NCBI RefSeq assembly: GCF_000284115.1
Contig: NC_017080.1
Location: 930,001-962,000, forward strand
Source: Phycisphaera mikurensis NBRC 102666
GTDB taxonomy: Bacteria; Planctomycetota; Phycisphaerae; Phycisphaerales; Phycisphaeraceae
Reading direction: 5' to 3'
Length of the DNA: 32,000 bases
Shown here: one piece after another, positions 1 through 32,000 of the stretch
Layout: each line of letters starts with the position of its first letter
Numbering within the stretch: position 1 is the first letter of the stretch
Notes under the pieces: generated by a model
What the model was told of the DNA's origin: nothing
What the model saw: the letters and a program-made list of their open reading frames with translations, nothing else
Databases searched by the model: none
Program-made: the position numbers and the translations under genes

Positions 1-2
1 CG

Positions 3-1241
3 ATGGTGGGCGAGCTCGCCCCCACCGAGCGGGCGAAGGCGCTCTCGCCGCTGCTCAACGAGTACCGCGACAACGCCCGGGCGAACGGCCACGACTACGC
101 CGCGCTGCAGGCGATGTGCGTGCTCGGCGTCGAGCTGTACTACGTGGAGGATCCGGCCACCGGCCGCCGCCACGTGGTGAACCAGGCCGACCACGCCGTG
201 CTGGTCGGGGGCCTGTCGCCCGCGGAAGCCGACGAGAAGATCGCCGCCATGGCCGACCTCGCCGGCACGGGGAGCGCCGTGGGACGCCCGGCCCGCGAGC
301 TCGCCGACGCCGCCTCGGCCGGCGCGTGGCGGGCGGTGGAGCAGCTGCCCAGCGGGCGGAAGCTGCCCGGGGGCCGGTTGCACGACGGCAGCACGCTCTA
401 CACGCTCAGCCAGACCGAGGCGATCGACACCGGCATCGCCGAGGCCGAGGCCCGCACCGAGGCCGACCTCCAGGCCCTGCTCAATGCCGCCTCGGTGAGC
501 ACCGTCGGGCAGACCTGGAGCGAGGCCCTCGCGATGTTCCTGACCAACCCCTTCGTGCGGATGGGCCTCATCGCGATCTTCGGCATCGGCCTCTTCGTGG
601 AGATGCTCGCGCCGGGCTTCGGCCTCGCCGGCGGCGTCGCCCTCCTTGCCTTGGCCGCGCTGATCGGGGCGCCGCTGCTGGTGGGCCTCTCGGAGATCTG
701 GCACATCGGGTTGATGGTGATCGGGGTGGTCATGATCGTGATCGAGCTGCTCGCCACGCCCACCTTCGGCCTGATGGGCATCGTCGGCGTGGGCGCCGTG
801 CTCGCCGGGCTGGTGCTGTCGACCGTGCCCAGCTCCGGCGGCGGCCCGGTGCCGCTGCCCGCCCCGGGCACCGGCGGCCGCCTCGCCTCGGCCACGATCG
901 CAACGCTCTTGGCCTTCGTCGTCACCGGCTTCGCGTCGCTGGGCCTGATGAAGGTCTACGGCCGCGTGCCCGGGCTTTCCCGCCTCGTGCTCGGCGACGC
1001 GCCGGCGATCGACGCCCGCTCTGCGCCCCCGGGCCCGGACGCGGACGGCGCCGCGGACCGCGGCCCGGCCGTCGGTGAAACCGGCACGGTCCGCGGCGGC
1101 GGCCTCCGCCCGTCGGGCTCGATCGCCATCGGCGACCGCTGGATCGACGCCGTCTCCGCCGGCGGCTTCATCGAGGAAGGCACCGCCGTCACCGTCGTCG
1201 AGGTCGCCGGCAACCGCGTGGTGGTGGAAGCGGCGGCCTGA
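3..1241 (+). CDS. NfeD-family membrane protein (long form), 5' end outside the window
   Basis: The ORF is open to the window edge. A central block of hydrophobic helices (FVRMGLIAIFGIGLFVEML, LLVGLSEIWHIGLMVIGVVMIVIELL, LMGIVGVGAVLAGLVL) is followed by a C-terminal OB-fold-like NfeD signature (GETGTVRGGGLRPSGSIAIGDRWIDAVSAGGFIEEGTAVTVVEVAGNRVVV). GC3 is high in this frame. Confidence 0.7.
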   Translation: MVGELAPTERAKALSPLLNEYRDNARANGHDYAALQAMCVLGVELYYVEDPATGRRHVVNQADHAVLVGGLSPAEADEKIAAMADLAGTGSAVGRPARELADAASAGAWRAVEQLPSGRKLPGGRLHDGSTLYTLSQTEAIDTGIAEAEARTEADLQALLNAASVSTVGQTWSEALAMFLTNPFVRMGLIAIFGIGLFVEMLAPGFGLAGGVALLALAALIGAPLLVGLSEIWHIGLMVIGVVMIVIELLATPTFGLMGIVGVGAVLAGLVLSTVPSSGGGPVPLPAPGTGGRLASATIATLLAFVVTGFASLGLMKVYGRVPGLSRLVLGDAPAIDARSAPPGPDADGAADRGPAVGETGTVRGGGLRPSGSIAIGDRWIDAVSAGGFIEEGTAVTVVEVAGNRVVVEAAA

Positions 1242-1328
1242 GCGGGCGCCGCCGCGCGCCGCCTCGCCGCGATTCGGCGCCCGCGGGCCGCTGGCGGGGG
1301 GACGATCCGGACCCCGCGCGTCCGGAGG

Positions 1329-4300
1329 TCAGCCGGTTCGCTCGAGAGCCGCCGCCTGTGCCTCGATCGTGGCCAGCCTCGCCTCCGCCGCCGCGAGCTG
1401 GTCGCGGGTTTCCTGCACCAGCTTCGCCGGGGCTCGCGCCGTGTACTTGTCGTTGGCGAGGCGCCCACGCAGCTGGGCGATCGACTCGCCCGCGTCGGCG
1501 GCCTCGGCGGCGAGCCGCTTCCGCTCCTTCTCGGGGTCCGCCCCGAGCCCGTGGAGGAACATCTTCGAGCCGGCGACGAGCACCGTCTCGGCTCCCTTGG
1601 GCGGCTCGACGCCGGGGCCGAAGTCGCGGCCCTGGTAGTGGCCCAGCGTCTCGGCGAGGTGGCGGTGCGGCATCATCCGCGCGGCGAGCTCGTGGGGGAC
1701 GGCGCTGGAGATCTCCAGCTTCTGCCGCGGCGGCAGCCCGTGCCGCTGCCGCACCTCGCGGACCGCGCCGACCACCTCCTGGATCAAGCCGAAGTCCCGC
1801 TCGGCCTCCTCGTCGACCAGCACCGAGGCGGCGACCGGCCAGCCGGCCGTGCACAGAAGCGGCGAACCGGGGAGCTCCAACCCGTCCACGCTCTTCTCCC
1901 CCGGCACCGCGGCGTGCAGCGCGGCGAAGAGCCGCTCGGTCACGAAGGGCATGGCCGGGTGGCACAGCCGCAGCGCCGCGTCGAAGCAGGTCAGCAGCAC
2001 GCGCCGCTGGTGCGCGTTGCCACGCGCCGTGGGCTTCACCGCCTCGATGTACCAGTCGCAGAGGTCGCGCCAGACGAAGTCGTAAACCGCCGCCGCGTAC
2101 TCGGCGAAGGCGTAGCGGGCGAGCGCGTCGTCGGCGGCGTGCACGGTCCGCGCCAGCCGCGAGAGGATCCACCGCTCGGCAAGCCCGAGGCCGTCGCGGC
2201 TGCCGCCGGTGATCGCCCGCGGCGCTTCGGCCGCGGCGTCGTCCGCCTCGGCAACGATCTGCAGCGTGAAGCGGGTCGCGTTCCAGAGCTTGTTGGCGAA
2301 GCGCTGGCCCAGGTCGAACTTCGAGCTGGTGTTCCTCGCGAGCGGGCGGTCGTCGGTCGGCGTCGCCTCGCCCGAGGCGGCGCCGTAGCTGCTGACGAAG
2401 GCCCGGCCGCGACGCTCCTGGACCGGCTTCGACACCTTGAAGCCGGCTTGGTTGGTGAACACCTCCGGCTGGAAGGCCTCGCCGGTGTGCGGGTCGAGCA
2501 TGTCCACGGGCAGGCGGACGTCCTGCGTGTGCGTGGTCATCGACGCGAGGGTGAACCGCATCGCGTCCGCGCCGTGGCTCTGGATGATGTCCAGCGGGTC
2601 GACGCCGTTGCCGAGGCTCTTGCTCATCTTCTGCCCGAAGCCGTCCTGGATCATCGCGTGGATGAAGACGTCCTGGAACGGGAGCCGACCCTCGAAGTAG
2701 ACGTTGAACATGACCATCCGCGAGACCCACAGCGTGATGATCTCGCGGGCCGTCGTGAGCACGCTCGTCGGGTTCCATCGCTCCAGGTCGGAGGATGCAG
2801 CGGGCCAGCCCAGCGTGGACAGCGGCCAGAGGGCGGAGGAGAACCAGGTGTCCAGGACGTCGGGGTCCTGCGCGAAGCCGGCGGCATCGAGCCACCGCGG
2901 CACCTCCTCGCCGGCGCTCTCGCTGACGCAGACGTACCACTGCGCCGGCGCGTCCTCGGTGCGGCTCGCCAGCTCGGCGAGCTGCTCGATGCCCAGGTTG
3001 CCGGTGGTGAAGTCGACCATCGGCCCTTCGGAATAGGTCGCCCGGACGAAGACGTCCTCGCCCTCGCCGAAGAAGAGGTCCTGCCCGCTCACGTCGTCCG
3101 CCAGCAGGTCGGCCAGCTCGCGGAAGGACATCCTCGCCGACCACACCGGGATCCGGTGCCCCCACCACAGCTGCCGCGAGATGCACCAGTCCCGCAGCCC
3201 CTCGTGCCAGGCCTGGAACGTCTTCGCGTAGCGGGCCGGGGTGAAGGTGAGCCCGGTCGCGGCGGGCTCGGGGGCGCTGCCGAACGCCGCGTCCCCGGTC
3301 GCCTGCCGCTGCGAGGGATCCATCGCCCGCAGCGCCGCGCCCTTCAACCGATCGTCGGTCACCGCCAGGTACCACTGGTCGCTGTAATAAGGCTCGATCG
3401 CCGCGTGGCTGCGGTAGCTGTGGCCCACGGCGTGGCGGTGCGGGATGACCGCGGGGCAGAGGCCCAGGTCCTTGAAGCGCTTGACGATCGCCGTCCGCGC
3501 GTCCTCGCGGGAGAGGCCCAGGAAAGGCTGCAACGCGTCGCCATCGCACGCTTGGAAGTCGTCCCAGCCGTGGTCTTTGGAGATGCTCGCGTCGGGGGCC
3601 ATCACGTTGACCACCGGCAGGCCGTGGCGCTGCCCGATGAGGTAGTCGTTGGGGTCGTGCGCCGGGGTGACCTTCAGGAACCCGGTGGACAGCTTCGCCT
3701 TCGCGTCGGCGGAATCGGGGTCGGGGATCACCACGTAGCCGTCGCCGATGACCGGGATGATCCGGCCGACGATCGGCAGCCTCACGCGCTTGCCGATGAA
3801 CGCTGCCCGCGGCGGGTCGTCGGGGTTCACCGCCACCGCGGTGTCGCCGAGCATCGTTTCCGGCCGCGTCGTCGCGACCGTCAGGGTCTCGCCGGTCGGC
3901 TCGCCTTGCTCATCCACCACCGGGTAGACGAGGTGGTAGAAGTTCCCGTCCACCTCCTCCATCTCCACCTCGTCGTCGGCGAGCGCGGTCTGGCTCACCG
4001 GGTCCCAGTTCACCAGCCGCTTGCCGCGGTAGATCAGGCCGTCGCGGAACAGCCGGTAGAAGGCCTCGCGCACCGCCTCGCTGCGGGGCTCGTCCATCGT
4101 GAACGCCTGCCTCGACCAGTCGCACGAACAGCCCATCGCCTTCAGCTGCTCGGTGATGGTTTCCTCGTAGCGGTCCTTCCAGGCCTGCACCTTCGCGACG
4201 AAGGCGCCGCGCCCGGAGCCGGGCTTCTGCGCCTCTTCGAGCTTGTACTCCTTCAACGCCCGCTCGCCCTCGGCCTGAAGCCGCCGATCGACCACCGTCT

Positions 4301-4580
4301 GCGTCGCGATGCCCGCGTGGTCGGTGCCCGGCAGCCACACGGCGTTTCTCCCCTTCATCCGGGCGTGGCGGACGAGGACGTCCTGGATCGTGTTGTTGAG
4401 CGCGTGGCCCAGGTGCAGCGCCGCCGTCACGTTCGGCGGCGGGATGCACACGCTGAAGGGCTCGCCGGGCGCCTCGGGATCGGCCCGGAACGCGTCCGCC
4501 TCGGCCCACTTCCGCGTGACCTCCGCCTCGTTTCCGGCCGGGTCGTACTGCGGGGGTAGCTCGGTCAAGTCGTTCTGCAT
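1329..4580 (-). CDS. valS: valine--tRNA ligase
   Basis: Class I aaRS motifs are present: PPPNVTAALHLGHALN (HIGH-type) and KMSKSLGN (KMSKS), with the editing-domain region and the C-terminal coiled coil typical of ValRS. I chose the start at MQNDLTELPPQYDP (ATG, complement of 4578-4580) rather than the upstream ATG at 4829, whose 83 extra residues are Pro/Arg/Gly-rich. Confidence 0.95.
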   Translation of the reverse strand: MQNDLTELPPQYDPAGNEAEVTRKWAEADAFRADPEAPGEPFSVCIPPPNVTAALHLGHALNNTIQDVLVRHARMKGRNAVWLPGTDHAGIATQTVVDRRLQAEGERALKEYKLEEAQKPGSGRGAFVAKVQAWKDRYEETITEQLKAMGCSCDWSRQAFTMDEPRSEAVREAFYRLFRDGLIYRGKRLVNWDPVSQTALADDEVEMEEVDGNFYHLVYPVVDEQGEPTGETLTVATTRPETMLGDTAVAVNPDDPPRAAFIGKRVRLPIVGRIIPVIGDGYVVIPDPDSADAKAKLSTGFLKVTPAHDPNDYLIGQRHGLPVVNVMAPDASISKDHGWDDFQACDGDALQPFLGLSREDARTAIVKRFKDLGLCPAVIPHRHAVGHSYRSHAAIEPYYSDQWYLAVTDDRLKGAALRAMDPSQRQATGDAAFGSAPEPAATGLTFTPARYAKTFQAWHEGLRDWCISRQLWWGHRIPVWSARMSFRELADLLADDVSGQDLFFGEGEDVFVRATYSEGPMVDFTTGNLGIEQLAELASRTEDAPAQWYVCVSESAGEEVPRWLDAAGFAQDPDVLDTWFSSALWPLSTLGWPAASSDLERWNPTSVLTTAREIITLWVSRMVMFNVYFEGRLPFQDVFIHAMIQDGFGQKMSKSLGNGVDPLDIIQSHGADAMRFTLASMTTHTQDVRLPVDMLDPHTGEAFQPEVFTNQAGFKVSKPVQERRGRAFVSSYGAASGEATPTDDRPLARNTSSKFDLGQRFANKLWNATRFTLQIVAEADDAAAEAPRAITGGSRDGLGLAERWILSRLARTVHAADDALARYAFAEYAAAVYDFVWRDLCDWYIEAVKPTARGNAHQRRVLLTCFDAALRLCHPAMPFVTERLFAALHAAVPGEKSVDGLELPGSPLLCTAGWPVAASVLVDEEAERDFGLIQEVVGAVREVRQRHGLPPRQKLEISSAVPHELAARMMPHRHLAETLGHYQGRDFGPGVEPPKGAETVLVAGSKMFLHGLGADPEKERKRLAAEAADAGESIAQLRGRLANDKYTARAPAKLVQETRDQLAAAEARLATIEAQAAALERTG

Positions 4581-4698
4581 CGGGCGGAGAGCGTAGAGCA
4601 GGCGGGAATACGCCCCAACGGAGCGGCGGGGCCGCCCGCACGCTCCCGGCGGGGCGGCGCCGCCGGTCCGCGGTCCAAGCGGCCACCTACCTTTCCCC

Positions 4699-6261
4699 AT
4701 GCCCAGAGCGAAGAAGCGTGCGGCGGTCGTCCTCGGGAACCAGCTCTTCGAGGCGAAGCACTGGACCCAAGCAGGGGTCGACCCCGCCGGCACGCCGCTG
4801 TTCATGGCCGAGGACCTCGGGCTGTGCACCTACTTCCGGCACCACCAGCACAAGCTCGTGCTGTTCCTCGCGGCGATGCGCTCGCACCGGGACGCGCTGC
4901 AGAAAGCGGGCTTCGACGTCGCCTACCGGGCCTTCGGCGACGAGGACGCCGAGCCCGAGACGCCGTACCTCCAGAAGCTCGGCGCCTGGCTGGACACGCT
5001 CGGGAGCGTCGAGGAGCTCGTGCTCTTCGAAGTCGAGGACCGGTGGTTCGAGGCCGAGCTGGAGGCGTGGGCGGACGCCCGCGGGCTCGGGCTCGCGTTC
5101 CTGCAGAGCCCGATGTTCCTGACCTCGCGGGAGCAGTTCGCCGAGTACCTCGAGGACGCCGACGGCAAGCCGTTCATGGCTCGCTTCTACCAGCGGCAGC
5201 GCCGGCGGCTGAAGCTCCTGATGGACGACTGGGGCCGCCCGGTGTCGGGCAAGTGGAGCCTCGACCACGAGAACCGCGAGAAGCTGCCCGCCGGGGTCGA
5301 GGTGCCGGAGACGTCGTGGGCGAAGCCGACCACGCACGTCAGAGACGTCTGCCGCGTGGTCGCCGACCGCTTCGCCGGACACCCCGGCGACGTCGGGAAC
5401 TTCTGGCTGCCCACCACCCGGAAGCAGGCCCTCGCCTGGCTGAAGGCGTTCCTCGACGACCGCTTCGAGCGGTTCGGCCCGTACGAAGACGCGCTCTCCA
5501 ACCGCGACCCGGTGCTCTTCCACTCCGCCCTCTCGCCGGTCCTGAACCTGGGCTTGCTCACCCCGCGCGAGGTGGTCGCCGCCGCGGTGGACCACGCCAG
5601 GAAGCACGAGGAGGCCGCGGGCGAGCCCTTCCCGCTCAACTCGCTGGAGGGCTTCGTCCGCCAGGTCATCGGCTGGCGCGAGTTCGTCCGCGGCGTCTAC
5701 GGCCACTTCGATGAGGAGCAAGACGGCAGCAACCGCTGGGACAACCACCGCAAGCCGACGCGGGCCTGGTGGGACGGCACCACCGGCGTGCCGCCGCTCG
5801 ACGACGCGATCCGGAAGGCCAACCGCCTCGGTTGGACCCACCACATCGAGCGGCTCATGGTGATGGGCAACCTCTTCAACCTCTGCGAGATCGAGCCGCG
5901 CGAGGCCCACCGGTGGTTCATGGAGATGTACGTCGACTCCAGCGACTGGGTGATGGGGCCCAACGTCTACGGGATGGGTTTGTGCAGCGACGGCGGCATC
6001 TTCGCCACCAAGCCGTACATCTGCGGCTCGTCGTACCTCGTGAAGATGAGCGATTCGTACAAGAAAACCGGCAAGGGCAACGCGTGGGCCGACGCCGTCG
6101 ACGGCTTGTACTGGCGCTTCATCGACAAGCACCGCGACTTCTTCAACGCCAACCCGCGGATGGCCGTCATGGTGGGCACCTACGACAAGATGAAGCCGGA
6201 GCGCAAGAAGACGATCCGCGAAGCCGGGGAGGCGCTGCTGGACCGCATCACGACGGCGTGA
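4699..6261 (+). CDS. cryptochrome/photolyase-family protein, COG3046 / FeS-BCP (PhrB/CryB-like) type
   Basis: 520 aa. Blocks VLGNQLF, LCTYFRHHQHKLVLFLAAMRSHR, GWREFVRG and HHIERLMVMGNLFNL, plus a Cys-containing C-terminal part (NLCEIE, GLCSDGG, YICGSSY), match the photolyase-related COG3046 family as I remember it. The gene is divergent from valS. Confidence 0.8.
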   Translation: MPRAKKRAAVVLGNQLFEAKHWTQAGVDPAGTPLFMAEDLGLCTYFRHHQHKLVLFLAAMRSHRDALQKAGFDVAYRAFGDEDAEPETPYLQKLGAWLDTLGSVEELVLFEVEDRWFEAELEAWADARGLGLAFLQSPMFLTSREQFAEYLEDADGKPFMARFYQRQRRRLKLLMDDWGRPVSGKWSLDHENREKLPAGVEVPETSWAKPTTHVRDVCRVVADRFAGHPGDVGNFWLPTTRKQALAWLKAFLDDRFERFGPYEDALSNRDPVLFHSALSPVLNLGLLTPREVVAAAVDHARKHEEAAGEPFPLNSLEGFVRQVIGWREFVRGVYGHFDEEQDGSNRWDNHRKPTRAWWDGTTGVPPLDDAIRKANRLGWTHHIERLMVMGNLFNLCEIEPREAHRWFMEMYVDSSDWVMGPNVYGMGLCSDGGIFATKPYICGSSYLVKMSDSYKKTGKGNAWADAVDGLYWRFIDKHRDFFNANPRMAVMVGTYDKMKPERKKTIREAGEALLDRITTA

Positions 6262-6271
6262 GCCGGAGGTT

Positions 6272-6317
6272 CCGCGGACCGCGGCTGAAGAACGGCGAAA
6301 CGCCCGACGGTCCGCGG
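6272..6317. repeat. 46-bp palindromic element, copy A (CCGCGGACCG-N26-CGGTCCGCGG)
   Basis: Arms at 6272-6281 and 6308-6317 are exact reverse complements with a 26-nt spacer. It lies between the convergent photolyase-like and HNH genes. The right arm with its flank (CCGACGGTCCGCGG) is identical to copy C at 20628-20641. Confidence 0.7.
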
Positions 6318-6351
6318 CCGCGGGCTCCGCCCGCGGCGCTCCGCTGCGGCG

Positions 6352-6723
6352 TCACCTCGGCTTCCGGACCGCGACCCGCCGGTGCGGGTCCTGCTTCGCC
6401 GCGAACCGGGCGAAGCGGGCCAGCGCCGGGTGCGATCGGAGTGCCTCGACGGTGTGGTATCGCTCCGCGAGCTCCCGCTCGGAGAGCGTCGCGTGCACCG
6501 TGCGGTGGCACGGCCGGCACAGCGGGGCGGTCGCGTGCTTGAGGTCTACCCCCGCGTGCTCCCGCTTGATCCGCGCCCGCCCGTGCGTCGCCCGCGGCAC
6601 GAGGTGGTGCTTCGTCAGCGGCACGCCCGCGCGCCCGCACAGCGCACACGCGGCCGGCTCGCCGCCCTCCGCCCGCCACGGCGCTCCCGCCGCCAGGTTC
6701 TGTTTCGCTTTCGCGCGGCCCAT
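6352..6723 (-). CDS. small HNH endonuclease-domain protein
   Basis: 123 aa starting at MGRAKAKQNL (ATG, complement of 6721-6723). It has a Cys/His pattern typical of HNH: CALCG...HHLVPR...CRPCHRTVH. The upstream part of the 217-aa track ORF is low-complexity and was not used. Confidence 0.6.
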   Translation of the reverse strand: MGRAKAKQNLAAGAPWRAEGGEPAACALCGRAGVPLTKHHLVPRATHGRARIKREHAGVDLKHATAPLCRPCHRTVHATLSERELAERYHTVEALRSHPALARFARFAAKQDPHRRVAVRKPR

Positions 6724-6817
6724 CCGCGGGAACGGTAGCGCGGAAGCGGGGCGGGCGGGTCCGAAGCGCGGCCCGGCGGGCACCCGCTCCACCCCGCCGC
6801 CGCGGCATACTGCACCG

Positions 6818-7336
6818 ATGGCGACCGCCCCTCCCCCGCGTGCCGATCGCTGGCGACGCCGCCTGGCCGGGCTGCCGGCCGTGCTCCTGGGGATCGTCGT
6901 CCTGCTCGGCGGGCTGCTCCTCGGGTTCGCGCTCCTGTTCGCGGTGAACGCGACCTCCGGCAGGAACGACGGCCACGCGCACTTCGGCGCCGCCGGCATG
7001 CTCATGGCCTACATGGACGACCACGGCGGGGCGTGGCCGCGGGGCTGGGACGACCTGGAGCCGTACTTCCGCGACGGCCGGGGCCGGAGCCGGAGCCGGG
7101 TCCAGGGCTGGTCGTACGAGAAGTTCCAGAGCCGCGTCTGGATCGACTTCGAAGCCGATCCCGAGGCCCTGCGGGCCGCGAGCCGCGCGGCCGGCCCCGG
7201 CGCCCGCGCGCCCTTCGACGTCGTGCGGAGCCGCCGCTTCTGGCAAGCGCCGTGGGTCGCCGTGGTGGGCGGGGGCGCCGACCAGAACCTCCACGACCGC
7301 TTCGCTCCGCCGCCTCCGCTCGAAGCGCTGCCGTAG
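6818..7336 (+). CDS. hypothetical membrane-anchored protein
   Basis: Start at MATAPPPRADRWRRRLAGLPAVLLGIVVLLGGLLLGFALLFAV (ATG 6818), with one N-terminal TM helix and then a soluble domain. GC3 is high. I recognise no family. It is divergent from the HNH gene. Confidence 0.55.
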   Translation: MATAPPPRADRWRRRLAGLPAVLLGIVVLLGGLLLGFALLFAVNATSGRNDGHAHFGAAGMLMAYMDDHGGAWPRGWDDLEPYFRDGRGRSRSRVQGWSYEKFQSRVWIDFEADPEALRAASRAAGPGARAPFDVVRSRRFWQAPWVAVVGGGADQNLHDRFAPPPPLEALP

Positions 7337-7440
7337 CGCCGGGCGGGCCGCTGCGTCGTCGCCGGCCCCGGCCGCGGCCCCGCGTGCCGCCTACCAATCC
7401 GCGGGCGGCGGTCGCACGCGTGCGTCCGCGTGGTCCCCGG

Positions 7441-8796
7441 ATGAGCCGATCGCTGCTTCTGTTGCTCGTGGTCGTGGTGATCGACCAGCTGGACTCGGGG
7501 ATGGCCACGCCCATCTACCCGATGCTCTTCACCGATCCGGACAGCCCGGAGCTGCTGGTGAGCCCGCGGAGCGCGGAGCGCTCGGGCGCCTGGTTCATCG
7601 CGCTGCTGGCGCTGGCTTACGCGGTGCCGGCCTTCCTCTGCCAGCCGATCATCGGGCAGCTGAGCGACCGCTTCGGCCGCAAGCCGTTGCTGCTGATGAG
7701 CTTCGCCTCGTCGACGCTCTCGTACGCGGTGGTCGCCGCGGCGATCCATCTCGACAGCTTCGGCGGGGTGCTCCTGGGGCGGGTGATCGACGGCTTCGCG
7801 GCCGGCAACATCCTCGTGGCCGCCGGGGTCATCGCGGACCGCAGCGACGGCGCCGAGCGGACGCGGAGGTTCGGCTGGTTCACCGCGGCGCTCTCGCTGG
7901 GCTTCGTCATCGGCCCGCTCTTCGGCGGGTACCTAAGCGACACCGAAGCGGCGGATTGGCGCGGGCCGGGCACGGCGTTCGCGGTGTCGGGCGTGCTCAA
8001 CCTCGTGGCGATGGCGGTGTTCTGGCTGGGCTTCCGCGAGTCGCTGGCCGAGGAGGACCGCGAGGAGGACGACTTCGCCTGGGGGCAGTCGTTCCGCAAC
8101 GCCAAGGCGGCGCTCTTCGATGAGGGCCGGCGGTCGCTCTACCTGCTGCTGGCCTGCTTCATCGTGGCGTACATGTCCTTCCTGCTGTTCGCGGGCGTGC
8201 TGCTCGAAGAGCGCTTCGGGATGGGCCCGGTGGAGCTGGGGTGGTTCTTCAGCGCGCTGGGCCTGGGCCTGGCGGCGGTGCAGATCTTCCTCGTCGACCC
8301 GGTGGAGAAGAGGTTGGGGGCGCGGCGGGCGCTCTGCGCGGTCTTCTTCCTGATGGCCGGCGCGGTCGCGCTGGTGGGCTCCGCCTGGTCGCCCTGGGTG
8401 GCGTACGCGGCCATCGTGCCCTTCGCGCTGGGCACGGGGATGATCGAGCCGGTGCTGCAGAGCCTGATCAGCCGCTCCGCGAGCGAGCGGGAGCAGGGCC
8501 GGGTGCAGGGCGTGCGGGGCAGCGTCGACTCCCTGGCCCGGGTCCTCCCGCCGCTCGCCGCCGGCCCGGTCGCGGCGCTGGGCGCGACCGGCTGGGCCCT
8601 CTACGCCGCCGCGCTCGCCGCCGCCCTCGGCGGCGTGGGGTCCGCCTGGCTCGTGGCGCACAAGCCCTCCGCGGCCTTCGCCCGGTCCGAGGGCGAGGAG
8701 GGCGACGCGGGCGACGGGGACCACCGACGCGACGACGACCTCACCGGCACGGGCGGCCGGGCGGAGGAACCCGAGGAGTCCGTCGCGTACACCTGA
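7441..8796 (+). CDS. MFS transporter (TCR/Tet-like drug:H+ antiporter type)
   Basis: Start at MSRSLLLLLVVVVIDQLDSG (ATG 7441). It carries the MFS signature GQLSDRFGRKPLLL between TM2 and TM3 and about 12 predicted hydrophobic helices. The 136 residues upstream in the track ORF are Pro/Arg-rich and unlikely to be coding. Confidence 0.85.
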   Translation: MSRSLLLLLVVVVIDQLDSGMATPIYPMLFTDPDSPELLVSPRSAERSGAWFIALLALAYAVPAFLCQPIIGQLSDRFGRKPLLLMSFASSTLSYAVVAAAIHLDSFGGVLLGRVIDGFAAGNILVAAGVIADRSDGAERTRRFGWFTAALSLGFVIGPLFGGYLSDTEAADWRGPGTAFAVSGVLNLVAMAVFWLGFRESLAEEDREEDDFAWGQSFRNAKAALFDEGRRSLYLLLACFIVAYMSFLLFAGVLLEERFGMGPVELGWFFSALGLGLAAVQIFLVDPVEKRLGARRALCAVFFLMAGAVALVGSAWSPWVAYAAIVPFALGTGMIEPVLQSLISRSASEREQGRVQGVRGSVDSLARVLPPLAAGPVAALGATGWALYAAALAAALGGVGSAWLVAHKPSAAFARSEGEEGDAGDGDHRRDDDLTGTGGRAEEPEESVAYT

Positions 8797-9083
8797 AGGC
8801 GAGCCGCGGGCGGGTCGGCCGCCGGGCGTCGACCGGCACCGCGGCCGGCGCACGCACGCCAAGCGCGTGGCTGCCGATGCGGAGCGAGTCCGCGTGGCCG
8901 CCCGGTCCGCGCGGGGGCGGCACCGGGTCTTCGGGTCCCACCGGGAATCGACGGCCACGGCGTGGGTGGACCGCCTGCCCCGTGGTGTGCCGGGCGAGGC
9001 CGGTGGCGGTCCGGGCGTCGCCGATCCGGGGCTGCGCCCGCCCGGGGTGCGAGACCCCGCGGCTTCCCTACGATTGAAGTCCC

Positions 9084-10640
<1,557 letters not shown>

Positions 10641-10663
10641 GCCGGGCCGCGCAGGGAACGCTC

Positions 10664-11767
10664 ATGCCCGATCCTCCCCCCGCTCTCATCGTCTTGACGG
10701 TGCCGGGCCGCTTGGACCGGGTCGAGGCGGACGCGGAGCGATTGCATCGCCTGCGGGCGGCGGGGTCGTCGGTGACCGAGGTGCGGCCGGCGCCGCGGTG
10801 CGTCTGGTGGGCGGACGACGACGACCGGCGGGAAGAGGCCGAGCCGGGCGACCTGGTCTGGTCCGGCCGCTTCCCGGTGCGGCGGCGGCGCGCCCGGGTC
10901 GTGGAGGCGGTCCGGGCCGCGGGCGTCGGAGGGGCGGCGGTCCACGCGGTGGGCGCGGCGGCGTGGCCGGAGGCGGCGGCGATCGGTCGCCTGCTCGATG
11001 CGGGCGTGCTGCTGGGGGCGCGGGAGGAGGCGGCGATCCCGGCGGCGCGGCGGCTGGTCCGCCTGCTGAACCCCACGCGGTGCGTGCTGGTGGCGGAGAC
11101 CGAGCCGCTGGCGGAGGCGCTGCGTGAGGCGACGGACAACCTGCTCGTGGTGGAGGCGGTGCCGCCGCCGGTGCCGGAGCGGGCGCCGTGCCCGCGGCGG
11201 CGTGCGGCGGGCGAGCCGCTGCTGGTGGCGGTCCCGCTGGCGGCGGGGGCCTCCGGGCTGCCGGAGCTGCTGTCCGGCCTCGGCGGAGCGCTCGACGCGC
11301 GGCCCGAGGCGGAGGTCCAGCTGTTGCTGATGGGGCGGACCACCGACCTCTCGGCGGCGTACCGGGCGGCCGCGGCGGCGGGGCGGCTGGGCCGCGTATC
11401 GGCGGCCCCGACGCGGCCCGAGGCCGGGGGCGTGCCCTTCCACGCGGTTCTCTCGGGCGTGCACGCGCTCGCGAGCCCGGCGGCGACGCCGCTGGAGGAG
11501 CCGCCGGCGGTGCTGGAGGCGGAGGCCCTCGGGTTGCCGGTGCTCGAGCCCGCGGGCGGGTCGCCCCGGCCCGGCGGCGTCGCGCGGCCGCTGCCCGCGG
11601 CGCCGGGCGCGGACGCCTGGGCGGCGGTCCTCGGCTGGCTCTTCGACGATCCCAGGGGTGCGGAGGCGGCGGGGGCGGCGACGCGGGACGCGGTGCGGGC
11701 GGAGCGGGGGGTGGCGGCCTCGGATGCGCGGTTGCTGCACCTGGCGGGCCTGGTGGCGGGCGCTTAG
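10664..11767 (+). CDS. hypothetical protein, degenerate GT-B (group 1/GT4-like) glycosyltransferase C-terminal half
   Basis: The plus frame has a plausible composition and high GC3, whereas the overlapping minus-strand ORFs are Pro/Arg low-complexity. The C-terminal part (VQLLLMGR...VPFHAVLSGVHALASPAATPLEEPPAVLEAEALGLPVLEP...LGWLFDDP) resembles the nucleotide-sugar-binding half of GT4 enzymes, including an E-x7-E-like region. Function is uncertain. Confidence 0.4.
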   Translation: MPDPPPALIVLTVPGRLDRVEADAERLHRLRAAGSSVTEVRPAPRCVWWADDDDRREEAEPGDLVWSGRFPVRRRRARVVEAVRAAGVGGAAVHAVGAAAWPEAAAIGRLLDAGVLLGAREEAAIPAARRLVRLLNPTRCVLVAETEPLAEALREATDNLLVVEAVPPPVPERAPCPRRRAAGEPLLVAVPLAAGASGLPELLSGLGGALDARPEAEVQLLLMGRTTDLSAAYRAAAAAGRLGRVSAAPTRPEAGGVPFHAVLSGVHALASPAATPLEEPPAVLEAEALGLPVLEPAGGSPRPGGVARPLPAAPGADAWAAVLGWLFDDPRGAEAAGAATRDAVRAERGVAASDARLLHLAGLVAGA

Positions 11768-11901
11768 TGCGGCGGCCGTCGCTCCTCCGACCGGGCGGAT
11801 CCGATCGGCGGGGACTCCCGTCTGAGGGCCCTTCTCCTGCCCCTCGGCCCTTCACCGCCGGGCGGATCTCGCCGCGACCGAGCTCCGATAGACTCCGGCC
11901 C

Positions 11902-12174
11902 ATGGCCGACACCCTTCACTGCACCATCACCACCCCGGAGGCTCAGGTCTTCGACGCCGCGGTCGCGTCGGTCACGCTTCCGTCCCACGACGGCCGCATC
12001 GGCGTGCTCAAGAGCCACGCCCCGATGATGGTGGAGCTCGGCGAGGGCGAGCTGTCGATCGAGCCGACCGACCGACACGAGGCCCGCACCCGCTACGCGA
12101 TCCAAGGCGGCTTCGCGCAGATCAAGAGCAACCAGCTGGTGGTGCTGACGGCGGCGGCCGAGCCCCGGGCCTGA
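11902..12174 (+). CDS. atpC: F-type ATPase epsilon-subunit-like protein, N-terminal beta-sandwich domain only
   Basis: 90 aa. LHCTITTPEAQVFDAAVASVTLPSHDGRIGVLKSHAPMMVELGEGELSI...GGFAQIKSNQLVVLTAAAE aligns by eye with E. coli AtpC residues about 5-88 ([39 protein letters not shown]...GGILEVQPGNVTVLADTA). No other atp gene is in the window. Confidence 0.75.
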   Translation: MADTLHCTITTPEAQVFDAAVASVTLPSHDGRIGVLKSHAPMMVELGEGELSIEPTDRHEARTRYAIQGGFAQIKSNQLVVLTAAAEPRA

Positions 12175-12334
12175 GCCCGAACAAGGAACGTCCGGGCGTC
12201 GCTGGGCGGGAGCGACGGCGGGCGCCCCAACCCGCCCCGGCGGGCCCTCGCCCGCTCCCACCGGCCACCCTCCCAGCCCCCGCCCCCCGCTCGCTCCGGC
12301 CGCGAACGCTCCGGGGAGCCGCCGCTGCGGCCGG

Positions 12335-12380
12335 CCGCGGATCGTCGGTCTTCTCCCGCGTTTCGGCTCGCGGTCCGCGG
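12335..12380. repeat. 46-bp palindromic element, copy D (one arm mismatch)
   Basis: CCGCGGATCG (12335-12344) and CGGTCCGCGG (12371-12380) are separated by 26 nt, the same geometry as copies A-C. It lies in the atpC-mrdA intergenic region. Confidence 0.55.
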
Positions 12381-12415
12381 GAATCGCCGCCCGCTCGCGT
12401 CGGTAGAGACTCCCC

Positions 12416-14902
12416 ATGCGGTCGTTCCTGCGGCAATCGGTCCCGAGCATGTTCCACCGGCGGCTGCTGCTGCTGGGCGGCCTCGCCGCCGCGGTGGCGG
12501 CCGTGCTGGTCGTGCAGGCGGCGCGGCTGGCCACGGGCGACTCGCACCGGGAGCTGCTCGGCGAGGCCGAGGCGGCCATGGTCCGCGAGAGCCTGATCCC
12601 CACCGTCCGCGGGCGGATCTACGACCGGCACGGGCGGGTGCTGGCCCGGGACGAGCCGGGGTGGTCGGTGGCGCTGCCCTACCCGCTGTTTACCGGGGGT
12701 TGGGCCTACGAGGCGGCGTCTCGGGCGGCCGAGGCCGAGGCGGGGCGGGCGTGGCGCTCGATGGAGGAGGCGGCGCGGGAGGCGGCGATCGGGCCGCGCC
12801 TGGACGGCTTCCGCCGGCAGCGCGACATGTTCTGGCTCGCGTTGCCGGACCTTCTCCGGGTCGAACCCGCCGAGCTGCTGGCCGCCCGCGATCGGGTGGT
12901 CAAGCGGGTCCGCACGGTGAAGGCGCAGTACATCGGGCGCCGCCTGCAGGAGCGCCGGCTCGAGACCGGCGACCCGGACGCCGACTGGGCGGACATCCAG
13001 GACGACACGGTCGCGGAGGAGCTGGCCACGCACGCCATCGCCACCGGCGTGCCCGACCCCGCGGCCACGCTGCTCAAGGAGCTCGCGGCCGATGCGCGGG
13101 CGAAGGCGGCCGCCGCGGACCGCGAGGGGGCGACCGCGGCCGAGCGGGCGGCCGCCGAGGAGACGGCCATCTGGCGGGAGGTGGGGGTGGAGCGGAGCCG
13201 CGACCGCGTCTACCCGCGAACGGTGGCGCGGGTGTCTCTGGATCGCTCCGGCTTCCCCTCGACGCTGGCGAGCGACGAGCCGGTCGAGGTGGAGCTGCCC
13301 GGCGTCGCGGTCCACGTGCTCGGGCAGCTCAAGCCGCTGTACGCCGGCGAGAAGCGGCTGGGGGCGCGGCCGCTGGCGATCCGGGGTGACCCCGTGTCCG
13401 GCGAGCCGGCGGACCTGGGCGGCTACCGCGTGGGGGACCCGGCGGGGCACTTCGGCGTGGAGCGGGTGCTCGAGCCGACGCTGCGCGGCCGCCGCGGCAA
13501 GGAGGTCCGCCGGCTGGAGGCCGACGCGGACGGCGTCAAGCGTGTCCTCCGCACCGAGCCCGTCGCCGGCGACCAGGTGACGCTGACCCTGGACATCGAG
13601 CTCCAGGCCTACCTCGAGGCCCTGCTGTCGCCCCGGCCGGACGTGGGGCTGATGACGGTGCAGCCGTGGCTGAAGGCGGAGGTCCCGCCGGGCACGGTGC
13701 TCACCGGGGCACTCGTGGTGATGGAGATCGCCACCGGCGAGATCCTCGGCGCCGCGACCGCGCCGGGCATGTCGCGGGCGGTGCTGGAGGAAGACCCCGC
13801 GGAGATCTACCAGGACTTCACCTTCGAGCCTTGGACCTTCCGCCCCACGGCGTACCCGCGGATGCCCGGTTCGACCATCAAGCCGCTTGTGCTCGCGGCG
13901 GCCATCACCGACGGCGTCTGGGGGGCGGACGAGGTGATGGACGTGTCCAGCGGCCACCTCTACCCGAAACAGCCGAATCTCTTCCGCGACTGGTGGCAGC
14001 GGCAGCCCGGGGGCGCCGGCCTCGTCACGACGCTCGACGGGCCGACCGCGATCAAGATCAGCGGGAACGTCTTCTTCGGGCGACTGGCGCAGAAGCTCGG
14101 GCCCCAGCGGCTCGCCTGGTGGTACCGCCAGCTGGGCGTCGGGGAGAAGGCCGACCTGCCCGTGCGGGAATCGGCCGGCTCGCTCTTCGACCCGCTCGCG
14201 GCCGACGCCGGGCCGCAGGCCGACAACACCGCCATCGGCCAGGGCCAGCTGAGCATGACGCCGGCCCAGCTCGCCGCCGCTCACGCGACGCTCGCCCGCG
14301 GCGGCCGCCACCTGCCCCCGAAGCTAGTCCGCGGCCTGCCGGCGCGCCCGCACGAGGGCGCGTCGGTGCGCTTCAGCACCGAGGCGGTGCAGGCGGCGCT
14401 CCTGGGGATGTGGAAGTCGGGCAACGAGGCGAAGGGCCGCGACCTCACCTACGGCACCACGTACCAGTTCTCGCTGGGCGGGGGCGCGTACCACAGGATC
14501 TTCAGCGTCAGCAACGTGAACGTCTTCGCCAAGAGCGGCTCGGCGCAGGTCGACGGCGGCACCGTGGAAAAGTTCGACGAGGACGGCGACGGCCTCGTCG
14601 ACCGCTTCGGCGAGGTCGTGCGGAGCGGGGCGCACGGCTGGGCGGTGGCGCTGGTCGGTCCCGTCGACCACGAGCCGCTGTACGCGATCGTCGCGCTCGC
14701 CGAGCACGGCTACTCGGGCGGCACGTCGGCCGGCCCGATGGTGAACGAGGCCATCGTGGCGCTGCAGAAGTTCGGGTACCTCCCGCCCGGCGCCTCGGGC
14801 CCGGGCGCCGCCGCCGACGGCCCGCAGCGGGTGTCCTTCCCGGAGGCCGGAGACGAGCCCGCCGACCCGGCGCCGGCCGCGCTCGCGAGCTCGGGTCGCT
14901 GA
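12416..14902 (+). CDS. mrdA: penicillin-binding protein 2 (peptidoglycan D,D-transpeptidase)
   Basis: N-terminal TM anchor (RRLLLLGGLAAAVAAVLVV), an SxxK active site in PGSTIKPLVLAAAI, an SxN-like ISGN motif, and a K[ST]G motif as KSGSAQ. It is directly followed by rodA. At 828 aa it is long for a PBP2. Confidence 0.9.
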   Translation: MRSFLRQSVPSMFHRRLLLLGGLAAAVAAVLVVQAARLATGDSHRELLGEAEAAMVRESLIPTVRGRIYDRHGRVLARDEPGWSVALPYPLFTGGWAYEAASRAAEAEAGRAWRSMEEAAREAAIGPRLDGFRRQRDMFWLALPDLLRVEPAELLAARDRVVKRVRTVKAQYIGRRLQERRLETGDPDADWADIQDDTVAEELATHAIATGVPDPAATLLKELAADARAKAAAADREGATAAERAAAEETAIWREVGVERSRDRVYPRTVARVSLDRSGFPSTLASDEPVEVELPGVAVHVLGQLKPLYAGEKRLGARPLAIRGDPVSGEPADLGGYRVGDPAGHFGVERVLEPTLRGRRGKEVRRLEADADGVKRVLRTEPVAGDQVTLTLDIELQAYLEALLSPRPDVGLMTVQPWLKAEVPPGTVLTGALVVMEIATGEILGAATAPGMSRAVLEEDPAEIYQDFTFEPWTFRPTAYPRMPGSTIKPLVLAAAITDGVWGADEVMDVSSGHLYPKQPNLFRDWWQRQPGGAGLVTTLDGPTAIKISGNVFFGRLAQKLGPQRLAWWYRQLGVGEKADLPVRESAGSLFDPLAADAGPQADNTAIGQGQLSMTPAQLAAAHATLARGGRHLPPKLVRGLPARPHEGASVRFSTEAVQAALLGMWKSGNEAKGRDLTYGTTYQFSLGGGAYHRIFSVSNVNVFAKSGSAQVDGGTVEKFDEDGDGLVDRFGEVVRSGAHGWAVALVGPVDHEPLYAIVALAEHGYSGGTSAGPMVNEAIVALQKFGYLPPGASGPGAAADGPQRVSFPEAGDEPADPAPAALASSGR

Positions 14903-16084
14903 GTGCTCTCGCGCCTCGTCAGCCTCGGCCGCGACCTCGCCCGGCCCAACGCGGCCTGGCTGGGCGTGGCCGCGGCCGTCGCGCTCACCTGGATCGGCAT
15001 CGCCGCCATCGGCACGGTGCGGCCCGACTACGCCGCCAAGCAGGCCCGCTGGCTGGTGATCGGCCTGGGCGGGATGGCGGCCTTCCTGCTGCCGCCGCCG
15101 CGGGTGCTCGGCCGCTGGTCCTACGCCGGCTTCGTCCTGACGATCGTGCTGCTGGTGTTGCTGATCCTCCCGGGCATGCCGCGCTCGCTCGTGCCGCGGA
15201 TCAACGCCGCGACCAGCTGGATCAACCTGGGGTTCATGAACTACCAGCCGGCGGAGACGGCGAAGGTCTTCTTCGTGCTCGCGCTGGCCTGGTACCTGCG
15301 GCACCGCGAGAGCCACCGCTTCCTCACGGGGCTGCTCCCGCCCTTCGTGCTGATGCTCGTGCCCGTGGGCCTCATCATGAAGCAGCCCGACCTGGGCAGC
15401 GCCCTGCTCTTCGGCCCCACGCTGCTCATCGTGCTGGTCGCCGCGGGTGCCCGGTTGCGGCACCTCGGCGGACTCGTCGGCGCCGGCACGCTCGTGGTCG
15501 CCGTCGTCGCCGGCGTCACGCTCTTCGCGCCCGAGAACGCGCAGATCCTCCAGCCGCACCAGCAGGTCCGCATCCGCGCCCTCTTCGCCCAGGCCCAGGG
15601 CGACGACCGCTACCGGCTGACCAGCGCTTTCCAGCAGACCAAGGCCGTGACGCTCGTCGGCGCGGGCGGGATCTCCGGGCACGGGCGCGACCGCAGCGGG
15701 CAGATGATCGCCTTCAACGGCCTGCCCTTCCCCTACAACGACATGATCTTCCCGGTGGTCGCCAACCGCTGGGGGCTCGCCGGCTCCGCGGGCGTGGTCG
15801 GGCTGTTCCTGCTGATGGTCGGCAGCTTCCTGGCGGTCGCCGCCCGCGCCCGCGACCCCTTCGCCCGGCTCGCCTGCGTCGGCTTCGCCGCGATGATCTT
15901 CGTGCAGGCGGCGCTGAACGTGGCGATGTGCCTGCGGCTCGCGCCGATCACCGGCATCACGCTGCCGTTCATGAGCTACGGCGGATCGTCGCTGCTGTCG
16001 AGCTTCACGATGCTCGGCCTCGTGCTCAACTTCGCGGCCCGGCGCGAGCGCGGGTTCACGCGCAAGTCCTTCGAGTTCGAGTGA
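14903..16084 (+). CDS. rodA: rod shape-determining protein RodA (SEDS family glycosyltransferase)
   Basis: GTG start immediately after the mrdA stop (TGA 14900-14902). There are about 10 TM helices and SEDS blocks (QPAETAKVFFVLALAWYL, KQPDLGSALLF, DMIFPVVANRWGL, LPFMSYGGSSLL). Confidence 0.9.
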   Translation: MLSRLVSLGRDLARPNAAWLGVAAAVALTWIGIAAIGTVRPDYAAKQARWLVIGLGGMAAFLLPPPRVLGRWSYAGFVLTIVLLVLLILPGMPRSLVPRINAATSWINLGFMNYQPAETAKVFFVLALAWYLRHRESHRFLTGLLPPFVLMLVPVGLIMKQPDLGSALLFGPTLLIVLVAAGARLRHLGGLVGAGTLVVAVVAGVTLFAPENAQILQPHQQVRIRALFAQAQGDDRYRLTSAFQQTKAVTLVGAGGISGHGRDRSGQMIAFNGLPFPYNDMIFPVVANRWGLAGSAGVVGLFLLMVGSFLAVAARARDPFARLACVGFAAMIFVQAALNVAMCLRLAPITGITLPFMSYGGSSLLSSFTMLGLVLNFAARRERGFTRKSFEFE

Positions 16085-16138
16085 ATCGCCGGGGGCGACA
16101 ATGCACCCGGTGGCGGTCCCCGACCCCGCCGCTCCGAA

Positions 16139-16669
16139 TCATTGCTGCGGGATCAGCACGCGGTCGATGACGTGCACCACGCCGTTGCTCGCCTCCAGCC
16201 CCGCACGCACCACCTTCGCGTCGTTGACGACGATCTCGCCCCCGGTGGAAGCGAGGTTCAGGTCGTTGCCGTACAGGCTCTCGAAAACGGCGTCCGGCAC
16301 GCCGCCGTCGGGCATCTTCTCCTCGGTCACGTGGTACGTCACGACCGCCGTCAAGAGCTCCTTGTTCGCCGGATCCTCGAGCTTCTCGAGGTACCCGGCG
16401 GGCAGGGCGTCGAAGGCGGCGTCGGCCGGGGCGAAGACGGTGAAGAAGGGATTCTCCGTCTGCAGCACCTGGACCGCGCCGCCGAGCTTCACCAGCCGCG
16501 CGAAGGTGGTGAGGTCCAGCTCGGCGTCGAGGACGTCGATCAGGTTGTTGCCGGAGGCCGCGTCGTGATCGAAGACGGTGCGATCCCGCTCGGTGTTGTA
16601 CTTCGGGGCGCAGGCGGCGAGCCCGCCGGTCGCGGCGAGCAGCAGGACGGCGGGGAGGCGGTGCTTCAT
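16139..16669 (-). CDS. fasciclin (FAS1) domain lipoprotein
   Basis: Start at MKHRLPAVLLLAATGGLAAC, a signal peptide with a lipobox (ATG, complement of 16667-16669). FAS1 blocks are present: TVFAPADAAFDALP, YHV, and VVHVIDRVLIP at the C-terminus. Confidence 0.85.
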   Translation of the reverse strand: MKHRLPAVLLLAATGGLAACAPKYNTERDRTVFDHDAASGNNLIDVLDAELDLTTFARLVKLGGAVQVLQTENPFFTVFAPADAAFDALPAGYLEKLEDPANKELLTAVVTYHVTEEKMPDGGVPDAVFESLYGNDLNLASTGGEIVVNDAKVVRAGLEASNGVVHVIDRVLIPQQ

Positions 16670-16703
16670 GCCGCACGCTACGGAGGCCCCCACGGCCCGG
16701 CCA

Positions 16704-16751
16704 CCCGCGGACCGCGGCGGGTACACGCCGCCCGCGGCGACGGTCCGCGGG
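16704..16751. repeat. 46-bp palindromic element, copy B
   Basis: CCCGCGGACCG (16704-16714) and CGGTCCGCGGG (16741-16751) form an 11-bp stem with a 26-nt spacer. It lies between the fasciclin gene start and the DUF892 gene stop. Confidence 0.65.
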
Positions 16752-16838
16752 CCCGCGGCGCAGCACGACGCCGCGGACCCCGGGGGAGCCGCGGCGTGAG
16801 GAAGGCTCGGAGGCGGCGGGTCGCCCCACCGCCGGGCG

Positions 16839-17354
16839 TCAGTGCGCGGCCTGAGCGTTGACGCCGGTCTGGGCCGTCGCGAGCTCCTTGAGCTTCTCGT
16901 CGGCGGCGATGTGCTGCGAGAGCAGGTCGTCGAGCGTCTGCTCGAGGTTGTGCTTGCCCATCGCGCCCAGCTGGCAGCGGGTGCTGCCGTAGCCGGCCAT
17001 GAAGTAGTGGTGCGCCCGCTGGGCGTTGGCGATGAGGGCCGAGTCCAGGACGGCCGGGTCGCCCTTGGCGTCGAGCGTCTCGGAGGTCTCCTGCATGATG
17101 CCCTTGGCCGCGTGGCAGGTCACCCGCTCGACGTCGAAGCCGAGCCCCTCGAACAGCGTCTCGATCGTCTTGACGCGGGCCGAGGCGGCCGCGTGCTGCG
17201 TCTTGAAGAGGCTCTGGAGCTCGGCGTTGCTCGCCTTCTCCACCATCTTCTCGAGGGTGTCGTGGAAGCGGAACTCCGCGTCGTACAGGTCGGCGACCTG
17301 GTGGTGGACGAAGTCTTTGAGAGTGTCGTAACGGTCGGCGAAGATGAGTCCCAT
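16839..17354 (-). CDS. ferritin-like DUF892 (YciE/YciF family) protein
   Basis: 171 aa starting at MGLIFADRYDTLKDFVHHQVADLYDAE (ATG, complement of 17352-17354). The helical pattern with LYDAE...KMV...A.N..L...F..H and the later E...HY motifs is typical of the YciE/YciF stress-protein family. Confidence 0.75.
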   Translation of the reverse strand: MGLIFADRYDTLKDFVHHQVADLYDAEFRFHDTLEKMVEKASNAELQSLFKTQHAAASARVKTIETLFEGLGFDVERVTCHAAKGIMQETSETLDAKGDPAVLDSALIANAQRAHHYFMAGYGSTRCQLGAMGKHNLEQTLDDLLSQHIAADEKLKELATAQTGVNAQAAH

Positions 17355-17553
17355 GTTGGAATCCTTGGTTGGTGTTTCAGCCCGTACGACCGAAACGCTA
17401 GCGCCAGCCCGGCGGATTTCCACCCGCCAGTCGGCGAAAGCCCGGCGGTGCGGCGGCCGCCGGTTCCTCTCCCCGCGCGGCGGAACACGCGCCGCTTCGG
17501 GAGGCGGCCGCCGCGGACGCGGCCTCCCGGCCGGCCCGCGACCCGCCTCGCCG

Positions 17554-19113
17554 CTACCGCTCGTCGAGCTTCGCCGCCAGCCTCTCCTCCGCCGACATCT
17601 TCGTCTTCCCCCGGATCAGCAGCTTGATCGGCACCTCCGAGAAGGGCAGCTCCTCGCGGATGTTGTTCATCAGGTACCGCTGGTAGTTGTGATCGAACAG
17701 CTCCGGGTCGTTGACGAACAGCGCCAGCGTGGGCGGGTTCGTCGCCGGCATCGTCGCGTAGAAGAGACGCGGCTGCTTGCCCGCCCGGTTCGTGCCCGGC
17801 CCGCGCCTCTGGTAGACGGCCTCGAAGAAGCGGTTGAGCTCGCCCGTGCCGACGCGGTGGCTGCTCTGCTCGTGCAGGTTGTGGGCCAGGGCGACCACGT
17901 CGCGGAGCCCGGTGCCGTTCTTCGCCGAGATGAAGACGATCGGGGCGAAGTCCAGCCCGCGGAGCGCGTCTTCCAGGTAGGTGACGTACGCCTCCTGGTC
18001 CATCACCCGGTTGCCCTCCTTGTCGCGGCCGATCAGGTCCCACTTGTTGACCACGATCACGCAGGGCTTGTAGTGCTTCTGCACCTCCTGGCTGAGGATC
18101 TGGTCGACCTGGCTCACCGGCACGGTCGCGTCGAGCAGCAGCAGCACCACGTCGGCCCGGCGGACGCTCCGCAGCGAGCGGTGCTGGCTGTAGAACTCGA
18201 TGGAGTCGCCGAGGCTCTTGGTCTTCCGGACGCCGGCGGTGTCGATGGCCGTGAAGGCCACGGGGGGCTCCGCGGGATCGACGGCCTTCATCGTGACCTC
18301 CACGTCGATGGAGTCTCGCGTGGTGCCCGCCTTCTCGCTGACGATAACCCGCTGCTGGCCCGCGAGCGCGTTGAGCAGCGTGCTCTTCCCGGCGTTCCGC
18401 TTGCCGACGAGCGCGAGCTTCAGGCCGCTTCCCAGCGGGTCCCGCGGGCCCATGCCCGCGTCGGTCCGCTGCTTGCGGGCTTCCTTGGCCGCCTCCCGCA
18501 GCCGGGCCTCGAGCTCGTGGCGGTTGTGCCGCGTCGTCGCCGAGACGAAGACCGGCTCGCCGAAGCCCAGCTTCATCGCCTCCCAGCCCTCGGTCGCCTG
18601 GGTCGGCGCATCCATCTTGTTGGCCACCACGACGACGGGCTTGGCCGACCGGTTCGGCTGGCCCGGCTTGCCCCCTCCTGATCCGGCACCGCTCTCCCGA
18701 AGGACCTTCGCCGCCCGCTCGTCCAGCGGCGTCACGCCGTCGACCGCGTCGATGACGAACAGCACCGCGTCGCACTCGCCGAGGCCCTCGGCGATCTGCC
18801 GCTCCACCTCGCCGGCGAGATCGTCGCGGTCGACGATGCCGTAGCCGCCGGTGTCGACGATCTCCAGCGACAGCATCCCGCCGGAGCCGTCCTCCAGCGG
18901 GATCTGGGCCCCGGTCGAGAGCCGGTCCCGCGTCACGCCGGCGGTCGGGTCCACGATCGACACCCGCCGCCCCGCGAGCATGTTCATCAGGCTGGACTTG
19001 CCCACGTTGGGCCGCCCGACGATCGCGAATCGGATCGGATCGGCCCCCACCGGCAGCGGGAAGTCCGTCGTGTCGTCGTTCTCGTCGCGGTTGGGGGGGG
19101 GAGCGGGTTGCAT
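17554..19113 (-). CDS. der: ribosome-biogenesis GTPase Der (EngA)
   Basis: Two tandem GTPase domains (GRPNVGKSSLMN...DTGG...NKMD and GKRNAGKSTLLN...DTAG...NKWD) followed by a KH-like C-terminal domain. I chose the start at MQPAPPPNRD (complement of 19111-19113). An in-frame ATG at 19155 is an alternative. The rest of the 754-aa track ORF is low-complexity. Confidence 0.9.
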   Translation of the reverse strand: MQPAPPPNRDENDDTTDFPLPVGADPIRFAIVGRPNVGKSSLMNMLAGRRVSIVDPTAGVTRDRLSTGAQIPLEDGSGGMLSLEIVDTGGYGIVDRDDLAGEVERQIAEGLGECDAVLFVIDAVDGVTPLDERAAKVLRESGAGSGGGKPGQPNRSAKPVVVVANKMDAPTQATEGWEAMKLGFGEPVFVSATTRHNRHELEARLREAAKEARKQRTDAGMGPRDPLGSGLKLALVGKRNAGKSTLLNALAGQQRVIVSEKAGTTRDSIDVEVTMKAVDPAEPPVAFTAIDTAGVRKTKSLGDSIEFYSQHRSLRSVRRADVVLLLLDATVPVSQVDQILSQEVQKHYKPCVIVVNKWDLIGRDKEGNRVMDQEAYVTYLEDALRGLDFAPIVFISAKNGTGLRDVVALAHNLHEQSSHRVGTGELNRFFEAVYQRRGPGTNRAGKQPRLFYATMPATNPPTLALFVNDPELFDHNYQRYLMNNIREELPFSEVPIKLLIRGKTKMSAEERLAAKLDER

Positions 19114-19157
19114 GACGCGGAGCAGTATCGCGTGGGTGCGCGTCGGCTGCGCCATCC

Positions 19158-19300
19158 AAGAGACGAAGCGACGCAGCGGGGGGTGTCGTGCGGTGGGGCT
19201 GCGTCGCCCGCGAAGGTCGGGGCTGCGAGCTCCGGCATCGAAGTTGGCGATCCACGCCGCCTCGACCCTCGCGCGTCGCCCGGACGTCGCTTCGTCTCTT
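19158..19300. repeat. long-range inverted repeat / 143-nt potential stem-loop in the ugpC-der spacer
   Basis: AAGAGACGAAGCGACG (19158-19173) is the exact reverse complement of CGTCGCTTCGTCTCTT (19285-19300). An inner imperfect pairing links CGCGAAGGTCGGGG and CCTCGACCCTCGCG. Confidence 0.5.
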
Positions 19301-19340
19301 CCCGAACAGCGAGCGGCGCAGCCGCTCATGCCTTCCACCT

Positions 19341-20462
19341 TCAGACCGCGTCCCGCAGCGTCAGGTTCTTCCCGTACTCGCCGGTCTCGAAGAGGTGCAG
19401 CTTGTCGGGGTCCAGGAAGAGCTTCACGGCCGTGCCCTCCTCGATGACCTCCGCCTTCACGCGGGCGACCAGGCGGCCGCCGCCGGCAACCGAGACGAAC
19501 ATGTCCATCATGTTGCCCAGCGGCTCGACCACGTCCAGCTCGCCGTCGATGGCCATGTCCTCGCGGTTCGCCTCGGCCGTCGGGTGCAGCTCCAGCCCCT
19601 CGGGCCGGATGCCCAGCACGACCTCCTGGCCGACGTGCTGCTGAGCGACCTCGCCGTGGTGGCCGTCGAGCACCACGCGGCCGGCGTCGCTCTGGAAGAC
19701 CGCGCGGCCGTCCTCGGCGACGATCCGCCCGTCGATGAAGTTCATCGGCGGCGTGCCGAGGAAGGCCGCGACGAACCGGTTGACCGGCTGGCGGTACACG
19801 CCCAGCGGCGTGTCGCACTGCTGGATGTGCCCGCCGGACATGACGACCACGCGGTCGCCGAGGGTCATCGCCTCCTCCTGGTCGTGCGTCACGTAGATCG
19901 TGGTGGTCGACAGCCGCTTGTGGAGCCGCTTGAGCTCCGCCCGCGTCTCCACCCGCAGCTTCGCGTCGAGGTTCGAAAGCGGCTCATCGAAGAGGAAGAC
20001 CGAGGGGTCGCGGACGATCGCCCGGCCCAGGGCGACACGCTGCCGCTGGCCACCCGAGAGCGCCTTGGGCCGCCGCTCCAGCAGCTCGGTGATGCCGAGG
20101 ATCTTCGCCGCGTCCCGCACCCGCTTGTCGATCTCGACCTTCGGGAACTTCCGCAGCTTCAGCCCGAAGGCCATGTTCTTGTACACCGTCATGTGCGGGT
20201 ACAGGGCGTAGTTCTGGAACACCATCGCGATGTCGCGGTCCTTGGGGGCGACGTGGTTCACCACGCGGCCGCCGATGGAGATCGTGCCGCCGGTGATGTC
20301 TTCGAGGCCCGCGACCATCCGCAGCGTCGTGGACTTGCCGCAGCCCGAGGGCCCGACCAGCACGAGGAACTCGCCGTCGTTGATGTGGAGCGAGATGCCG
20401 CGGACCGCGGTCACGTCGCCCTCGTAGGTCTTCACCACGTCCTGGATCTGTACGTCTGCCAA
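19341..20462 (-). CDS. ugpC: ABC transporter ATP-binding protein, MalK/UgpC/MsmX family (sugar-type importer ATPase)
   Basis: Walker A GPSGCGKST, Q-loop, signature LSGGQRQRVALGRA, Walker B VFLFDEPLSNLD, and a C-terminal TOBE/regulatory domain. I put the start at TTG (complement of 20460-20462), giving M-ADVQIQDVVKTY like family members. The upstream ATG at 20558 is the alternative. No permease or binding-protein gene is adjacent. The symbol is tentative. Confidence 0.85.
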   Translation of the reverse strand: MADVQIQDVVKTYEGDVTAVRGISLHINDGEFLVLVGPSGCGKSTTLRMVAGLEDITGGTISIGGRVVNHVAPKDRDIAMVFQNYALYPHMTVYKNMAFGLKLRKFPKVEIDKRVRDAAKILGITELLERRPKALSGGQRQRVALGRAIVRDPSVFLFDEPLSNLDAKLRVETRAELKRLHKRLSTTTIYVTHDQEEAMTLGDRVVVMSGGHIQQCDTPLGVYRQPVNRFVAAFLGTPPMNFIDGRIVAEDGRAVFQSDAGRVVLDGHHGEVAQQHVGQEVVLGIRPEGLELHPTAEANREDMAIDGELDVVEPLGNMMDMFVSVAGGGRLVARVKAEVIEEGTAVKLFLDPDKLHLFETGEYGKNLTLRDAV

Positions 20463-20595
20463 AAGAGAGTCTTCCGAAGGAGGAGAGGAACTGCCCGCGT
20501 TTCGCGGCGGGCCCAAAGGGCACCCACCGCACGCATCGCTGCCCGCGTCCGCGGGCAAGCCGCAAGGCTATCAGCCCGGGTCGGGCTCGCCGGAT

Positions 20596-20641
20596 CCGCG
20601 GACCGTCGGCTCCGGAGCCTCTCGAGACCGACGGTCCGCGG
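20596..20641. repeat. 46-bp palindromic element, copy C (best copy); possible ruvX terminator
   Basis: CCGCGGACCGTCGG (20596-20609) and CCGACGGTCCGCGG (20628-20641) form a perfect 14-bp stem with an 18-nt loop, which equals 10-bp core arms separated by 26 nt. It lies between the ruvX stop and the ugpC start. There is no U-tract. Confidence 0.75.
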
Positions 20642-20709
20642 CGTCGGGGTCATCTCGGACGCCGCTGCCCAGCGGGCGCGTCGCTCGGCCCCGCGTCGAG
20701 GTCCGGCCC

Positions 20710-21120
20710 TCAATCCGTTGCAAAGTACCGCTGCAGCAGCATGACCGCCGCCAGTCCGTCCCGCCGCGTCTTCTTCTGCTTGTGCGTCAGCCCCGACCGG
20801 CCCATCGCCTCGTCCGCTTCCAGCGAGCTCCGCCGCTCGTCCACCAGGTGCACCGGCACGCCGAACCGTTCCGCCGCCTCCGCCGCGAACGCCCGCGCCC
20901 GCCTCGCCGCCTTGCCCGCCGACCCGTCCATGTGCAGCGGCAGGCCCAGCACCAGCGCGTCGGGCGTCTCCCGCTCGACGATCCGCGCGAGCCGCGTCCA
21001 ACGCTCCGGCCCCGGCGGCGCCACGACCGCCGGCAGCGGCGAAGCGATCCCCGTCGCGTCGTCCCCCAGCGCCAGCCCCGTCCGCTTGTTGCCGAGGTCG
21101 ATGGCGAGGAAGCGCGGCAC
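20710..21120 (-). CDS. ruvX: Holliday-junction resolvase-like nuclease RuvX (YqgF)
   Basis: 136 aa from GTG (complement of 21118-21120): VPRFLAIDLGNKRTGLALGDD...LVLGLPLHMDGS...VHLVDERRSSLEA...QKKTRRDGLAAVMLLQRYF. The YqgF signature D-x-G-x-K-R-x-G is at the N-terminus. The longer 711-aa track ORF is a chimera with the antisense of the RHS gene. Confidence 0.88.
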   Translation of the reverse strand: MPRFLAIDLGNKRTGLALGDDATGIASPLPAVVAPPGPERWTRLARIVERETPDALVLGLPLHMDGSAGKAARRARAFAAEAAERFGVPVHLVDERRSSLEADEAMGRSGLTHKQKKTRRDGLAAVMLLQRYFATD

Positions 21121-21168
21121 CGCGGAGACGGTATCCGCGGCGTTGAAGGTCCATTCGAAAGGGTAGAG

Positions 21169-23313
21169 TTGCGACACCTTCTCCCGGCCATCCTCGCCCT
21201 CCGGCCGCTCGTGATCACCCACACCGACATCCGCCGCCACCGGCCCACGCTCTTGATCGGCCCGCGGGTGGGGGCCCAGGGCGAGCCCTTCCGCGCCACC
21301 TTCAGCATCACCCGCAGCACCGCGTCGCGAAACCACGACATGCTCAAGTTCCTCTTCGGGGTGGAAGAGGAAGGCACGTACAACGTCCTCACGCTCTCGC
21401 ACAAGGGCGGGAGCCCGAGCGCGCCTTCGGGCAGCCGGCTCGACGACGCCTCCGGCGTGGGCGTCGCCGGCACCCGCACCGCCGCCAACGCCGTCAGCAC
21501 CCCGAACCCCAGCGACCGGGTCTGGGTCCGCGTGGCCTCCGACGGCGCCGCCGTGACCGCCAAGATGCTCCTCGACAACACCGGCCCGCCCAGCGAGGCC
21601 GCCTGGTCCGGCGCCGGCGAGGCGTACCGCAGCACCGCCTTCCCGATGAACGGCGGGCGGGTGGGCTTCCGCTCTGCCTACGGCGTCGCCTTCGTCCGGC
21701 ACTTCACCCTCGAGACCGACCACGACAACGACGGTTCCTGGACCCGCGAGTACGACGCCCTCATCGACCACCCCGGCGGCCACGCCACGATCCGGTACGA
21801 GCACGACGCCGCGGGCAACCTCACCTTCGACGGCGTGTTCTCCTACGCCTACGACGCGGTCGCCGATCCAGGCGACCGAAGGCTGGCGCCTCCGAGGCTG
21901 AAGCCAGCTTCCTTGTCCATCCGGCTGGTCAGCGTCCGCAACGCCTACCGCGAGGCTGGTGCCAGCCAGAGCGTGCAGGAGGGCTCGGTCGTCACCGCCA
22001 TGGCCTACGACGGCCTGGGCCGGCGGACCACCCGAGCCGTCCAGAACAGCGGGAACCTCGACTTCACCCACCACGCCTACTTCGACGGCCAGCGGCAGGT
22101 CGAGGAACGCAACGGCTCGGACCTGGTGCTCCGTCAGCAGGTCTGGGGCCTGGACTACATCGACGAGCTGGTGAGCACTTCGCTGAACTTCGACCCCACC
22201 GACACCACCGAGAGCGTCTGCGAGCGGCACTTCTACGCCCTCCACGACAGCCAGTACAACATCCTGGGCATCGTCGCCGCCGGCGGCGCCCTGGTGGAGC
22301 GATACGAGTACACGCCCTACGGACAGAGGCAGGTCTACGGGAGTGGGTGGCTGCCATACGATCTCGATGGCAACGGGGTGGTGGATCAAGCAGACGCCGA
22401 CGTCGTAGACGCAGGGCGGTACGGGCCCGACGATTCGTCTTCCTACATCGCGGATGTATCGGGAGACGGTCAGGTCGACGACAACGACTACTACCCCGTC
22501 CTCTACAGCGGAGCCTACCCGTTCCTGGGGCTCCAGATCCTGCCGCAGAACGACCTGAAGGCGTACACACCGCGGCTGGGTAGCTTCGCCGGTCGTCTCG
22601 CCTCCGAAGGTGCCGGCAGCAGCTTGAACCCCTTCGGCCACCAGGGCCTCCACCACGACGAGGCCACCGGGCTCATCTACAACCGGGCACGCATGCTCCA
22701 CCCCACGCTGGGCAGGTTCGTGCAGAGAGATCCGCTGGGGTATGTGGATGGGGCCAATCAATATCTCTACCACCCAGCTCTTCATGGAGGAACTGATTGG
22801 ACAGGGACCCGGCGAGTTCCTCCATATTCGGTGCCTACTTACCAAGCGAGATCTACGGCGGAGGATGCTGGAAGCAATTCACTTCAGCCAGGTGAGTGGG
22901 GAGGTAATCGAGACGCAATCCGTCACTGCGTTCTGATGTGCGAGTTAGCGAAAGACTTCGGGCGTCAGGGTGCTATCGACTTCGGACATGCGTACGAGAC
23001 GGATAACGAGCCGACTCTGCCCGACGGAGCTCGAGGCGTTCAAGGATACGCAGACTATACAGCTTTTGTGCTACACGATCGGGCGATGGATCTACACAAC
23101 AATGAGGTGGGAGCTTCGATTGGCGAGGCTCTGAGTGACCTGCAAGACCTCGTTCCGGAATGCAGCCGAACTTGCGCAGACGCATGTGCCGATGCCTTGG
23201 ACAACGGAGCCCTGCTCGTAAATGTAGAAAACGGATATAAACTAGACTGGCATCCTGGTCAAGCTCCATGGGAACGTCCTCCGACGATTCCCGATGTTAA
23301 TGTGTTCCCCTAA
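21169..23313 (+). CDS. RHS/YD-repeat polymorphic toxin, copy 1 (jelly-roll-like N-domain, YD repeats, dockerin/EF-hand-like insert, RHS core end, unique C-terminal domain CT1)
   Basis: YD repeats are present (YEHDAAGNLTFDG, YAYDA, MAYDGLGRRTTR, YEYTPYGQ), and the core terminus is GLIYNRARMLHPTLGRFVQRDPLGYVDGANQYLY. After about 22740 GC drops sharply and the sequence is unrelated to copy 2. The start is uncertain: TTG 21169 (used), GTG 21211 or ATG 21340. The frame stays open upstream only because it is antisense to ruvX. Confidence 0.8.
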   Translation: MRHLLPAILALRPLVITHTDIRRHRPTLLIGPRVGAQGEPFRATFSITRSTASRNHDMLKFLFGVEEEGTYNVLTLSHKGGSPSAPSGSRLDDASGVGVAGTRTAANAVSTPNPSDRVWVRVASDGAAVTAKMLLDNTGPPSEAAWSGAGEAYRSTAFPMNGGRVGFRSAYGVAFVRHFTLETDHDNDGSWTREYDALIDHPGGHATIRYEHDAAGNLTFDGVFSYAYDAVADPGDRRLAPPRLKPASLSIRLVSVRNAYREAGASQSVQEGSVVTAMAYDGLGRRTTRAVQNSGNLDFTHHAYFDGQRQVEERNGSDLVLRQQVWGLDYIDELVSTSLNFDPTDTTESVCERHFYALHDSQYNILGIVAAGGALVERYEYTPYGQRQVYGSGWLPYDLDGNGVVDQADADVVDAGRYGPDDSSSYIADVSGDGQVDDNDYYPVLYSGAYPFLGLQILPQNDLKAYTPRLGSFAGRLASEGAGSSLNPFGHQGLHHDEATGLIYNRARMLHPTLGRFVQRDPLGYVDGANQYLYHPALHGGTDWTGTRRVPPYSVPTYQARSTAEDAGSNSLQPGEWGGNRDAIRHCVLMCELAKDFGRQGAIDFGHAYETDNEPTLPDGARGVQGYADYTAFVLHDRAMDLHNNEVGASIGEALSDLQDLVPECSRTCADACADALDNGALLVNVENGYKLDWHPGQAPWERPPTIPDVNVFP

Positions 23314-23389
23314 GAGGTCTTGTAAGTTCCGTGCAGGCGATTGGCCTAACGTAATCCTATGGCAGGATTCAAAAGTTTGGATGTAAGGC

Positions 23390-24001
23390 ATGATGTTTTT
23401 TAAAGGGGTCAGGGCAACGCTTGTACTTGCGGTTATATCTATCTGTGTTGCTGGAACAGCCTCGGTTTCCTGTTCCAATCATGGCGATCGCGCATCCGAG
23501 GCGAAGATTGATGTGACCACGAAGCGGGAAGATTGGAGCAGTTGGGCTCTACGCAGGGTTGTGATCGCGTCAGAGACCCCGGTTGACGAATCGGGCTCTG
23601 TCGGTTTCTCTATCGTGCAACCACGCAATTCTTTTGCACCTCAGGGCATAGGGATCTATCGTAGATTGAGCTGGGCGGAAAGCTACGAGAACCTCAGGAT
23701 TTTTGCAGCTATCAAGACTTACCGGGACTTGCGGTTGTCGCTCCATGTTGAAGGTGACCGAGATTCCGAGGGCGAGTATGGCAGCCTTGATTTTCGGATC
23801 CCTTTCCAGTGGGGATCAGCAGTGGTTGAAGTTAAGCGTGAGGAACGTTTAATCCTCGCTGAGTGCCAGGTCCCTTCTGATGTAGAATCCGTACTATTAT
23901 GGCTCCAGGTGGAAGACCCACAACCTGCAACATCGCCCAAACTAAACCAGAACGAGGGCGTTGACTTCGCCATATCCGGTCTAATCATCGTACTTGACTA
24001 A
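23390..24001 (+). CDS. secreted beta-rich protein, candidate cognate immunity for CT1
   Basis: 203 aa in AT-richer DNA contiguous with CT1, starting 76 nt after the RHS1 stop. It has an N-terminal signal peptide (MMFFKGVRATLVLAVISICVAGTASVSC). I recognise no family. The immunity role is inferred from position only. Confidence 0.5.
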   Translation: MMFFKGVRATLVLAVISICVAGTASVSCSNHGDRASEAKIDVTTKREDWSSWALRRVVIASETPVDESGSVGFSIVQPRNSFAPQGIGIYRRLSWAESYENLRIFAAIKTYRDLRLSLHVEGDRDSEGEYGSLDFRIPFQWGSAVVEVKREERLILAECQVPSDVESVLLWLQVEDPQPATSPKLNQNEGVDFAISGLIIVLD

Positions 24002-24147
24002 GAAGCTGTTTCAAAACTCCCCATGATCATCCGCCGGTGGCAGATGGTGAGGCAGGCGAGGTCGTGCATGCCCTGAAAGTGGCTTCCGGTCCGCTCGTAG
24101 CAGACCTTCAACCGGCGGTCGTTCCCGAACCATGCCAATGCCCGCTC
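23998..24147 (-). pseudogene. 3'-terminal remnant of an IS5-family (IS427/IS1031-like) DDE transposase gene
   Basis: The minus-strand translation PERALAWFGNDRRLKVCYERTGSHFQGMHDLACLTICHRRMIMGSFETAS* matches the conserved C-terminus of IS5-family transposases (ER..aW....RRL...YE......f..lA...i..RR). Everything upstream is replaced by the GAAGCAAGGGG array. A possible IS end, GAAGCTGTTTCAAAAC, follows a CTAA at 23998-24001. Confidence 0.6.
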
Positions 24148-24149
24148 GG

Positions 24150-24241
24150 GAAGCAAGGGGTCAGGGAAGCAAGGGGAAGCAAGGGGTCAGGGAAGCAAGG
24201 GGGAAGCAAGGGGAAGCAAGGGGTCAAGCCCCTTGCAGAGG
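24150..24241 (+). repeat. iterated half-hairpin array plus terminal complete hairpin (left end of RAYT element 1)
   Basis: Six head-to-tail copies of GAAGCAAGGGG, with or without TCAG, at 10-17 bp periodicity. The last copy is completed to GGAAGCAAGGGG-TCAAG-CCCCTTGCAGAGG (24212-24241). That hairpin has an 8-bp stem at 24216-24223 / 24229-24236 and a 5-nt loop. Confidence 0.85.
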
Positions 24242-24306
24242 TGCTATGGTGCCGTCGCCGAGTCGCCTCCCGCTCCCCCGCTCTCTCGCACCCTCAACCG
24301 CTCCCC

Positions 24307-25398
24307 ATGGCCCGCTCCCTCCGCCACCAGATCCTGCCTGATGCCACCTGCGTGGTTCATGTTGTGTCGAAGATCTCGCGGTCGCTTCACTTGCTGGTGC
24401 CCGATGAGGATCGTGCCGGCGCCGGCGCCGGTGCCGTTGGCGACGCGGCCGAGCACCCCGACCTCCGCAAGGAGCTGCTGCTGCAGCGGCTGGAGACGCT
24501 GGCGGAGCAGACCTCGATCTCGGTGTGCGGGTTTGCGGTGATGGGCAACCACGTCCACCTGATCCTGCGGCGGGACAAGGAGGAGGCCGCGGCGTGGCCG
24601 GCGGCGGAGGTGGTGGGGCGGTGGCTTGCGTTGCACCCCAAGCGCAACCGGGCGCGGCAGCCGGTGGAGACGCCGGAGGAGGACGTGGCGGCGATGGTGG
24701 CGGACGAGGGACTGGTGGAGACGCTGCGTGCGAAGCTGTCGAGTGTCTCGCAATTCATGAAGGACCTCAAGCAGCGGACCGCGGAGGCGGTGAACAAGCT
24801 GGAGGGCCGCGGCGGGCGGCTCTGGGACGGGACGTTCAAGAGCAAGCTGATCGAGGACCAGGAGCAGCTGGTGGCGACGATGGTGTACGTGGACCTCAAC
24901 CCCTTCGCGGCGGGGGTGTGCGAGACGCCCGAAGAGGGCCGCCACACCTCGCTGGCGGGGCGGCTGGGGCGGGACGAGCCGGCGGGGGAGGTGAGCAAGC
25001 CCGCAGGATCCGCGGACCGCGACCGGGAGGAGGCCTCGGAGGCCGGCGGTCCGCGGGTTGGTCTGCGGTTGCCACGGCGGAGGTCCAGCGGGGCCTGGCT
25101 GCGGCCGCTGGACGAGTCGGCCAAGCGGGCGCGGGAGCGTGGGCAGCGGCGGCACCCGCGAGGGCGGGCGGGGCTCGAAGCGGAGGCCGCGGGAACGGTG
25201 AGCCCGGGGCTGTCGCTGCGGGTCTACCTGCGGATCCTCGACGCGGTCAGCCGCAAGCTGCGGGCGGGCAAGAAACGCCTTGCGGCGGGCATGGCAAGCG
25301 TCTTCGAGCGGCTGAACCTGGACGCCGACGCGGTGGTCGGGCGGGTGCTGGCGATGGCGCAGCGGGACGGGCTGGCGGTGGCGGGCCGGGGCAGCTGA
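24307..25398 (+). CDS. REP-associated tyrosine transposase-like HUH protein (Y1 transposase / IS200-like, COG1943), copy 1
   Basis: 363 aa from MARSLRHQILPD. Family blocks are present: VVHVVSKISRSLHLLVPDEDR, the HUH motif in AVMGNHVHLILRR, GRLWDGTFKSKLIEDQEQL, and the catalytic-Tyr block MVYVDLNPFAAGV. A C-terminal extension of about 150 aa is Arg/Ala-rich. Confidence 0.8.
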   Translation: MARSLRHQILPDATCVVHVVSKISRSLHLLVPDEDRAGAGAGAVGDAAEHPDLRKELLLQRLETLAEQTSISVCGFAVMGNHVHLILRRDKEEAAAWPAAEVVGRWLALHPKRNRARQPVETPEEDVAAMVADEGLVETLRAKLSSVSQFMKDLKQRTAEAVNKLEGRGGRLWDGTFKSKLIEDQEQLVATMVYVDLNPFAAGVCETPEEGRHTSLAGRLGRDEPAGEVSKPAGSADRDREEASEAGGPRVGLRLPRRRSSGAWLRPLDESAKRARERGQRRHPRGRAGLEAEAAGTVSPGLSLRVYLRILDAVSRKLRAGKKRLAAGMASVFERLNLDADAVVGRVLAMAQRDGLAVAGRGS

Positions 25399-25818
25399 AC
25401 CGAGCTCGCCGGGGCCTGGCTACCTCGCAGGAGGCGTTGCTTCTTCCGAACGGATCCGCCGGGCTCGCCGGGGCCTACCCGGGCCTGCCCGGGCCTGCCC
25501 GGGCATCGCCGGGCGAGGGCTGTTGCGGTGACTGCGCCAGCCGCTTTGCAACGCAAGGCGGGCTCTTGTCCGGATCAGCGTCGATCCCCGAGGCGGCGTC
25601 GCCGGGCTCCGGCCCGCTCAGCGTTGCGAAGCGGCTGACGCTGTCAGCCCCGCCGGGATCTCGGTGGGCCTGCCTGGGAAGCTGCTCGGATCGTGGGGTG
25701 GCACACCGGAGATGCACGGCCTCGTGGTGATGGCGACGGATCGATCGGTGAACGCCGGGTTCTCGTTTCCGAGCCCGCGGCTCATCCGCTCGTCGGCCGG
25801 TTCCTTACCCTCTCCCTC

Positions 25819-26154
25819 ATGCCGTCCCGCCTTCCAGCAGCCCTGCTGCTCGTTCTCCCGCTGCTGCTCCCGGCCTGCGTTGCGCCCATGTACGTGAACA
25901 TCCCCTCGGAGGGCGGCATCGCGGCGAGCGATCCGAACAGCTTCAACGTGCGGGACGTGGTGGCCGACTCGATCGCGGCGGCGGTGGAGCGGGAGCCGCT
26001 GGAGGGCGTCTACGAGATCTTGCTGCCCGAGGGCACCACGCAGGGGCAGCATGGGGTGAGGCCCCTTGCGTTTGTGTCGCCGAGGTCGATGGCGAGGAAG
26101 CGCGGCACCGCGGAGACGGTATCCGCGGCGTTGAAGGTCCATTCGAAAGGGTAG
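25819..26154 (+). CDS. lipoprotein gene fragment fused across the module junction (probably truncated / chimeric ORF)
   Basis: MPSRLPAALLLVLPLLLPAC (signal peptide with lipobox) is followed by about 60 plausible residues. From about 26055 the ORF reads through the junction and across the antisense of the ruvX start fragment (..GVRPLAFVSPRSMARKRGTAETVSAALKVHSKG*). Confidence 0.35.
   Translation: MPSRLPAALLLVLPLLLPACVAPMYVNIPSEGGIAASDPNSFNVRDVVADSIAAAVEREPLEGVYEILLPEGTTQGQHGVRPLAFVSPRSMARKRGTAETVSAALKVHSKG
26079..26108 (-). pseudogene. ruvX 5' fragment (codons 1-10), identical to 21091-21120
   Basis: GCCGAGGTCGATGGCGAGGAAGCGCGGCAC is identical to the start of intact ruvX, and identity continues through the 48-bp spacer into RHS copy 2. 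To the left the sequence is unrelated and begins with CCCCTTGC (26062-26069). Confidence 0.85.
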
Positions 26155-26156
26155 AG

Positions 26157-28331
26157 TTGCGACACCTTCTCCCGGCCATCCTCGCCCTCCGGCCGCTCGT
26201 GATCACCCACACCGACATCCGCCGCCACCGGCCCACGCTGCTCATCGGCCCGCGGGTGGGGGCCCAGGGCCAGCCCTTCCGCGCGACCTTCAGCTTCACC
26301 CGCAGCACCGCCTCGCGGAACCACGACATGCTCAAGTTCCTCTTCGGGGTGGAAGAGGAAGGCACGTACAACGTGCTCGCATTCTCCCACAAAGGCGGGA
26401 GCCCGTGGGCGCCTTCAGGCAGCCGGCTCGAGGACGCCTCCGGCATCAGCGTCGCCGGCACCCGCACCGCCGCCCACGCCGTCAGCACCCCCAACCCCAG
26501 CGACCGGGTCTGGGTCCGCGTGGCCTCCGACGGCGCCGCCGTGACCGCCAAGATGCTCCTCGACAACACCGGCCCGCCCAGCGAGGCCGCCTGGTCCGGC
26601 GCCGGCGAGGCGTACCGCAGCACCGCCTTCCCGATGAACGGCGGGCGGGTGGGCTTCCGCTCTGCCTACGGCGTCGCCTTCGTCCGGCACTTCACCCTCG
26701 AGACCGACCACGACAACGACGGTTCCTGGACCCGCGAGTACGACGCCCTCATCGACCACCCCGGCGGCCACGCCACGATCCGGTACGAGCACGACGCCGC
26801 GGGCAACCTCACCTTCGACGGCGTGTTCTCCTACGCCTACGACGCGTGGAACCGGCTGGTCAGCGTCCGCAACGCCTACCGCGAGGCTGGTGCCGGCCAG
26901 AGCGTGCAGGAGGGCTCGGTCGTCACCGCCATGGCCTACGACGGCCTGGGCCGGCGGACCACCCGAGCCGTCCAGAACAGCGGGAACCTCGACTTCACCC
27001 ACCACGCCTACTTCGACGGCCAGCGGCAGGTCGAGGAACGCAACGGCTCGGACCTGGTGCTCCGTCAGCAGGTCTGGGGCCTGGACTACATCGACGAGCT
27101 GGTGAGCACTTCGCTGAACTTCGACCCCACCGACACCACCGAGAGCGTCTGCGAGCGGCACTTCTACGCCCTCCACGACAGCCAGTACAACATCCTGGGC
27201 ATCGTCGCCGCCGGCGGAGCCCTCGTGGAGCGGTACGAGTACACGCCGTATGGGCAGCGGCAGGTCTACGGGAGCGGAACCCTCAAGCTCGACGTCAACG
27301 GCGACGGGTCGCAGGACCAGGACGACACTGCGTTGGTGCAGGCGCTGGTGAACGATCCAACCCACCCCGACCACCACCTCGCCGACATTTACAGCGACGG
27401 GCAGATCAACCAGAACGACGTGAGCGCGATGGGCGAGATCTACGCCTTCGCCTACTACGACGGCCCCGAGGCCAACCACCTCGACCGCAGCGACCTCAAG
27501 CGTCTGACGCCCCGCCTCGGCACCACAAGGGGTCCCGCGTACGCAGCCTGGCTCACCGCTCCGGTCTACACCACGCTCAACCCCTTCGGCCACCAGGGCC
27601 TCCACCACGACGAGGCCACCGGGCTCATCTACAACCGGGCACGCATGCTCCACCCCACGCTGGGGAGGTTCGTGCAGAGAGACCCGCTGGGCAATCGCGT
27701 CTCATGGAGATCAGTGAGGCCGCGGTTTACCCGGAATCGAGAGGATGGAAGGACGATGATGGTTGTCTCTCGAGCTGAGGACATTGCTTACGTCCTGTAT
27801 CCACAACTACAATATTTTGCTGGGATGTCGCTGTACGAGTATGCGGCGAGTTCTCCGAGAAGCCTTGTTGATCCCACGGGCCTAGTACCGTGGCCCGCGA
27901 TCGTGGTGGGCACATGTTTAAATGAATCGACTGATCGATGCCAGATAATCTGGCACGATTACGATAATCCGAAGGATGGGGGCGATTTTGAGCTGCTGCG
28001 CCCCGGCGAAAGAAGCGGATCGAAGGATCGGTGCGACTACGTTTATCTGAATGGCGAGTGGTATAAGAATCGTTCTCGCTTGGTGTACGTAGCGGATTCT
28101 CCACTCGACCCATATGTGAAGTACAAGAAAACGCGGGGAGGGAAATATCTAAAGTCACCTTTATCTCCTGTAAGTCGCGCTCCGGATGGTCCTTGGTATC
28201 CAGGCAGAACTGGCAAGAAGCCCTCTAAGACTATCTGCGAAAAGTATTGCGAGTGCAATCTCTTGAGCGACCCCGCTCATCAAGGACCAGATTGTGATGA
28301 CGACTGCGTGAAGAGATGTGAGGATCTCTGA
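26157..28331 (+). CDS. RHS/YD-repeat polymorphic toxin, copy 2 (same body as copy 1, different dockerin-like insert, unique C-terminal domain CT2)
   Basis: About 95-100% identical to copy 1 over 26157 to about 27200 and again over 27579-27691 (..NPFGHQGLHHDEATGLIYNRARMLHPTLGRFVQRDPLG). It then enters AT-richer unique sequence containing a second core-end motif, GMSLYEYAASSPRSLVDPTGL, and a Cys-rich tail. Start options are TTG 26157, GTG 26199 and ATG 26328. Confidence 0.8.
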   Translation: MRHLLPAILALRPLVITHTDIRRHRPTLLIGPRVGAQGQPFRATFSFTRSTASRNHDMLKFLFGVEEEGTYNVLAFSHKGGSPWAPSGSRLEDASGISVAGTRTAAHAVSTPNPSDRVWVRVASDGAAVTAKMLLDNTGPPSEAAWSGAGEAYRSTAFPMNGGRVGFRSAYGVAFVRHFTLETDHDNDGSWTREYDALIDHPGGHATIRYEHDAAGNLTFDGVFSYAYDAWNRLVSVRNAYREAGAGQSVQEGSVVTAMAYDGLGRRTTRAVQNSGNLDFTHHAYFDGQRQVEERNGSDLVLRQQVWGLDYIDELVSTSLNFDPTDTTESVCERHFYALHDSQYNILGIVAAGGALVERYEYTPYGQRQVYGSGTLKLDVNGDGSQDQDDTALVQALVNDPTHPDHHLADIYSDGQINQNDVSAMGEIYAFAYYDGPEANHLDRSDLKRLTPRLGTTRGPAYAAWLTAPVYTTLNPFGHQGLHHDEATGLIYNRARMLHPTLGRFVQRDPLGNRVSWRSVRPRFTRNREDGRTMMVVSRAEDIAYVLYPQLQYFAGMSLYEYAASSPRSLVDPTGLVPWPAIVVGTCLNESTDRCQIIWHDYDNPKDGGDFELLRPGERSGSKDRCDYVYLNGEWYKNRSRLVYVADSPLDPYVKYKKTRGGKYLKSPLSPVSRAPDGPWYPGRTGKKPSKTICEKYCECNLLSDPAHQGPDCDDDCVKRCEDL

Positions 28332-28765
28332 TGCGGCCCGAACCTCAATCTTTAGCAGTTTCATTTTGGATGATGGTCGGCTGTCTCGCGGTTGTTATTC
28401 CATCAGCAATTTATAGCGGCCGAGAAGAACCTTTTTACGGCGTGCAGCCTGCGTGGGTATTCTTTTCTCAGATCGGTTCAGCAACCGGCGTCTTATTCGC
28501 GTCGCTCATCTCGGTCGTGTGCATTCCCTGGAGGCGCGTGTATGGAAACTATCGAGTACTTATCGCGTCAGTCGCTCTATGCATATCGAATCTCCTTGTA
28601 TCTGCATTAGGATGCTTCGTCGCTGCGACGTTTGTTGAGGACGTGAGGAACTATATTGCTATATTAGAGGCTCAAGATCTTACGTCGACCACCACGGAGA
28701 AGAAAGCTCATGGAGATCCGGGAGGGGAGAAACTCCCGCTTGTAGATATTGAGCGATCTCAGTAA
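28331..28765 (+). CDS. small polytopic membrane protein, candidate cognate immunity for CT2
   Basis: Its ATG overlaps the RHS2 stop (TGATG, 28329-28333). It is 144 aa with 3-4 hydrophobic helices (LAVSFWMMVGCLAVVIPSAIY, WVFFSQIGSATGVLFASLISVVCI, VLIASVALCISNLLVSALGCFVAATFV). Its low GC is contiguous with CT2. Confidence 0.6.
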   Translation: MRPEPQSLAVSFWMMVGCLAVVIPSAIYSGREEPFYGVQPAWVFFSQIGSATGVLFASLISVVCIPWRRVYGNYRVLIASVALCISNLLVSALGCFVAATFVEDVRNYIAILEAQDLTSTTTEKKAHGDPGGEKLPLVDIERSQ

Positions 28766-28775
28766 GCGAGCGTCA

Positions 28776-28874
28776 ATGCACAACCATACTTTCGACTTTG
28801 GCCTCCAATGGAGCCCCCGCCTCCTCCTCGGCGCCCTCACACTGCTTGCGCTCCCACCCGCGTCCGCCCAACTA
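28776..28874 (+). pseudogene. 5' fragment of a secreted-protein gene cut off by RAYT element 2
   Basis: MHNHTFDFGLQWSPRLLLGALTLLALPPASAQ looks like a signal peptide ending in an ASA-Q cleavage site. The reading frame then runs straight into the GAAGCAAGGGG array, which translates as nonsense (GSKGSRKQGVKEGEARGQ). Confidence 0.35.
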
Positions 28875-28980
28875 GGAAGCAAGGGGTCAAGGAAGCAAGG
28901 GGTCAAGGAAGGGGAAGCAAGGGGTCAGGAAGCAAGGCGGAAGCAAGGGCGGAAGCAAGGGGTCAAGCCCCTTGCAAGGG
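28875..28980 (+). repeat. iterated half-hairpin array plus terminal complete hairpin (left end of RAYT element 2)
   Basis: Six or seven copies of GGAAGCAAGG(G/C)G, with or without TCAA/TCAG, some degenerate (GGAAGGGG, GAAGCAAGGCG, GAAGCAAGGGC). The array ends in GGAAGCAAGGGG-TCAAG-CCCCTTGCAAGGG (28951-28980). Confidence 0.85.
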
Positions 28981-29045
28981 TGCTATGATGCTGTCGCTGC
29001 GTCGCCTCCCGCTCCCCCGCTCTCTCGCACCCTCAACCGCTCCCC

Positions 29046-30131
29046 ATGGCCCGCTCTCTCCGCCACCAGATCCTGCCTGACGCCACCTGCGTCGTCCATG
29101 TTGTGTCGAAGATCTCGCGGTCGCTTCACTTGCTGGTGCCCGATGAGGATCGTGCCGGCGCCGGTGCCGTTGGCGACGCGGCCGAGCACCCCGACCTCCG
29201 CAAGGAGCTGCTGATGCAGCGGATGCAGACCCTGGCGGAGCAGACCTCGATCTCGGTATGCGGGTTCGCGGTGATGGACAACCACGTCCACCTGATCCTG
29301 CGGCGGGACAAGGAGGAGGCCGCGGCGTGGCCGGCGGCGGAGGTGGTGGGGCGGTGGCTTGCGTTGCACCCCAAGCGGAATCGGGCGCGGCAGCCGGTGG
29401 AGACGCCGGAGGAGGATGTGGCGGCGATGGTGGCGGACGCGGGCCTGGTGGAGGCGCTGCGTGGGAAGCTCTCGAGCGTCTCGCAGTTTATGAAAGACCT
29501 CAAGCAGCGGACGGCCGAGGCGGTGAACAAGCTGGAAGGCCGCGGCGGGCGGCTCTGGGACGGGACGTTCAAGAGCAAGCTGATCGAGGACCAGGAGCAG
29601 CTGGTGGCGACGATGGTGTACGTGGACCTCAACCCCTTCGCGGCGGGGGTGTGCGAGACGCCCGAAGAGGGCCGCCACACCTCGCTGGCGGGGCGGCTGG
29701 GGCGGGACGAGCCGGCGGGGGAGGTGAGCAAGCCCGCAGGATCCGCGGACCGCGACCGGGAGGAGGCCTCGGAGGCCGGCGGTCCGCGGGTTGGTCTGCG
29801 GTTGCCACGGCGGAGGTCCAGCGGGGCCTGGCTGCGGCCGCTGGACGAGTCGGCCCAGCGGGCGCGGAAGCGTGGGCAACGGCGGCACCCGCGAGGGCGG
29901 GCGGGGCTGAAAGCGGAGGCCGCGGGAACGGTGAGCCCGGGGCTGTCGCTGCAGATCTACCTGCGGATCCTCGACGCGGTCAGCCGCAAGCTGCGGGCGG
30001 GCAAGAAACGCCTTGCGGCGGGCATGGCAAGCGTCTTCGAGCGGCTGAACCTGGACGCCGACGCGGTGGTCGGGCGGGTGCTGGCGATGGCGCAGCGGGA
30101 CGGGCTGGCGGTGGCGGGCCGGGGCAGCTGA
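29046..30131 (+). CDS. REP-associated tyrosine transposase-like HUH protein, copy 2
   Basis: 361 aa. It is near-identical to copy 1 except for a 6-nt indel (AGAGAGAV vs AGAGAV) and scattered substitutions. The HUH block (MDNHVHLILRR) and Tyr block (VYVDLNPFAAGV) are intact. Confidence 0.8.
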   Translation: MARSLRHQILPDATCVVHVVSKISRSLHLLVPDEDRAGAGAVGDAAEHPDLRKELLMQRMQTLAEQTSISVCGFAVMDNHVHLILRRDKEEAAAWPAAEVVGRWLALHPKRNRARQPVETPEEDVAAMVADAGLVEALRGKLSSVSQFMKDLKQRTAEAVNKLEGRGGRLWDGTFKSKLIEDQEQLVATMVYVDLNPFAAGVCETPEEGRHTSLAGRLGRDEPAGEVSKPAGSADRDREEASEAGGPRVGLRLPRRRSSGAWLRPLDESAQRARKRGQRRHPRGRAGLKAEAAGTVSPGLSLQIYLRILDAVSRKLRAGKKRLAAGMASVFERLNLDADAVVGRVLAMAQRDGLAVAGRGS

Positions 30132-30247
30132 ACCCGCAAGCGGCAGCGGCGGTCCCGCTGATCTACGACCGATCGCATCGCTGCCGGACCATCAAGCGTC
30201 ACCCGGAGCCCGATTCAGCGTTGGCGGAGAAGGTGGCAGCCACCAAG

Positions 30248-30330
30248 GGAAGCAAGGGGTCAAGCCCCTTGCAGAGGTGCTATAATGCCGTCGCCGAGTA
30301 GGAAGCAAGGGGTCAAGCCCCTTGCAGAGG
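30248..30330 (+). repeat. two orphan copies of the RAYT-element hairpin (no transposase gene)
   Basis: The 30-mer GGAAGCAAGGGGTCAAGCCCCTTGCAGAGG occurs at 30248-30277 and 30301-30330, and both copies are perfect. The first is followed by 21 nt of the RAYT leader (TGCTATAATGCCGTCGCCGAG). The second abuts the diverged ruvX fragment. Confidence 0.85.
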
Positions 30331-30333
30331 CCC

Positions 30334-30471
30334 GCGGGCCAGCCGCCGCCACCGCTCCGGACCCGGCGACGCGGCAGGTGCCGGCGGCGGGGAGGTGGTC
30401 CCGGGCGCGTCGTTGCCGAGCGCAAGGCCGTTCCGCCGGCCGCCGAGGTCGATCGCGAGGCAACGCGGCAC
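30334..30471 (-). pseudogene. diverged ruvX 5' fragment (codons 1-46)
   Basis: The minus-strand translation is VPRCLAIDLGGRRNGLALGNDAPGTTSPPPAPAASPGPERWRRLAR, against intact RuvX VPRFLAIDLGNKRTGLALGDDATGIASPLPAVVAPPGPERWTRLAR. My hand alignment gives 33/46 aa and about 103/138 nt. Homology stops at the hairpin copy ending at 30330. Confidence 0.75.
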
Positions 30472-30564
30472 GCGTGCGGGCGGAACGGGGCCGCCCGGGG
30501 ATCCTCTAGACTCCCGCAACCCGGGCCGGGCCGAGCCGGGCGCTGCCACCCCCACCGATCTTTT

Positions 30565-31845
30565 ATGCCTGAGAACTCCCCGCCGACCGCTCGCCTCGAC
30601 CTGCCCGAAGGGCCCATCGACCTGCCGATCGTTGTTGGCACCGCCGACGAGAAGTCGGTCGACATCTCGAAGCTCCGGGCCCAAACCGGCTACATCACGC
30701 TCGACGAGGGGTACCGCAACACGGGCAGCGTCAAGAGCGACATCACCTTCATCGACGGCGAGAAGGGCATCCTCCGCTACCGCGGCTATCCCATCGAGGA
30801 GGTGTGCGAGAACAGCTCCTTCATTGAGACGGCGCTGCTGCTGATCCACGGCGAGAAGCCGAGCAAGGAGTCGCTCTCGAGGTTCAGCGAGCGGCTGACG
30901 CACCACCAGATGATCCACGAGTCGGTGCGGCAGATGTTCGACGGCTTCCCGCCGACGGCGCACCCGATGGCGGTGCTCTCGTCGATGATCAACACGATCT
31001 CCTGCTTCCAACCGGCGATCATGAACATCGACGACGAGGAGGAGTTCGACGACACCGCGGCGATGCTGATCAGCAAGGTGCGGACGGTCGCGGCGGCCGC
31101 TTACAAGACCCAGATGGGGCATCCCATCATGTACCCGGATCCGAAGCTCACGTACTGCGAGAACTTCCTCCACATGATGTTCTCGCTCCCGCTGGGGCGG
31201 ATCGAGCCCGATCCGGACGTCGTGGAGGCGCTCAACCTCATCTTCATCCTGCACGCGGACCACGAACAGAACTGCTCGACGGCGACGGTGCGGATGGTCG
31301 GCTCCTCGGGGGCGAACCTCTTCGCCAGCTGCGCCGCCGGCGTCTGTGCCCTCTGGGGCCCGCTGCACGGCGGCGCGAACGTCGCGGTCATGAACCAGCT
31401 CGAGGAGATCCACAACAGCGACATCACGACGCGGAAGTACATCGACAACCTGAAGGCGACCAAGGGCAAGCTCTTCGGCTTCGGCCACGGCGTCTACAAG
31501 AGCTACGACCCGCGTGCGATGGTCCTCAAGAAGTCCGCCGACAAGGTGCTCGCGAAGCTCGGGGTCGACGATCCGCTGCTCGCGATCGCTCGCGAGCTGG
31601 AGGAGACGGCGCTCAACGACGAGTACTTCGTCAGCCGGAACCTCTATCCCAACGTCGACTTCTATTCCGGGATCCTCATGCGGGCGATGGGCATCCCCAC
31701 GAACATGTTCACGGTGATGTTCGCGATCGGCCGCATGCCCGGCTGGATCGCTCAGTGGTGGGAGGTCAACCAGCAGAAAAGCCGGATCTACCGGCCGCGG
31801 CAGGTCTACACCGGCGCCCGGGAGCGAGCCTGGAACGCCGGCTGA
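30565..31845 (+). CDS. gltA: citrate synthase (type II, hexameric-type length)
   Basis: 426 aa from MPENSPPTARLDLPEGPIDLPIVVG. Citrate synthase blocks are present: ILRYRGYPIEEL-like, LILHADHEQNCSTATVR, WGPLHGGANVAV, GFGHGVYKSYDPRA, and NVDFYSGI. The 81 residues upstream in the track ORF are not used. Confidence 0.93.
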   Translation: MPENSPPTARLDLPEGPIDLPIVVGTADEKSVDISKLRAQTGYITLDEGYRNTGSVKSDITFIDGEKGILRYRGYPIEEVCENSSFIETALLLIHGEKPSKESLSRFSERLTHHQMIHESVRQMFDGFPPTAHPMAVLSSMINTISCFQPAIMNIDDEEEFDDTAAMLISKVRTVAAAAYKTQMGHPIMYPDPKLTYCENFLHMMFSLPLGRIEPDPDVVEALNLIFILHADHEQNCSTATVRMVGSSGANLFASCAAGVCALWGPLHGGANVAVMNQLEEIHNSDITTRKYIDNLKATKGKLFGFGHGVYKSYDPRAMVLKKSADKVLAKLGVDDPLLAIARELEETALNDEYFVSRNLYPNVDFYSGILMRAMGIPTNMFTVMFAIGRMPGWIAQWWEVNQQKSRIYRPRQVYTGARERAWNAG

Positions 31846-32000
31846 GGCGGAGCCCAAACGCCGCAGAGCAGCCGGGCGGGGCTCCGGGATGCCGAGGCCG
31901 GCCGGGTGACCCGCGTGCGACCCCCCCGTGCCCCCGCGCCCTAAGCGGGTGGCAACGGTGGATCCGGGGGCCGGCGACACGCCCCCGTCCGACGCCCGCC

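Follow-up and report, generated by a model that had tools for sequence, protein, structure and literature searches.

Two processes proposed elsewhere come closest to what we observed between ruvX and gltA of Phycisphaera mikurensis: the displacement of Rhs C-terminal tips, in which the intermediate bears part of the core (Jackson et al. 2009, PMC2935791), and that of T6SS effector/immunity modules, displaced one after another through homology-facilitated illegitimate recombination (Kirchberger et al. 2017, PMC5361080). Like the Rhs orphan-tip loci (PMC2935791), this locus has a conserved core, a variable tip with a putative immunity gene, and tandem modules; older pieces appear to have been pushed aside and keep a fragment of a homologous anchor, IS-like genes are found downstream, and the identity between the modules is mosaic. 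However, the displaced pieces are here the 5' ends of the housekeeping gene ruvX and not rhs 3' tips, both RHS genes keep the full common 5' region, and the proteins are short (~660-720 aa); no T6SS, PAAR or VgrG gene was seen nearby. With the T6SS modules (PMC5361080) the locus would share the combination of one homologous anchor with one illegitimate joint, and the growth of the array by addition, with ancestral pieces kept downstream. It differs in that the anchor was probably ruvX or the RHS 5' region, in that we infer the mechanism only, and in that the island has no shown link to competence or to a T6SS.

Two other systems share parts of the layout. As with SXT/R391 in prfC (PMC2791158), the island sits in the 5' end of a conserved, still functional gene, but in SXT a tyrosine integrase works with attP and attB sites that are nearly identical, whereas the present island lacks an integrase and has a diverged repeat of 138 nt. 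As in the REP/RAYT and IS200/IS605 systems (PMC2817692, PMC5581495), an HUH/Y1 protein is accompanied by a hairpin repeat upstream and downstream, and paralogues in the same genome have their own hairpin type (L015). Unlike in those systems, two copies of the gene that are 95.7% identical in nucleotide sequence lie within 5 kb, the hairpins are direct and have no copy outside the island within ~73 kb of this genome, and the protein, of ~360 aa, has a long C-terminal extension and scores below both curated cut-offs.

The window analyzed here is a stretch of 32,000 nucleotides, to which all coordinates refer. In it, a ~9.2-kb RHS toxin/immunity block composed of two modules sits between ruvX and gltA. 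In five related metagenome genomes (loci L007, L008, L009, L010 and L014) the corresponding site is empty: gltA and ruvX are divergent neighbours with a spacing of 102-282 bp, and L010 keeps the full synteny of the flanks (GGDEF-Dabb-gltA / ruvX-ABC-der). In comparison with these relatives, P. mikurensis has about 9.2 kb of additional DNA, which shows that ~21169-30330 is a lineage-specific accessory island within a conserved divergent ruvX-gltA pair. The divergent pair that an earlier note on this DNA took as the ancestral locus, and the empty site that it expected in related genomes, were thus both found, and the position of the block together with the empty sites agrees with its proposal that the RHS/RAYT block was inserted at about codon 46 of ruvX, with the displaced 5' end adjoining gltA. 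RHS adjoining ruvX was found in no relative examined, nor was a donor or an intermediate arrangement. On the right flank, gltA (citrate synthase; 30565-31845, + strand; Pfam E 2.7e-135) is 92-96% identical to that of the relatives at the amino acid level. It is preceded by the native ruvX-gltA intergenic region (30472-30564), which is collinear with that of the relatives and contains the motif GTCTAGAGGATC; this region, with which the displaced ruvX fragment is contiguous, carries the motif ACTCTAGAGGATC, conserved in the relatives.

Each of the two tandem modules comprises an RHS core, a variable low-GC tip, a putative immunity ORF and an IS200/RAYT-like gene with hairpins. RHS1 (21169-23313, + strand) is a short RHS-core protein (TIGR03696 Rhs_assc_core, 48.7 bits, cut-off 32.5) with a predicted DUF6973 toxin tip (22741-23313, GC 54%, E 3.6e-11). 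RHS2 (26157-28331, + strand; TIGR03696, 49.4 bits) combines an RHS1-like core with an unrelated tip (27693-28331, GC 51%) that had no family match. The core end motif PxxxxDPxG is present as RFVQRDPLG before both tips. The start of RHS1 is uncertain, being either TTG 21169 (annotated) or ATG 21340; GC3 is 95% from 21169 onward, and homologues align from annotated residue 14. Proteins of this length are of a type found in Planctomycetota, and their N-terminal domain is common only to other short Planctomycetota RHS proteins. Both are far shorter than the 1261-position RHS_core model, of which they match only the end, and they give weak single matches to YD_repeat_2x (17-21 bits) and RHS_repeat. 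No delivery genes (T6SS/PAAR/VgrG or other) were found within 10 kb on either side.

The tips are mutually unrelated, and each is followed by a small ORF. Putative immunity ORF 1 (23390-24001, + strand, 203 aa, GC 51%) lies directly after the tip and has a signal-peptide-like N-terminus but no family match in profile searches; putative immunity ORF 2 (28331-28765, + strand, 144 aa, GC 50%) is membrane-like. The toxin and immunity roles are predicted from position and composition, the GC content of the tips and immunity ORFs being 50-54% versus 69-74% elsewhere. Module 1 additionally contains a segment (25402-26031, + strand, GC3 92%) that has no counterpart in module 2 except for a 16-nt match, and no family match; its lipoprotein-like ORF (from 25819) runs into a hairpin and the ruvX fragment between the modules. 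The C-terminal remnant of an IS5-family transposase (23998-24156, - strand; NF033580 positions 222-257 of 258, E 8.5e-6) is cut off by a hairpin-repeat array.

The IS200-like HUH/Y1 proteins RAYT1 (24307-25398, + strand, 363 aa; Y1_Tnp E 4e-4) and RAYT2 (29046-30131, + strand, 361 aa) both contain the motifs NHVHLIL and YVDLNP. Their profile matches are partial, scoring 46 bits against a cut-off of 80 for NF047646 (REP_Tyr_transpos), and 20.9 and 22.9 against 23 for PF01797. A 21-nt hairpin, GCAAGGGGTCAAGCCCCTTGC, which folds into an 8-bp stem with a 5-nt loop, occurs five times (0 expected), always on the + strand and within the island: upstream of the RAYT genes (24216 and 28955) and downstream of them (26049, degenerate, 30252 and 30305). 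The upstream copies belong to hairpin units that end arrays of GGAAGCAAGGGG half-sites (24148-24263 for RAYT1 and 28874-29002 for RAYT2, both + strand). The right end of module 1 is a degenerate unit (26032-26069, + strand; 31/39 columns match 30235-30272, with 3 mismatches to the 21-nt hairpin), and that of the island (30247-30330, + strand) consists of a full 53-nt unit (30247-30299) followed by a partial unit (30300-30330), 100% identical to 24212-24241 and cut 6 nt after the stem. The displaced ruvX fragment had been described as ending at a hairpin copy, and its homology indeed stops 3-4 nt from this partial repeat. The homology between the RAYT1 and RAYT2 blocks ends 3 nt past the stop codon, therefore no single conserved element includes the downstream hairpins.

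Intact ruvX (copy A; 20710-21120, - strand, 136 aa, GTG start; Pfam RuvX E 8.5e-38) covers positions 2-133 of the 134 in PF03652 (RuvX/YqgF) with 130.2 bits (cut-off 29.2) and is 83-88% identical in amino acid sequence to the ruvX adjoining gltA and the ABC gene in L007-L014. Its GTG at 21120 aligns with the ATG or GTG start in all orthologues compared; the public annotation places the start at GTG 21177 instead. The first 138 nt of the gene (20983-21120, - strand) recur at the other end of the island in the same orientation. This second occurrence, copy C (30334-30471, - strand), is a displaced, decaying fragment of codons 1-46 that aligns with copy A without gaps at 75% identity (BLAST E 2.5e-20 within the window); the earlier alignment by hand, with 103/138 nt and 33/46 aa identical, gave the same counts on recomputation. 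Derived changes, once polarised, fit a single duplication followed by decay of copy C. In the first 138 nt, copy A has 1 non-synonymous and 4 synonymous derived changes, and copy C has 10 and 4, close to the site ratio of ~2.3, the synonymous changes being equal on both branches. Those of copy C include T14N, D20N, I25T, L29P and P35S, which affect residues that the close orthologues conserve, T14, D20 and L29 being invariant in all those listed. As judged from these substitutions, copy A, joined to the rest of ruvX, is shown to be constrained and kept by selection, and copy C, beside the native promoter and gltA, to be a pseudogene fragment evolving without constraint. A further question raised earlier was whether copy C is part of a second, decayed YqgF paralogue, which is excluded because no remnant of ruvX nt 139-411 was found beyond it.

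Copy B (26079-26156, - strand) consists of ruvX nt 1-30 (26079-26108) and a 48-nt spacer. The spacer lies between the ruvX start and the RHS1 frame (21121-21168), contains AACTCTAC and is repeated exactly at 26109-26156; copy A reads from it, and it abuts the RHS1 reading frame. The exact duplication of the first 10 codons with the 48 upstream nucleotides, as previously reported, was recovered with 100% identity to 21091-21168. The identity continues past 21168 to 21251, and copy B forms the first 78 bp (left end) of a 1.26-kb repeat common to both modules (21087-22346 and 26075-27277, 92.5% identical), which is a mosaic of 100% and ~91% blocks. Thus, of the suggestion that three ruvX starts mark the island boundaries, the part concerning copy C at the right end holds, whereas copy B is the start of the inter-module repeat and no independent boundary mark; the mosaic to which its stretch of 100% identity belongs is gene-conversion-like. 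The identity of RHS2 to RHS1 is likewise mosaic, with unrelated tips standing between a 98% core end and the 95.7% RAYT blocks, which is the classic RHS cassette pattern. The copy B junction has a microhomology of 12/15 (GCCCCGTCCGCTTGT / GCCCCTTGCGTTTGT), reached in 70/2000 shuffles.

Recombinational displacement, as proposed for Rhs tips and T6SS effector modules, is the probable route by which the island entered, and the arrival of the island appears to have left the ruvX start behind as dead copies. The steps are reconstructed from the end product. Incoming DNA, linear or a circle, would have carried a ruvX piece as homology anchor, and its other end, at the hairpin repeat, would have joined illegitimately inside ruvX, so that the resident 5' end was pushed aside and not replaced. 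The second module would have been added likewise or by unequal exchange, its far end joining at ruvX nt 30 via the 12/15 microhomology and leaving copy B, which may persist because RHS2 has no upstream sequence other than these 78 bp. Gene conversion would later have homogenised patches of both RHS 5' regions. Several points speak against this route: no donor or intermediate arrangement turned up among the relatives; the copy C junction has no microhomology; the partial unit breaks off precisely 6 nt past the stem, resembling a specific cut more than a random break; a hairpin copy adjoins both displaced fragments, B and C; the homology between A and C stops at the start codon, an end that a random anchor would not predict; and the synonymous distance between A and C is as large as between species. 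We consider the complete reading, in which an RHS module array entered by displacement and left displaced ruvX starts, the best explanation, with roughly an even chance of being correct. The locus would then be a clean though fairly ordinary case of toxin-island growth.

An alternative, which we regard as unlikely but serious, is that copy C is the resident 5' end, and that nt 1-138 of copy A, perhaps more, came together with the spacer as part of the island from another Phycisphaera species. The synonymous distance between A and C over the 46 codons is 0.69, as large as between species; therefore, either the event is old or A and C derive from different alleles. Apart from the motif, the 48-nt spacer shows no alignable similarity to the native intergenic region upstream of copy C; even so, the genus motif ACTCTAC is retained before A, about as far from the start, and copy C has no indels. 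In addition, the ruvX allele as a whole, and not just the 5' end, disagrees with its flanks (dS to L007 of 1.28 versus 0.28-0.31), but such incongruence is also seen between relatives that do not have the island. The suggestion that the island supplied the live 5' end was not borne out by identity to orthologues: copy A shares 74-82% with them over nt 1-138 and 74-81% over the remainder, with no step at nt 138. Such an equality had been named in the earlier note as grounds for rejecting its model, although this comparison has low power, the relatives being nearly equidistant and the whole allele incongruent with its flanks. Moreover, a weak grouping of A with C (45-47% bootstrap) is accompanied by several shared derived sites, and the C branch looks neutral across its whole resolvable length, not partly constrained.

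Catalysis by the RAYT proteins would assign the hairpins an active role. The IS200-like enzyme would have made two cuts, one at its hairpin end and one within a donor ruvX at a surrogate site, and pasted a block running from the hairpin through RHS and the spacer to ruvX nt 1-138 into the same site of the resident ruvX; since the whole block moved, the element would carry its own replacement gene start. A hairpin copy lies 4-10 nt from both displaced fragments, and the single orientation and island-only occurrence of the five hairpins, the stop of the partial unit 6 nt after the stem and the HUH and Y motifs kept in RAYT1 and RAYT2 are consistent with this. An unrelated metagenome locus, L031, also has RHS, an IS fragment and a RAYT-like gene in succession. 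However, 79/80 related RHS loci have no RAYT nearby, and the paralogues of the gene (four diverged ones exist besides the two island copies) and its closest homologue stand alone between housekeeping genes. The general view of RAYTs is that they are domesticated genes present in single copy (PMC5581495). There is no hairpin at the island's left end, the downstream hairpins lie outside the conserved RAYT block, and the two target junctions (…CGACGAT| and …GCTTGTT|) do not resemble one another. RAYT catalysis is therefore possible but weakly supported, and we consider it improbable; the broader notion of a RAYT-like HUH enzyme and its hairpin as an island engine, picking up the start of a neighbouring gene and re-inserting into the same site of another host, is at least as doubtful. 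If true, such an engine would be an integrase-free, single-strand route to site-specific insertion of islands with toxin modules and a replacement gene start.

An SXT/prfC-type island, directed at the ruvX 5' end by an integrase that it later lost, would match the layout of SXT/R391 (PMC2791158), but is very improbable: the island contains only toxin modules and IS-like genes, its ORFs and called genes include no integrase, excisionase or transfer genes, and the boundaries share no short identical core, only the 138-nt repeat at 75% identity. The absence of a tyrosine or serine integrase, as first reported, persisted in profile searches, and no conserved core common to the A, B and C junctions was found. 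An assembly artefact arising from the repeated RHS and RAYT segments is scarcely credible: although the short-read Logan contig breaks at the hairpin repeat, it independently reproduces the hairpin/copy C/gltA junction base for base, a >1-Mb contig and JACHEL010000007, from two assemblies of the strain, show the same gene order, and the modules differ in their tips, immunity ORFs and a 630-nt segment, so that they are not collapsed or expanded copies.

All elements of the locus described in the earlier note were recovered in place. On the left, two minus-strand genes, der and one for a MalK-like ABC ATPase, precede intact ruvX (20710-21120, minus strand), for which the public annotation gives a 155-aa protein with a start differing from that of the 136-aa form. 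Module 1 of the island consists of the RHS gene RHS1 (ending at 23313), a 203-aa ORF after the RHS1 tip, an IS5-family transposase remnant (23998-24156, minus strand, E 8.5e-6), a hairpin-repeat array 5' of the IS200-like gene RAYT1 (24307-25398), and at its end a unique 630-nt segment (25402-26031) and a degenerate hairpin. Module 2 starts with copy B (26079-26156; ruvX nt 1-30 plus 48 nt) and continues with RHS2 (ending at 28331), a 144-aa ORF after its tip, RAYT2 (29046-30131) with a hairpin array between these two; the right end of the module is formed by one and a half hairpin units (30247-30330). Copy C, comprising ruvX codons 1-46 (30334-30471, minus strand), is separated by a 93-nt intergenic region from gltA (30565-31845). 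Its alignment with copy A, the start of the live ruvX (nt 1-138, 20983-21120), is gapless, and the earlier count of 103/138 identical nucleotides and 33/46 identical amino acids was right (within-window E 2.5e-20). Copy B is 100% identical to the live start over the 78 nt reported before, but this is not its whole extent: identity continues to 21251 and similarity to 22346, so that copy B is the first part of a 1.26-kb inter-module repeat. Two assemblies concur on the structure, as does an independent short-read contig, which contradicts an assembly artefact; the comparison covered GCA_014207395.1 (contig JACHEL010000007) and a >1-Mb contig with the same proteins. A tRNA or known RNA as the integration target was rejected, since the RNA scan of the window gave no Rfam match and the single tRNA, a tRNA-Arg at 12300-12381, is unrelated.

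The insertion model proposed earlier is supported by the relatives. Using RuvX homologues of 81-89% identity from metagenome assemblies, we found gltA and ruvX as divergent neighbours, 102-282 bp apart, in five loci (L007, L008, L009, L010 and L014), as expected of empty sites. One of them, L010, has both flanks of the window, with GGDEF, Dabb and gltA on one side and ruvX, ABC and der on the other; in a sixth lineage (L011/L012) a hydrolase-like gene, not gltA, lies upstream of ruvX. The intergenic regions of the relatives have the motif ACTCTAGAGGATC in common, and a copy of it (GTCTAGAGGATC) is contiguous with copy C. The live ruvX is preceded by a 48-nt spacer with AACTCTAC, the rest of which is unalignable to the native intergenic region. 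The empty sites and the intergenic motif beside copy C indicate that the insertion is real and lineage-specific, and that copy C marks the original place of the ruvX start. Copy C as a second, decayed ruvX paralogue was rejected, as no ruvX remnant was found beyond it. A scan of a genome collection with RuvX returned distant relatives only (<=48%), with no gltA nearby, and is uninformative on empty sites. On the ABC-gene side of ruvX the relatives vary: L007 carries IS66 pieces along with a RAYT-like gene of 36% identity (10969-14531), L008 has genes for CsgG, an Amt-histidine kinase and a response regulator (10681-15961), and L009 has kinase and ECF-sigma genes (11153-19430). This variability suggests that both ruvX flanks act as insertion hot spots in the group.

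Both RHS genes pass the Rhs-associated core model, and their cores end in RFVQRDPLG. The tips are unrelated (DUF6973 in RHS1, no match in RHS2) and have a GC content of 51-54% with GC3 near 50%, versus 69-74% and >90% elsewhere; directly after each lies a small low-GC ORF, which from its position would be an immunity gene. The RHS-core relatives are short (400-590 aa) Planctomycetota proteins, the best with 49% identity over most of the query, and the homologue search gave no P. mikurensis paralogues among its matches. The coding signal of the RHS frame (GC3 95%) begins at 21169, flush with the spacer, leaving 48 nt to the start of the divergent ruvX. The homologues P0170 and P0168 have 55-118 extra N-terminal residues, suggesting that the RHS genes may be 5'-truncated. 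The RHS promoter may overlap the ruvX start (21121-21340 and 26109-26328); a sigma-70 promoter scan around the spacer, with a model perhaps unsuited to the phylum, found nothing.

The inter-module repeat is a mosaic of 100% and ~91% identical blocks with a 98% identical core end, which, together with a diverged stretch within the cores, indicates gene conversion or cassette exchange. This stretch of ~375 nt (22260-22635 versus 27191-27578) is just 50-60% identical inside RHS cores of 98-100% identity. It codes for aspartate-rich, dockerin-like repeats, with a weak Dockerin_1 match in RHS2, and, judging by its sequence, forms a second cassette that varies, located upstream of the toxin tip. A simple tandem duplication of a single module was rejected, because the 630-nt segment lacks a module 2 counterpart and neither the tips nor the immunity ORFs are related to each other. 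Three smaller features of module 1 were also observed. In RHS1, an in-frame 62-nt insertion replaces TGGAA (21859-21920) and breaks the YDAWNRLV repeat motif kept in RHS2; 26 nt of it match the reverse complement of der 3.2 kb away (18583-18608, 24/26 identical), the insertion can form two hairpins (-15.5 kcal/mol, z -2.7) and resembles filler DNA copied from a template, or else a very small mobile insert. The IS5-family remnant, the last ~36 transposase residues, follows the first immunity ORF, is cut by the hairpin array on its other side, and shows a further, older insertion. Finally, a lipoprotein-like ORF (25819-26154, plus strand; signal with an LLPAC lipobox, GC3 92%) runs through the degenerate hairpin and, in antisense, copy B; it had neither a family match nor a counterpart in the relatives or module 2, and probably represents the 5' portion of a gene acquired from elsewhere.

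The mechanism that we favour, at about even odds, is recombinational displacement, by which the island would have formed with each older piece keeping a fragment of the anchor. It requires no enzyme missing from the island, accounts for the anchor fragment kept in every older piece, and agrees with models published for Rhs tips (PMC2935791) and T6SS modules (PMC5361080). The junctions themselves differ. At copy B, 12/15 nt on the ruvX side match the hairpin tail, a score that 70 of 2000 shuffles also attained; copy C shows no microhomology at its junction, where the partial hairpin unit ends exactly 6 nt past the stem. The two target sequences are dissimilar. It is possible that RAYT catalysis made the junctions, since hairpins adjoin both displaced fragments. 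The 21-nt hairpin, with an 8-bp stem, occurs five times versus none expected, always on the plus strand and, within the ~73 kb of this genome covered, only in the island, and both RAYT proteins are IS200-like with HUH and Y motifs, although scoring under the curated cut-offs. However, of the 80 metagenome loci that carry related RHS genes, not one adjoins ruvX and a single one has a downstream RAYT-like gene. The P. mikurensis genome has four diverged RAYT paralogues, and the one examined for context, as well as a foreign homologue, sits alone between housekeeping genes. RAYT is therefore not regularly paired with these RHS genes. Should the hairpin/RAYT pair make the junctions, which the present evidence does not establish, RAYT-like genes would gain a cargo-moving role.

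For the history of the ruvX copies, the simplest reading is a single duplication of nt 1-138 followed by decay of copy C. When derived changes were polarised with six outgroups, copy C had 10 non-synonymous and 4 synonymous changes, near the neutral site ratio of ~2.3, and copy A had 1 and 4; 16 more differences between them, at sites varying among relatives, are not assignable to either branch. Replacements in copy C at positions conserved in close orthologues are T14N, D20N, I25T, L29P and P35S. Partial constraint on copy C, suggested by a pairwise dN/dS of 0.29, was dropped, because the polarisation shows its resolvable branch to be neutral. The synonymous distance of 0.69 between the copies makes the duplication old. 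The earlier proposal that the live 5' end was imported with the island may hold, though it is the less likely reading. Upstream regions of the two copies are unalignable and copy C has no indels, which leaves room for an imported end, but the copies group together, if weakly (every grouping <70% in NJ bootstraps on 138 nt), and the anticipated identity step between copy A and its orthologues at nt 138 is absent (74-82% before, 74-81% after). That test is unable to separate foreign from native ends, since the incongruence of ruvX with its flanks extends to the entire allele. The dS to L007 is 0.28-0.31 for the flanking abc and gltA versus 1.28 for ruvX; the excess covers the whole gene, similar excesses exist between relatives without the island, and P. 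mikurensis ruvX is closest to that of L010. These values suggest allele exchange within the genus, rather than a breakpoint at nt 138. An island of the SXT/prfC type (PMC2791158), driven by an integrase, is very improbable, since the locus fails both tests that define such islands.

RHS toxin arrays are barely described in Planctomycetota, and this locus, with empty sites in five relatives, is a well-resolved case of their build-up. The array is of a known kind, and the side effect on the neighbour is what is unusual. Such an array can grow in a way that duplicates and displaces the start of an adjacent housekeeping gene, here a probably essential one, with the gene still active and no integrase. 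The decaying ruvX fragments serve as a rough clock and date the first insertion as old, whereas the toxin tips are still foreign-looking; this fits long-lived arrays with exchanged tips.

The hairpins show further organization. In front of each RAYT gene (24148-24222 and 28874-28949), the left hairpin half and its 5' flank (GGAAGCAAGGGG) are repeated 5-7 times at a spacing of 10-16 nt, ahead of a single complete hairpin; we found no description of such half-site arrays in the REP/RAYT literature. The gene order of the island recurs in L031, an unrelated metagenome contig (9002-13014), with an RHS gene (740 aa), an IS30-like fragment and a 327-aa RAYT-like gene, the sole case in the 80 loci. 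Elsewhere in P. mikurensis (L015, 9788-9916), a RAYT paralogue flanked by argJ and an aldolase gene is preceded by three copies of another hairpin type (CATGGGGTGACACCCAC), and the degenerate hairpin at 26049 has CATGGGGTGA in common with this type.

What the first reader, a model, noticed from the sequence alone, without database searches (positions are those of the whole stretch)
21091..30137. Two tandem modules of RHS toxin, immunity gene, interrupted-gene debris and RAYT element, with sharply mosaic conservation
Module 1 is about 21091-26078 and module 2 is about 26079-30137. They align in alternating blocks.

**Near-identical blocks.**
- 21091 to about 22270 with 26079 to about 27200 (RHS body)
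- 22627-22739 with 27579-27691 (RHS core end)
- 24150-25404 with 28875-30137 (RAYT element)

**Unrelated or strongly diverged blocks.**
- the dockerin-like inserts
- the toxin domains and immunity genes
- the DNA to the right of each RAYT element

So the variable toxin/immunity cassette is bracketed by a conserved left arm (..GRFVQRDPLG) and a conserved right arm (hairpin array plus RAYT). This would permit cassette exchange by homologous recombination on both sides. Classical E. coli Rhs loci carry H-rpt (ISAs1-type) elements downstream of the core extensions. An equivalent association with an HUH/RAYT-type element is something I have not seen described.
Basis: partly seen in the sequence, partly recalled or inferred. 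Interest (0 to 1): 0.75.

Follow-up and report, generated by a model that had tools for sequence, protein, structure and literature searches.

The report
Tandem RHS toxin cassettes bordered by RAYT
Phycisphaera mikurensis carries two side-by-side toxin/immunity modules of the RHS family, each closed off by a RAYT-like transposase gene. The same toxin–immunity–RAYT layout recurs in other Planctomycetota, so this transposase-like gene appears to be a regular right-hand border of swappable toxin cassettes.

Summary
The window is Phycisphaera mikurensis, and a second assembly is 100% identical across the region.

Each of the two tandem modules holds:
- a 5'-truncated RHS gene
- an unrelated C-terminal toxin
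- an immunity gene
- a REP-like hairpin array
- a Y1-HUH (RAYT/IS200-like) gene

The arms are 96-98% identical (dS about 0.06-0.08). The dockerin-like insert is saturated (dS 1.3). The toxin/immunity DNA is unrelated and low in GC.

In a close relative, ruvX and citrate synthase are adjacent, so the 9.3 kb is accessory DNA. Both novel joints lie next to REP hairpins and ruvX 5' fragments.

The RAYT link is not peculiar to this locus:
- In 160 loci of distant family members, 12 of 20 RHS core ends lie 1.4-2.9 kb upstream and co-oriented. The two samples give p about 3e-4 and 1e-4.
- One lineage shows the same mosaic between genomes, with RHS body and RAYT conserved and toxin/immunity swapped.
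- Most RAYT copies, including the nearest paralogs, are not RHS-linked.

Best reading: cassette replacement by homologous recombination between the RHS core and a resident RAYT. An active nuclease role for RAYT is unproven. This is a new variant of a known kind.

The parts
20710..21177 (-). Intact ruvX (left flank). Its first ~35 codons are part of the duplicated left arm.
   Evidence: Pfam RuvX 1e-37 and TIGR00250 5e-32. Annotated as 155 aa in the second assembly.
21075..22343 (+). Left arm, copy 1: ruvX 5' end, ~90 bp spacer, then the 5'-truncated RHS body.
   Evidence: 96.4-98.1% identical to 26061-27274. dN/dS 0.31, dS 0.063.
21211..23313 (+). RHS1 (PSMK_08190, 700 aa). It is N-terminally truncated relative to all homologues.
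   Evidence: Rhs_assc_core 7e-13. Homology to longer homologues starts at their residues 100-745.
21859..21920 (+). 62-nt in-frame insert rich in hairpins, replacing 5 nt of a YD repeat. Present in RHS1 only.
   Evidence: DNA fold -19.6 kcal/mol, z -2.3.
22344..22626 (+). Dockerin-like insert inside the RHS core, module 1. Its counterpart in module 2 is 27275-27578.
   Evidence: Diverged, dS 1.34. Pfam Dockerin_1 is weak. Helical in the AF2 model.
22627..22739 (+). RHS core-end patch ending in ..GRFVQRDPLG. This is the left border of the variable cassette. Its counterpart in module 2 is 27579-27691.
   Evidence: 98.2% identical; alignment.
22740..23313 (+). Toxin domain 1 (DUF6973).
   Evidence: Pfam 3.6e-11. 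GC 0.53 against 0.69-0.73 in the arms.
23390..24001 (+). Presumed immunity gene 1 (203 aa, N-terminal signal/lipoprotein-like sequence).
   Evidence: ORF. No family match. The immunity role is inferred from position.
23998..24156 (-). C-terminal relic of a DDE (IS5-like) transposase, cut off by the REP array.
   Evidence: Translation. The resemblance is from my own knowledge; Pfam found nothing.
24148..24263 (+). REP-like array 1: six GAAGCAAGGGG half-sites, the last forming the hairpin CAAGGGGTCAAGCCCCTTG. The right arm starts here.
   Evidence: Hairpin -11 kcal/mol, z -2.4.
24307..25398 (+). RAYT-like Y1-HUH gene 1 (363 aa).
   Evidence: REP_Tyr_transpos 4.6e-12, below cut-off. 97% aa identity to copy 2. 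dN/dS 0.20.
25402..26049 (+). Unique spacer after RAYT1. It holds a lipoprotein-like ORF (25819-26154) cut by the joint.
   Evidence: No match to module 2 or to any fetched locus.
26050..26079 (+). Degenerate REP hairpin (3 mismatches) plus ~10 nt. This is the joint between module 1 and module 2.
   Evidence: Chance expectation is at most 0.1 per window.
26061..27274 (+). Left arm, copy 2. It starts with ~35 codons of ruvX 5' end.
26199..28331 (+). RHS2 (PSMK_08230, 710 aa). Toxin domain 27692-28331 has no known family.
   Evidence: AF2 model and RHS fold hits at E about 1e-6.
28331..28765 (+). Presumed immunity gene 2 (144 aa, multi-pass membrane protein). Its start overlaps the RHS2 stop codon.
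   Evidence: ORF. The immunity role is inferred from position.
28874..29002 (+). REP-like array 2.
29046..30131 (+). RAYT-like gene 2 (361 aa).
   Evidence: 100% identical to the NCBI entry 'transposase [Phycisphaera mikurensis]'. AF2 pLDDT 78.6; best fold hit 4ER8.
30247..30330 (+). Two further REP units, same strand, abutting the ruvX relic.
30335..30474 (-). Decayed relic of ruvX codons ~1-47, in the ancestral position next to citrate synthase.
   Evidence: 74% identical to intact ruvX, with changes at conserved residues. Collinear with the relative's ruvX-gltA.
30565..31845 (+). Citrate synthase (right flank).
   Evidence: Annotation. 88% identical to the relative.

Best explanation
A 9.3 kb accessory region lies between ruvX and citrate synthase and holds two tandem orphan-type RHS polymorphic-toxin modules.

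Each module contains, in order:
- a 5'-truncated RHS gene (beta-sandwich, a few YD repeats, and an RHS core carrying a dockerin-like insert)
- a module-specific C-terminal toxin
- its immunity gene
- a REP-like hairpin array
- a resident Y1-HUH (RAYT/IS200-like) gene

Proposed mechanism:
- The low-GC toxin/immunity cassette is replaced by homologous recombination. The RHS core end (..GRFVQRDPLG) is the left arm and the hairpin array plus RAYT gene is the right arm. A double crossover swaps a cassette.
- A single crossover of a circular copy, or unequal crossing-over, adds a whole module. That is how the tandem pair arose.

Shown:
- the mosaic itself
- the heterogeneous divergence along the modules
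- the accessory status of the region
- the recurrence of the RHS-cassette-RAYT frame in other Planctomycetota

Inferred:
- that recombination produced the mosaic
- that the downstream ORFs confer immunity
- that these truncated RHS genes are expressed
For: **Mosaic and divergence.**
- Mosaic blocks.
- dS is 0.063 (RHS arm) and 0.075 (RAYT), against 1.34 (dockerin insert). Toxin/immunity shows no homology.
- GC is 0.52-0.53 in the cassettes against 0.69-0.73 in the arms. The same dip occurs in 12 of 13 RHS-RAYT loci.

**The same frame between genomes.**
- L148 vs L165: RHS body 91% identical up to the core end, toxins unrelated (BLASTP E 4.6), RAYT region 90-94%.
- L022 vs L148: the same pattern at 75%.

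**Enrichment.**
- Genomes: 7 of 15 RHS core ends lie within 3.2 kb upstream and co-oriented, where 9.8% is expected. p = 2.7e-4.
- Metagenomes: 5 of 5, or 4 unique loci. p = 1.4e-4.
- RHS-linked RAYTs fall in three sequence clusters.

**Accessory status.** ruvX and citrate synthase are 92 bp apart in a relative whose flanks are 88-92% identical to the window.

**The RAYT gene looks functional.** Both copies are intact, dN/dS is 0.20, and HUH and Tyr are invariant.

**Joints.** The joints at 26079 and ~30335 lie about 10 nt 3' of REP hairpins.
Against: - No recombination event is observed directly.
- The other P. mikurensis paralogs examined (P0004, P0020) and the closest homologues in another genome (P0002, P0005, P0007) are single genes among housekeeping genes.
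- The nearest RHS homologues are followed by other mobile-element genes (an rve transposase, a tyrosine integrase), not RAYT. RHS loci may therefore simply collect mobile elements.
- No full-length RHS gene was found in P. mikurensis to receive these orphan cassettes.
- The 3.2 kb window for the enrichment test was chosen after seeing the data.
- Some RHS-linked loci share ancestry.
Confidence: 0.6

Rival explanations
1. Passive hitch-hiker. An IS200-like element happened to insert downstream of an RHS-immunity pair and was copied with it by an ordinary tandem duplication. Toxin replacement used only the RHS core, as in classical C-terminal displacement. RHS loci merely tolerate and accumulate mobile elements.
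For: - Most family copies sit among unrelated genes such as AcrB, kinases and MacB, as do all five close paralogs or homologues examined.
- Other mobile-element genes follow the nearest RHS homologues.
- A transposase relic lies in module 1.
- Clusters of RAYT fragments occur in several loci.
Against: - The orientation and distance bias was replicated in two samples.
- The conserved/variable border coincides with the start of the hairpin array here and with the RAYT upstream motif in L148/L165.
- The RAYT is conserved between genomes together with the RHS body while the cassette differs.
- The RAYT is under purifying selection.
Confidence: 0.25
2. Active partner. The RAYT-like HUH nuclease nicks single-stranded DNA at its hairpins. 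This starts the exchange, excision or circularisation of hairpin-bounded RHS fragment-toxin-immunity segments. It would be a domesticated transposase serving toxin diversification.
For: - Both novel joints lie ~10 nt 3' of REP hairpins, all on one strand.
- RHS2-imm2 here, and the truncated RHS module in L165, are each bracketed by the RAYT hairpin or motif in direct orientation.
- The upstream motif plus the RAYT 5' end is tandemly duplicated in several loci.
- Catalytic residues are invariant and the fold matches TnpA_REP.
Against: - There is no hairpin at the left (core-end) border of the variable cassette.
- Homologous recombination alone explains the mosaic.
- Only ~13% of copies are RHS-linked.
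- There are no biochemical data.
- The module joint also shows ~18 nt of imperfect microhomology, which is compatible with illegitimate recombination.
Confidence: 0.13
3. Site-specific integrative islands inserted in tandem at an att site in the 5' end of ruvX. The att site would be the 30-bp core GCCGAGGTCGATGGCGAGGAAGCGCGGCAC, which is present three times.
For: The core is shared three ways, at 21088, 26076 and 30444, bounding the modules. The region is an insertion relative to a close relative.
Against: - No integrase or recombinase is present other than the HUH gene.
- The repeats are not short att cores. They are a 1.27 kb arm and a decayed 140 bp gene fragment.
- The nearest RHS or RAYT relatives are not at ruvX, apart from an unrelated paralog (36% aa identity) on the other side of ruvX.
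Confidence: 0.02

Closest known systems
Enterobacterial Rhs elements with C-terminal tips (orphan core-fragment/toxin/immunity modules) and H-rpt (ISAs1-type) sequences
   Same: - A GC-rich conserved core ends at a DPxG motif and is followed by low-GC variable toxin plus immunity.
- Partial-core 'tips' sit in tandem downstream.
- A transposase-type element is associated with the tips (PMC3032704; PMC3482391).
- Diversification by recombination is the proposed mechanism.
   Different: - Here the associated gene is a Y1-HUH (RAYT/IS200-like) enzyme with hairpin repeats, not a DDE H-rpt.
- It is conserved as the right border across genomes.
- No full-length rhs gene sits upstream.
- No T6SS/PAAR/VgrG context was seen.
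- A dockerin-like insert lies inside the core.
RAYTs (REP-associated tyrosine transposases, e.g. E. coli TnpA_REP, PDB 4ER8) and REP/REPIN sequences
   Same: - HUH and Tyr motifs; the best structural match is 4ER8.
- The gene is flanked by short GC-rich hairpin repeats.
- Paralogs are diverged rather than identical, and purifying selection acts on the gene.
   Different: - It is 360 aa long, with a ~150 aa C-terminal extension.
- P. mikurensis has at least 6 genes.
- The hairpins are all on one strand, not in inverted pairs.
- NCBIfam scores are 46-48 bits, below the 80-bit cut-off.
- Genome-wide REP abundance could not be tested.
IS200/IS605-family insertion sequences (IS608, ISDra2)
   Same: A Y1-HUH fold. 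Subterminal hairpins lie on the same strand on both sides of the gene.
   Different: - There are no identical dispersed copies. The only near-identical pair is this tandem.
- Homology between the two copies stops 3 nt after the stop codon, so no shared right end is defined.
- There is no tnpB.

Membership tests
RHS/YD-repeat polymorphic toxin | RHS repeat-associated core domain (TIGR03696) ending in a DPxG-type motif | tested here: met
   48.8 and 49.4 bits against a cut-off of 32.5. ..GRFVQRDPLG is present in both. A second DPTGL motif occurs in RHS2 only.
RHS/YD-repeat polymorphic toxin | YD/RHS repeats forming RHS-type beta-sheet | tested here: met
   TIGR01643 scores 17-21 bits against a cut-off of 15.8. 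AF2 beta-hairpin repeats span residues 150-315. Fold hits include YenC, teneurins and T6SS Rhs at E about 2e-6.
RHS/YD-repeat polymorphic toxin | Full-length shell (about 1000 aa or more of repeats) with an N-terminal trafficking domain | tested here: not met
   Only ~165 aa of repeats are present. Homology to every longer homologue begins at that homologue's residue 100-745. No PAAR/VgrG or signal domain was found.
RHS/YD-repeat polymorphic toxin | Variable C-terminal toxin followed by a cognate immunity gene | tested here: inconclusive
   The C-terminal domains are unrelated: DUF6973 in one, no family in the other. Small ORFs lie directly downstream, one overlapping the stop codon. Toxicity and immunity were not testable.
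RAYT (REP-associated tyrosine transposase) | Y1-HUH catalytic motifs and fold | tested here: met
   H80, H82 and Y192 are invariant in 29 sequences. The top fold hit is 4ER8, at E 4.8e-5 and TM 0.68 normalised to the target.
RAYT (REP-associated tyrosine transposase) | Curated family score | tested here: not met
   NF047646 scores 46-48 bits against a cut-off of 80. Pfam Y1_Tnp scores 21-23 bits against a cut-off of 23.
RAYT (REP-associated tyrosine transposase) | Gene flanked by REP hairpins that are abundant genome-wide, typically as inverted pairs | tested here: inconclusive
   Five hairpin copies flank the two genes, but all are on the + strand. There are none in the other 63 kb of P. mikurensis DNA that was fetched. 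The whole genome was not available.
RAYT (REP-associated tyrosine transposase) | Single copy per genome, vertically inherited | tested here: not met
   P. mikurensis has at least 6 genes, 43-97% identical to one another. Several copies per genome also occur in other Planctomycetota.
IS200/IS605 insertion sequence | Defined left and right ends shared by multiple near-identical dispersed copies | tested here: not met
   The two copies share the hairpin array and the ORF only, and homology ends 3 nt after the stop codon. The other paralogs are at most 58% identical.
Integrase-type genomic island | A site-specific recombinase gene and short att repeats | tested here: not met
   No integrase was found in 20700-30500. 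The repeats are a 1.27 kb arm and a decayed gene fragment.

The most novel reading that the evidence does not exclude
A branch of the RAYT/IS200 superfamily in Planctomycetota has been recruited as the resident nuclease of RHS toxin loci. By nicking its hairpin array at the distal border of the toxin/immunity cassette, it would drive cassette replacement and tandem accumulation of orphan modules. This would give a concrete host function to a 'domesticated' HUH transposase.
Probability: 0.15. Interest if true: 0.85.

Novelty: new variant of a known kind. Interest (0 to 1): 0.55.

Why it matters
- RHS toxins diversify by swapping C-terminal tips, but what defines the far end of the swapped segment is usually unclear. 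Here, and in several other planctomycete lineages, a conserved RAYT-like gene with its hairpin array marks that end.
- This gives a two-armed frame for exchange.
- What RAYT-type domesticated transposases do for their hosts is an open question. A reproducible link to toxin cassettes offers a testable lead.
- I found no report of this link in the searchable literature.

Tried and rejected
1. **Genome-wide survey in P. mikurensis.** REP and RAYT distribution in this genome therefore rests on two paralog contexts. Two other paralogs were not on record.
2. **Intact ruvX brought in by the island.** The relic is equally far from the intact gene (74%) and from the relative's gene (73%). It also carries changes at conserved residues, so it is a decayed relic. 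No support for a foreign ruvX.
3. **The relative's RAYT next to ruvX as an ortholog.** It is only 36-37% identical at the amino-acid level, so it is an unrelated paralog.
4. **Integrase/att island.** Rejected, because no recombinase is present.
5. **HUH excision of the toxin/immunity cassette alone.** There is no hairpin or motif at the core-end border.
6. **Nearest RHS homologues followed by RAYT.** None of three is.
7. **Gammaproteobacterial relatives on chromids.** Three contexts examined, none with RHS.
8. **Rfam.** No RNA family in 20000-31000.
9. **Pfam on the transposase relic, the lipoprotein-like ORF, toxin 2 and both immunity ORFs.** Nothing found.
10. **Unique segments against all fetched loci.** No matches. 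The exception is the pre-MLKF region, and that match revealed the RHS truncation.

Full report
**Source and reality of the observation**

RAYT2 (29046-30131) is 100% identical to an NCBI protein of Phycisphaera mikurensis NBRC 102666. The window has ~72% GC.

- 21075-21858 = 26061-26846 (96.4%)
- 21921-22343 = 26852-27274 (98.1%)
- 22627-22739 = 27579-27691 (98.2%)
- 24149-25401 = 28891-30134 (95.7%)

Nothing is alignable in between, nor after each RAYT stop codon. An independent draft assembly carries the same 12,955 bp at 100% identity inside a 215 kb contig. The tandem is therefore not an assembly artefact.

**Gene content**
- *ruvX* lies on the minus strand at 20710-21177.
- *RHS1 and RHS2* reach the curated threshold for the RHS-associated core domain. 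They end their shared part at ..GRFVQRDPLG.
- *Toxins.* Toxin 1 is DUF6973; toxin 2 has no family.
- *Presumed immunity ORFs* are small: 23390-24001, with a signal-like N-terminus, and 28331-28765, a membrane protein overlapping the RHS2 stop codon. Their immunity role is inferred from position.
- *Hairpin array.* Each module continues with six tandem GAAGCAAGGGG half-sites. The last one completes the hairpin CAAGGGGTCAAGCCCCTTG.
- *RAYT-like gene.* A ~360 aa protein follows, with invariant HUH and Tyr. Its AF2 model (pLDDT 78.6) best matches E. coli TnpA_REP (4ER8), then the ISDra2, IS608 and IS200 transposases. Curated family scores are below threshold.

**The RHS genes are truncated**

The stretch upstream of the first ATG matches internal parts of longer homologues. 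In every homologue compared, similarity to RHS2 residues 13-35 begins at that homologue's residue 100-745.

The P. mikurensis genes therefore start in the middle of the family's architecture, ~40-90 bp from ruvX. The AF2 model shows the following:
- a beta-sandwich
- ~165 aa of RHS-type hairpins
- a helical dockerin-like insert
- a low-confidence toxin domain

Only these two RHS genes turned up in P. mikurensis. They are orphan-type modules without a full-length partner. Even so, the two copies differ mostly at synonymous sites (dN/dS 0.31).

**The mosaic is not uniform divergence**

| Segment | dS or status |
|---|---|
| RHS arm | 0.063 |
| RAYT | 0.075 (dN/dS 0.20) |
| Dockerin-like insert | 1.34 |
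| Toxin/immunity | unrelated; GC 0.52-0.53 vs 0.69-0.73 in the arms |

A 113 bp patch of 98% identity sits between the diverged insert and the unrelated toxins. This pattern needs recombination or gene conversion. A simple duplication followed by drift does not produce it.

**The region is accessory, and the joints are informative**

In a close relative (RuvX 88% aa identity; neighbouring genes 88-92% nt identity), ruvX and citrate synthase are divergent neighbours 92 bp apart. In the window they are separated by 9.3 kb.

The 5' end of ruvX occurs three times:
- intact at the left
- ~35 codons at the start of module 2
- a decayed 47-codon relic at 30335-30474, next to citrate synthase in the ancestral position

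The hairpin 19-mer occurs five times, always on the + strand: at 24217, 26050 (3 mismatches), 28956, 30253 and 30306. Chance expectation is at most 0.1.

Both novel joints, module 1 | module 2 and RAYT2 side | ruvX relic, lie about 10 nt 3' of such a hairpin. The module joint also shows ~18 nt of imperfect microhomology.

These joints fit addition of a module by a single crossover of a circular copy, or by unequal crossing-over. The order of events cannot be recovered.

**Is the RAYT link more than this one locus?**

*Close relatives say no.* Two other P. mikurensis paralogs, and three paralogs of the nearest genome (56-60% identical), are lone genes among housekeeping genes. The three nearest RHS homologues are followed by other mobile-element genes or by none.

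*The wider family says yes.*
- I built an HMM of the RHS core from the fetched loci. I used it to search 80 genome loci of family members that are 29-40% identical.
- 15 core ends were found. Seven lie 1.4-2.9 kb upstream of the RAYT start on the same strand, where 9.8% of the surveyed strand-bases lie. Binomial p = 2.7e-4.
- An independent sample of 80 metagenome loci gave five of five in that position (four unique loci). p = 1.4e-4.
- About 13% of the loci with at least 3 kb of upstream flank are RHS-linked. The remaining upstream genes are ordinary and varied.
- RHS-linked copies fall in three sequence clusters. Most follow full-length RHS genes of 1,500-3,200 aa.

The 3.2 kb window was chosen after seeing the first data. 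The replicate sample used the same window.

**The two-arm frame is seen between genomes**
- L148 and L165 share the RHS body at 91% up to the core end. Their toxins are unrelated (BLASTP E 4.6). They align again from the RAYT upstream motif through RAYT at 90-94%.
- L022 vs L148 shows the same pattern at 75%.
- In 12 of 13 RHS-RAYT loci the cassette has lower GC than both the RHS body and the RAYT.
- In L165 a 5'-truncated RHS module is bracketed by copies of the RAYT upstream motif. The motif plus the RAYT 5' end is triplicated.
- That motif (AAGGACAGGCATAATCCTTGA) occurs in 31 loci. 70 of its 74 copies are on the RAYT strand, and most lie within 600 nt upstream.

**Interpretation**

The toxin/immunity cassette is exchanged by homologous recombination between the RHS core end and a resident RAYT-like gene. 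I add that single-crossover or unequal events stack orphan modules.

Whether the HUH enzyme takes part actively is open. In favour:
- joints next to hairpins
- borders that coincide with hairpins
- conserved catalytic residues

Against:
- there is no hairpin at the left border
- recombination alone is sufficient

The main rival is passive accumulation of an IS-like gene in tolerant accessory DNA. Ruling that out needs a matched census of other IS families.

**Literature**

Classical Rhs elements have orphan C-terminal tips and H-rpt sequences (PMC3032704). A comprehensive survey of polymorphic toxins mentions transposases only in passing, about URI nuclease domains, and does not mention dockerins (PMC3482391). 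Searches combining RAYT, IS200 and Rhs found no reported link. RAYT groups and their presumed domestication are described in PMC5581495.

Noticed in passing
window 21211-23313 and 26199-28331: Both RHS genes begin in the middle of the family's architecture. Every homologue compared that is complete at its N-terminus has 100-745 extra N-terminal residues. No full-length RHS gene was found in P. mikurensis.
   Followed up: yes
window 21859-21920: A 62-nt in-frame insert forms two strong hairpins (-19.6 kcal/mol) and replaces 5 nt inside a YD repeat of RHS1 only. Its origin is unknown.
   Followed up: partly
window 22344-22626 and 27275-27578: A dockerin-like (EF-hand pair) segment is inserted inside the RHS-associated core domain. 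The two copies are far more diverged (dS 1.34) than their flanks. Some homologues also carry Dockerin_1.
   Followed up: partly
window 23998-24156 (minus strand): A C-terminal relic (ERALAWFGNDRRLKVCYERTG...) resembles the end of IS5-type DDE transposases. It is cut off by the REP array. Pfam gives no match.
   Followed up: partly
window 25819-26154: A lipoprotein-like ORF (signal peptide, ..LLLPAC..) is truncated by the module joint. It has no homologue among the fetched loci.
   Followed up: partly
window 30335-30474 (minus strand): A decayed relic of the first ~47 codons of ruvX sits in the ancestral position beside citrate synthase. It has substitutions at conserved RuvX residues.
   Followed up: yes
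L170 10972-11895 and 14322-14780: In the close relative, a different paralog of the RAYT family (36-37% aa identity) lies between ruvX and the ABC-transporter gene. It is split by an IS66 element, and no RHS is present.
   Followed up: yes
L165 1-3720; L148 2300-2850 and 5560-5930: The RAYT upstream motif plus the first ~80 codons of RAYT are tandemly duplicated two to three times. In L165 a truncated RHS module sits between motif copies.
   Followed up: partly
31 loci among L001-L169: The motif AAGGACAGGCATAATCCTTGA is conserved, often in tandem, 0-600 nt upstream of distant RAYT-family genes. It is almost always on the gene's strand.
   Followed up: partly
L090-L169: Many metagenome contigs end within a few hundred bases of the RAYT gene. 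This is what one expects of a repeated element that breaks assemblies.
   Followed up: no
L087 3905-12067: The nearest RHS homologue (P0043, 1098 aa) sits in a tandem pair of RHS genes without any RAYT. A 358-aa ORF of unknown family lies on the opposite strand between them.
   Followed up: partly
window 30266-30271: The REP unit downstream of RAYT2 carries a perfect TATAAT. The units upstream of the RAYT genes have TATGGT and TATGAT. A possible promoter role was not examined.
   Followed up: no

Follow-up and report, generated by a model that had tools for sequence, protein, structure and literature searches.

The window analyzed here, a 32-kb stretch (32,000 nucleotides) of the Phycisphaera mikurensis genome, holds two copies of a gene for a Y1-HUH protein, each preceded by a leader, a hairpin and an array of partial copies of the hairpin's 5' side (Table 1). 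All hairpins and half-sites of the window lie on the + strand. A preliminary description of the locus lacked the second whole unit of array, hairpin and gene (28874-30131). The same genome carries three near-identical copies of the gene (BAM02980, BAM02984, BAM03181) and three paralogues at 51-57% identity.

Table 1. Features of the two gene units in the window, and arrays of the same pattern at related loci
Feature	Position or locus	Strand	Basis
Array of copy 1: five 3'-truncated units GG(G)AAGCAAGGGG, two with loop fragment TCAGG	24148-24213	+	repeat finding, motif matches
Sixth unit, the complete core: stems 24216-24223 and 24229-24236, loop TCAAG 24224-24228, then AGAGG	24214-24241	+	folding
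Leader from core to start codon, opening with TGCTATGGT	24242-24306	+	sequence, alignment of copies
Y1-HUH gene copy 1, 363 aa; NHVH at residues 81-84, catalytic-type Tyr194 in YVDLNP	24307-25398	+	ORF, profile, alignment, model
Tandem array of its own, 5.6 CCGGGCCTGC-like copies at a period of 10, ~60 nt past the copy-1 stop codon; membership uncertain	25459-25514		repeat finding
Degenerate hairpin-like GCATGGGG-TGAGG-CCCCTTGC at the junction with a duplicated 5' ruvX fragment; z = -1.9; membership uncertain	26046-26069	+	motif match, folding
Array of copy 2, ~six partial units: two perfect 16-mers AGGAAGCAAGGGGTCA plus degenerate AAGGAAGGGG, AAGCAAGGCG and AAGCAAGGGC	28874-28952	+	repeats, alignment
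Complete hairpin unit of copy 2: stems 28955-28962 and 28968-28975	28953-28980	+	alignment, folding
Y1-HUH gene copy 2, 361 aa, differing from copy 1 at 14 residues	29046-30131	+	ORF, protein comparison
Solo long unit: whole hairpin and 22 leader nt that include TGCTATAAT, in gene-wise orientation	30247-30299	+	repeat family, folding
Second solo hairpin unit, restarting at AGGAAGC and abutting a diverged ruvX fragment	30300-30330	+	repeat family, folding
Array in a relative: GGGAATCGTGGGG five times, the last completed by GGCCCC	L016		
Array in a relative: the 11-mer GGGATCGCAGG four times without mismatch, the last copy extended to CGCAGGGG-TCTGT-CCCCCGCG	L020		
Arrays in relatives, same pattern as L016 and L020	L017, L019, L021, L025, L085		

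Upstream of copy 1, the preliminary description had reported six head-to-tail copies of a hairpin's 5' arm, only the last of them completed by a 3' arm, and this was borne out exactly. The + strand has precisely six copies of AAGCAAGGGG between 24151 and 24223 (starts at 24151, 24167, 24177, 24193, 24204 and 24214; start-to-start distances of 16, 10, 16, 11 and 10 nt), two units retain part of the loop (GGGGTCAGG), and TCAAG-CCCCTTGC trails the sixth unit only, forming the hairpin GCAAGGGG/TCAAG/CCCCTTGC (24216-24236) with an 8-bp stem. Folding of both ssDNA strands confirmed that the hairpin alone is stable (-9.8 kcal/mol on either strand; z = -3.7 and -4.1), and the 181-nt array region as a whole showed no structure above expectation (z = +0.56 and +0.31). 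With up to one mismatch, AAGCAAGGGG matched 16 times in the window versus 1.48 ± 1.2 times in shuffled sequence, where none of 100 shuffles reached 16; these matches lie on the + strand beside a gene copy, with a one-mismatch match on the minus strand (26062-26071) as the sole exception. The array is not an assembly artefact, because positions 14307-32000 are identical (0 mismatches in 17,694 nt) to contig JACHEL010000007 of an independent P. mikurensis assembly (GCA_014207395.1). Tandem Repeats Finder assigned the copy-1 array a period of 26 nt (2.5 copies, 97% matches), that is, a higher-order period of 16 + 10, and therefore at least some of its growth occurred by ordinary multi-unit duplication.

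The opening of the copy-1 leader, TGCTATGGT, corresponds to TGCTATGAT in copy 2 and to TGCTATAAT in the solo unit. On our own reading it looks like an extended -10 element; a sigma-70 consensus scan called no promoter either there or at the hairpin, and a consensus scan likewise called no terminator at the copy-1 hairpin. No Rfam family was matched at gathering thresholds across 23900-30600. We discarded two other readings of the array's surroundings. An open reading frame (24037-25398) crosses the array, but the start in the relatives corresponds to the ATG at 24307, and in copy 2 the frame is not open upstream of the gene, so the array is not coding sequence. A supposed remnant of an IS5-type transposase cut by the array (23998-24156, minus strand) found no Pfam support even at E = 10 and was an impression only.

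The array of copy 2 is built differently, with seven units in a more irregular arrangement. Although dS between the two gene copies is only 0.075, several indels separate their arrays. Their homology stops 6 nt past the stop codon, and they have no right end in common; the earlier statement that the element ends there holds in this sense only. The companion remark, that no matching right-end hairpin could be found, applies to copy 1, which is followed by nothing but the degenerate look-alike at 26046-26069, but not for copy 2, downstream of which two complete hairpins lie in the same orientation (30252-30272 and 30305-30325). The 53-nt long unit that contains the first of these shares 96% identity with the left end of copy 1 and 87% with the copy-2 left end, and it restarts at the same AGGAAGC position with no obvious microhomology. 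We found no inverted repeats between the flanks of the window gene copies; these copies lack an inverted partner, all 16 copies of the motif being on one strand. Within the 46 kb of P. mikurensis sequence covered, the hairpin motif is confined to the surroundings of the two gene copies. The CCGGGCCTGC-like array after copy 1 has no counterpart after copy 2.

The gene encodes an intact Y1-HUH enzyme. An AlphaFold model of the window protein (pTM 0.78) best matched TnpA-REP (PDB 4ER8) and then the TnpA proteins of ISDra2 and IS608 (2XM3 and 2VJV), and His82, His84 and Tyr194 are invariant across 23 relatives, so that the HUH motif and the catalytic Tyr that define the Y1-HUH superfamily are both present on an IS200-type fold. 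The intact HUH/Tyr active site that the preliminary description had looked to structural modeling for is thus in place. The Pfam Y1_Tnp profile matched 21 of the 23 relatives; the window protein scored 20.9 bits, just below the cut-off of 23. Because the predicted fold is that of a Y1-HUH protein, the three catalytic residues are invariant and the dN/dS of the two window copies is 0.20, the enzyme looks active. In the model, an ~80-residue helical insertion (helices at residues 99-166) separates the strands at 82-89 and 173-182, and a long C-terminal tail (215-363) follows, in which we recognized no DNA-binding domain.

The unit, which had been called RAYT/IS200-like, is not a canonical RAYT or IS200 element: the HUH part of that description stands, but REP_Tyr_transpos (NF047646) requires 80 bits and the window proteins reached 46.0 and 47.9, and transpos_IS200 requires 55 bits and the window protein reached 14.7. 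Instead, its predicted features fit the TIRYT type. TIRYTs, or TIRtrons (Di Nocera et al., 2013, PMC3733652), are the proteins that Quentin et al. (2018, PMC6006769) class as TnpA-Y1 subclass 2.1 with its offshoot 2.3. Judged by the motif and architecture criteria of PMC6006769 Table 1, the window protein would be placed in subclass 2.1/2.3 because it is a long Y1-HUH protein with NHVH, a Y[IV]xLNP motif (YVDLNP being the exact subclass 2.3 form), the β3-αC insertion of ~80 helical residues and the long C-terminal tail. Several diverged paralogues per genome and a G-rich GGGGWSAS motif beside the gene, here as GGGGTCAG, are further likenesses, and the more distant relatives resemble TIRYTs in being mobile with flanking inverted repeats of ~17 nt. 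The GGGGWSAS motif was reported in TIRYT inverted repeats (PMC3733652); in the window it has no inverted partner. It is not enriched there (10 matches versus 16 expected) and is notable solely for its place in the arrays, where GGGGTCAG occurs three times. The window core also differs from TIRYT repeats in being a true hairpin, and neither PMC3733652 nor PMC6006769 mentions one-sided partial-copy arrays.

Compared with REP/RAYT systems (REPtrons), the window unit shares the best structural match (E. coli TnpA-REP), the class-2 Y...NP motif, and a GC-rich hairpin beside the gene with solo hairpins nearby. However, its hairpins are direct rather than flanking the gene as inverted REPs, the GTAG tag is missing, three near-identical copies of the gene exist whereas a RAYT is single-copy and vertically inherited, and its protein falls under the curated family cut-off. 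With IS200/IS605 elements such as IS608 and ISDra2, the unit shares the Y1-HUH fold. Copy 2 has hairpins on the same strand at both sides (28955-28975 and 30252-30325), which may resemble the left and right ends of IS608; copy 1 does not. In contrast to these elements, the motif of the window protein is Y...NP rather than Y...Q, the protein is 2.5 times longer, and the two window copies lack a common right end. IS200/IS605 ends carry single subterminal hairpins (PMC6006769).

We then compared the locus with ~80 metagenomic relatives, in which 81 core ends were scored (44 upstream and 37 downstream of the gene). In relatives with 31-44% identity, the repeat sequences are unrelated to those of the window but the anatomy is the same: a core lies ~80 nt upstream of the gene, just outside its promoter, and often again downstream, and the partial copies, each consisting of a prefix and the start of the core, lie on the 5' side of the core. 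The 7-mer immediately 5' of the core recurred within the next 63 nt on that side at 33 of the 81 ends (20 upstream, 13 downstream), whereas no end showed such a recurrence on the 3' side (0/81), and random positions did so in 1.5% of cases. Similarly, an 8-mer was present at least three times in 23 of 65 upstream and 15 of 79 downstream flanks versus 20 of 374 other windows of the same loci. The side of the array is constant relative to the core's own orientation, even at downstream copies in direct orientation. Overall, ~40% of ends carry a stutter and ~60% have no array.

The arrays also turn over rapidly. The locus with the longest array (L017) has ~10 units and L023 has two, despite 98.5% identity to the right of the array, and their downstream copies have two versus three units; L070 and L071 are 99% identical but have different stutters. 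Partial units end at varied points in the core (GGAC|, GGACAG| and GGACAGG|; in the window, GGGG| or TCA|). Inverted repeats are present in relatives at 31-39% identity. The inverted repeat shared by an element's two ends spans ~17 nt (AAAA-GGACAGGCA-TTAT); beyond position -5 the identity between ends drops to ~0.3-0.45, and the prefixes at both ends of one element differ. Cores of the GGACAGGCA type form no hairpin yet carry arrays, and L017 folds at -2.4 kcal/mol, which is not significant. We therefore prefer to describe the unit as a prefix plus the 5' part of a core site; the AAGCAAGGGG copies taken earlier for half a hairpin are real, but hairpin-less relatives carry arrays as well. Unit spacings peak at 10-11 nt among the closest relatives (16 of 35 spacings) and are broad (7-17 nt) among more distant ones, so helical phasing of the repeats was rejected as a general rule.

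Homology among related loci is limited to the stretch between the two inverted repeats, and it starts exactly at the array in three pairs (the two window copies, L018/L023 and L020/L021); on these alignments, the gene units are mobile or recombinogenic, and the stutter pattern likewise shows them to be real entities of this kind.

Taken together, we judge it about an even bet (a probability of roughly 0.5) that this region forms the upstream end of a gene unit of the TIRYT type, encoding a Y1-HUH protein, and that its half-hairpins are stutter copies, a by-product of activity at the enzyme's site. The complete hairpin, which lies ~80 nt ahead of the start codon, would serve as the core DNA site of the unit, and the five half-hairpins would be stutter copies of its 5' side, each made up of a short prefix (GGAA), the 5' arm and between 0 and 5 bases of the loop; such stutters are polar, change fast and characterize these cores across the family. 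What is established is the arrays' anatomy, their polarity, their turnover and how they are distributed in the family; for the making of the copies, we infer that the G/purine-rich strand is synthesized from the prefix into the core, that this synthesis is halted in the core by bound or covalently attached enzyme, and that it resumes at the prefix's first base. There are two routes by which this could come about: the HUH enzyme may nick the prefix boundary, a polymerase extend a few bases and the enzyme reseal onto the old 5' end, or the stalled nascent strand may slip back. Polar and fast-changing stutters, together with synthesis stalling at the core, would mean that the array records activity at the enzyme's site, or arises from it as a by-product, rather than being a set of conserved sequence-specific iterons; it may secondarily provide extra partial binding sites. 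Among the three mechanisms put forward in the preliminary description, footprints of HUH activity are the best fit.

A narrower proposal, which we hold only tentatively and regard as somewhat doubtful, is that the Y1-HUH enzyme itself writes the arrays by nicking at the outer boundary of its site, allowing a short polymerase extension into the occupied core and resealing the new 3' end onto the old 5' end. If so, each partial unit would be the fossil of one abortive initiation, and the arrays would reveal the cleavage position and a replication-coupled (copy-out) mode for a large uncharacterized class of HUH "transposases". Several points weigh against the stutter-copy reading as a whole. Copies made by the enzyme and copies made by slippage have no direct sequence signature that distinguishes them, most window junctions lie in G-runs that allow 1-3 nt of microhomology, the 26-nt period of copy 1 points to some growth by block duplication, and stutters are limited to ~40% of ends. 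Furthermore, both window copies have 6-7 units and the spacings in the closest relatives peak at 10-11 nt, which selection for binding sites on one helical face would yield equally.

This last observation leads to an alternative that we consider unlikely: the half-sites could be functional iterons that load several enzyme molecules (or their C-terminal domain) and control the adjacent promoter or build up a complex for cleavage or replication, in the manner of the origins of rolling-circle plasmids and CRESS-DNA viruses. Geminivirus and circovirus origins, in HUH-Rep replicons, carry iterons. The array lies directly upstream of the core and leader, both window copies have kept their 6-7 units, the 10-11 nt spacing is shared by the window and the closest relatives, the units hold GGGGTCAG in agreement with the TIRYT motif GGGGWSAS, and TTGAC is found 5-8 nt inside the upstream core in 26 of 46 cases among the relatives but inside none of 37 downstream cores. 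There is also a precedent in pMV158, whose double-strand origin combines a hairpin with tandem repeats of 7 and 11 bp, to which the HUH protein RepB binds (quoted in PMC10288648). Like these origins, the window unit pairs an HUH enzyme with a hairpin next to which direct repeats, each about one helical turn long, stand in tandem; however, those enzymes are of the Rep class whereas the window protein has a Y1 transposase-type fold, and those repeats are complete, conserved and of demonstrated binding whereas the window units are truncated, variable and end-specific. Sequence-specific iterons, a mechanism proposed earlier, are a poor fit, as the two ends of one element carry different prefixes. 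Arrays are also present at promoter-less downstream ends (13/37), the truncation points vary, copy number is unequal among elements that are 98-99% identical, ~60% of ends are array-free, spacings are broad in more distant relatives, and the C-terminal part holds no recognizable DNA-binding domain.

Ordinary replication slippage at a short G-rich repeat, as in a microsatellite and with no link to the enzyme, is less probable still. G-run microhomology at most junctions, the block duplication indicated by the 26-nt period and the free variation of arrays between copies would all be expected from it. Incidental slippage is nonetheless disfavored by the polarity and enrichment tests (stutter at 41% of ends versus 1.5% of random positions and 0/81 on the core's other side), by the recurrence of arrays with unrelated unit sequences in many relatives and at both ends, and by a side that is fixed by the core's own orientation, even at direct downstream copies. 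The second genomic copy has an array, and the anatomy recurs in distant relatives with unrelated repeats; the array is thus not incidental, in line with the preliminary description.

We think it very improbable that the array is a structural switch in which the lone 3' arm can pair with any of six competing 5' arms, shifting the register, or in which G-runs form a G-quadruplex, tuning the hairpin or transcription. The minimum-energy fold of the 94-nt array makes up only 0.0097 of its ensemble (ensemble -12.7 versus -9.8 kcal/mol), and therefore alternative pairings exist; moreover, the copy-1 array fits the canonical G-quadruplex pattern, one of only seven such matches on the + strand of the window. 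Pairing of any 5' arm with the single 3' arm, the third mechanism proposed earlier, is thus physically possible, but the proximal pairing is always the most stable, and relatives without hairpin or G-runs carry the same arrays. The G-quadruplex pattern is missing from copy 2 and from the relatives, and we rejected it as a common denominator. Least probable of all is a recombination or capture site at which foreign DNA, such as Rhs toxin/immunity-like cassettes, was joined to the outer edge of an array made of scars from successive joinings: homology does begin exactly at the array in three independent pairs, and the low-GC variable cassettes of the window end there, but the same picture is expected if the array merely marks the end of a mobile unit, the comparison spans 2.5 kb flanks only, the relatives have no recurrent cassette type, and Rhs tips are exchanged by homologous recombination. 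The Rhs protein clusters yielded no third member.

If the stutter-copy reading is right, the polar 5' stutter predicts the strand and boundary of enzyme action and points to candidate recognition sites, namely GGGG-loop-CCCC in the window and AAAAGGACAGGCATTAT in many relatives, and heterogeneity in array length would offer a cheap read-out of activity in vivo. TnpA-Y1 proteins of subclasses 2.1 and 2.3 (TIRYTs) are widespread, yet we know of no DNA substrate, cleavage site or function on record for them. Subclass 2.1 was found in ~15% of the strains sampled by Quentin et al., who found no REP-like sequences with subclass 2.1 or 2.3 (PMC6006769). One-sided, fast-changing arrays of partial site copies in this poorly studied HUH family appear to be undescribed: we found no description of them in the RAYT, IS200 or TIRYT literature searched, in agreement with the earlier remark that a half-site array lies outside the textbook REP/RAYT and IS200 architectures. 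For annotation, such arrays beside an "IS200-like transposase" should not be taken for CRISPR-like arrays, REP clusters or assembly noise. A 19-mer that occurs four times in the window had eight matches in a genome collection without P. mikurensis, all of them in other organisms.

We observed that plus-strand positions 24148-24241 read GGGAAGCAAGGGGTCA GGGAAGCAAG GGGAAGCAAGGGGTCA GGGAAGCAAGG GGGAAGCAAG GGGAAGCAAGGGG-TCAAG-CCCCTTGC-AGAGG. This array of copy 1 (the array, hairpin, and Y1-HUH gene at 24307-25398) holds six exact occurrences of AAGCAAGGGG, and only its final unit belongs to a perfect hairpin (8-bp stem, 5-nt loop), confirming the preliminary description of six head-to-tail 5′ arms of which the last alone is completed. 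Half-sites that include loop bases read GGGGTCAG in the window. With one mismatch allowed, AAGCAAGGGG matched the window 16 times (1.48 expected from shuffles), always on the plus strand except for a single one-mismatch match at 26062-26071; apart from this match, the motif was absent from the minus strand of the window at up to three mismatches. Repeat periods were 10, 11, and 16 nt, and a higher-order period of 26 nt (97% matches, Tandem Repeats Finder) shows that part of the growth was block duplication. Folding as single-stranded DNA supported the hairpin itself (−9.8 kcal/mol for each strand, with z = −3.7 and −4.1) and not the 181-nt copy-1 region as a whole, which held no more structure than shuffles. 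A second, independent P. mikurensis assembly was identical over 17.7 kb, both arrays of the window included.

By the preliminary description, the array would be incidental slippage if other genomic copies lacked it and carried a single hairpin at both ends; the window holds a second whole unit, copy 2, that also bears an array. The two copies are homologous from where the array begins until 6 nt beyond the stop codon. The element end proposed there is correct only as the limit of homology between them. Two further complete hairpins lie 3′ of copy 2 in the orientation of the gene. The reported absence of a right-end hairpin holds for copy 1, which has only a degenerate look-alike, and fails for copy 2. 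The arrays (six regular units versus ∼7 irregular ones) are several indels and substitutions apart, and the leaders differ by point substitutions only (genes: dS = 0.075, dN/dS = 0.20). BAM03181, a third near-identical gene copy, lies elsewhere in the genome. The long unit downstream of copy 2 contains a perfect TGCTATAAT and is 96% identical to the copy-1 left end versus 87% to that of copy 2; its sequence suggests derivation from another copy rather than by local duplication. At the restart that follows it (30299/30300), microhomology is not obvious.

Features of the window and of loci bearing relatives of the gene (positions refer to the source named in the first column)
Source	Feature	Position	Strand	Remark
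Window	Copy-2 array	28874-28952		
Window	Copy-2 hairpin	28955-28975		
Window	Copy-2 gene	29046-30131		
Window	Long unit (complete hairpin + 22 nt leader)	30247-30299	+	53 nt
Window	Restart at AGGAAGC, second hairpin	30300-30330	+	Abuts long unit
Window	Degenerate hairpin look-alike	26046-26069	+	Sole such sequence after copy 1
Window	Tandem duplication	20984-25404 and 26010-30137		∼4.9 kb; both unit copies inside
Window	Rhs-core proteins	21169-23313 and 26157-28331		Cores 97-100% identical; low-GC C-terminal tips different
Window	Small ORF after each Rhs gene	23390-24001; 28331-28765		Mutually different; no Pfam match
Window	ruvX 5′ fragments	26072-26160 and 30335-30471		97% and 75% identity to ruvX 20710-21177, minus strand
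Window	Separate CCGGGCCTGC-like tandem array	25459-25514		Period 10, 5.6 copies; after copy-1 stop
L016	GGGAATCGTGGGG x5, some with part of loop			Final copy completed by GGCCCC
L020	Perfect 11-mer GGGATCGCAGG x4			Final copy completed: CGCAGGGG-TCTGT-CCCCCGCG
L021	Unit of L020, half-sites cut within loop			Duplicated 'hairpin + leader' long unit, like window 30247-30330
L017	GATCGCATGGG units, ∼10			
L085	GCAATTCAAGC... units			Cut points differ
L001	Paralogue core upstream of gene, GCATGGGGTGACACCCAC, x2	2780-2920		
L002	Paralogue core upstream of gene, hairpin GTCAAGGGGA-CTG-TCCCCTTGAC	2890-2920		−10.8 kcal/mol

The 363-aa product of copy 1 has an NHVH motif (residues 81-84) and a YVDLNP motif that contains Tyr194; when 23 relatives were aligned, H82, H84, Y194, and the D-L-N after this tyrosine did not vary. 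An AlphaFold model (mean pLDDT 75, pTM 0.78; core >85-90, with disorder in two linkers and the extreme termini) matched E. coli TnpA-REP with its REP hairpin best in the PDB (4ER8; E = 6.8e-5, target-normalised TM-score 0.67), followed by ISDra2 and IS608 TnpA structures, and the HUH/Tyr site on which the enzymatic interpretation depended is thereby upheld. The label RAYT/IS200-like survives at the level of the Y1-HUH superfamily. The protein fell below the cut-offs of Pfam Y1_Tnp (20.9 versus 23 bits), NCBIfam REP_Tyr_transpos (46 versus 80), and transpos_IS200 (14.7 versus 55), all of them curated. It is not a canonical RAYT or IS200/IS605 TnpA. By the criteria of Quentin et al. (PMC6006769, Table 1), NHVH, YVDLNP, a long β3-αC insertion, and a long tail place it in TnpA-Y1 subclass 2.1 or its offshoot 2.3; its motifs and architecture make it a Y1-HUH protein of the TIRYT type (subclasses 2.1-2.3). 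Immediately ahead of NHVH, copy 1 has Gly at residue 80 (24544-24546; MGNHVH), a position that is Asp (MDNHVH) in 21 of the 23 relatives, in copy 2, and in the third genomic copy.

Scanning metagenomes with an alignment of the family yielded 80 loci (31-44% identity), analyzed with flanks of 2.5 kb on each side. Many share the anatomy of the window with entirely different repeat sequences. An 8-mer occurred at least three times in 23/65 upstream flanks, 15/79 downstream flanks, and 20/374 windows elsewhere in these loci, and detection by exact k-mers undercounts degenerate arrays. Closer and more distant relatives differ in layout, a split that is not cleanly phylogenetic. In most of the more distant ones, the gene lies between inverted ∼17-nt cores, AAAA-GGACAGGCA-TTAT (variants GCCAGGCAC, GGACATGCA, and GGACACGCA), where a core is the putative DNA site of the enzyme; the median distance from the beginning of the upstream core to the start codon is 80 nt, with gene starts estimated from alignment offsets. 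TTGAC follows upstream cores by 5-8 nt (26/46) and never downstream ones (0/37), so the gene promoter appears to abut the upstream core. Arrays of partial units lie directly 5′ of each core in that core's own orientation, each unit comprising an end-specific 6-10 nt prefix and the initial 0-7 nt of core sequence before a restart, for example CGAAAGAC-GAAAGGAC-GAAAGAC-GAAA|GGACAGGCA in L077. The cores of the P. mikurensis paralogues L001 and L002 differ, and each diverged paralogue thus appears to own a matching site.

This polarity was strict. After removal of near-duplicate loci, for this test only, the 7-mer immediately 5′ of the core recurred within 63 nt further on that side at 33 of 81 ends (upstream 20/44, downstream 13/37), compared with 0/81 on the other side and 1.5% at random positions. 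Closer relatives were polar in the same way: L020 and L021 in the arrays of their inverted right ends, L017 and L023 in their direct downstream copies.

What remains as an explanation is a stutter process linked to the core and its enzyme, as far as sequence can indicate. The purine-rich strand would be synthesised from prefix into core, halt at variable points inside the core, and restart at the fixed first base of the prefix. This could occur either by an HUH nick where the prefix begins, followed by a short stretch of strand-displacement synthesis and rejoining to the old 5′ end, or by back-slippage of a nascent strand stalled at an occupied core; the window unit junctions permit 1-3 nt of G-run microhomology. 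A residual case exists for array units as binding sites: in the closest relatives the units are spaced 10-11 nt apart, both window copies keep 6-7 units, and the pMV158 origin, as quoted in PMC10288648, offers an analogy in which an HUH enzyme has a hairpin and bound tandem repeats. Sequence-specific iterons are argued against by the prefixes, which differ between both ends of a single element (identity drops to ∼0.3-0.45 beyond position −5). Hairpin-driven stalling, or alternative pairing of the 5′ arms with the single 3′ arm, fails as a common cause: arrays also stand beside GGACAGGCA-type cores, which form no stable hairpin, and beside that of L017, which folds at only −2.4 kcal/mol, a value that is not significant. 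Ordinary slippage is argued against by the strict polarity and ∼27-fold enrichment, and a role in the promoter only by arrays at downstream ends that have no promoter.

The stutter arrays would point to a candidate recognition site for an enzyme class that is widespread but uncharacterised; their one-sidedness predicts which strand is acted on and where the boundary lies, and the array would offer a simple read-out in vivo. The TIRYT genes described by Di Nocera et al. (PMC3733652), whose terminal inverted repeats have GGGGWSAS in common, are equivalent to subclass 2.1, and the loop-bearing half-sites of the window fit this motif. Quentin et al. found no REP-like sequences for subclasses 2.1/2.3 (PMC6006769). 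Compared with the TIRYT description, the window copies differ in having a true hairpin core and exclusively direct repeats. In the RAYT, IS200, and TIRYT literature searched, we encountered no description of partial copies arrayed on one side only.

Arrays also turn over. L017 and L023, 98.5% identical to the right of the array, have ∼10 versus 2 upstream units and 2 versus 3 units in their downstream copies, and L070 and L071 are 99% identical with different stutters at both ends. Homology starts exactly at the array in three pairs (the window copies, L018/L023, and L020/L021). It is limited to the stretch between inverted repeats in L070/L071, L070/L076/L077, L081/L091/L093, L068/L085, and L036/L038, which argues that the units move. 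We also observed GGGATCGCAGGGG units clustered away from the gene (L020 836-908 and 4289-4437; L021 4313-4410); one cluster is the inverted, array-rich right end ∼820 nt downstream, past two small ORFs, and another lies 1.5 kb upstream, suggesting that the units disperse as REPs do and that cargo is carried along. In L076, the stretch immediately beyond the downstream inverted repeat (3716-3814; cf. L070 1822-1921) is an internal piece of the same gene, which indicates nested or tandem element insertions.

In the window, each duplicate of the ∼4.9-kb stretch includes an Rhs-core gene, and the differing tips and small ORFs resemble Rhs toxin/immunity cassettes that have been exchanged. Variation within this duplication stops exactly at the array. 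Both ruvX 5′ fragments start directly after a hairpin or hairpin-like sequence, placing hairpins at rearrangement junctions. A 52-aa minus-strand ORF (23998-24156; contains ...FGNDRRLKVCYERTGSHF...) stops at the array edge and reads like the C-terminus of an IS4/IS5-type transposase, an impression that Pfam did not support at thresholds up to E = 10. In L042, a distant relative, the prefix GGGGAAGCAA occurs twice before a GGACAGGCAC core, ∼150 nt ahead of the gene; this 10-mer is also found at unit junctions of the P. mikurensis array, which could reflect chance or common origin. Just past the copy-1 stop codon, GCTCGCCGGGGCCT is repeated at 25403 and 25463; this repeat and the CCGGGCCTGC-like array are missing after copy 2, and the latter array fits a G4 pattern.

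Follow-up and report, generated by a model that had tools for sequence, protein, structure and literature searches.

An orphan hairpin pair at the edge of an RHS toxin island in Phycisphaera mikurensis is better read as part of a tandem series of cut-off RAYT-like 5' units

The window, a stretch of 32,000 nucleotides of the P. mikurensis NBRC 102666 genome, contains between ruvX and gltA an island of ~9.2 kb that consists of two modules, each with an RHS toxin gene, an immunity gene, a hairpin array, and a RAYT-like gene. In the left part, the intact ruvX gene and an intergenic region of ~200 nt are followed by RHS toxin 1, immunity gene 1, an IS5 remnant, array 1, hairpin H1, and RAYT-like gene 1. 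The middle is made up of a 647-nt spacer with the 5' part of a lipoprotein gene, hairpin H*, a ruvX' stub of ~12 codons, and the intergenic region in a second copy. The right part runs from RHS toxin 2 through immunity gene 2, array 2, hairpin H2, and RAYT-like gene 2 to H3 and H4, with a 113-nt spacer between the end of gene 2 and hairpin H3. The features are:

20710-21120, minus strand: intact ruvX, GTG/VPRF start (Pfam RuvX 1e-37, TIGR00250 5e-32)
21340-23313, plus strand: RHS-core toxin 1 (TIGR03696 2e-13, DUF6973 5.5e-10); the core ends with RDPLG at ~22739 and is followed by a low-GC DUF6973 tip
23390-24001, plus strand: putative immunity gene 1, directly after the toxin tip (GC 0.52; no family match)
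24149-24211, plus strand: array 1 of cut-off hairpin units, restarting at GGAAGC (lengths 16, 10, 16, 11, and 10 nt)
24212-24241, plus strand: hairpin H1, exact 30-mer preceding RAYT-like gene 1
24307-25398, plus strand: RAYT-like gene 1 (HUH/Y1, 363 aa)
26049-26069, plus strand: degenerate hairpin H*, GCATGGGGTGAGGCCCCTTGC (18/21), at the joint with the internal ruvX' stub
26070-26106, minus strand: internal ruvX' stub, first ~12 codons (VPRFLAIDLGD...), then the copy of the ruvX-RHS intergenic region
26328-28331, plus strand: RHS-core toxin 2 (TIGR03696 6e-13, RHS_repeat), with a different low-GC tip past RDPLG
28331-28765, plus strand: putative immunity gene 2, membrane protein (no family match)
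28875-28950, plus strand: array 2 of cut-off hairpin units (lengths 16, 16, 6, 15, 11, and 12 nt)
28951-28980, plus strand: hairpin H2, two mismatches, located in the 3' flank
29046-30131, plus strand: RAYT-like gene 2 (HUH/Y1, 361 aa)
30248-30300, plus strand: orphan unit 1, consisting of H3 (exact 30-mer), 22 nt of leader including TGCTATAAT, and 1 nt
30301-30330, plus strand: orphan unit 2, H4 (exact 30-mer), cut 5 nt past the stem
30331-30468, minus strand: displaced ruvX' stub, codons 1-46, a decaying copy
30469-30564: native gltA-ruvX intergenic region of 96 nt, with a conserved motif TCTAGAGGATC common to the relatives
30565-31845, plus strand: citrate synthase gene gltA (Pfam Citrate_synt 5e-135), the ancestral divergent neighbour of ruvX

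For ruvX, a longer form of 155 aa with its start at 21177 is called by PGAP. Remnants of other genes are found in the left part and in the middle. A C-terminal piece of an IS5-family transposase (23998-24156, minus strand; NF033580, E 8.6e-6, profile positions 222-257 of 258) is located between immunity gene 1 and array 1, and the RAYT unit thus adjoins an older IS fragment. The lipoprotein gene fragment (25819-26048, plus strand), which comprises the signal peptide and the Cys residue and is cut at H*, appears to be foreign context brought in with module 1.

The 30-mer GGAAGCAAGGGGTCAAGCCCCTTGCAGAGG is present at 30248-30277 and, 53 nt apart from start to start, at 30301-30330 without any mismatch, confirming the two perfect repeats of the preliminary description. 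Further copies start at 24212 (exact) and 28951 (two mismatches). Every copy is on the plus strand, and the number expected by chance is zero (100 shuffles). The 21-nt core of the repeat folds as an 8-bp stem with a loop of 5 nt, and a fifth, degenerate core copy, again with a chance expectation of zero, matches at 18 of 21 positions (3 mismatches) at 26049-26069. An Rfam search of the window returned no family. The 22 nt following H3 (30278-30299, TGCTATAATGCCGTCGCCGAGT) are identical to the leader of RAYT-like gene 1 at 20 positions. Hence, the first orphan hairpin indeed carries a piece of RAYT leader and is cut by the second one, and the second is, as had been claimed, fused to codon 46 of ruvX, R46 being the last homologous residue when counted from the GTG (VPRF) start. 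The joint between H4 and ruvX' lies at 30330/30331, plus or minus 1 nt.

The displaced ruvX' stub, which reads VPRCLAIDLGGRRNGLALGNDAPGTTSPPPAPAASPGPERWRRLAR on the minus strand from 30468 down to 30331, shows 73-75% nucleotide identity to intact ruvX (73% over 141 nt). In three relatives, represented by loci L086, L087, and L088 with RuvX proteins 81-88% identical, gltA and ruvX lie divergently side by side with 92-120 bp between them, and the downstream genes (Dabb, GGDEF, CsrA, EF-Tu, L33, SecE, NusG) are shared among them. No RHS gene, RAYT-like gene, or hairpin was detected at the gltA-ruvX locus of these relatives. Since ruvX' stub, 96-nt spacer, and gltA follow each other in P. mikurensis as in this arrangement, the ~9.2 kb are placed between codon 46 of ruvX and the remainder of the functional gene. 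Judged from these comparisons, the H3/H4 pair is the right edge of a ~9.2-kb insertion that split the divergent gltA-ruvX pair. The comparison of the junction in related genomes, which had been proposed as a check, therefore revealed an island-free site in all three, and the earlier placement of the hairpin at the boundary of island and chromosome holds. In L086, an IS66-family element (10969-14531) is located just downstream of ruvX, indicating that the neighbourhood of this gene draws mobile DNA in other lineages too.

Both modules are organized like Rhs modules: the RHS-associated core extends up to DPxG, and a variable tip and the immunity gene come after it. Their cores are 96-98% identical at the nucleotide level, and identity stops at RDPLG (22739 and 27691); the low-GC toxin tips, of which the first corresponds to DUF6973 and the second is without family match, and the immunity genes are unrelated. 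The GC content of the tips and immunity genes (22740-24000 and 27690-28800) is ~52%, compared to 70-75% for the genome, which marks these parts as exchanged cassettes. A conserved core, unrelated low-GC tips and immunity genes, and the stacking of modules at one locus are known from Rhs cassette arrays. Unlike Rhs orphan modules, however, the two modules of the window are not 5'-truncated but complete, with their own upstream region and ruvX' stub, and each of them in addition carries a RAYT-like gene with hairpin arrays. The match between 21075-21858 and 26061-26846, which takes in the ruvX start and the intergenic region, amounts to 96.4%.

A simple tandem duplication of one module was considered and rejected. 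The joints fall at ruvX codons ~12 and 46, respectively, the spacers following the RAYT-like genes are unrelated (647 nt with the lipoprotein fragment versus 113 nt), and toxin and immunity parts differ. An integrase- or tRNA-targeted island was likewise rejected. No integrase family was found among the scanned island ORFs (two RHS, two immunity, two RAYT-like, and the lipoprotein fragment), and there is no tRNA gene at the site, the sole one of the window being located at 12300. The only recombinase-like genes of the island are the two RAYT-like HUH/Y1 genes.

These two genes are part of a repeated unit (24149-25401 and 28891-30134) that is 95.7% identical, has sharp boundaries, and is embedded in unrelated flanks. 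Residues H80 and H82 of the HUH motif and Y192, N196, and P197 of the Y-x3-NP motif are invariant in 28 homologues, across which NHVH, the W motif, and YVDLNP are also unchanged. An AlphaFold model of the gene 2 product (pLDDT 80, pTM 0.81) had as its top PDB match TnpA_REP of E. coli bound to a REP hairpin (4ER8_A, E 6.7e-5, target-normalised TM 0.67), followed by the TnpA proteins of ISDra2 and IS608. The proteins thus resemble RAYT/TnpA_REP of REPtrons in the HUH motif, in a single catalytic tyrosine within Y-x3-NP, and in the predicted fold, and their genes likewise adjoin a short hairpin that is rich in GC and has a 5' foot of 4 conserved nt. On the other hand, they are twice as long, with ~90 aa from HUH to the W motif and a C-terminal tail of ~150 aa, and they score below the curated thresholds of Pfam Y1_Tnp (PF01797; 22.9 and 20.9 bits, cutoff 23) and NCBIfam NF047646 (47.9 and 46 bits, cutoff 80). 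The hairpin foot is GGAA instead of GTAG. While RAYT/TnpA_REP genes are typically found once per genome, P. mikurensis harbors at least six RAYT-like genes, the two of the window and at least four diverged paralogues (P0004, P0006, P0014, P0020).

Motifs and architecture rather fit subclass 2.3 of TnpA_Y1, of which the proteins are putative members as judged from motifs and which was described from Chromatiales and Alteromonadales as NHYH proteins, multicopy, and without REP (Quentin et al. 2018, PMC6006769). The agreement with this subclass (PMC6006769) concerns YVDLNP, NHxH, a length of ~325-360 aa, a large beta3-alphaC insertion, an extended tail at the C terminus, and the presence of multiple diverged copies in one genome; the host from the Planctomycetota, the motif NHVH, and the clear cis repeats and stub arrays set the window proteins apart from it. 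Similarities to the IS200/IS605 family (IS608, ISDra2) include the Y1 HUH fold, a hairpin located upstream and overlapping the promoter region like a left end, hairpins that are all on one strand, and two 95.7% identical copies with sharp ends in different flanks. In contrast to these elements, the unit has neither a right-end hairpin nor a conserved target tetra- or pentanucleotide in the left flank, and tandem cut-off copies of a left end are not a described IS200/IS605 product. The conserved gene unit stops 3 nt past the stop codon, and no right-end hairpin was detected at its 3' end (structure z-scores 0.1 to 0.9). A variation of the protein family was noticed in homologue P0012, a fusion of a classical short RAYT domain with HWH motif and a long RAYT-like protein.

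The cis unit in front of the RAYT-like gene consists of GGAAGC, the 8-bp hairpin, and the leader. In the three repeat regions of the window, 14 units were parsed, and every one starts with GGAAGC (N|GGAAGC, the bar marking the left boundary). Their right ends vary: array units are 6, 10, 11, 12, 15, or 16 nt in length, H3 with its leader stub measures 53 nt, and H4 measures 30 nt. The orphan units therefore obey the rule of the arrays, in that the left end is fixed and only the right one varies, and they are better placed as the final members of a tandem series of 3'-truncated copies of the RAYT-like 5' unit. The left flanks of the units (GCTC, ACTA, CAAG, AGTA) revealed no conserved target or cleavage motif.

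The preliminary description had suggested, as one of two possibilities, that the pair is the scar of a third RAYT element or module. A third complete copy would have followed gene 2 and been deleted from leader position 22 onwards, and H4 would be the remnant of yet another copy. The 22 nt of genuine leader on H3 fit such a history, the 113 nt from gene 2 to H3 are a plausible intergenic distance, and tandem near-complete or whole copies of a RAYT-like gene are known from loci L071 and L043. Two independent deletions would be required, however, both ending exactly at the GGAAGC unit start; 12 shorter units that could not be scars of a gene follow the same boundary rule, and no 3' remnant of a third gene is present. 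We therefore consider a third copy improbable; the cut-off series accommodates the pair better.

The second proposal, hairpin-only derivatives of the REP or REPIN type which the RAYT-like enzyme mobilises in trans and spreads over the genome, with the pair as one such insertion, appears very unlikely. It would agree with TnpA_REP as the best structural match of the modelled protein and with other family members being flanked on both sides by repeated palindromes. Contrary to the inverted cognate REPs of RAYT systems, the five hairpins and 14 half-sites all have plus orientation; all hairpins are inside the island, and the check for inverted versus direct pairs revealed direct copies exclusively, without inverted doublets of the REP/BIME type. 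No copy with up to four mismatches was found in relatives or in ~52 kb of other P. mikurensis DNA, the latter being too little to decide on genome-wide dispersal. Exact searches of genome and metagenome collections with the core gave no match, a result that is uninformative on P. mikurensis itself since the window's own copies were not returned either. The closest subclass, 2.3, is also described as not REP-associated (PMC6006769).

Series of cut-off copies are not restricted to the window. In a systematic check, 25 of 74 related loci had extra partial 5' copies. A 100-nt unit comprising array, leader, and 10 codons is duplicated in L089, with one copy on each side of an RHS-immunity pair; in L036 and L014, stubs of 190 nt that end near RAYT codon 30 precede the full gene; the stub in L020 is ~340 nt in size, and those in L027, L043, and L048 are within 20-450 nt. 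The repeat sequences differ among genomes, some are not palindromic, and some stubs extend into the coding region. From these comparisons, the series of cut-off 5' copies is apparently a trait of the whole RAYT-like family. Duplicate whole units with sharp ends, 94-98% identical, were found in other Planctomycetota genomes and show that the family is mobile or duplicative. L036 contains in addition an IS66-family element (3035-6040, transposase ORF 3720-5741) inside the RAYT-like gene at about codon 30, and its position coincides with the end point of the two upstream 190-nt stubs.

How could such units arise? In the explanation we favour, with a confidence somewhat short of even, the RAYT-like enzyme would nick at the fixed left boundary (N|GGAAGC), the free 3' end would be extended for a short, variable length, often pausing at the hairpin, and the 5' end held by the enzyme would be rejoined, so that one cut-off unit is gained. 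Mis-joining or template switching at the same hairpin would then have produced the two joints between hairpin and ruvX' while RHS modules were acquired or duplicated beside ruvX. This sequence of events is preferred because a site-specific nick on the left, short extension, and rejoining would give a fixed restart with many lengths. The retained HUH and Y-x3-NP motifs and the TnpA_REP-like predicted fold count in its favour, and the lack of a right-end hairpin on the gene unit counts against it. So do loci L002, a P. mikurensis paralogue, and L003-L005, orthologue-like genes of related MAGs, which resemble static single-copy genes: they are located singly between housekeeping genes and have one or two upstream dyads each, without recurrence within 21 kb. 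The sampled neighbourhoods of P. mikurensis paralogues were L002 and the extension of L001.

Enzyme-independent recombination is the main competitor and, in our estimation, possible but on the unlikely side. Related donors would have contributed the RHS modules through one illegitimate or microhomology joint and a homologous crossover located in ruvX, in the intergenic region, or in the RHS core; as a variant, the modules would have arrived by Campbell-type integration of a circle carrying a 5' piece of ruvX. The palindrome would be a fragile, fork-stalling hot spot for joints and slippage arrays, and the RAYT-like gene a passenger and a conserved 3' homology arm for toxin swapping. Near-identical RHS cores (96-98%) and RAYT units (95.7%) enclosing unrelated tips and immunity genes are a classic footprint of homologous cassette exchange, and the missing conserved cleavage context also speaks for it. 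Simple slippage, however, should yield a single period and not units of 6-53 nt restarting at one fixed base, and stubs with fixed left and variable right ends, up to 450 nt in size and reaching into coding regions, recur in unrelated genomes. The position of the ruvX' joints, two out of two exactly at a hairpin, also counts against this competitor.

The joints deserve separate consideration, for nick, extension, and rejoining account for the joints between units, but not directly for those between a unit and ruvX'. Both ruvX' stubs abut a hairpin at a distance of 0 nt. If joints were random in 9 kb, both would fall at a hairpin with a probability of ~3e-5 (a rough estimate by hand), and the hairpin is thus mechanistically tied to the ruvX' joints. 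A motif shared by the two ruvX breakpoints was looked for and not found. At the internal joint, the 3' arm of the hairpin and ruvX codons 12-17 have a possible microhomology, GCCCC(T/G)T(G/C)CG, in common, and illegitimate recombination independent of the enzyme fits equally well here. Moreover, the island is bracketed by an imperfect ruvX duplication of 141 nt. The duplication points to a single crossover, or to an illegitimate event anchored by homology, with DNA that already bore a ruvX 5' end, and not to cut-and-paste HUH transposition.

The ages of stub and hairpins also bear on this question. Relative to the three relatives, the displaced stub has seven derived sites in common with intact ruvX, including the GTG start and "RLAR", and a distant foreign origin was rejected for this reason. 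Private changes number 15 in the stub, many of them at otherwise conserved residues, and 10 in intact ruvX. Together, the common derived sites and private changes mark the stub as old and decaying and as derived within the same lineage. In the H3/H4 block, only 2 of 82 nt deviate from the gene-linked unit 1, compared to a divergence of 27% in the stub next to it. Given the divergence between stub and intact gene, the binomial probability of so few differences is 4e-8; on the private changes of the stub alone (10.6%), it is ~0.01 (estimated by hand). The hairpins at the joint were therefore conserved, converted, or regenerated and are not a passive scar of the original event. With a stub that is much older than the hairpins, the joint seen today may be a later modification of the one left by the first insertion, and the state of the hairpins weakens the case that it records the chemistry of that insertion.

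In our rating, HUH involvement is likely for the making of the units and possible only for the making of the ruvX joints. The preliminary description had taken the placement of the hairpin as the strongest hint that hairpin-directed HUH chemistry, and not an integrase, made the junction. Its second half stands, as neither integrase nor tRNA was found, and the second hairpin-ruvX' joint inside the island speaks for the hairpin; the role of HUH chemistry at the junction is less secure in view of the missing conserved cleavage motif and of a stub older than the hairpins.

Among loci retrieved with the RAYT-like protein, L014, L036, L071 (a Desulfosudis MAG), and L100 also have a large RHS gene directly upstream of the RAYT-like gene and in the same orientation, not always accompanied by an immunity gene. 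L089 contains the closest foreign RHS homologue, 52% identical, and on either side of it are half-site arrays and leader stubs that belong to another RAYT subfamily. The regions with RHS, mostly with an immunity gene behind it, upstream of the RAYT-like gene are:

L089, 1-3751
L014, 65-6100
L036, 132-6993
L071, 44-6900
L100, 19-8885

The order RHS, immunity gene, RAYT-like gene is thus seen twice in the window and in L089, L014, L036, L071, and L100. These five unrelated RHS-RAYT loci span two phyla and at least two RAYT subfamilies. In ~4 of ~95 gene-centred loci for which the upstream flank covers 3 kb or more, an RHS gene is found beside the RAYT-like gene, always in the same order and orientation, and strong RHS matches in any other configuration around RAYT-like genes were not observed. 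The enrichment is a lead from small counts and only suggestive. Literature searches yielded no report of an RHS-RAYT association. It is conceivable, if quite improbable, that the RAYT-like enzyme and its hairpin unit constitute a dedicated platform for capturing, duplicating, or exchanging RHS toxin-immunity cassettes. Such a platform would be integron-like in function but would work by single-strand HUH chemistry, with the hairpin site immediately behind the immunity gene, and the hairpin-ruvX' joints, the stub arrays, and the RHS, immunity, RAYT-like order might then all be products of one system.

To our knowledge, no function has been assigned to the long subclass 2.3-like RAYT-like HUH proteins. 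Three points are new here: these proteins carry a defined cis unit, despite the report that they lack cognate repeats; the unit accumulates in tandem as cut-off copies sharing a single fixed boundary, from which a concrete nick site can be predicted; and the genes are repeatedly found immediately behind RHS toxin-immunity pairs. Should the joints be the work of the enzyme, polymorphic toxin loci would have a new route to grow and diversify, and this would be one of the rare cases in which a visible product in the genome can be assigned to a "domesticated" Y1 transposase. Otherwise, the locus retains its value as a clean, dated example of an RHS island that split the neighbourhood of an essential gene and whose empty site survives in relatives.

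Some further observations concern the regulation of the adjacent genes. A sigma-70 scan at the hairpins did not reveal a canonical promoter. The orphan leader stub reads TGCTATAAT at 30278-30286 on the plus strand, a perfect extended -10 sequence, at which the gene-linked copies read TGCTATGGT and TGCTATGAT. It faces gltA ~280 nt downstream and could be an extra promoter of the citrate synthase gene. In situ, the hairpin overlies the promoter region of the RAYT-like gene and may have the role of an operator. The 3' arm of the hairpin and its flank (GCCCCTTGCAGAGGT, window 24228-24245) resemble GCCCCTTGACAGGT in L005 (~9955-9975) and GCCCCTTCACAGGT in L071 (5905-5930), in both cases upstream of distant homologues. 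The versions from L005 and L071 contain a TTGACA-like -35 sequence, and the motif common to the three loci may be a conserved promoter or operator element.
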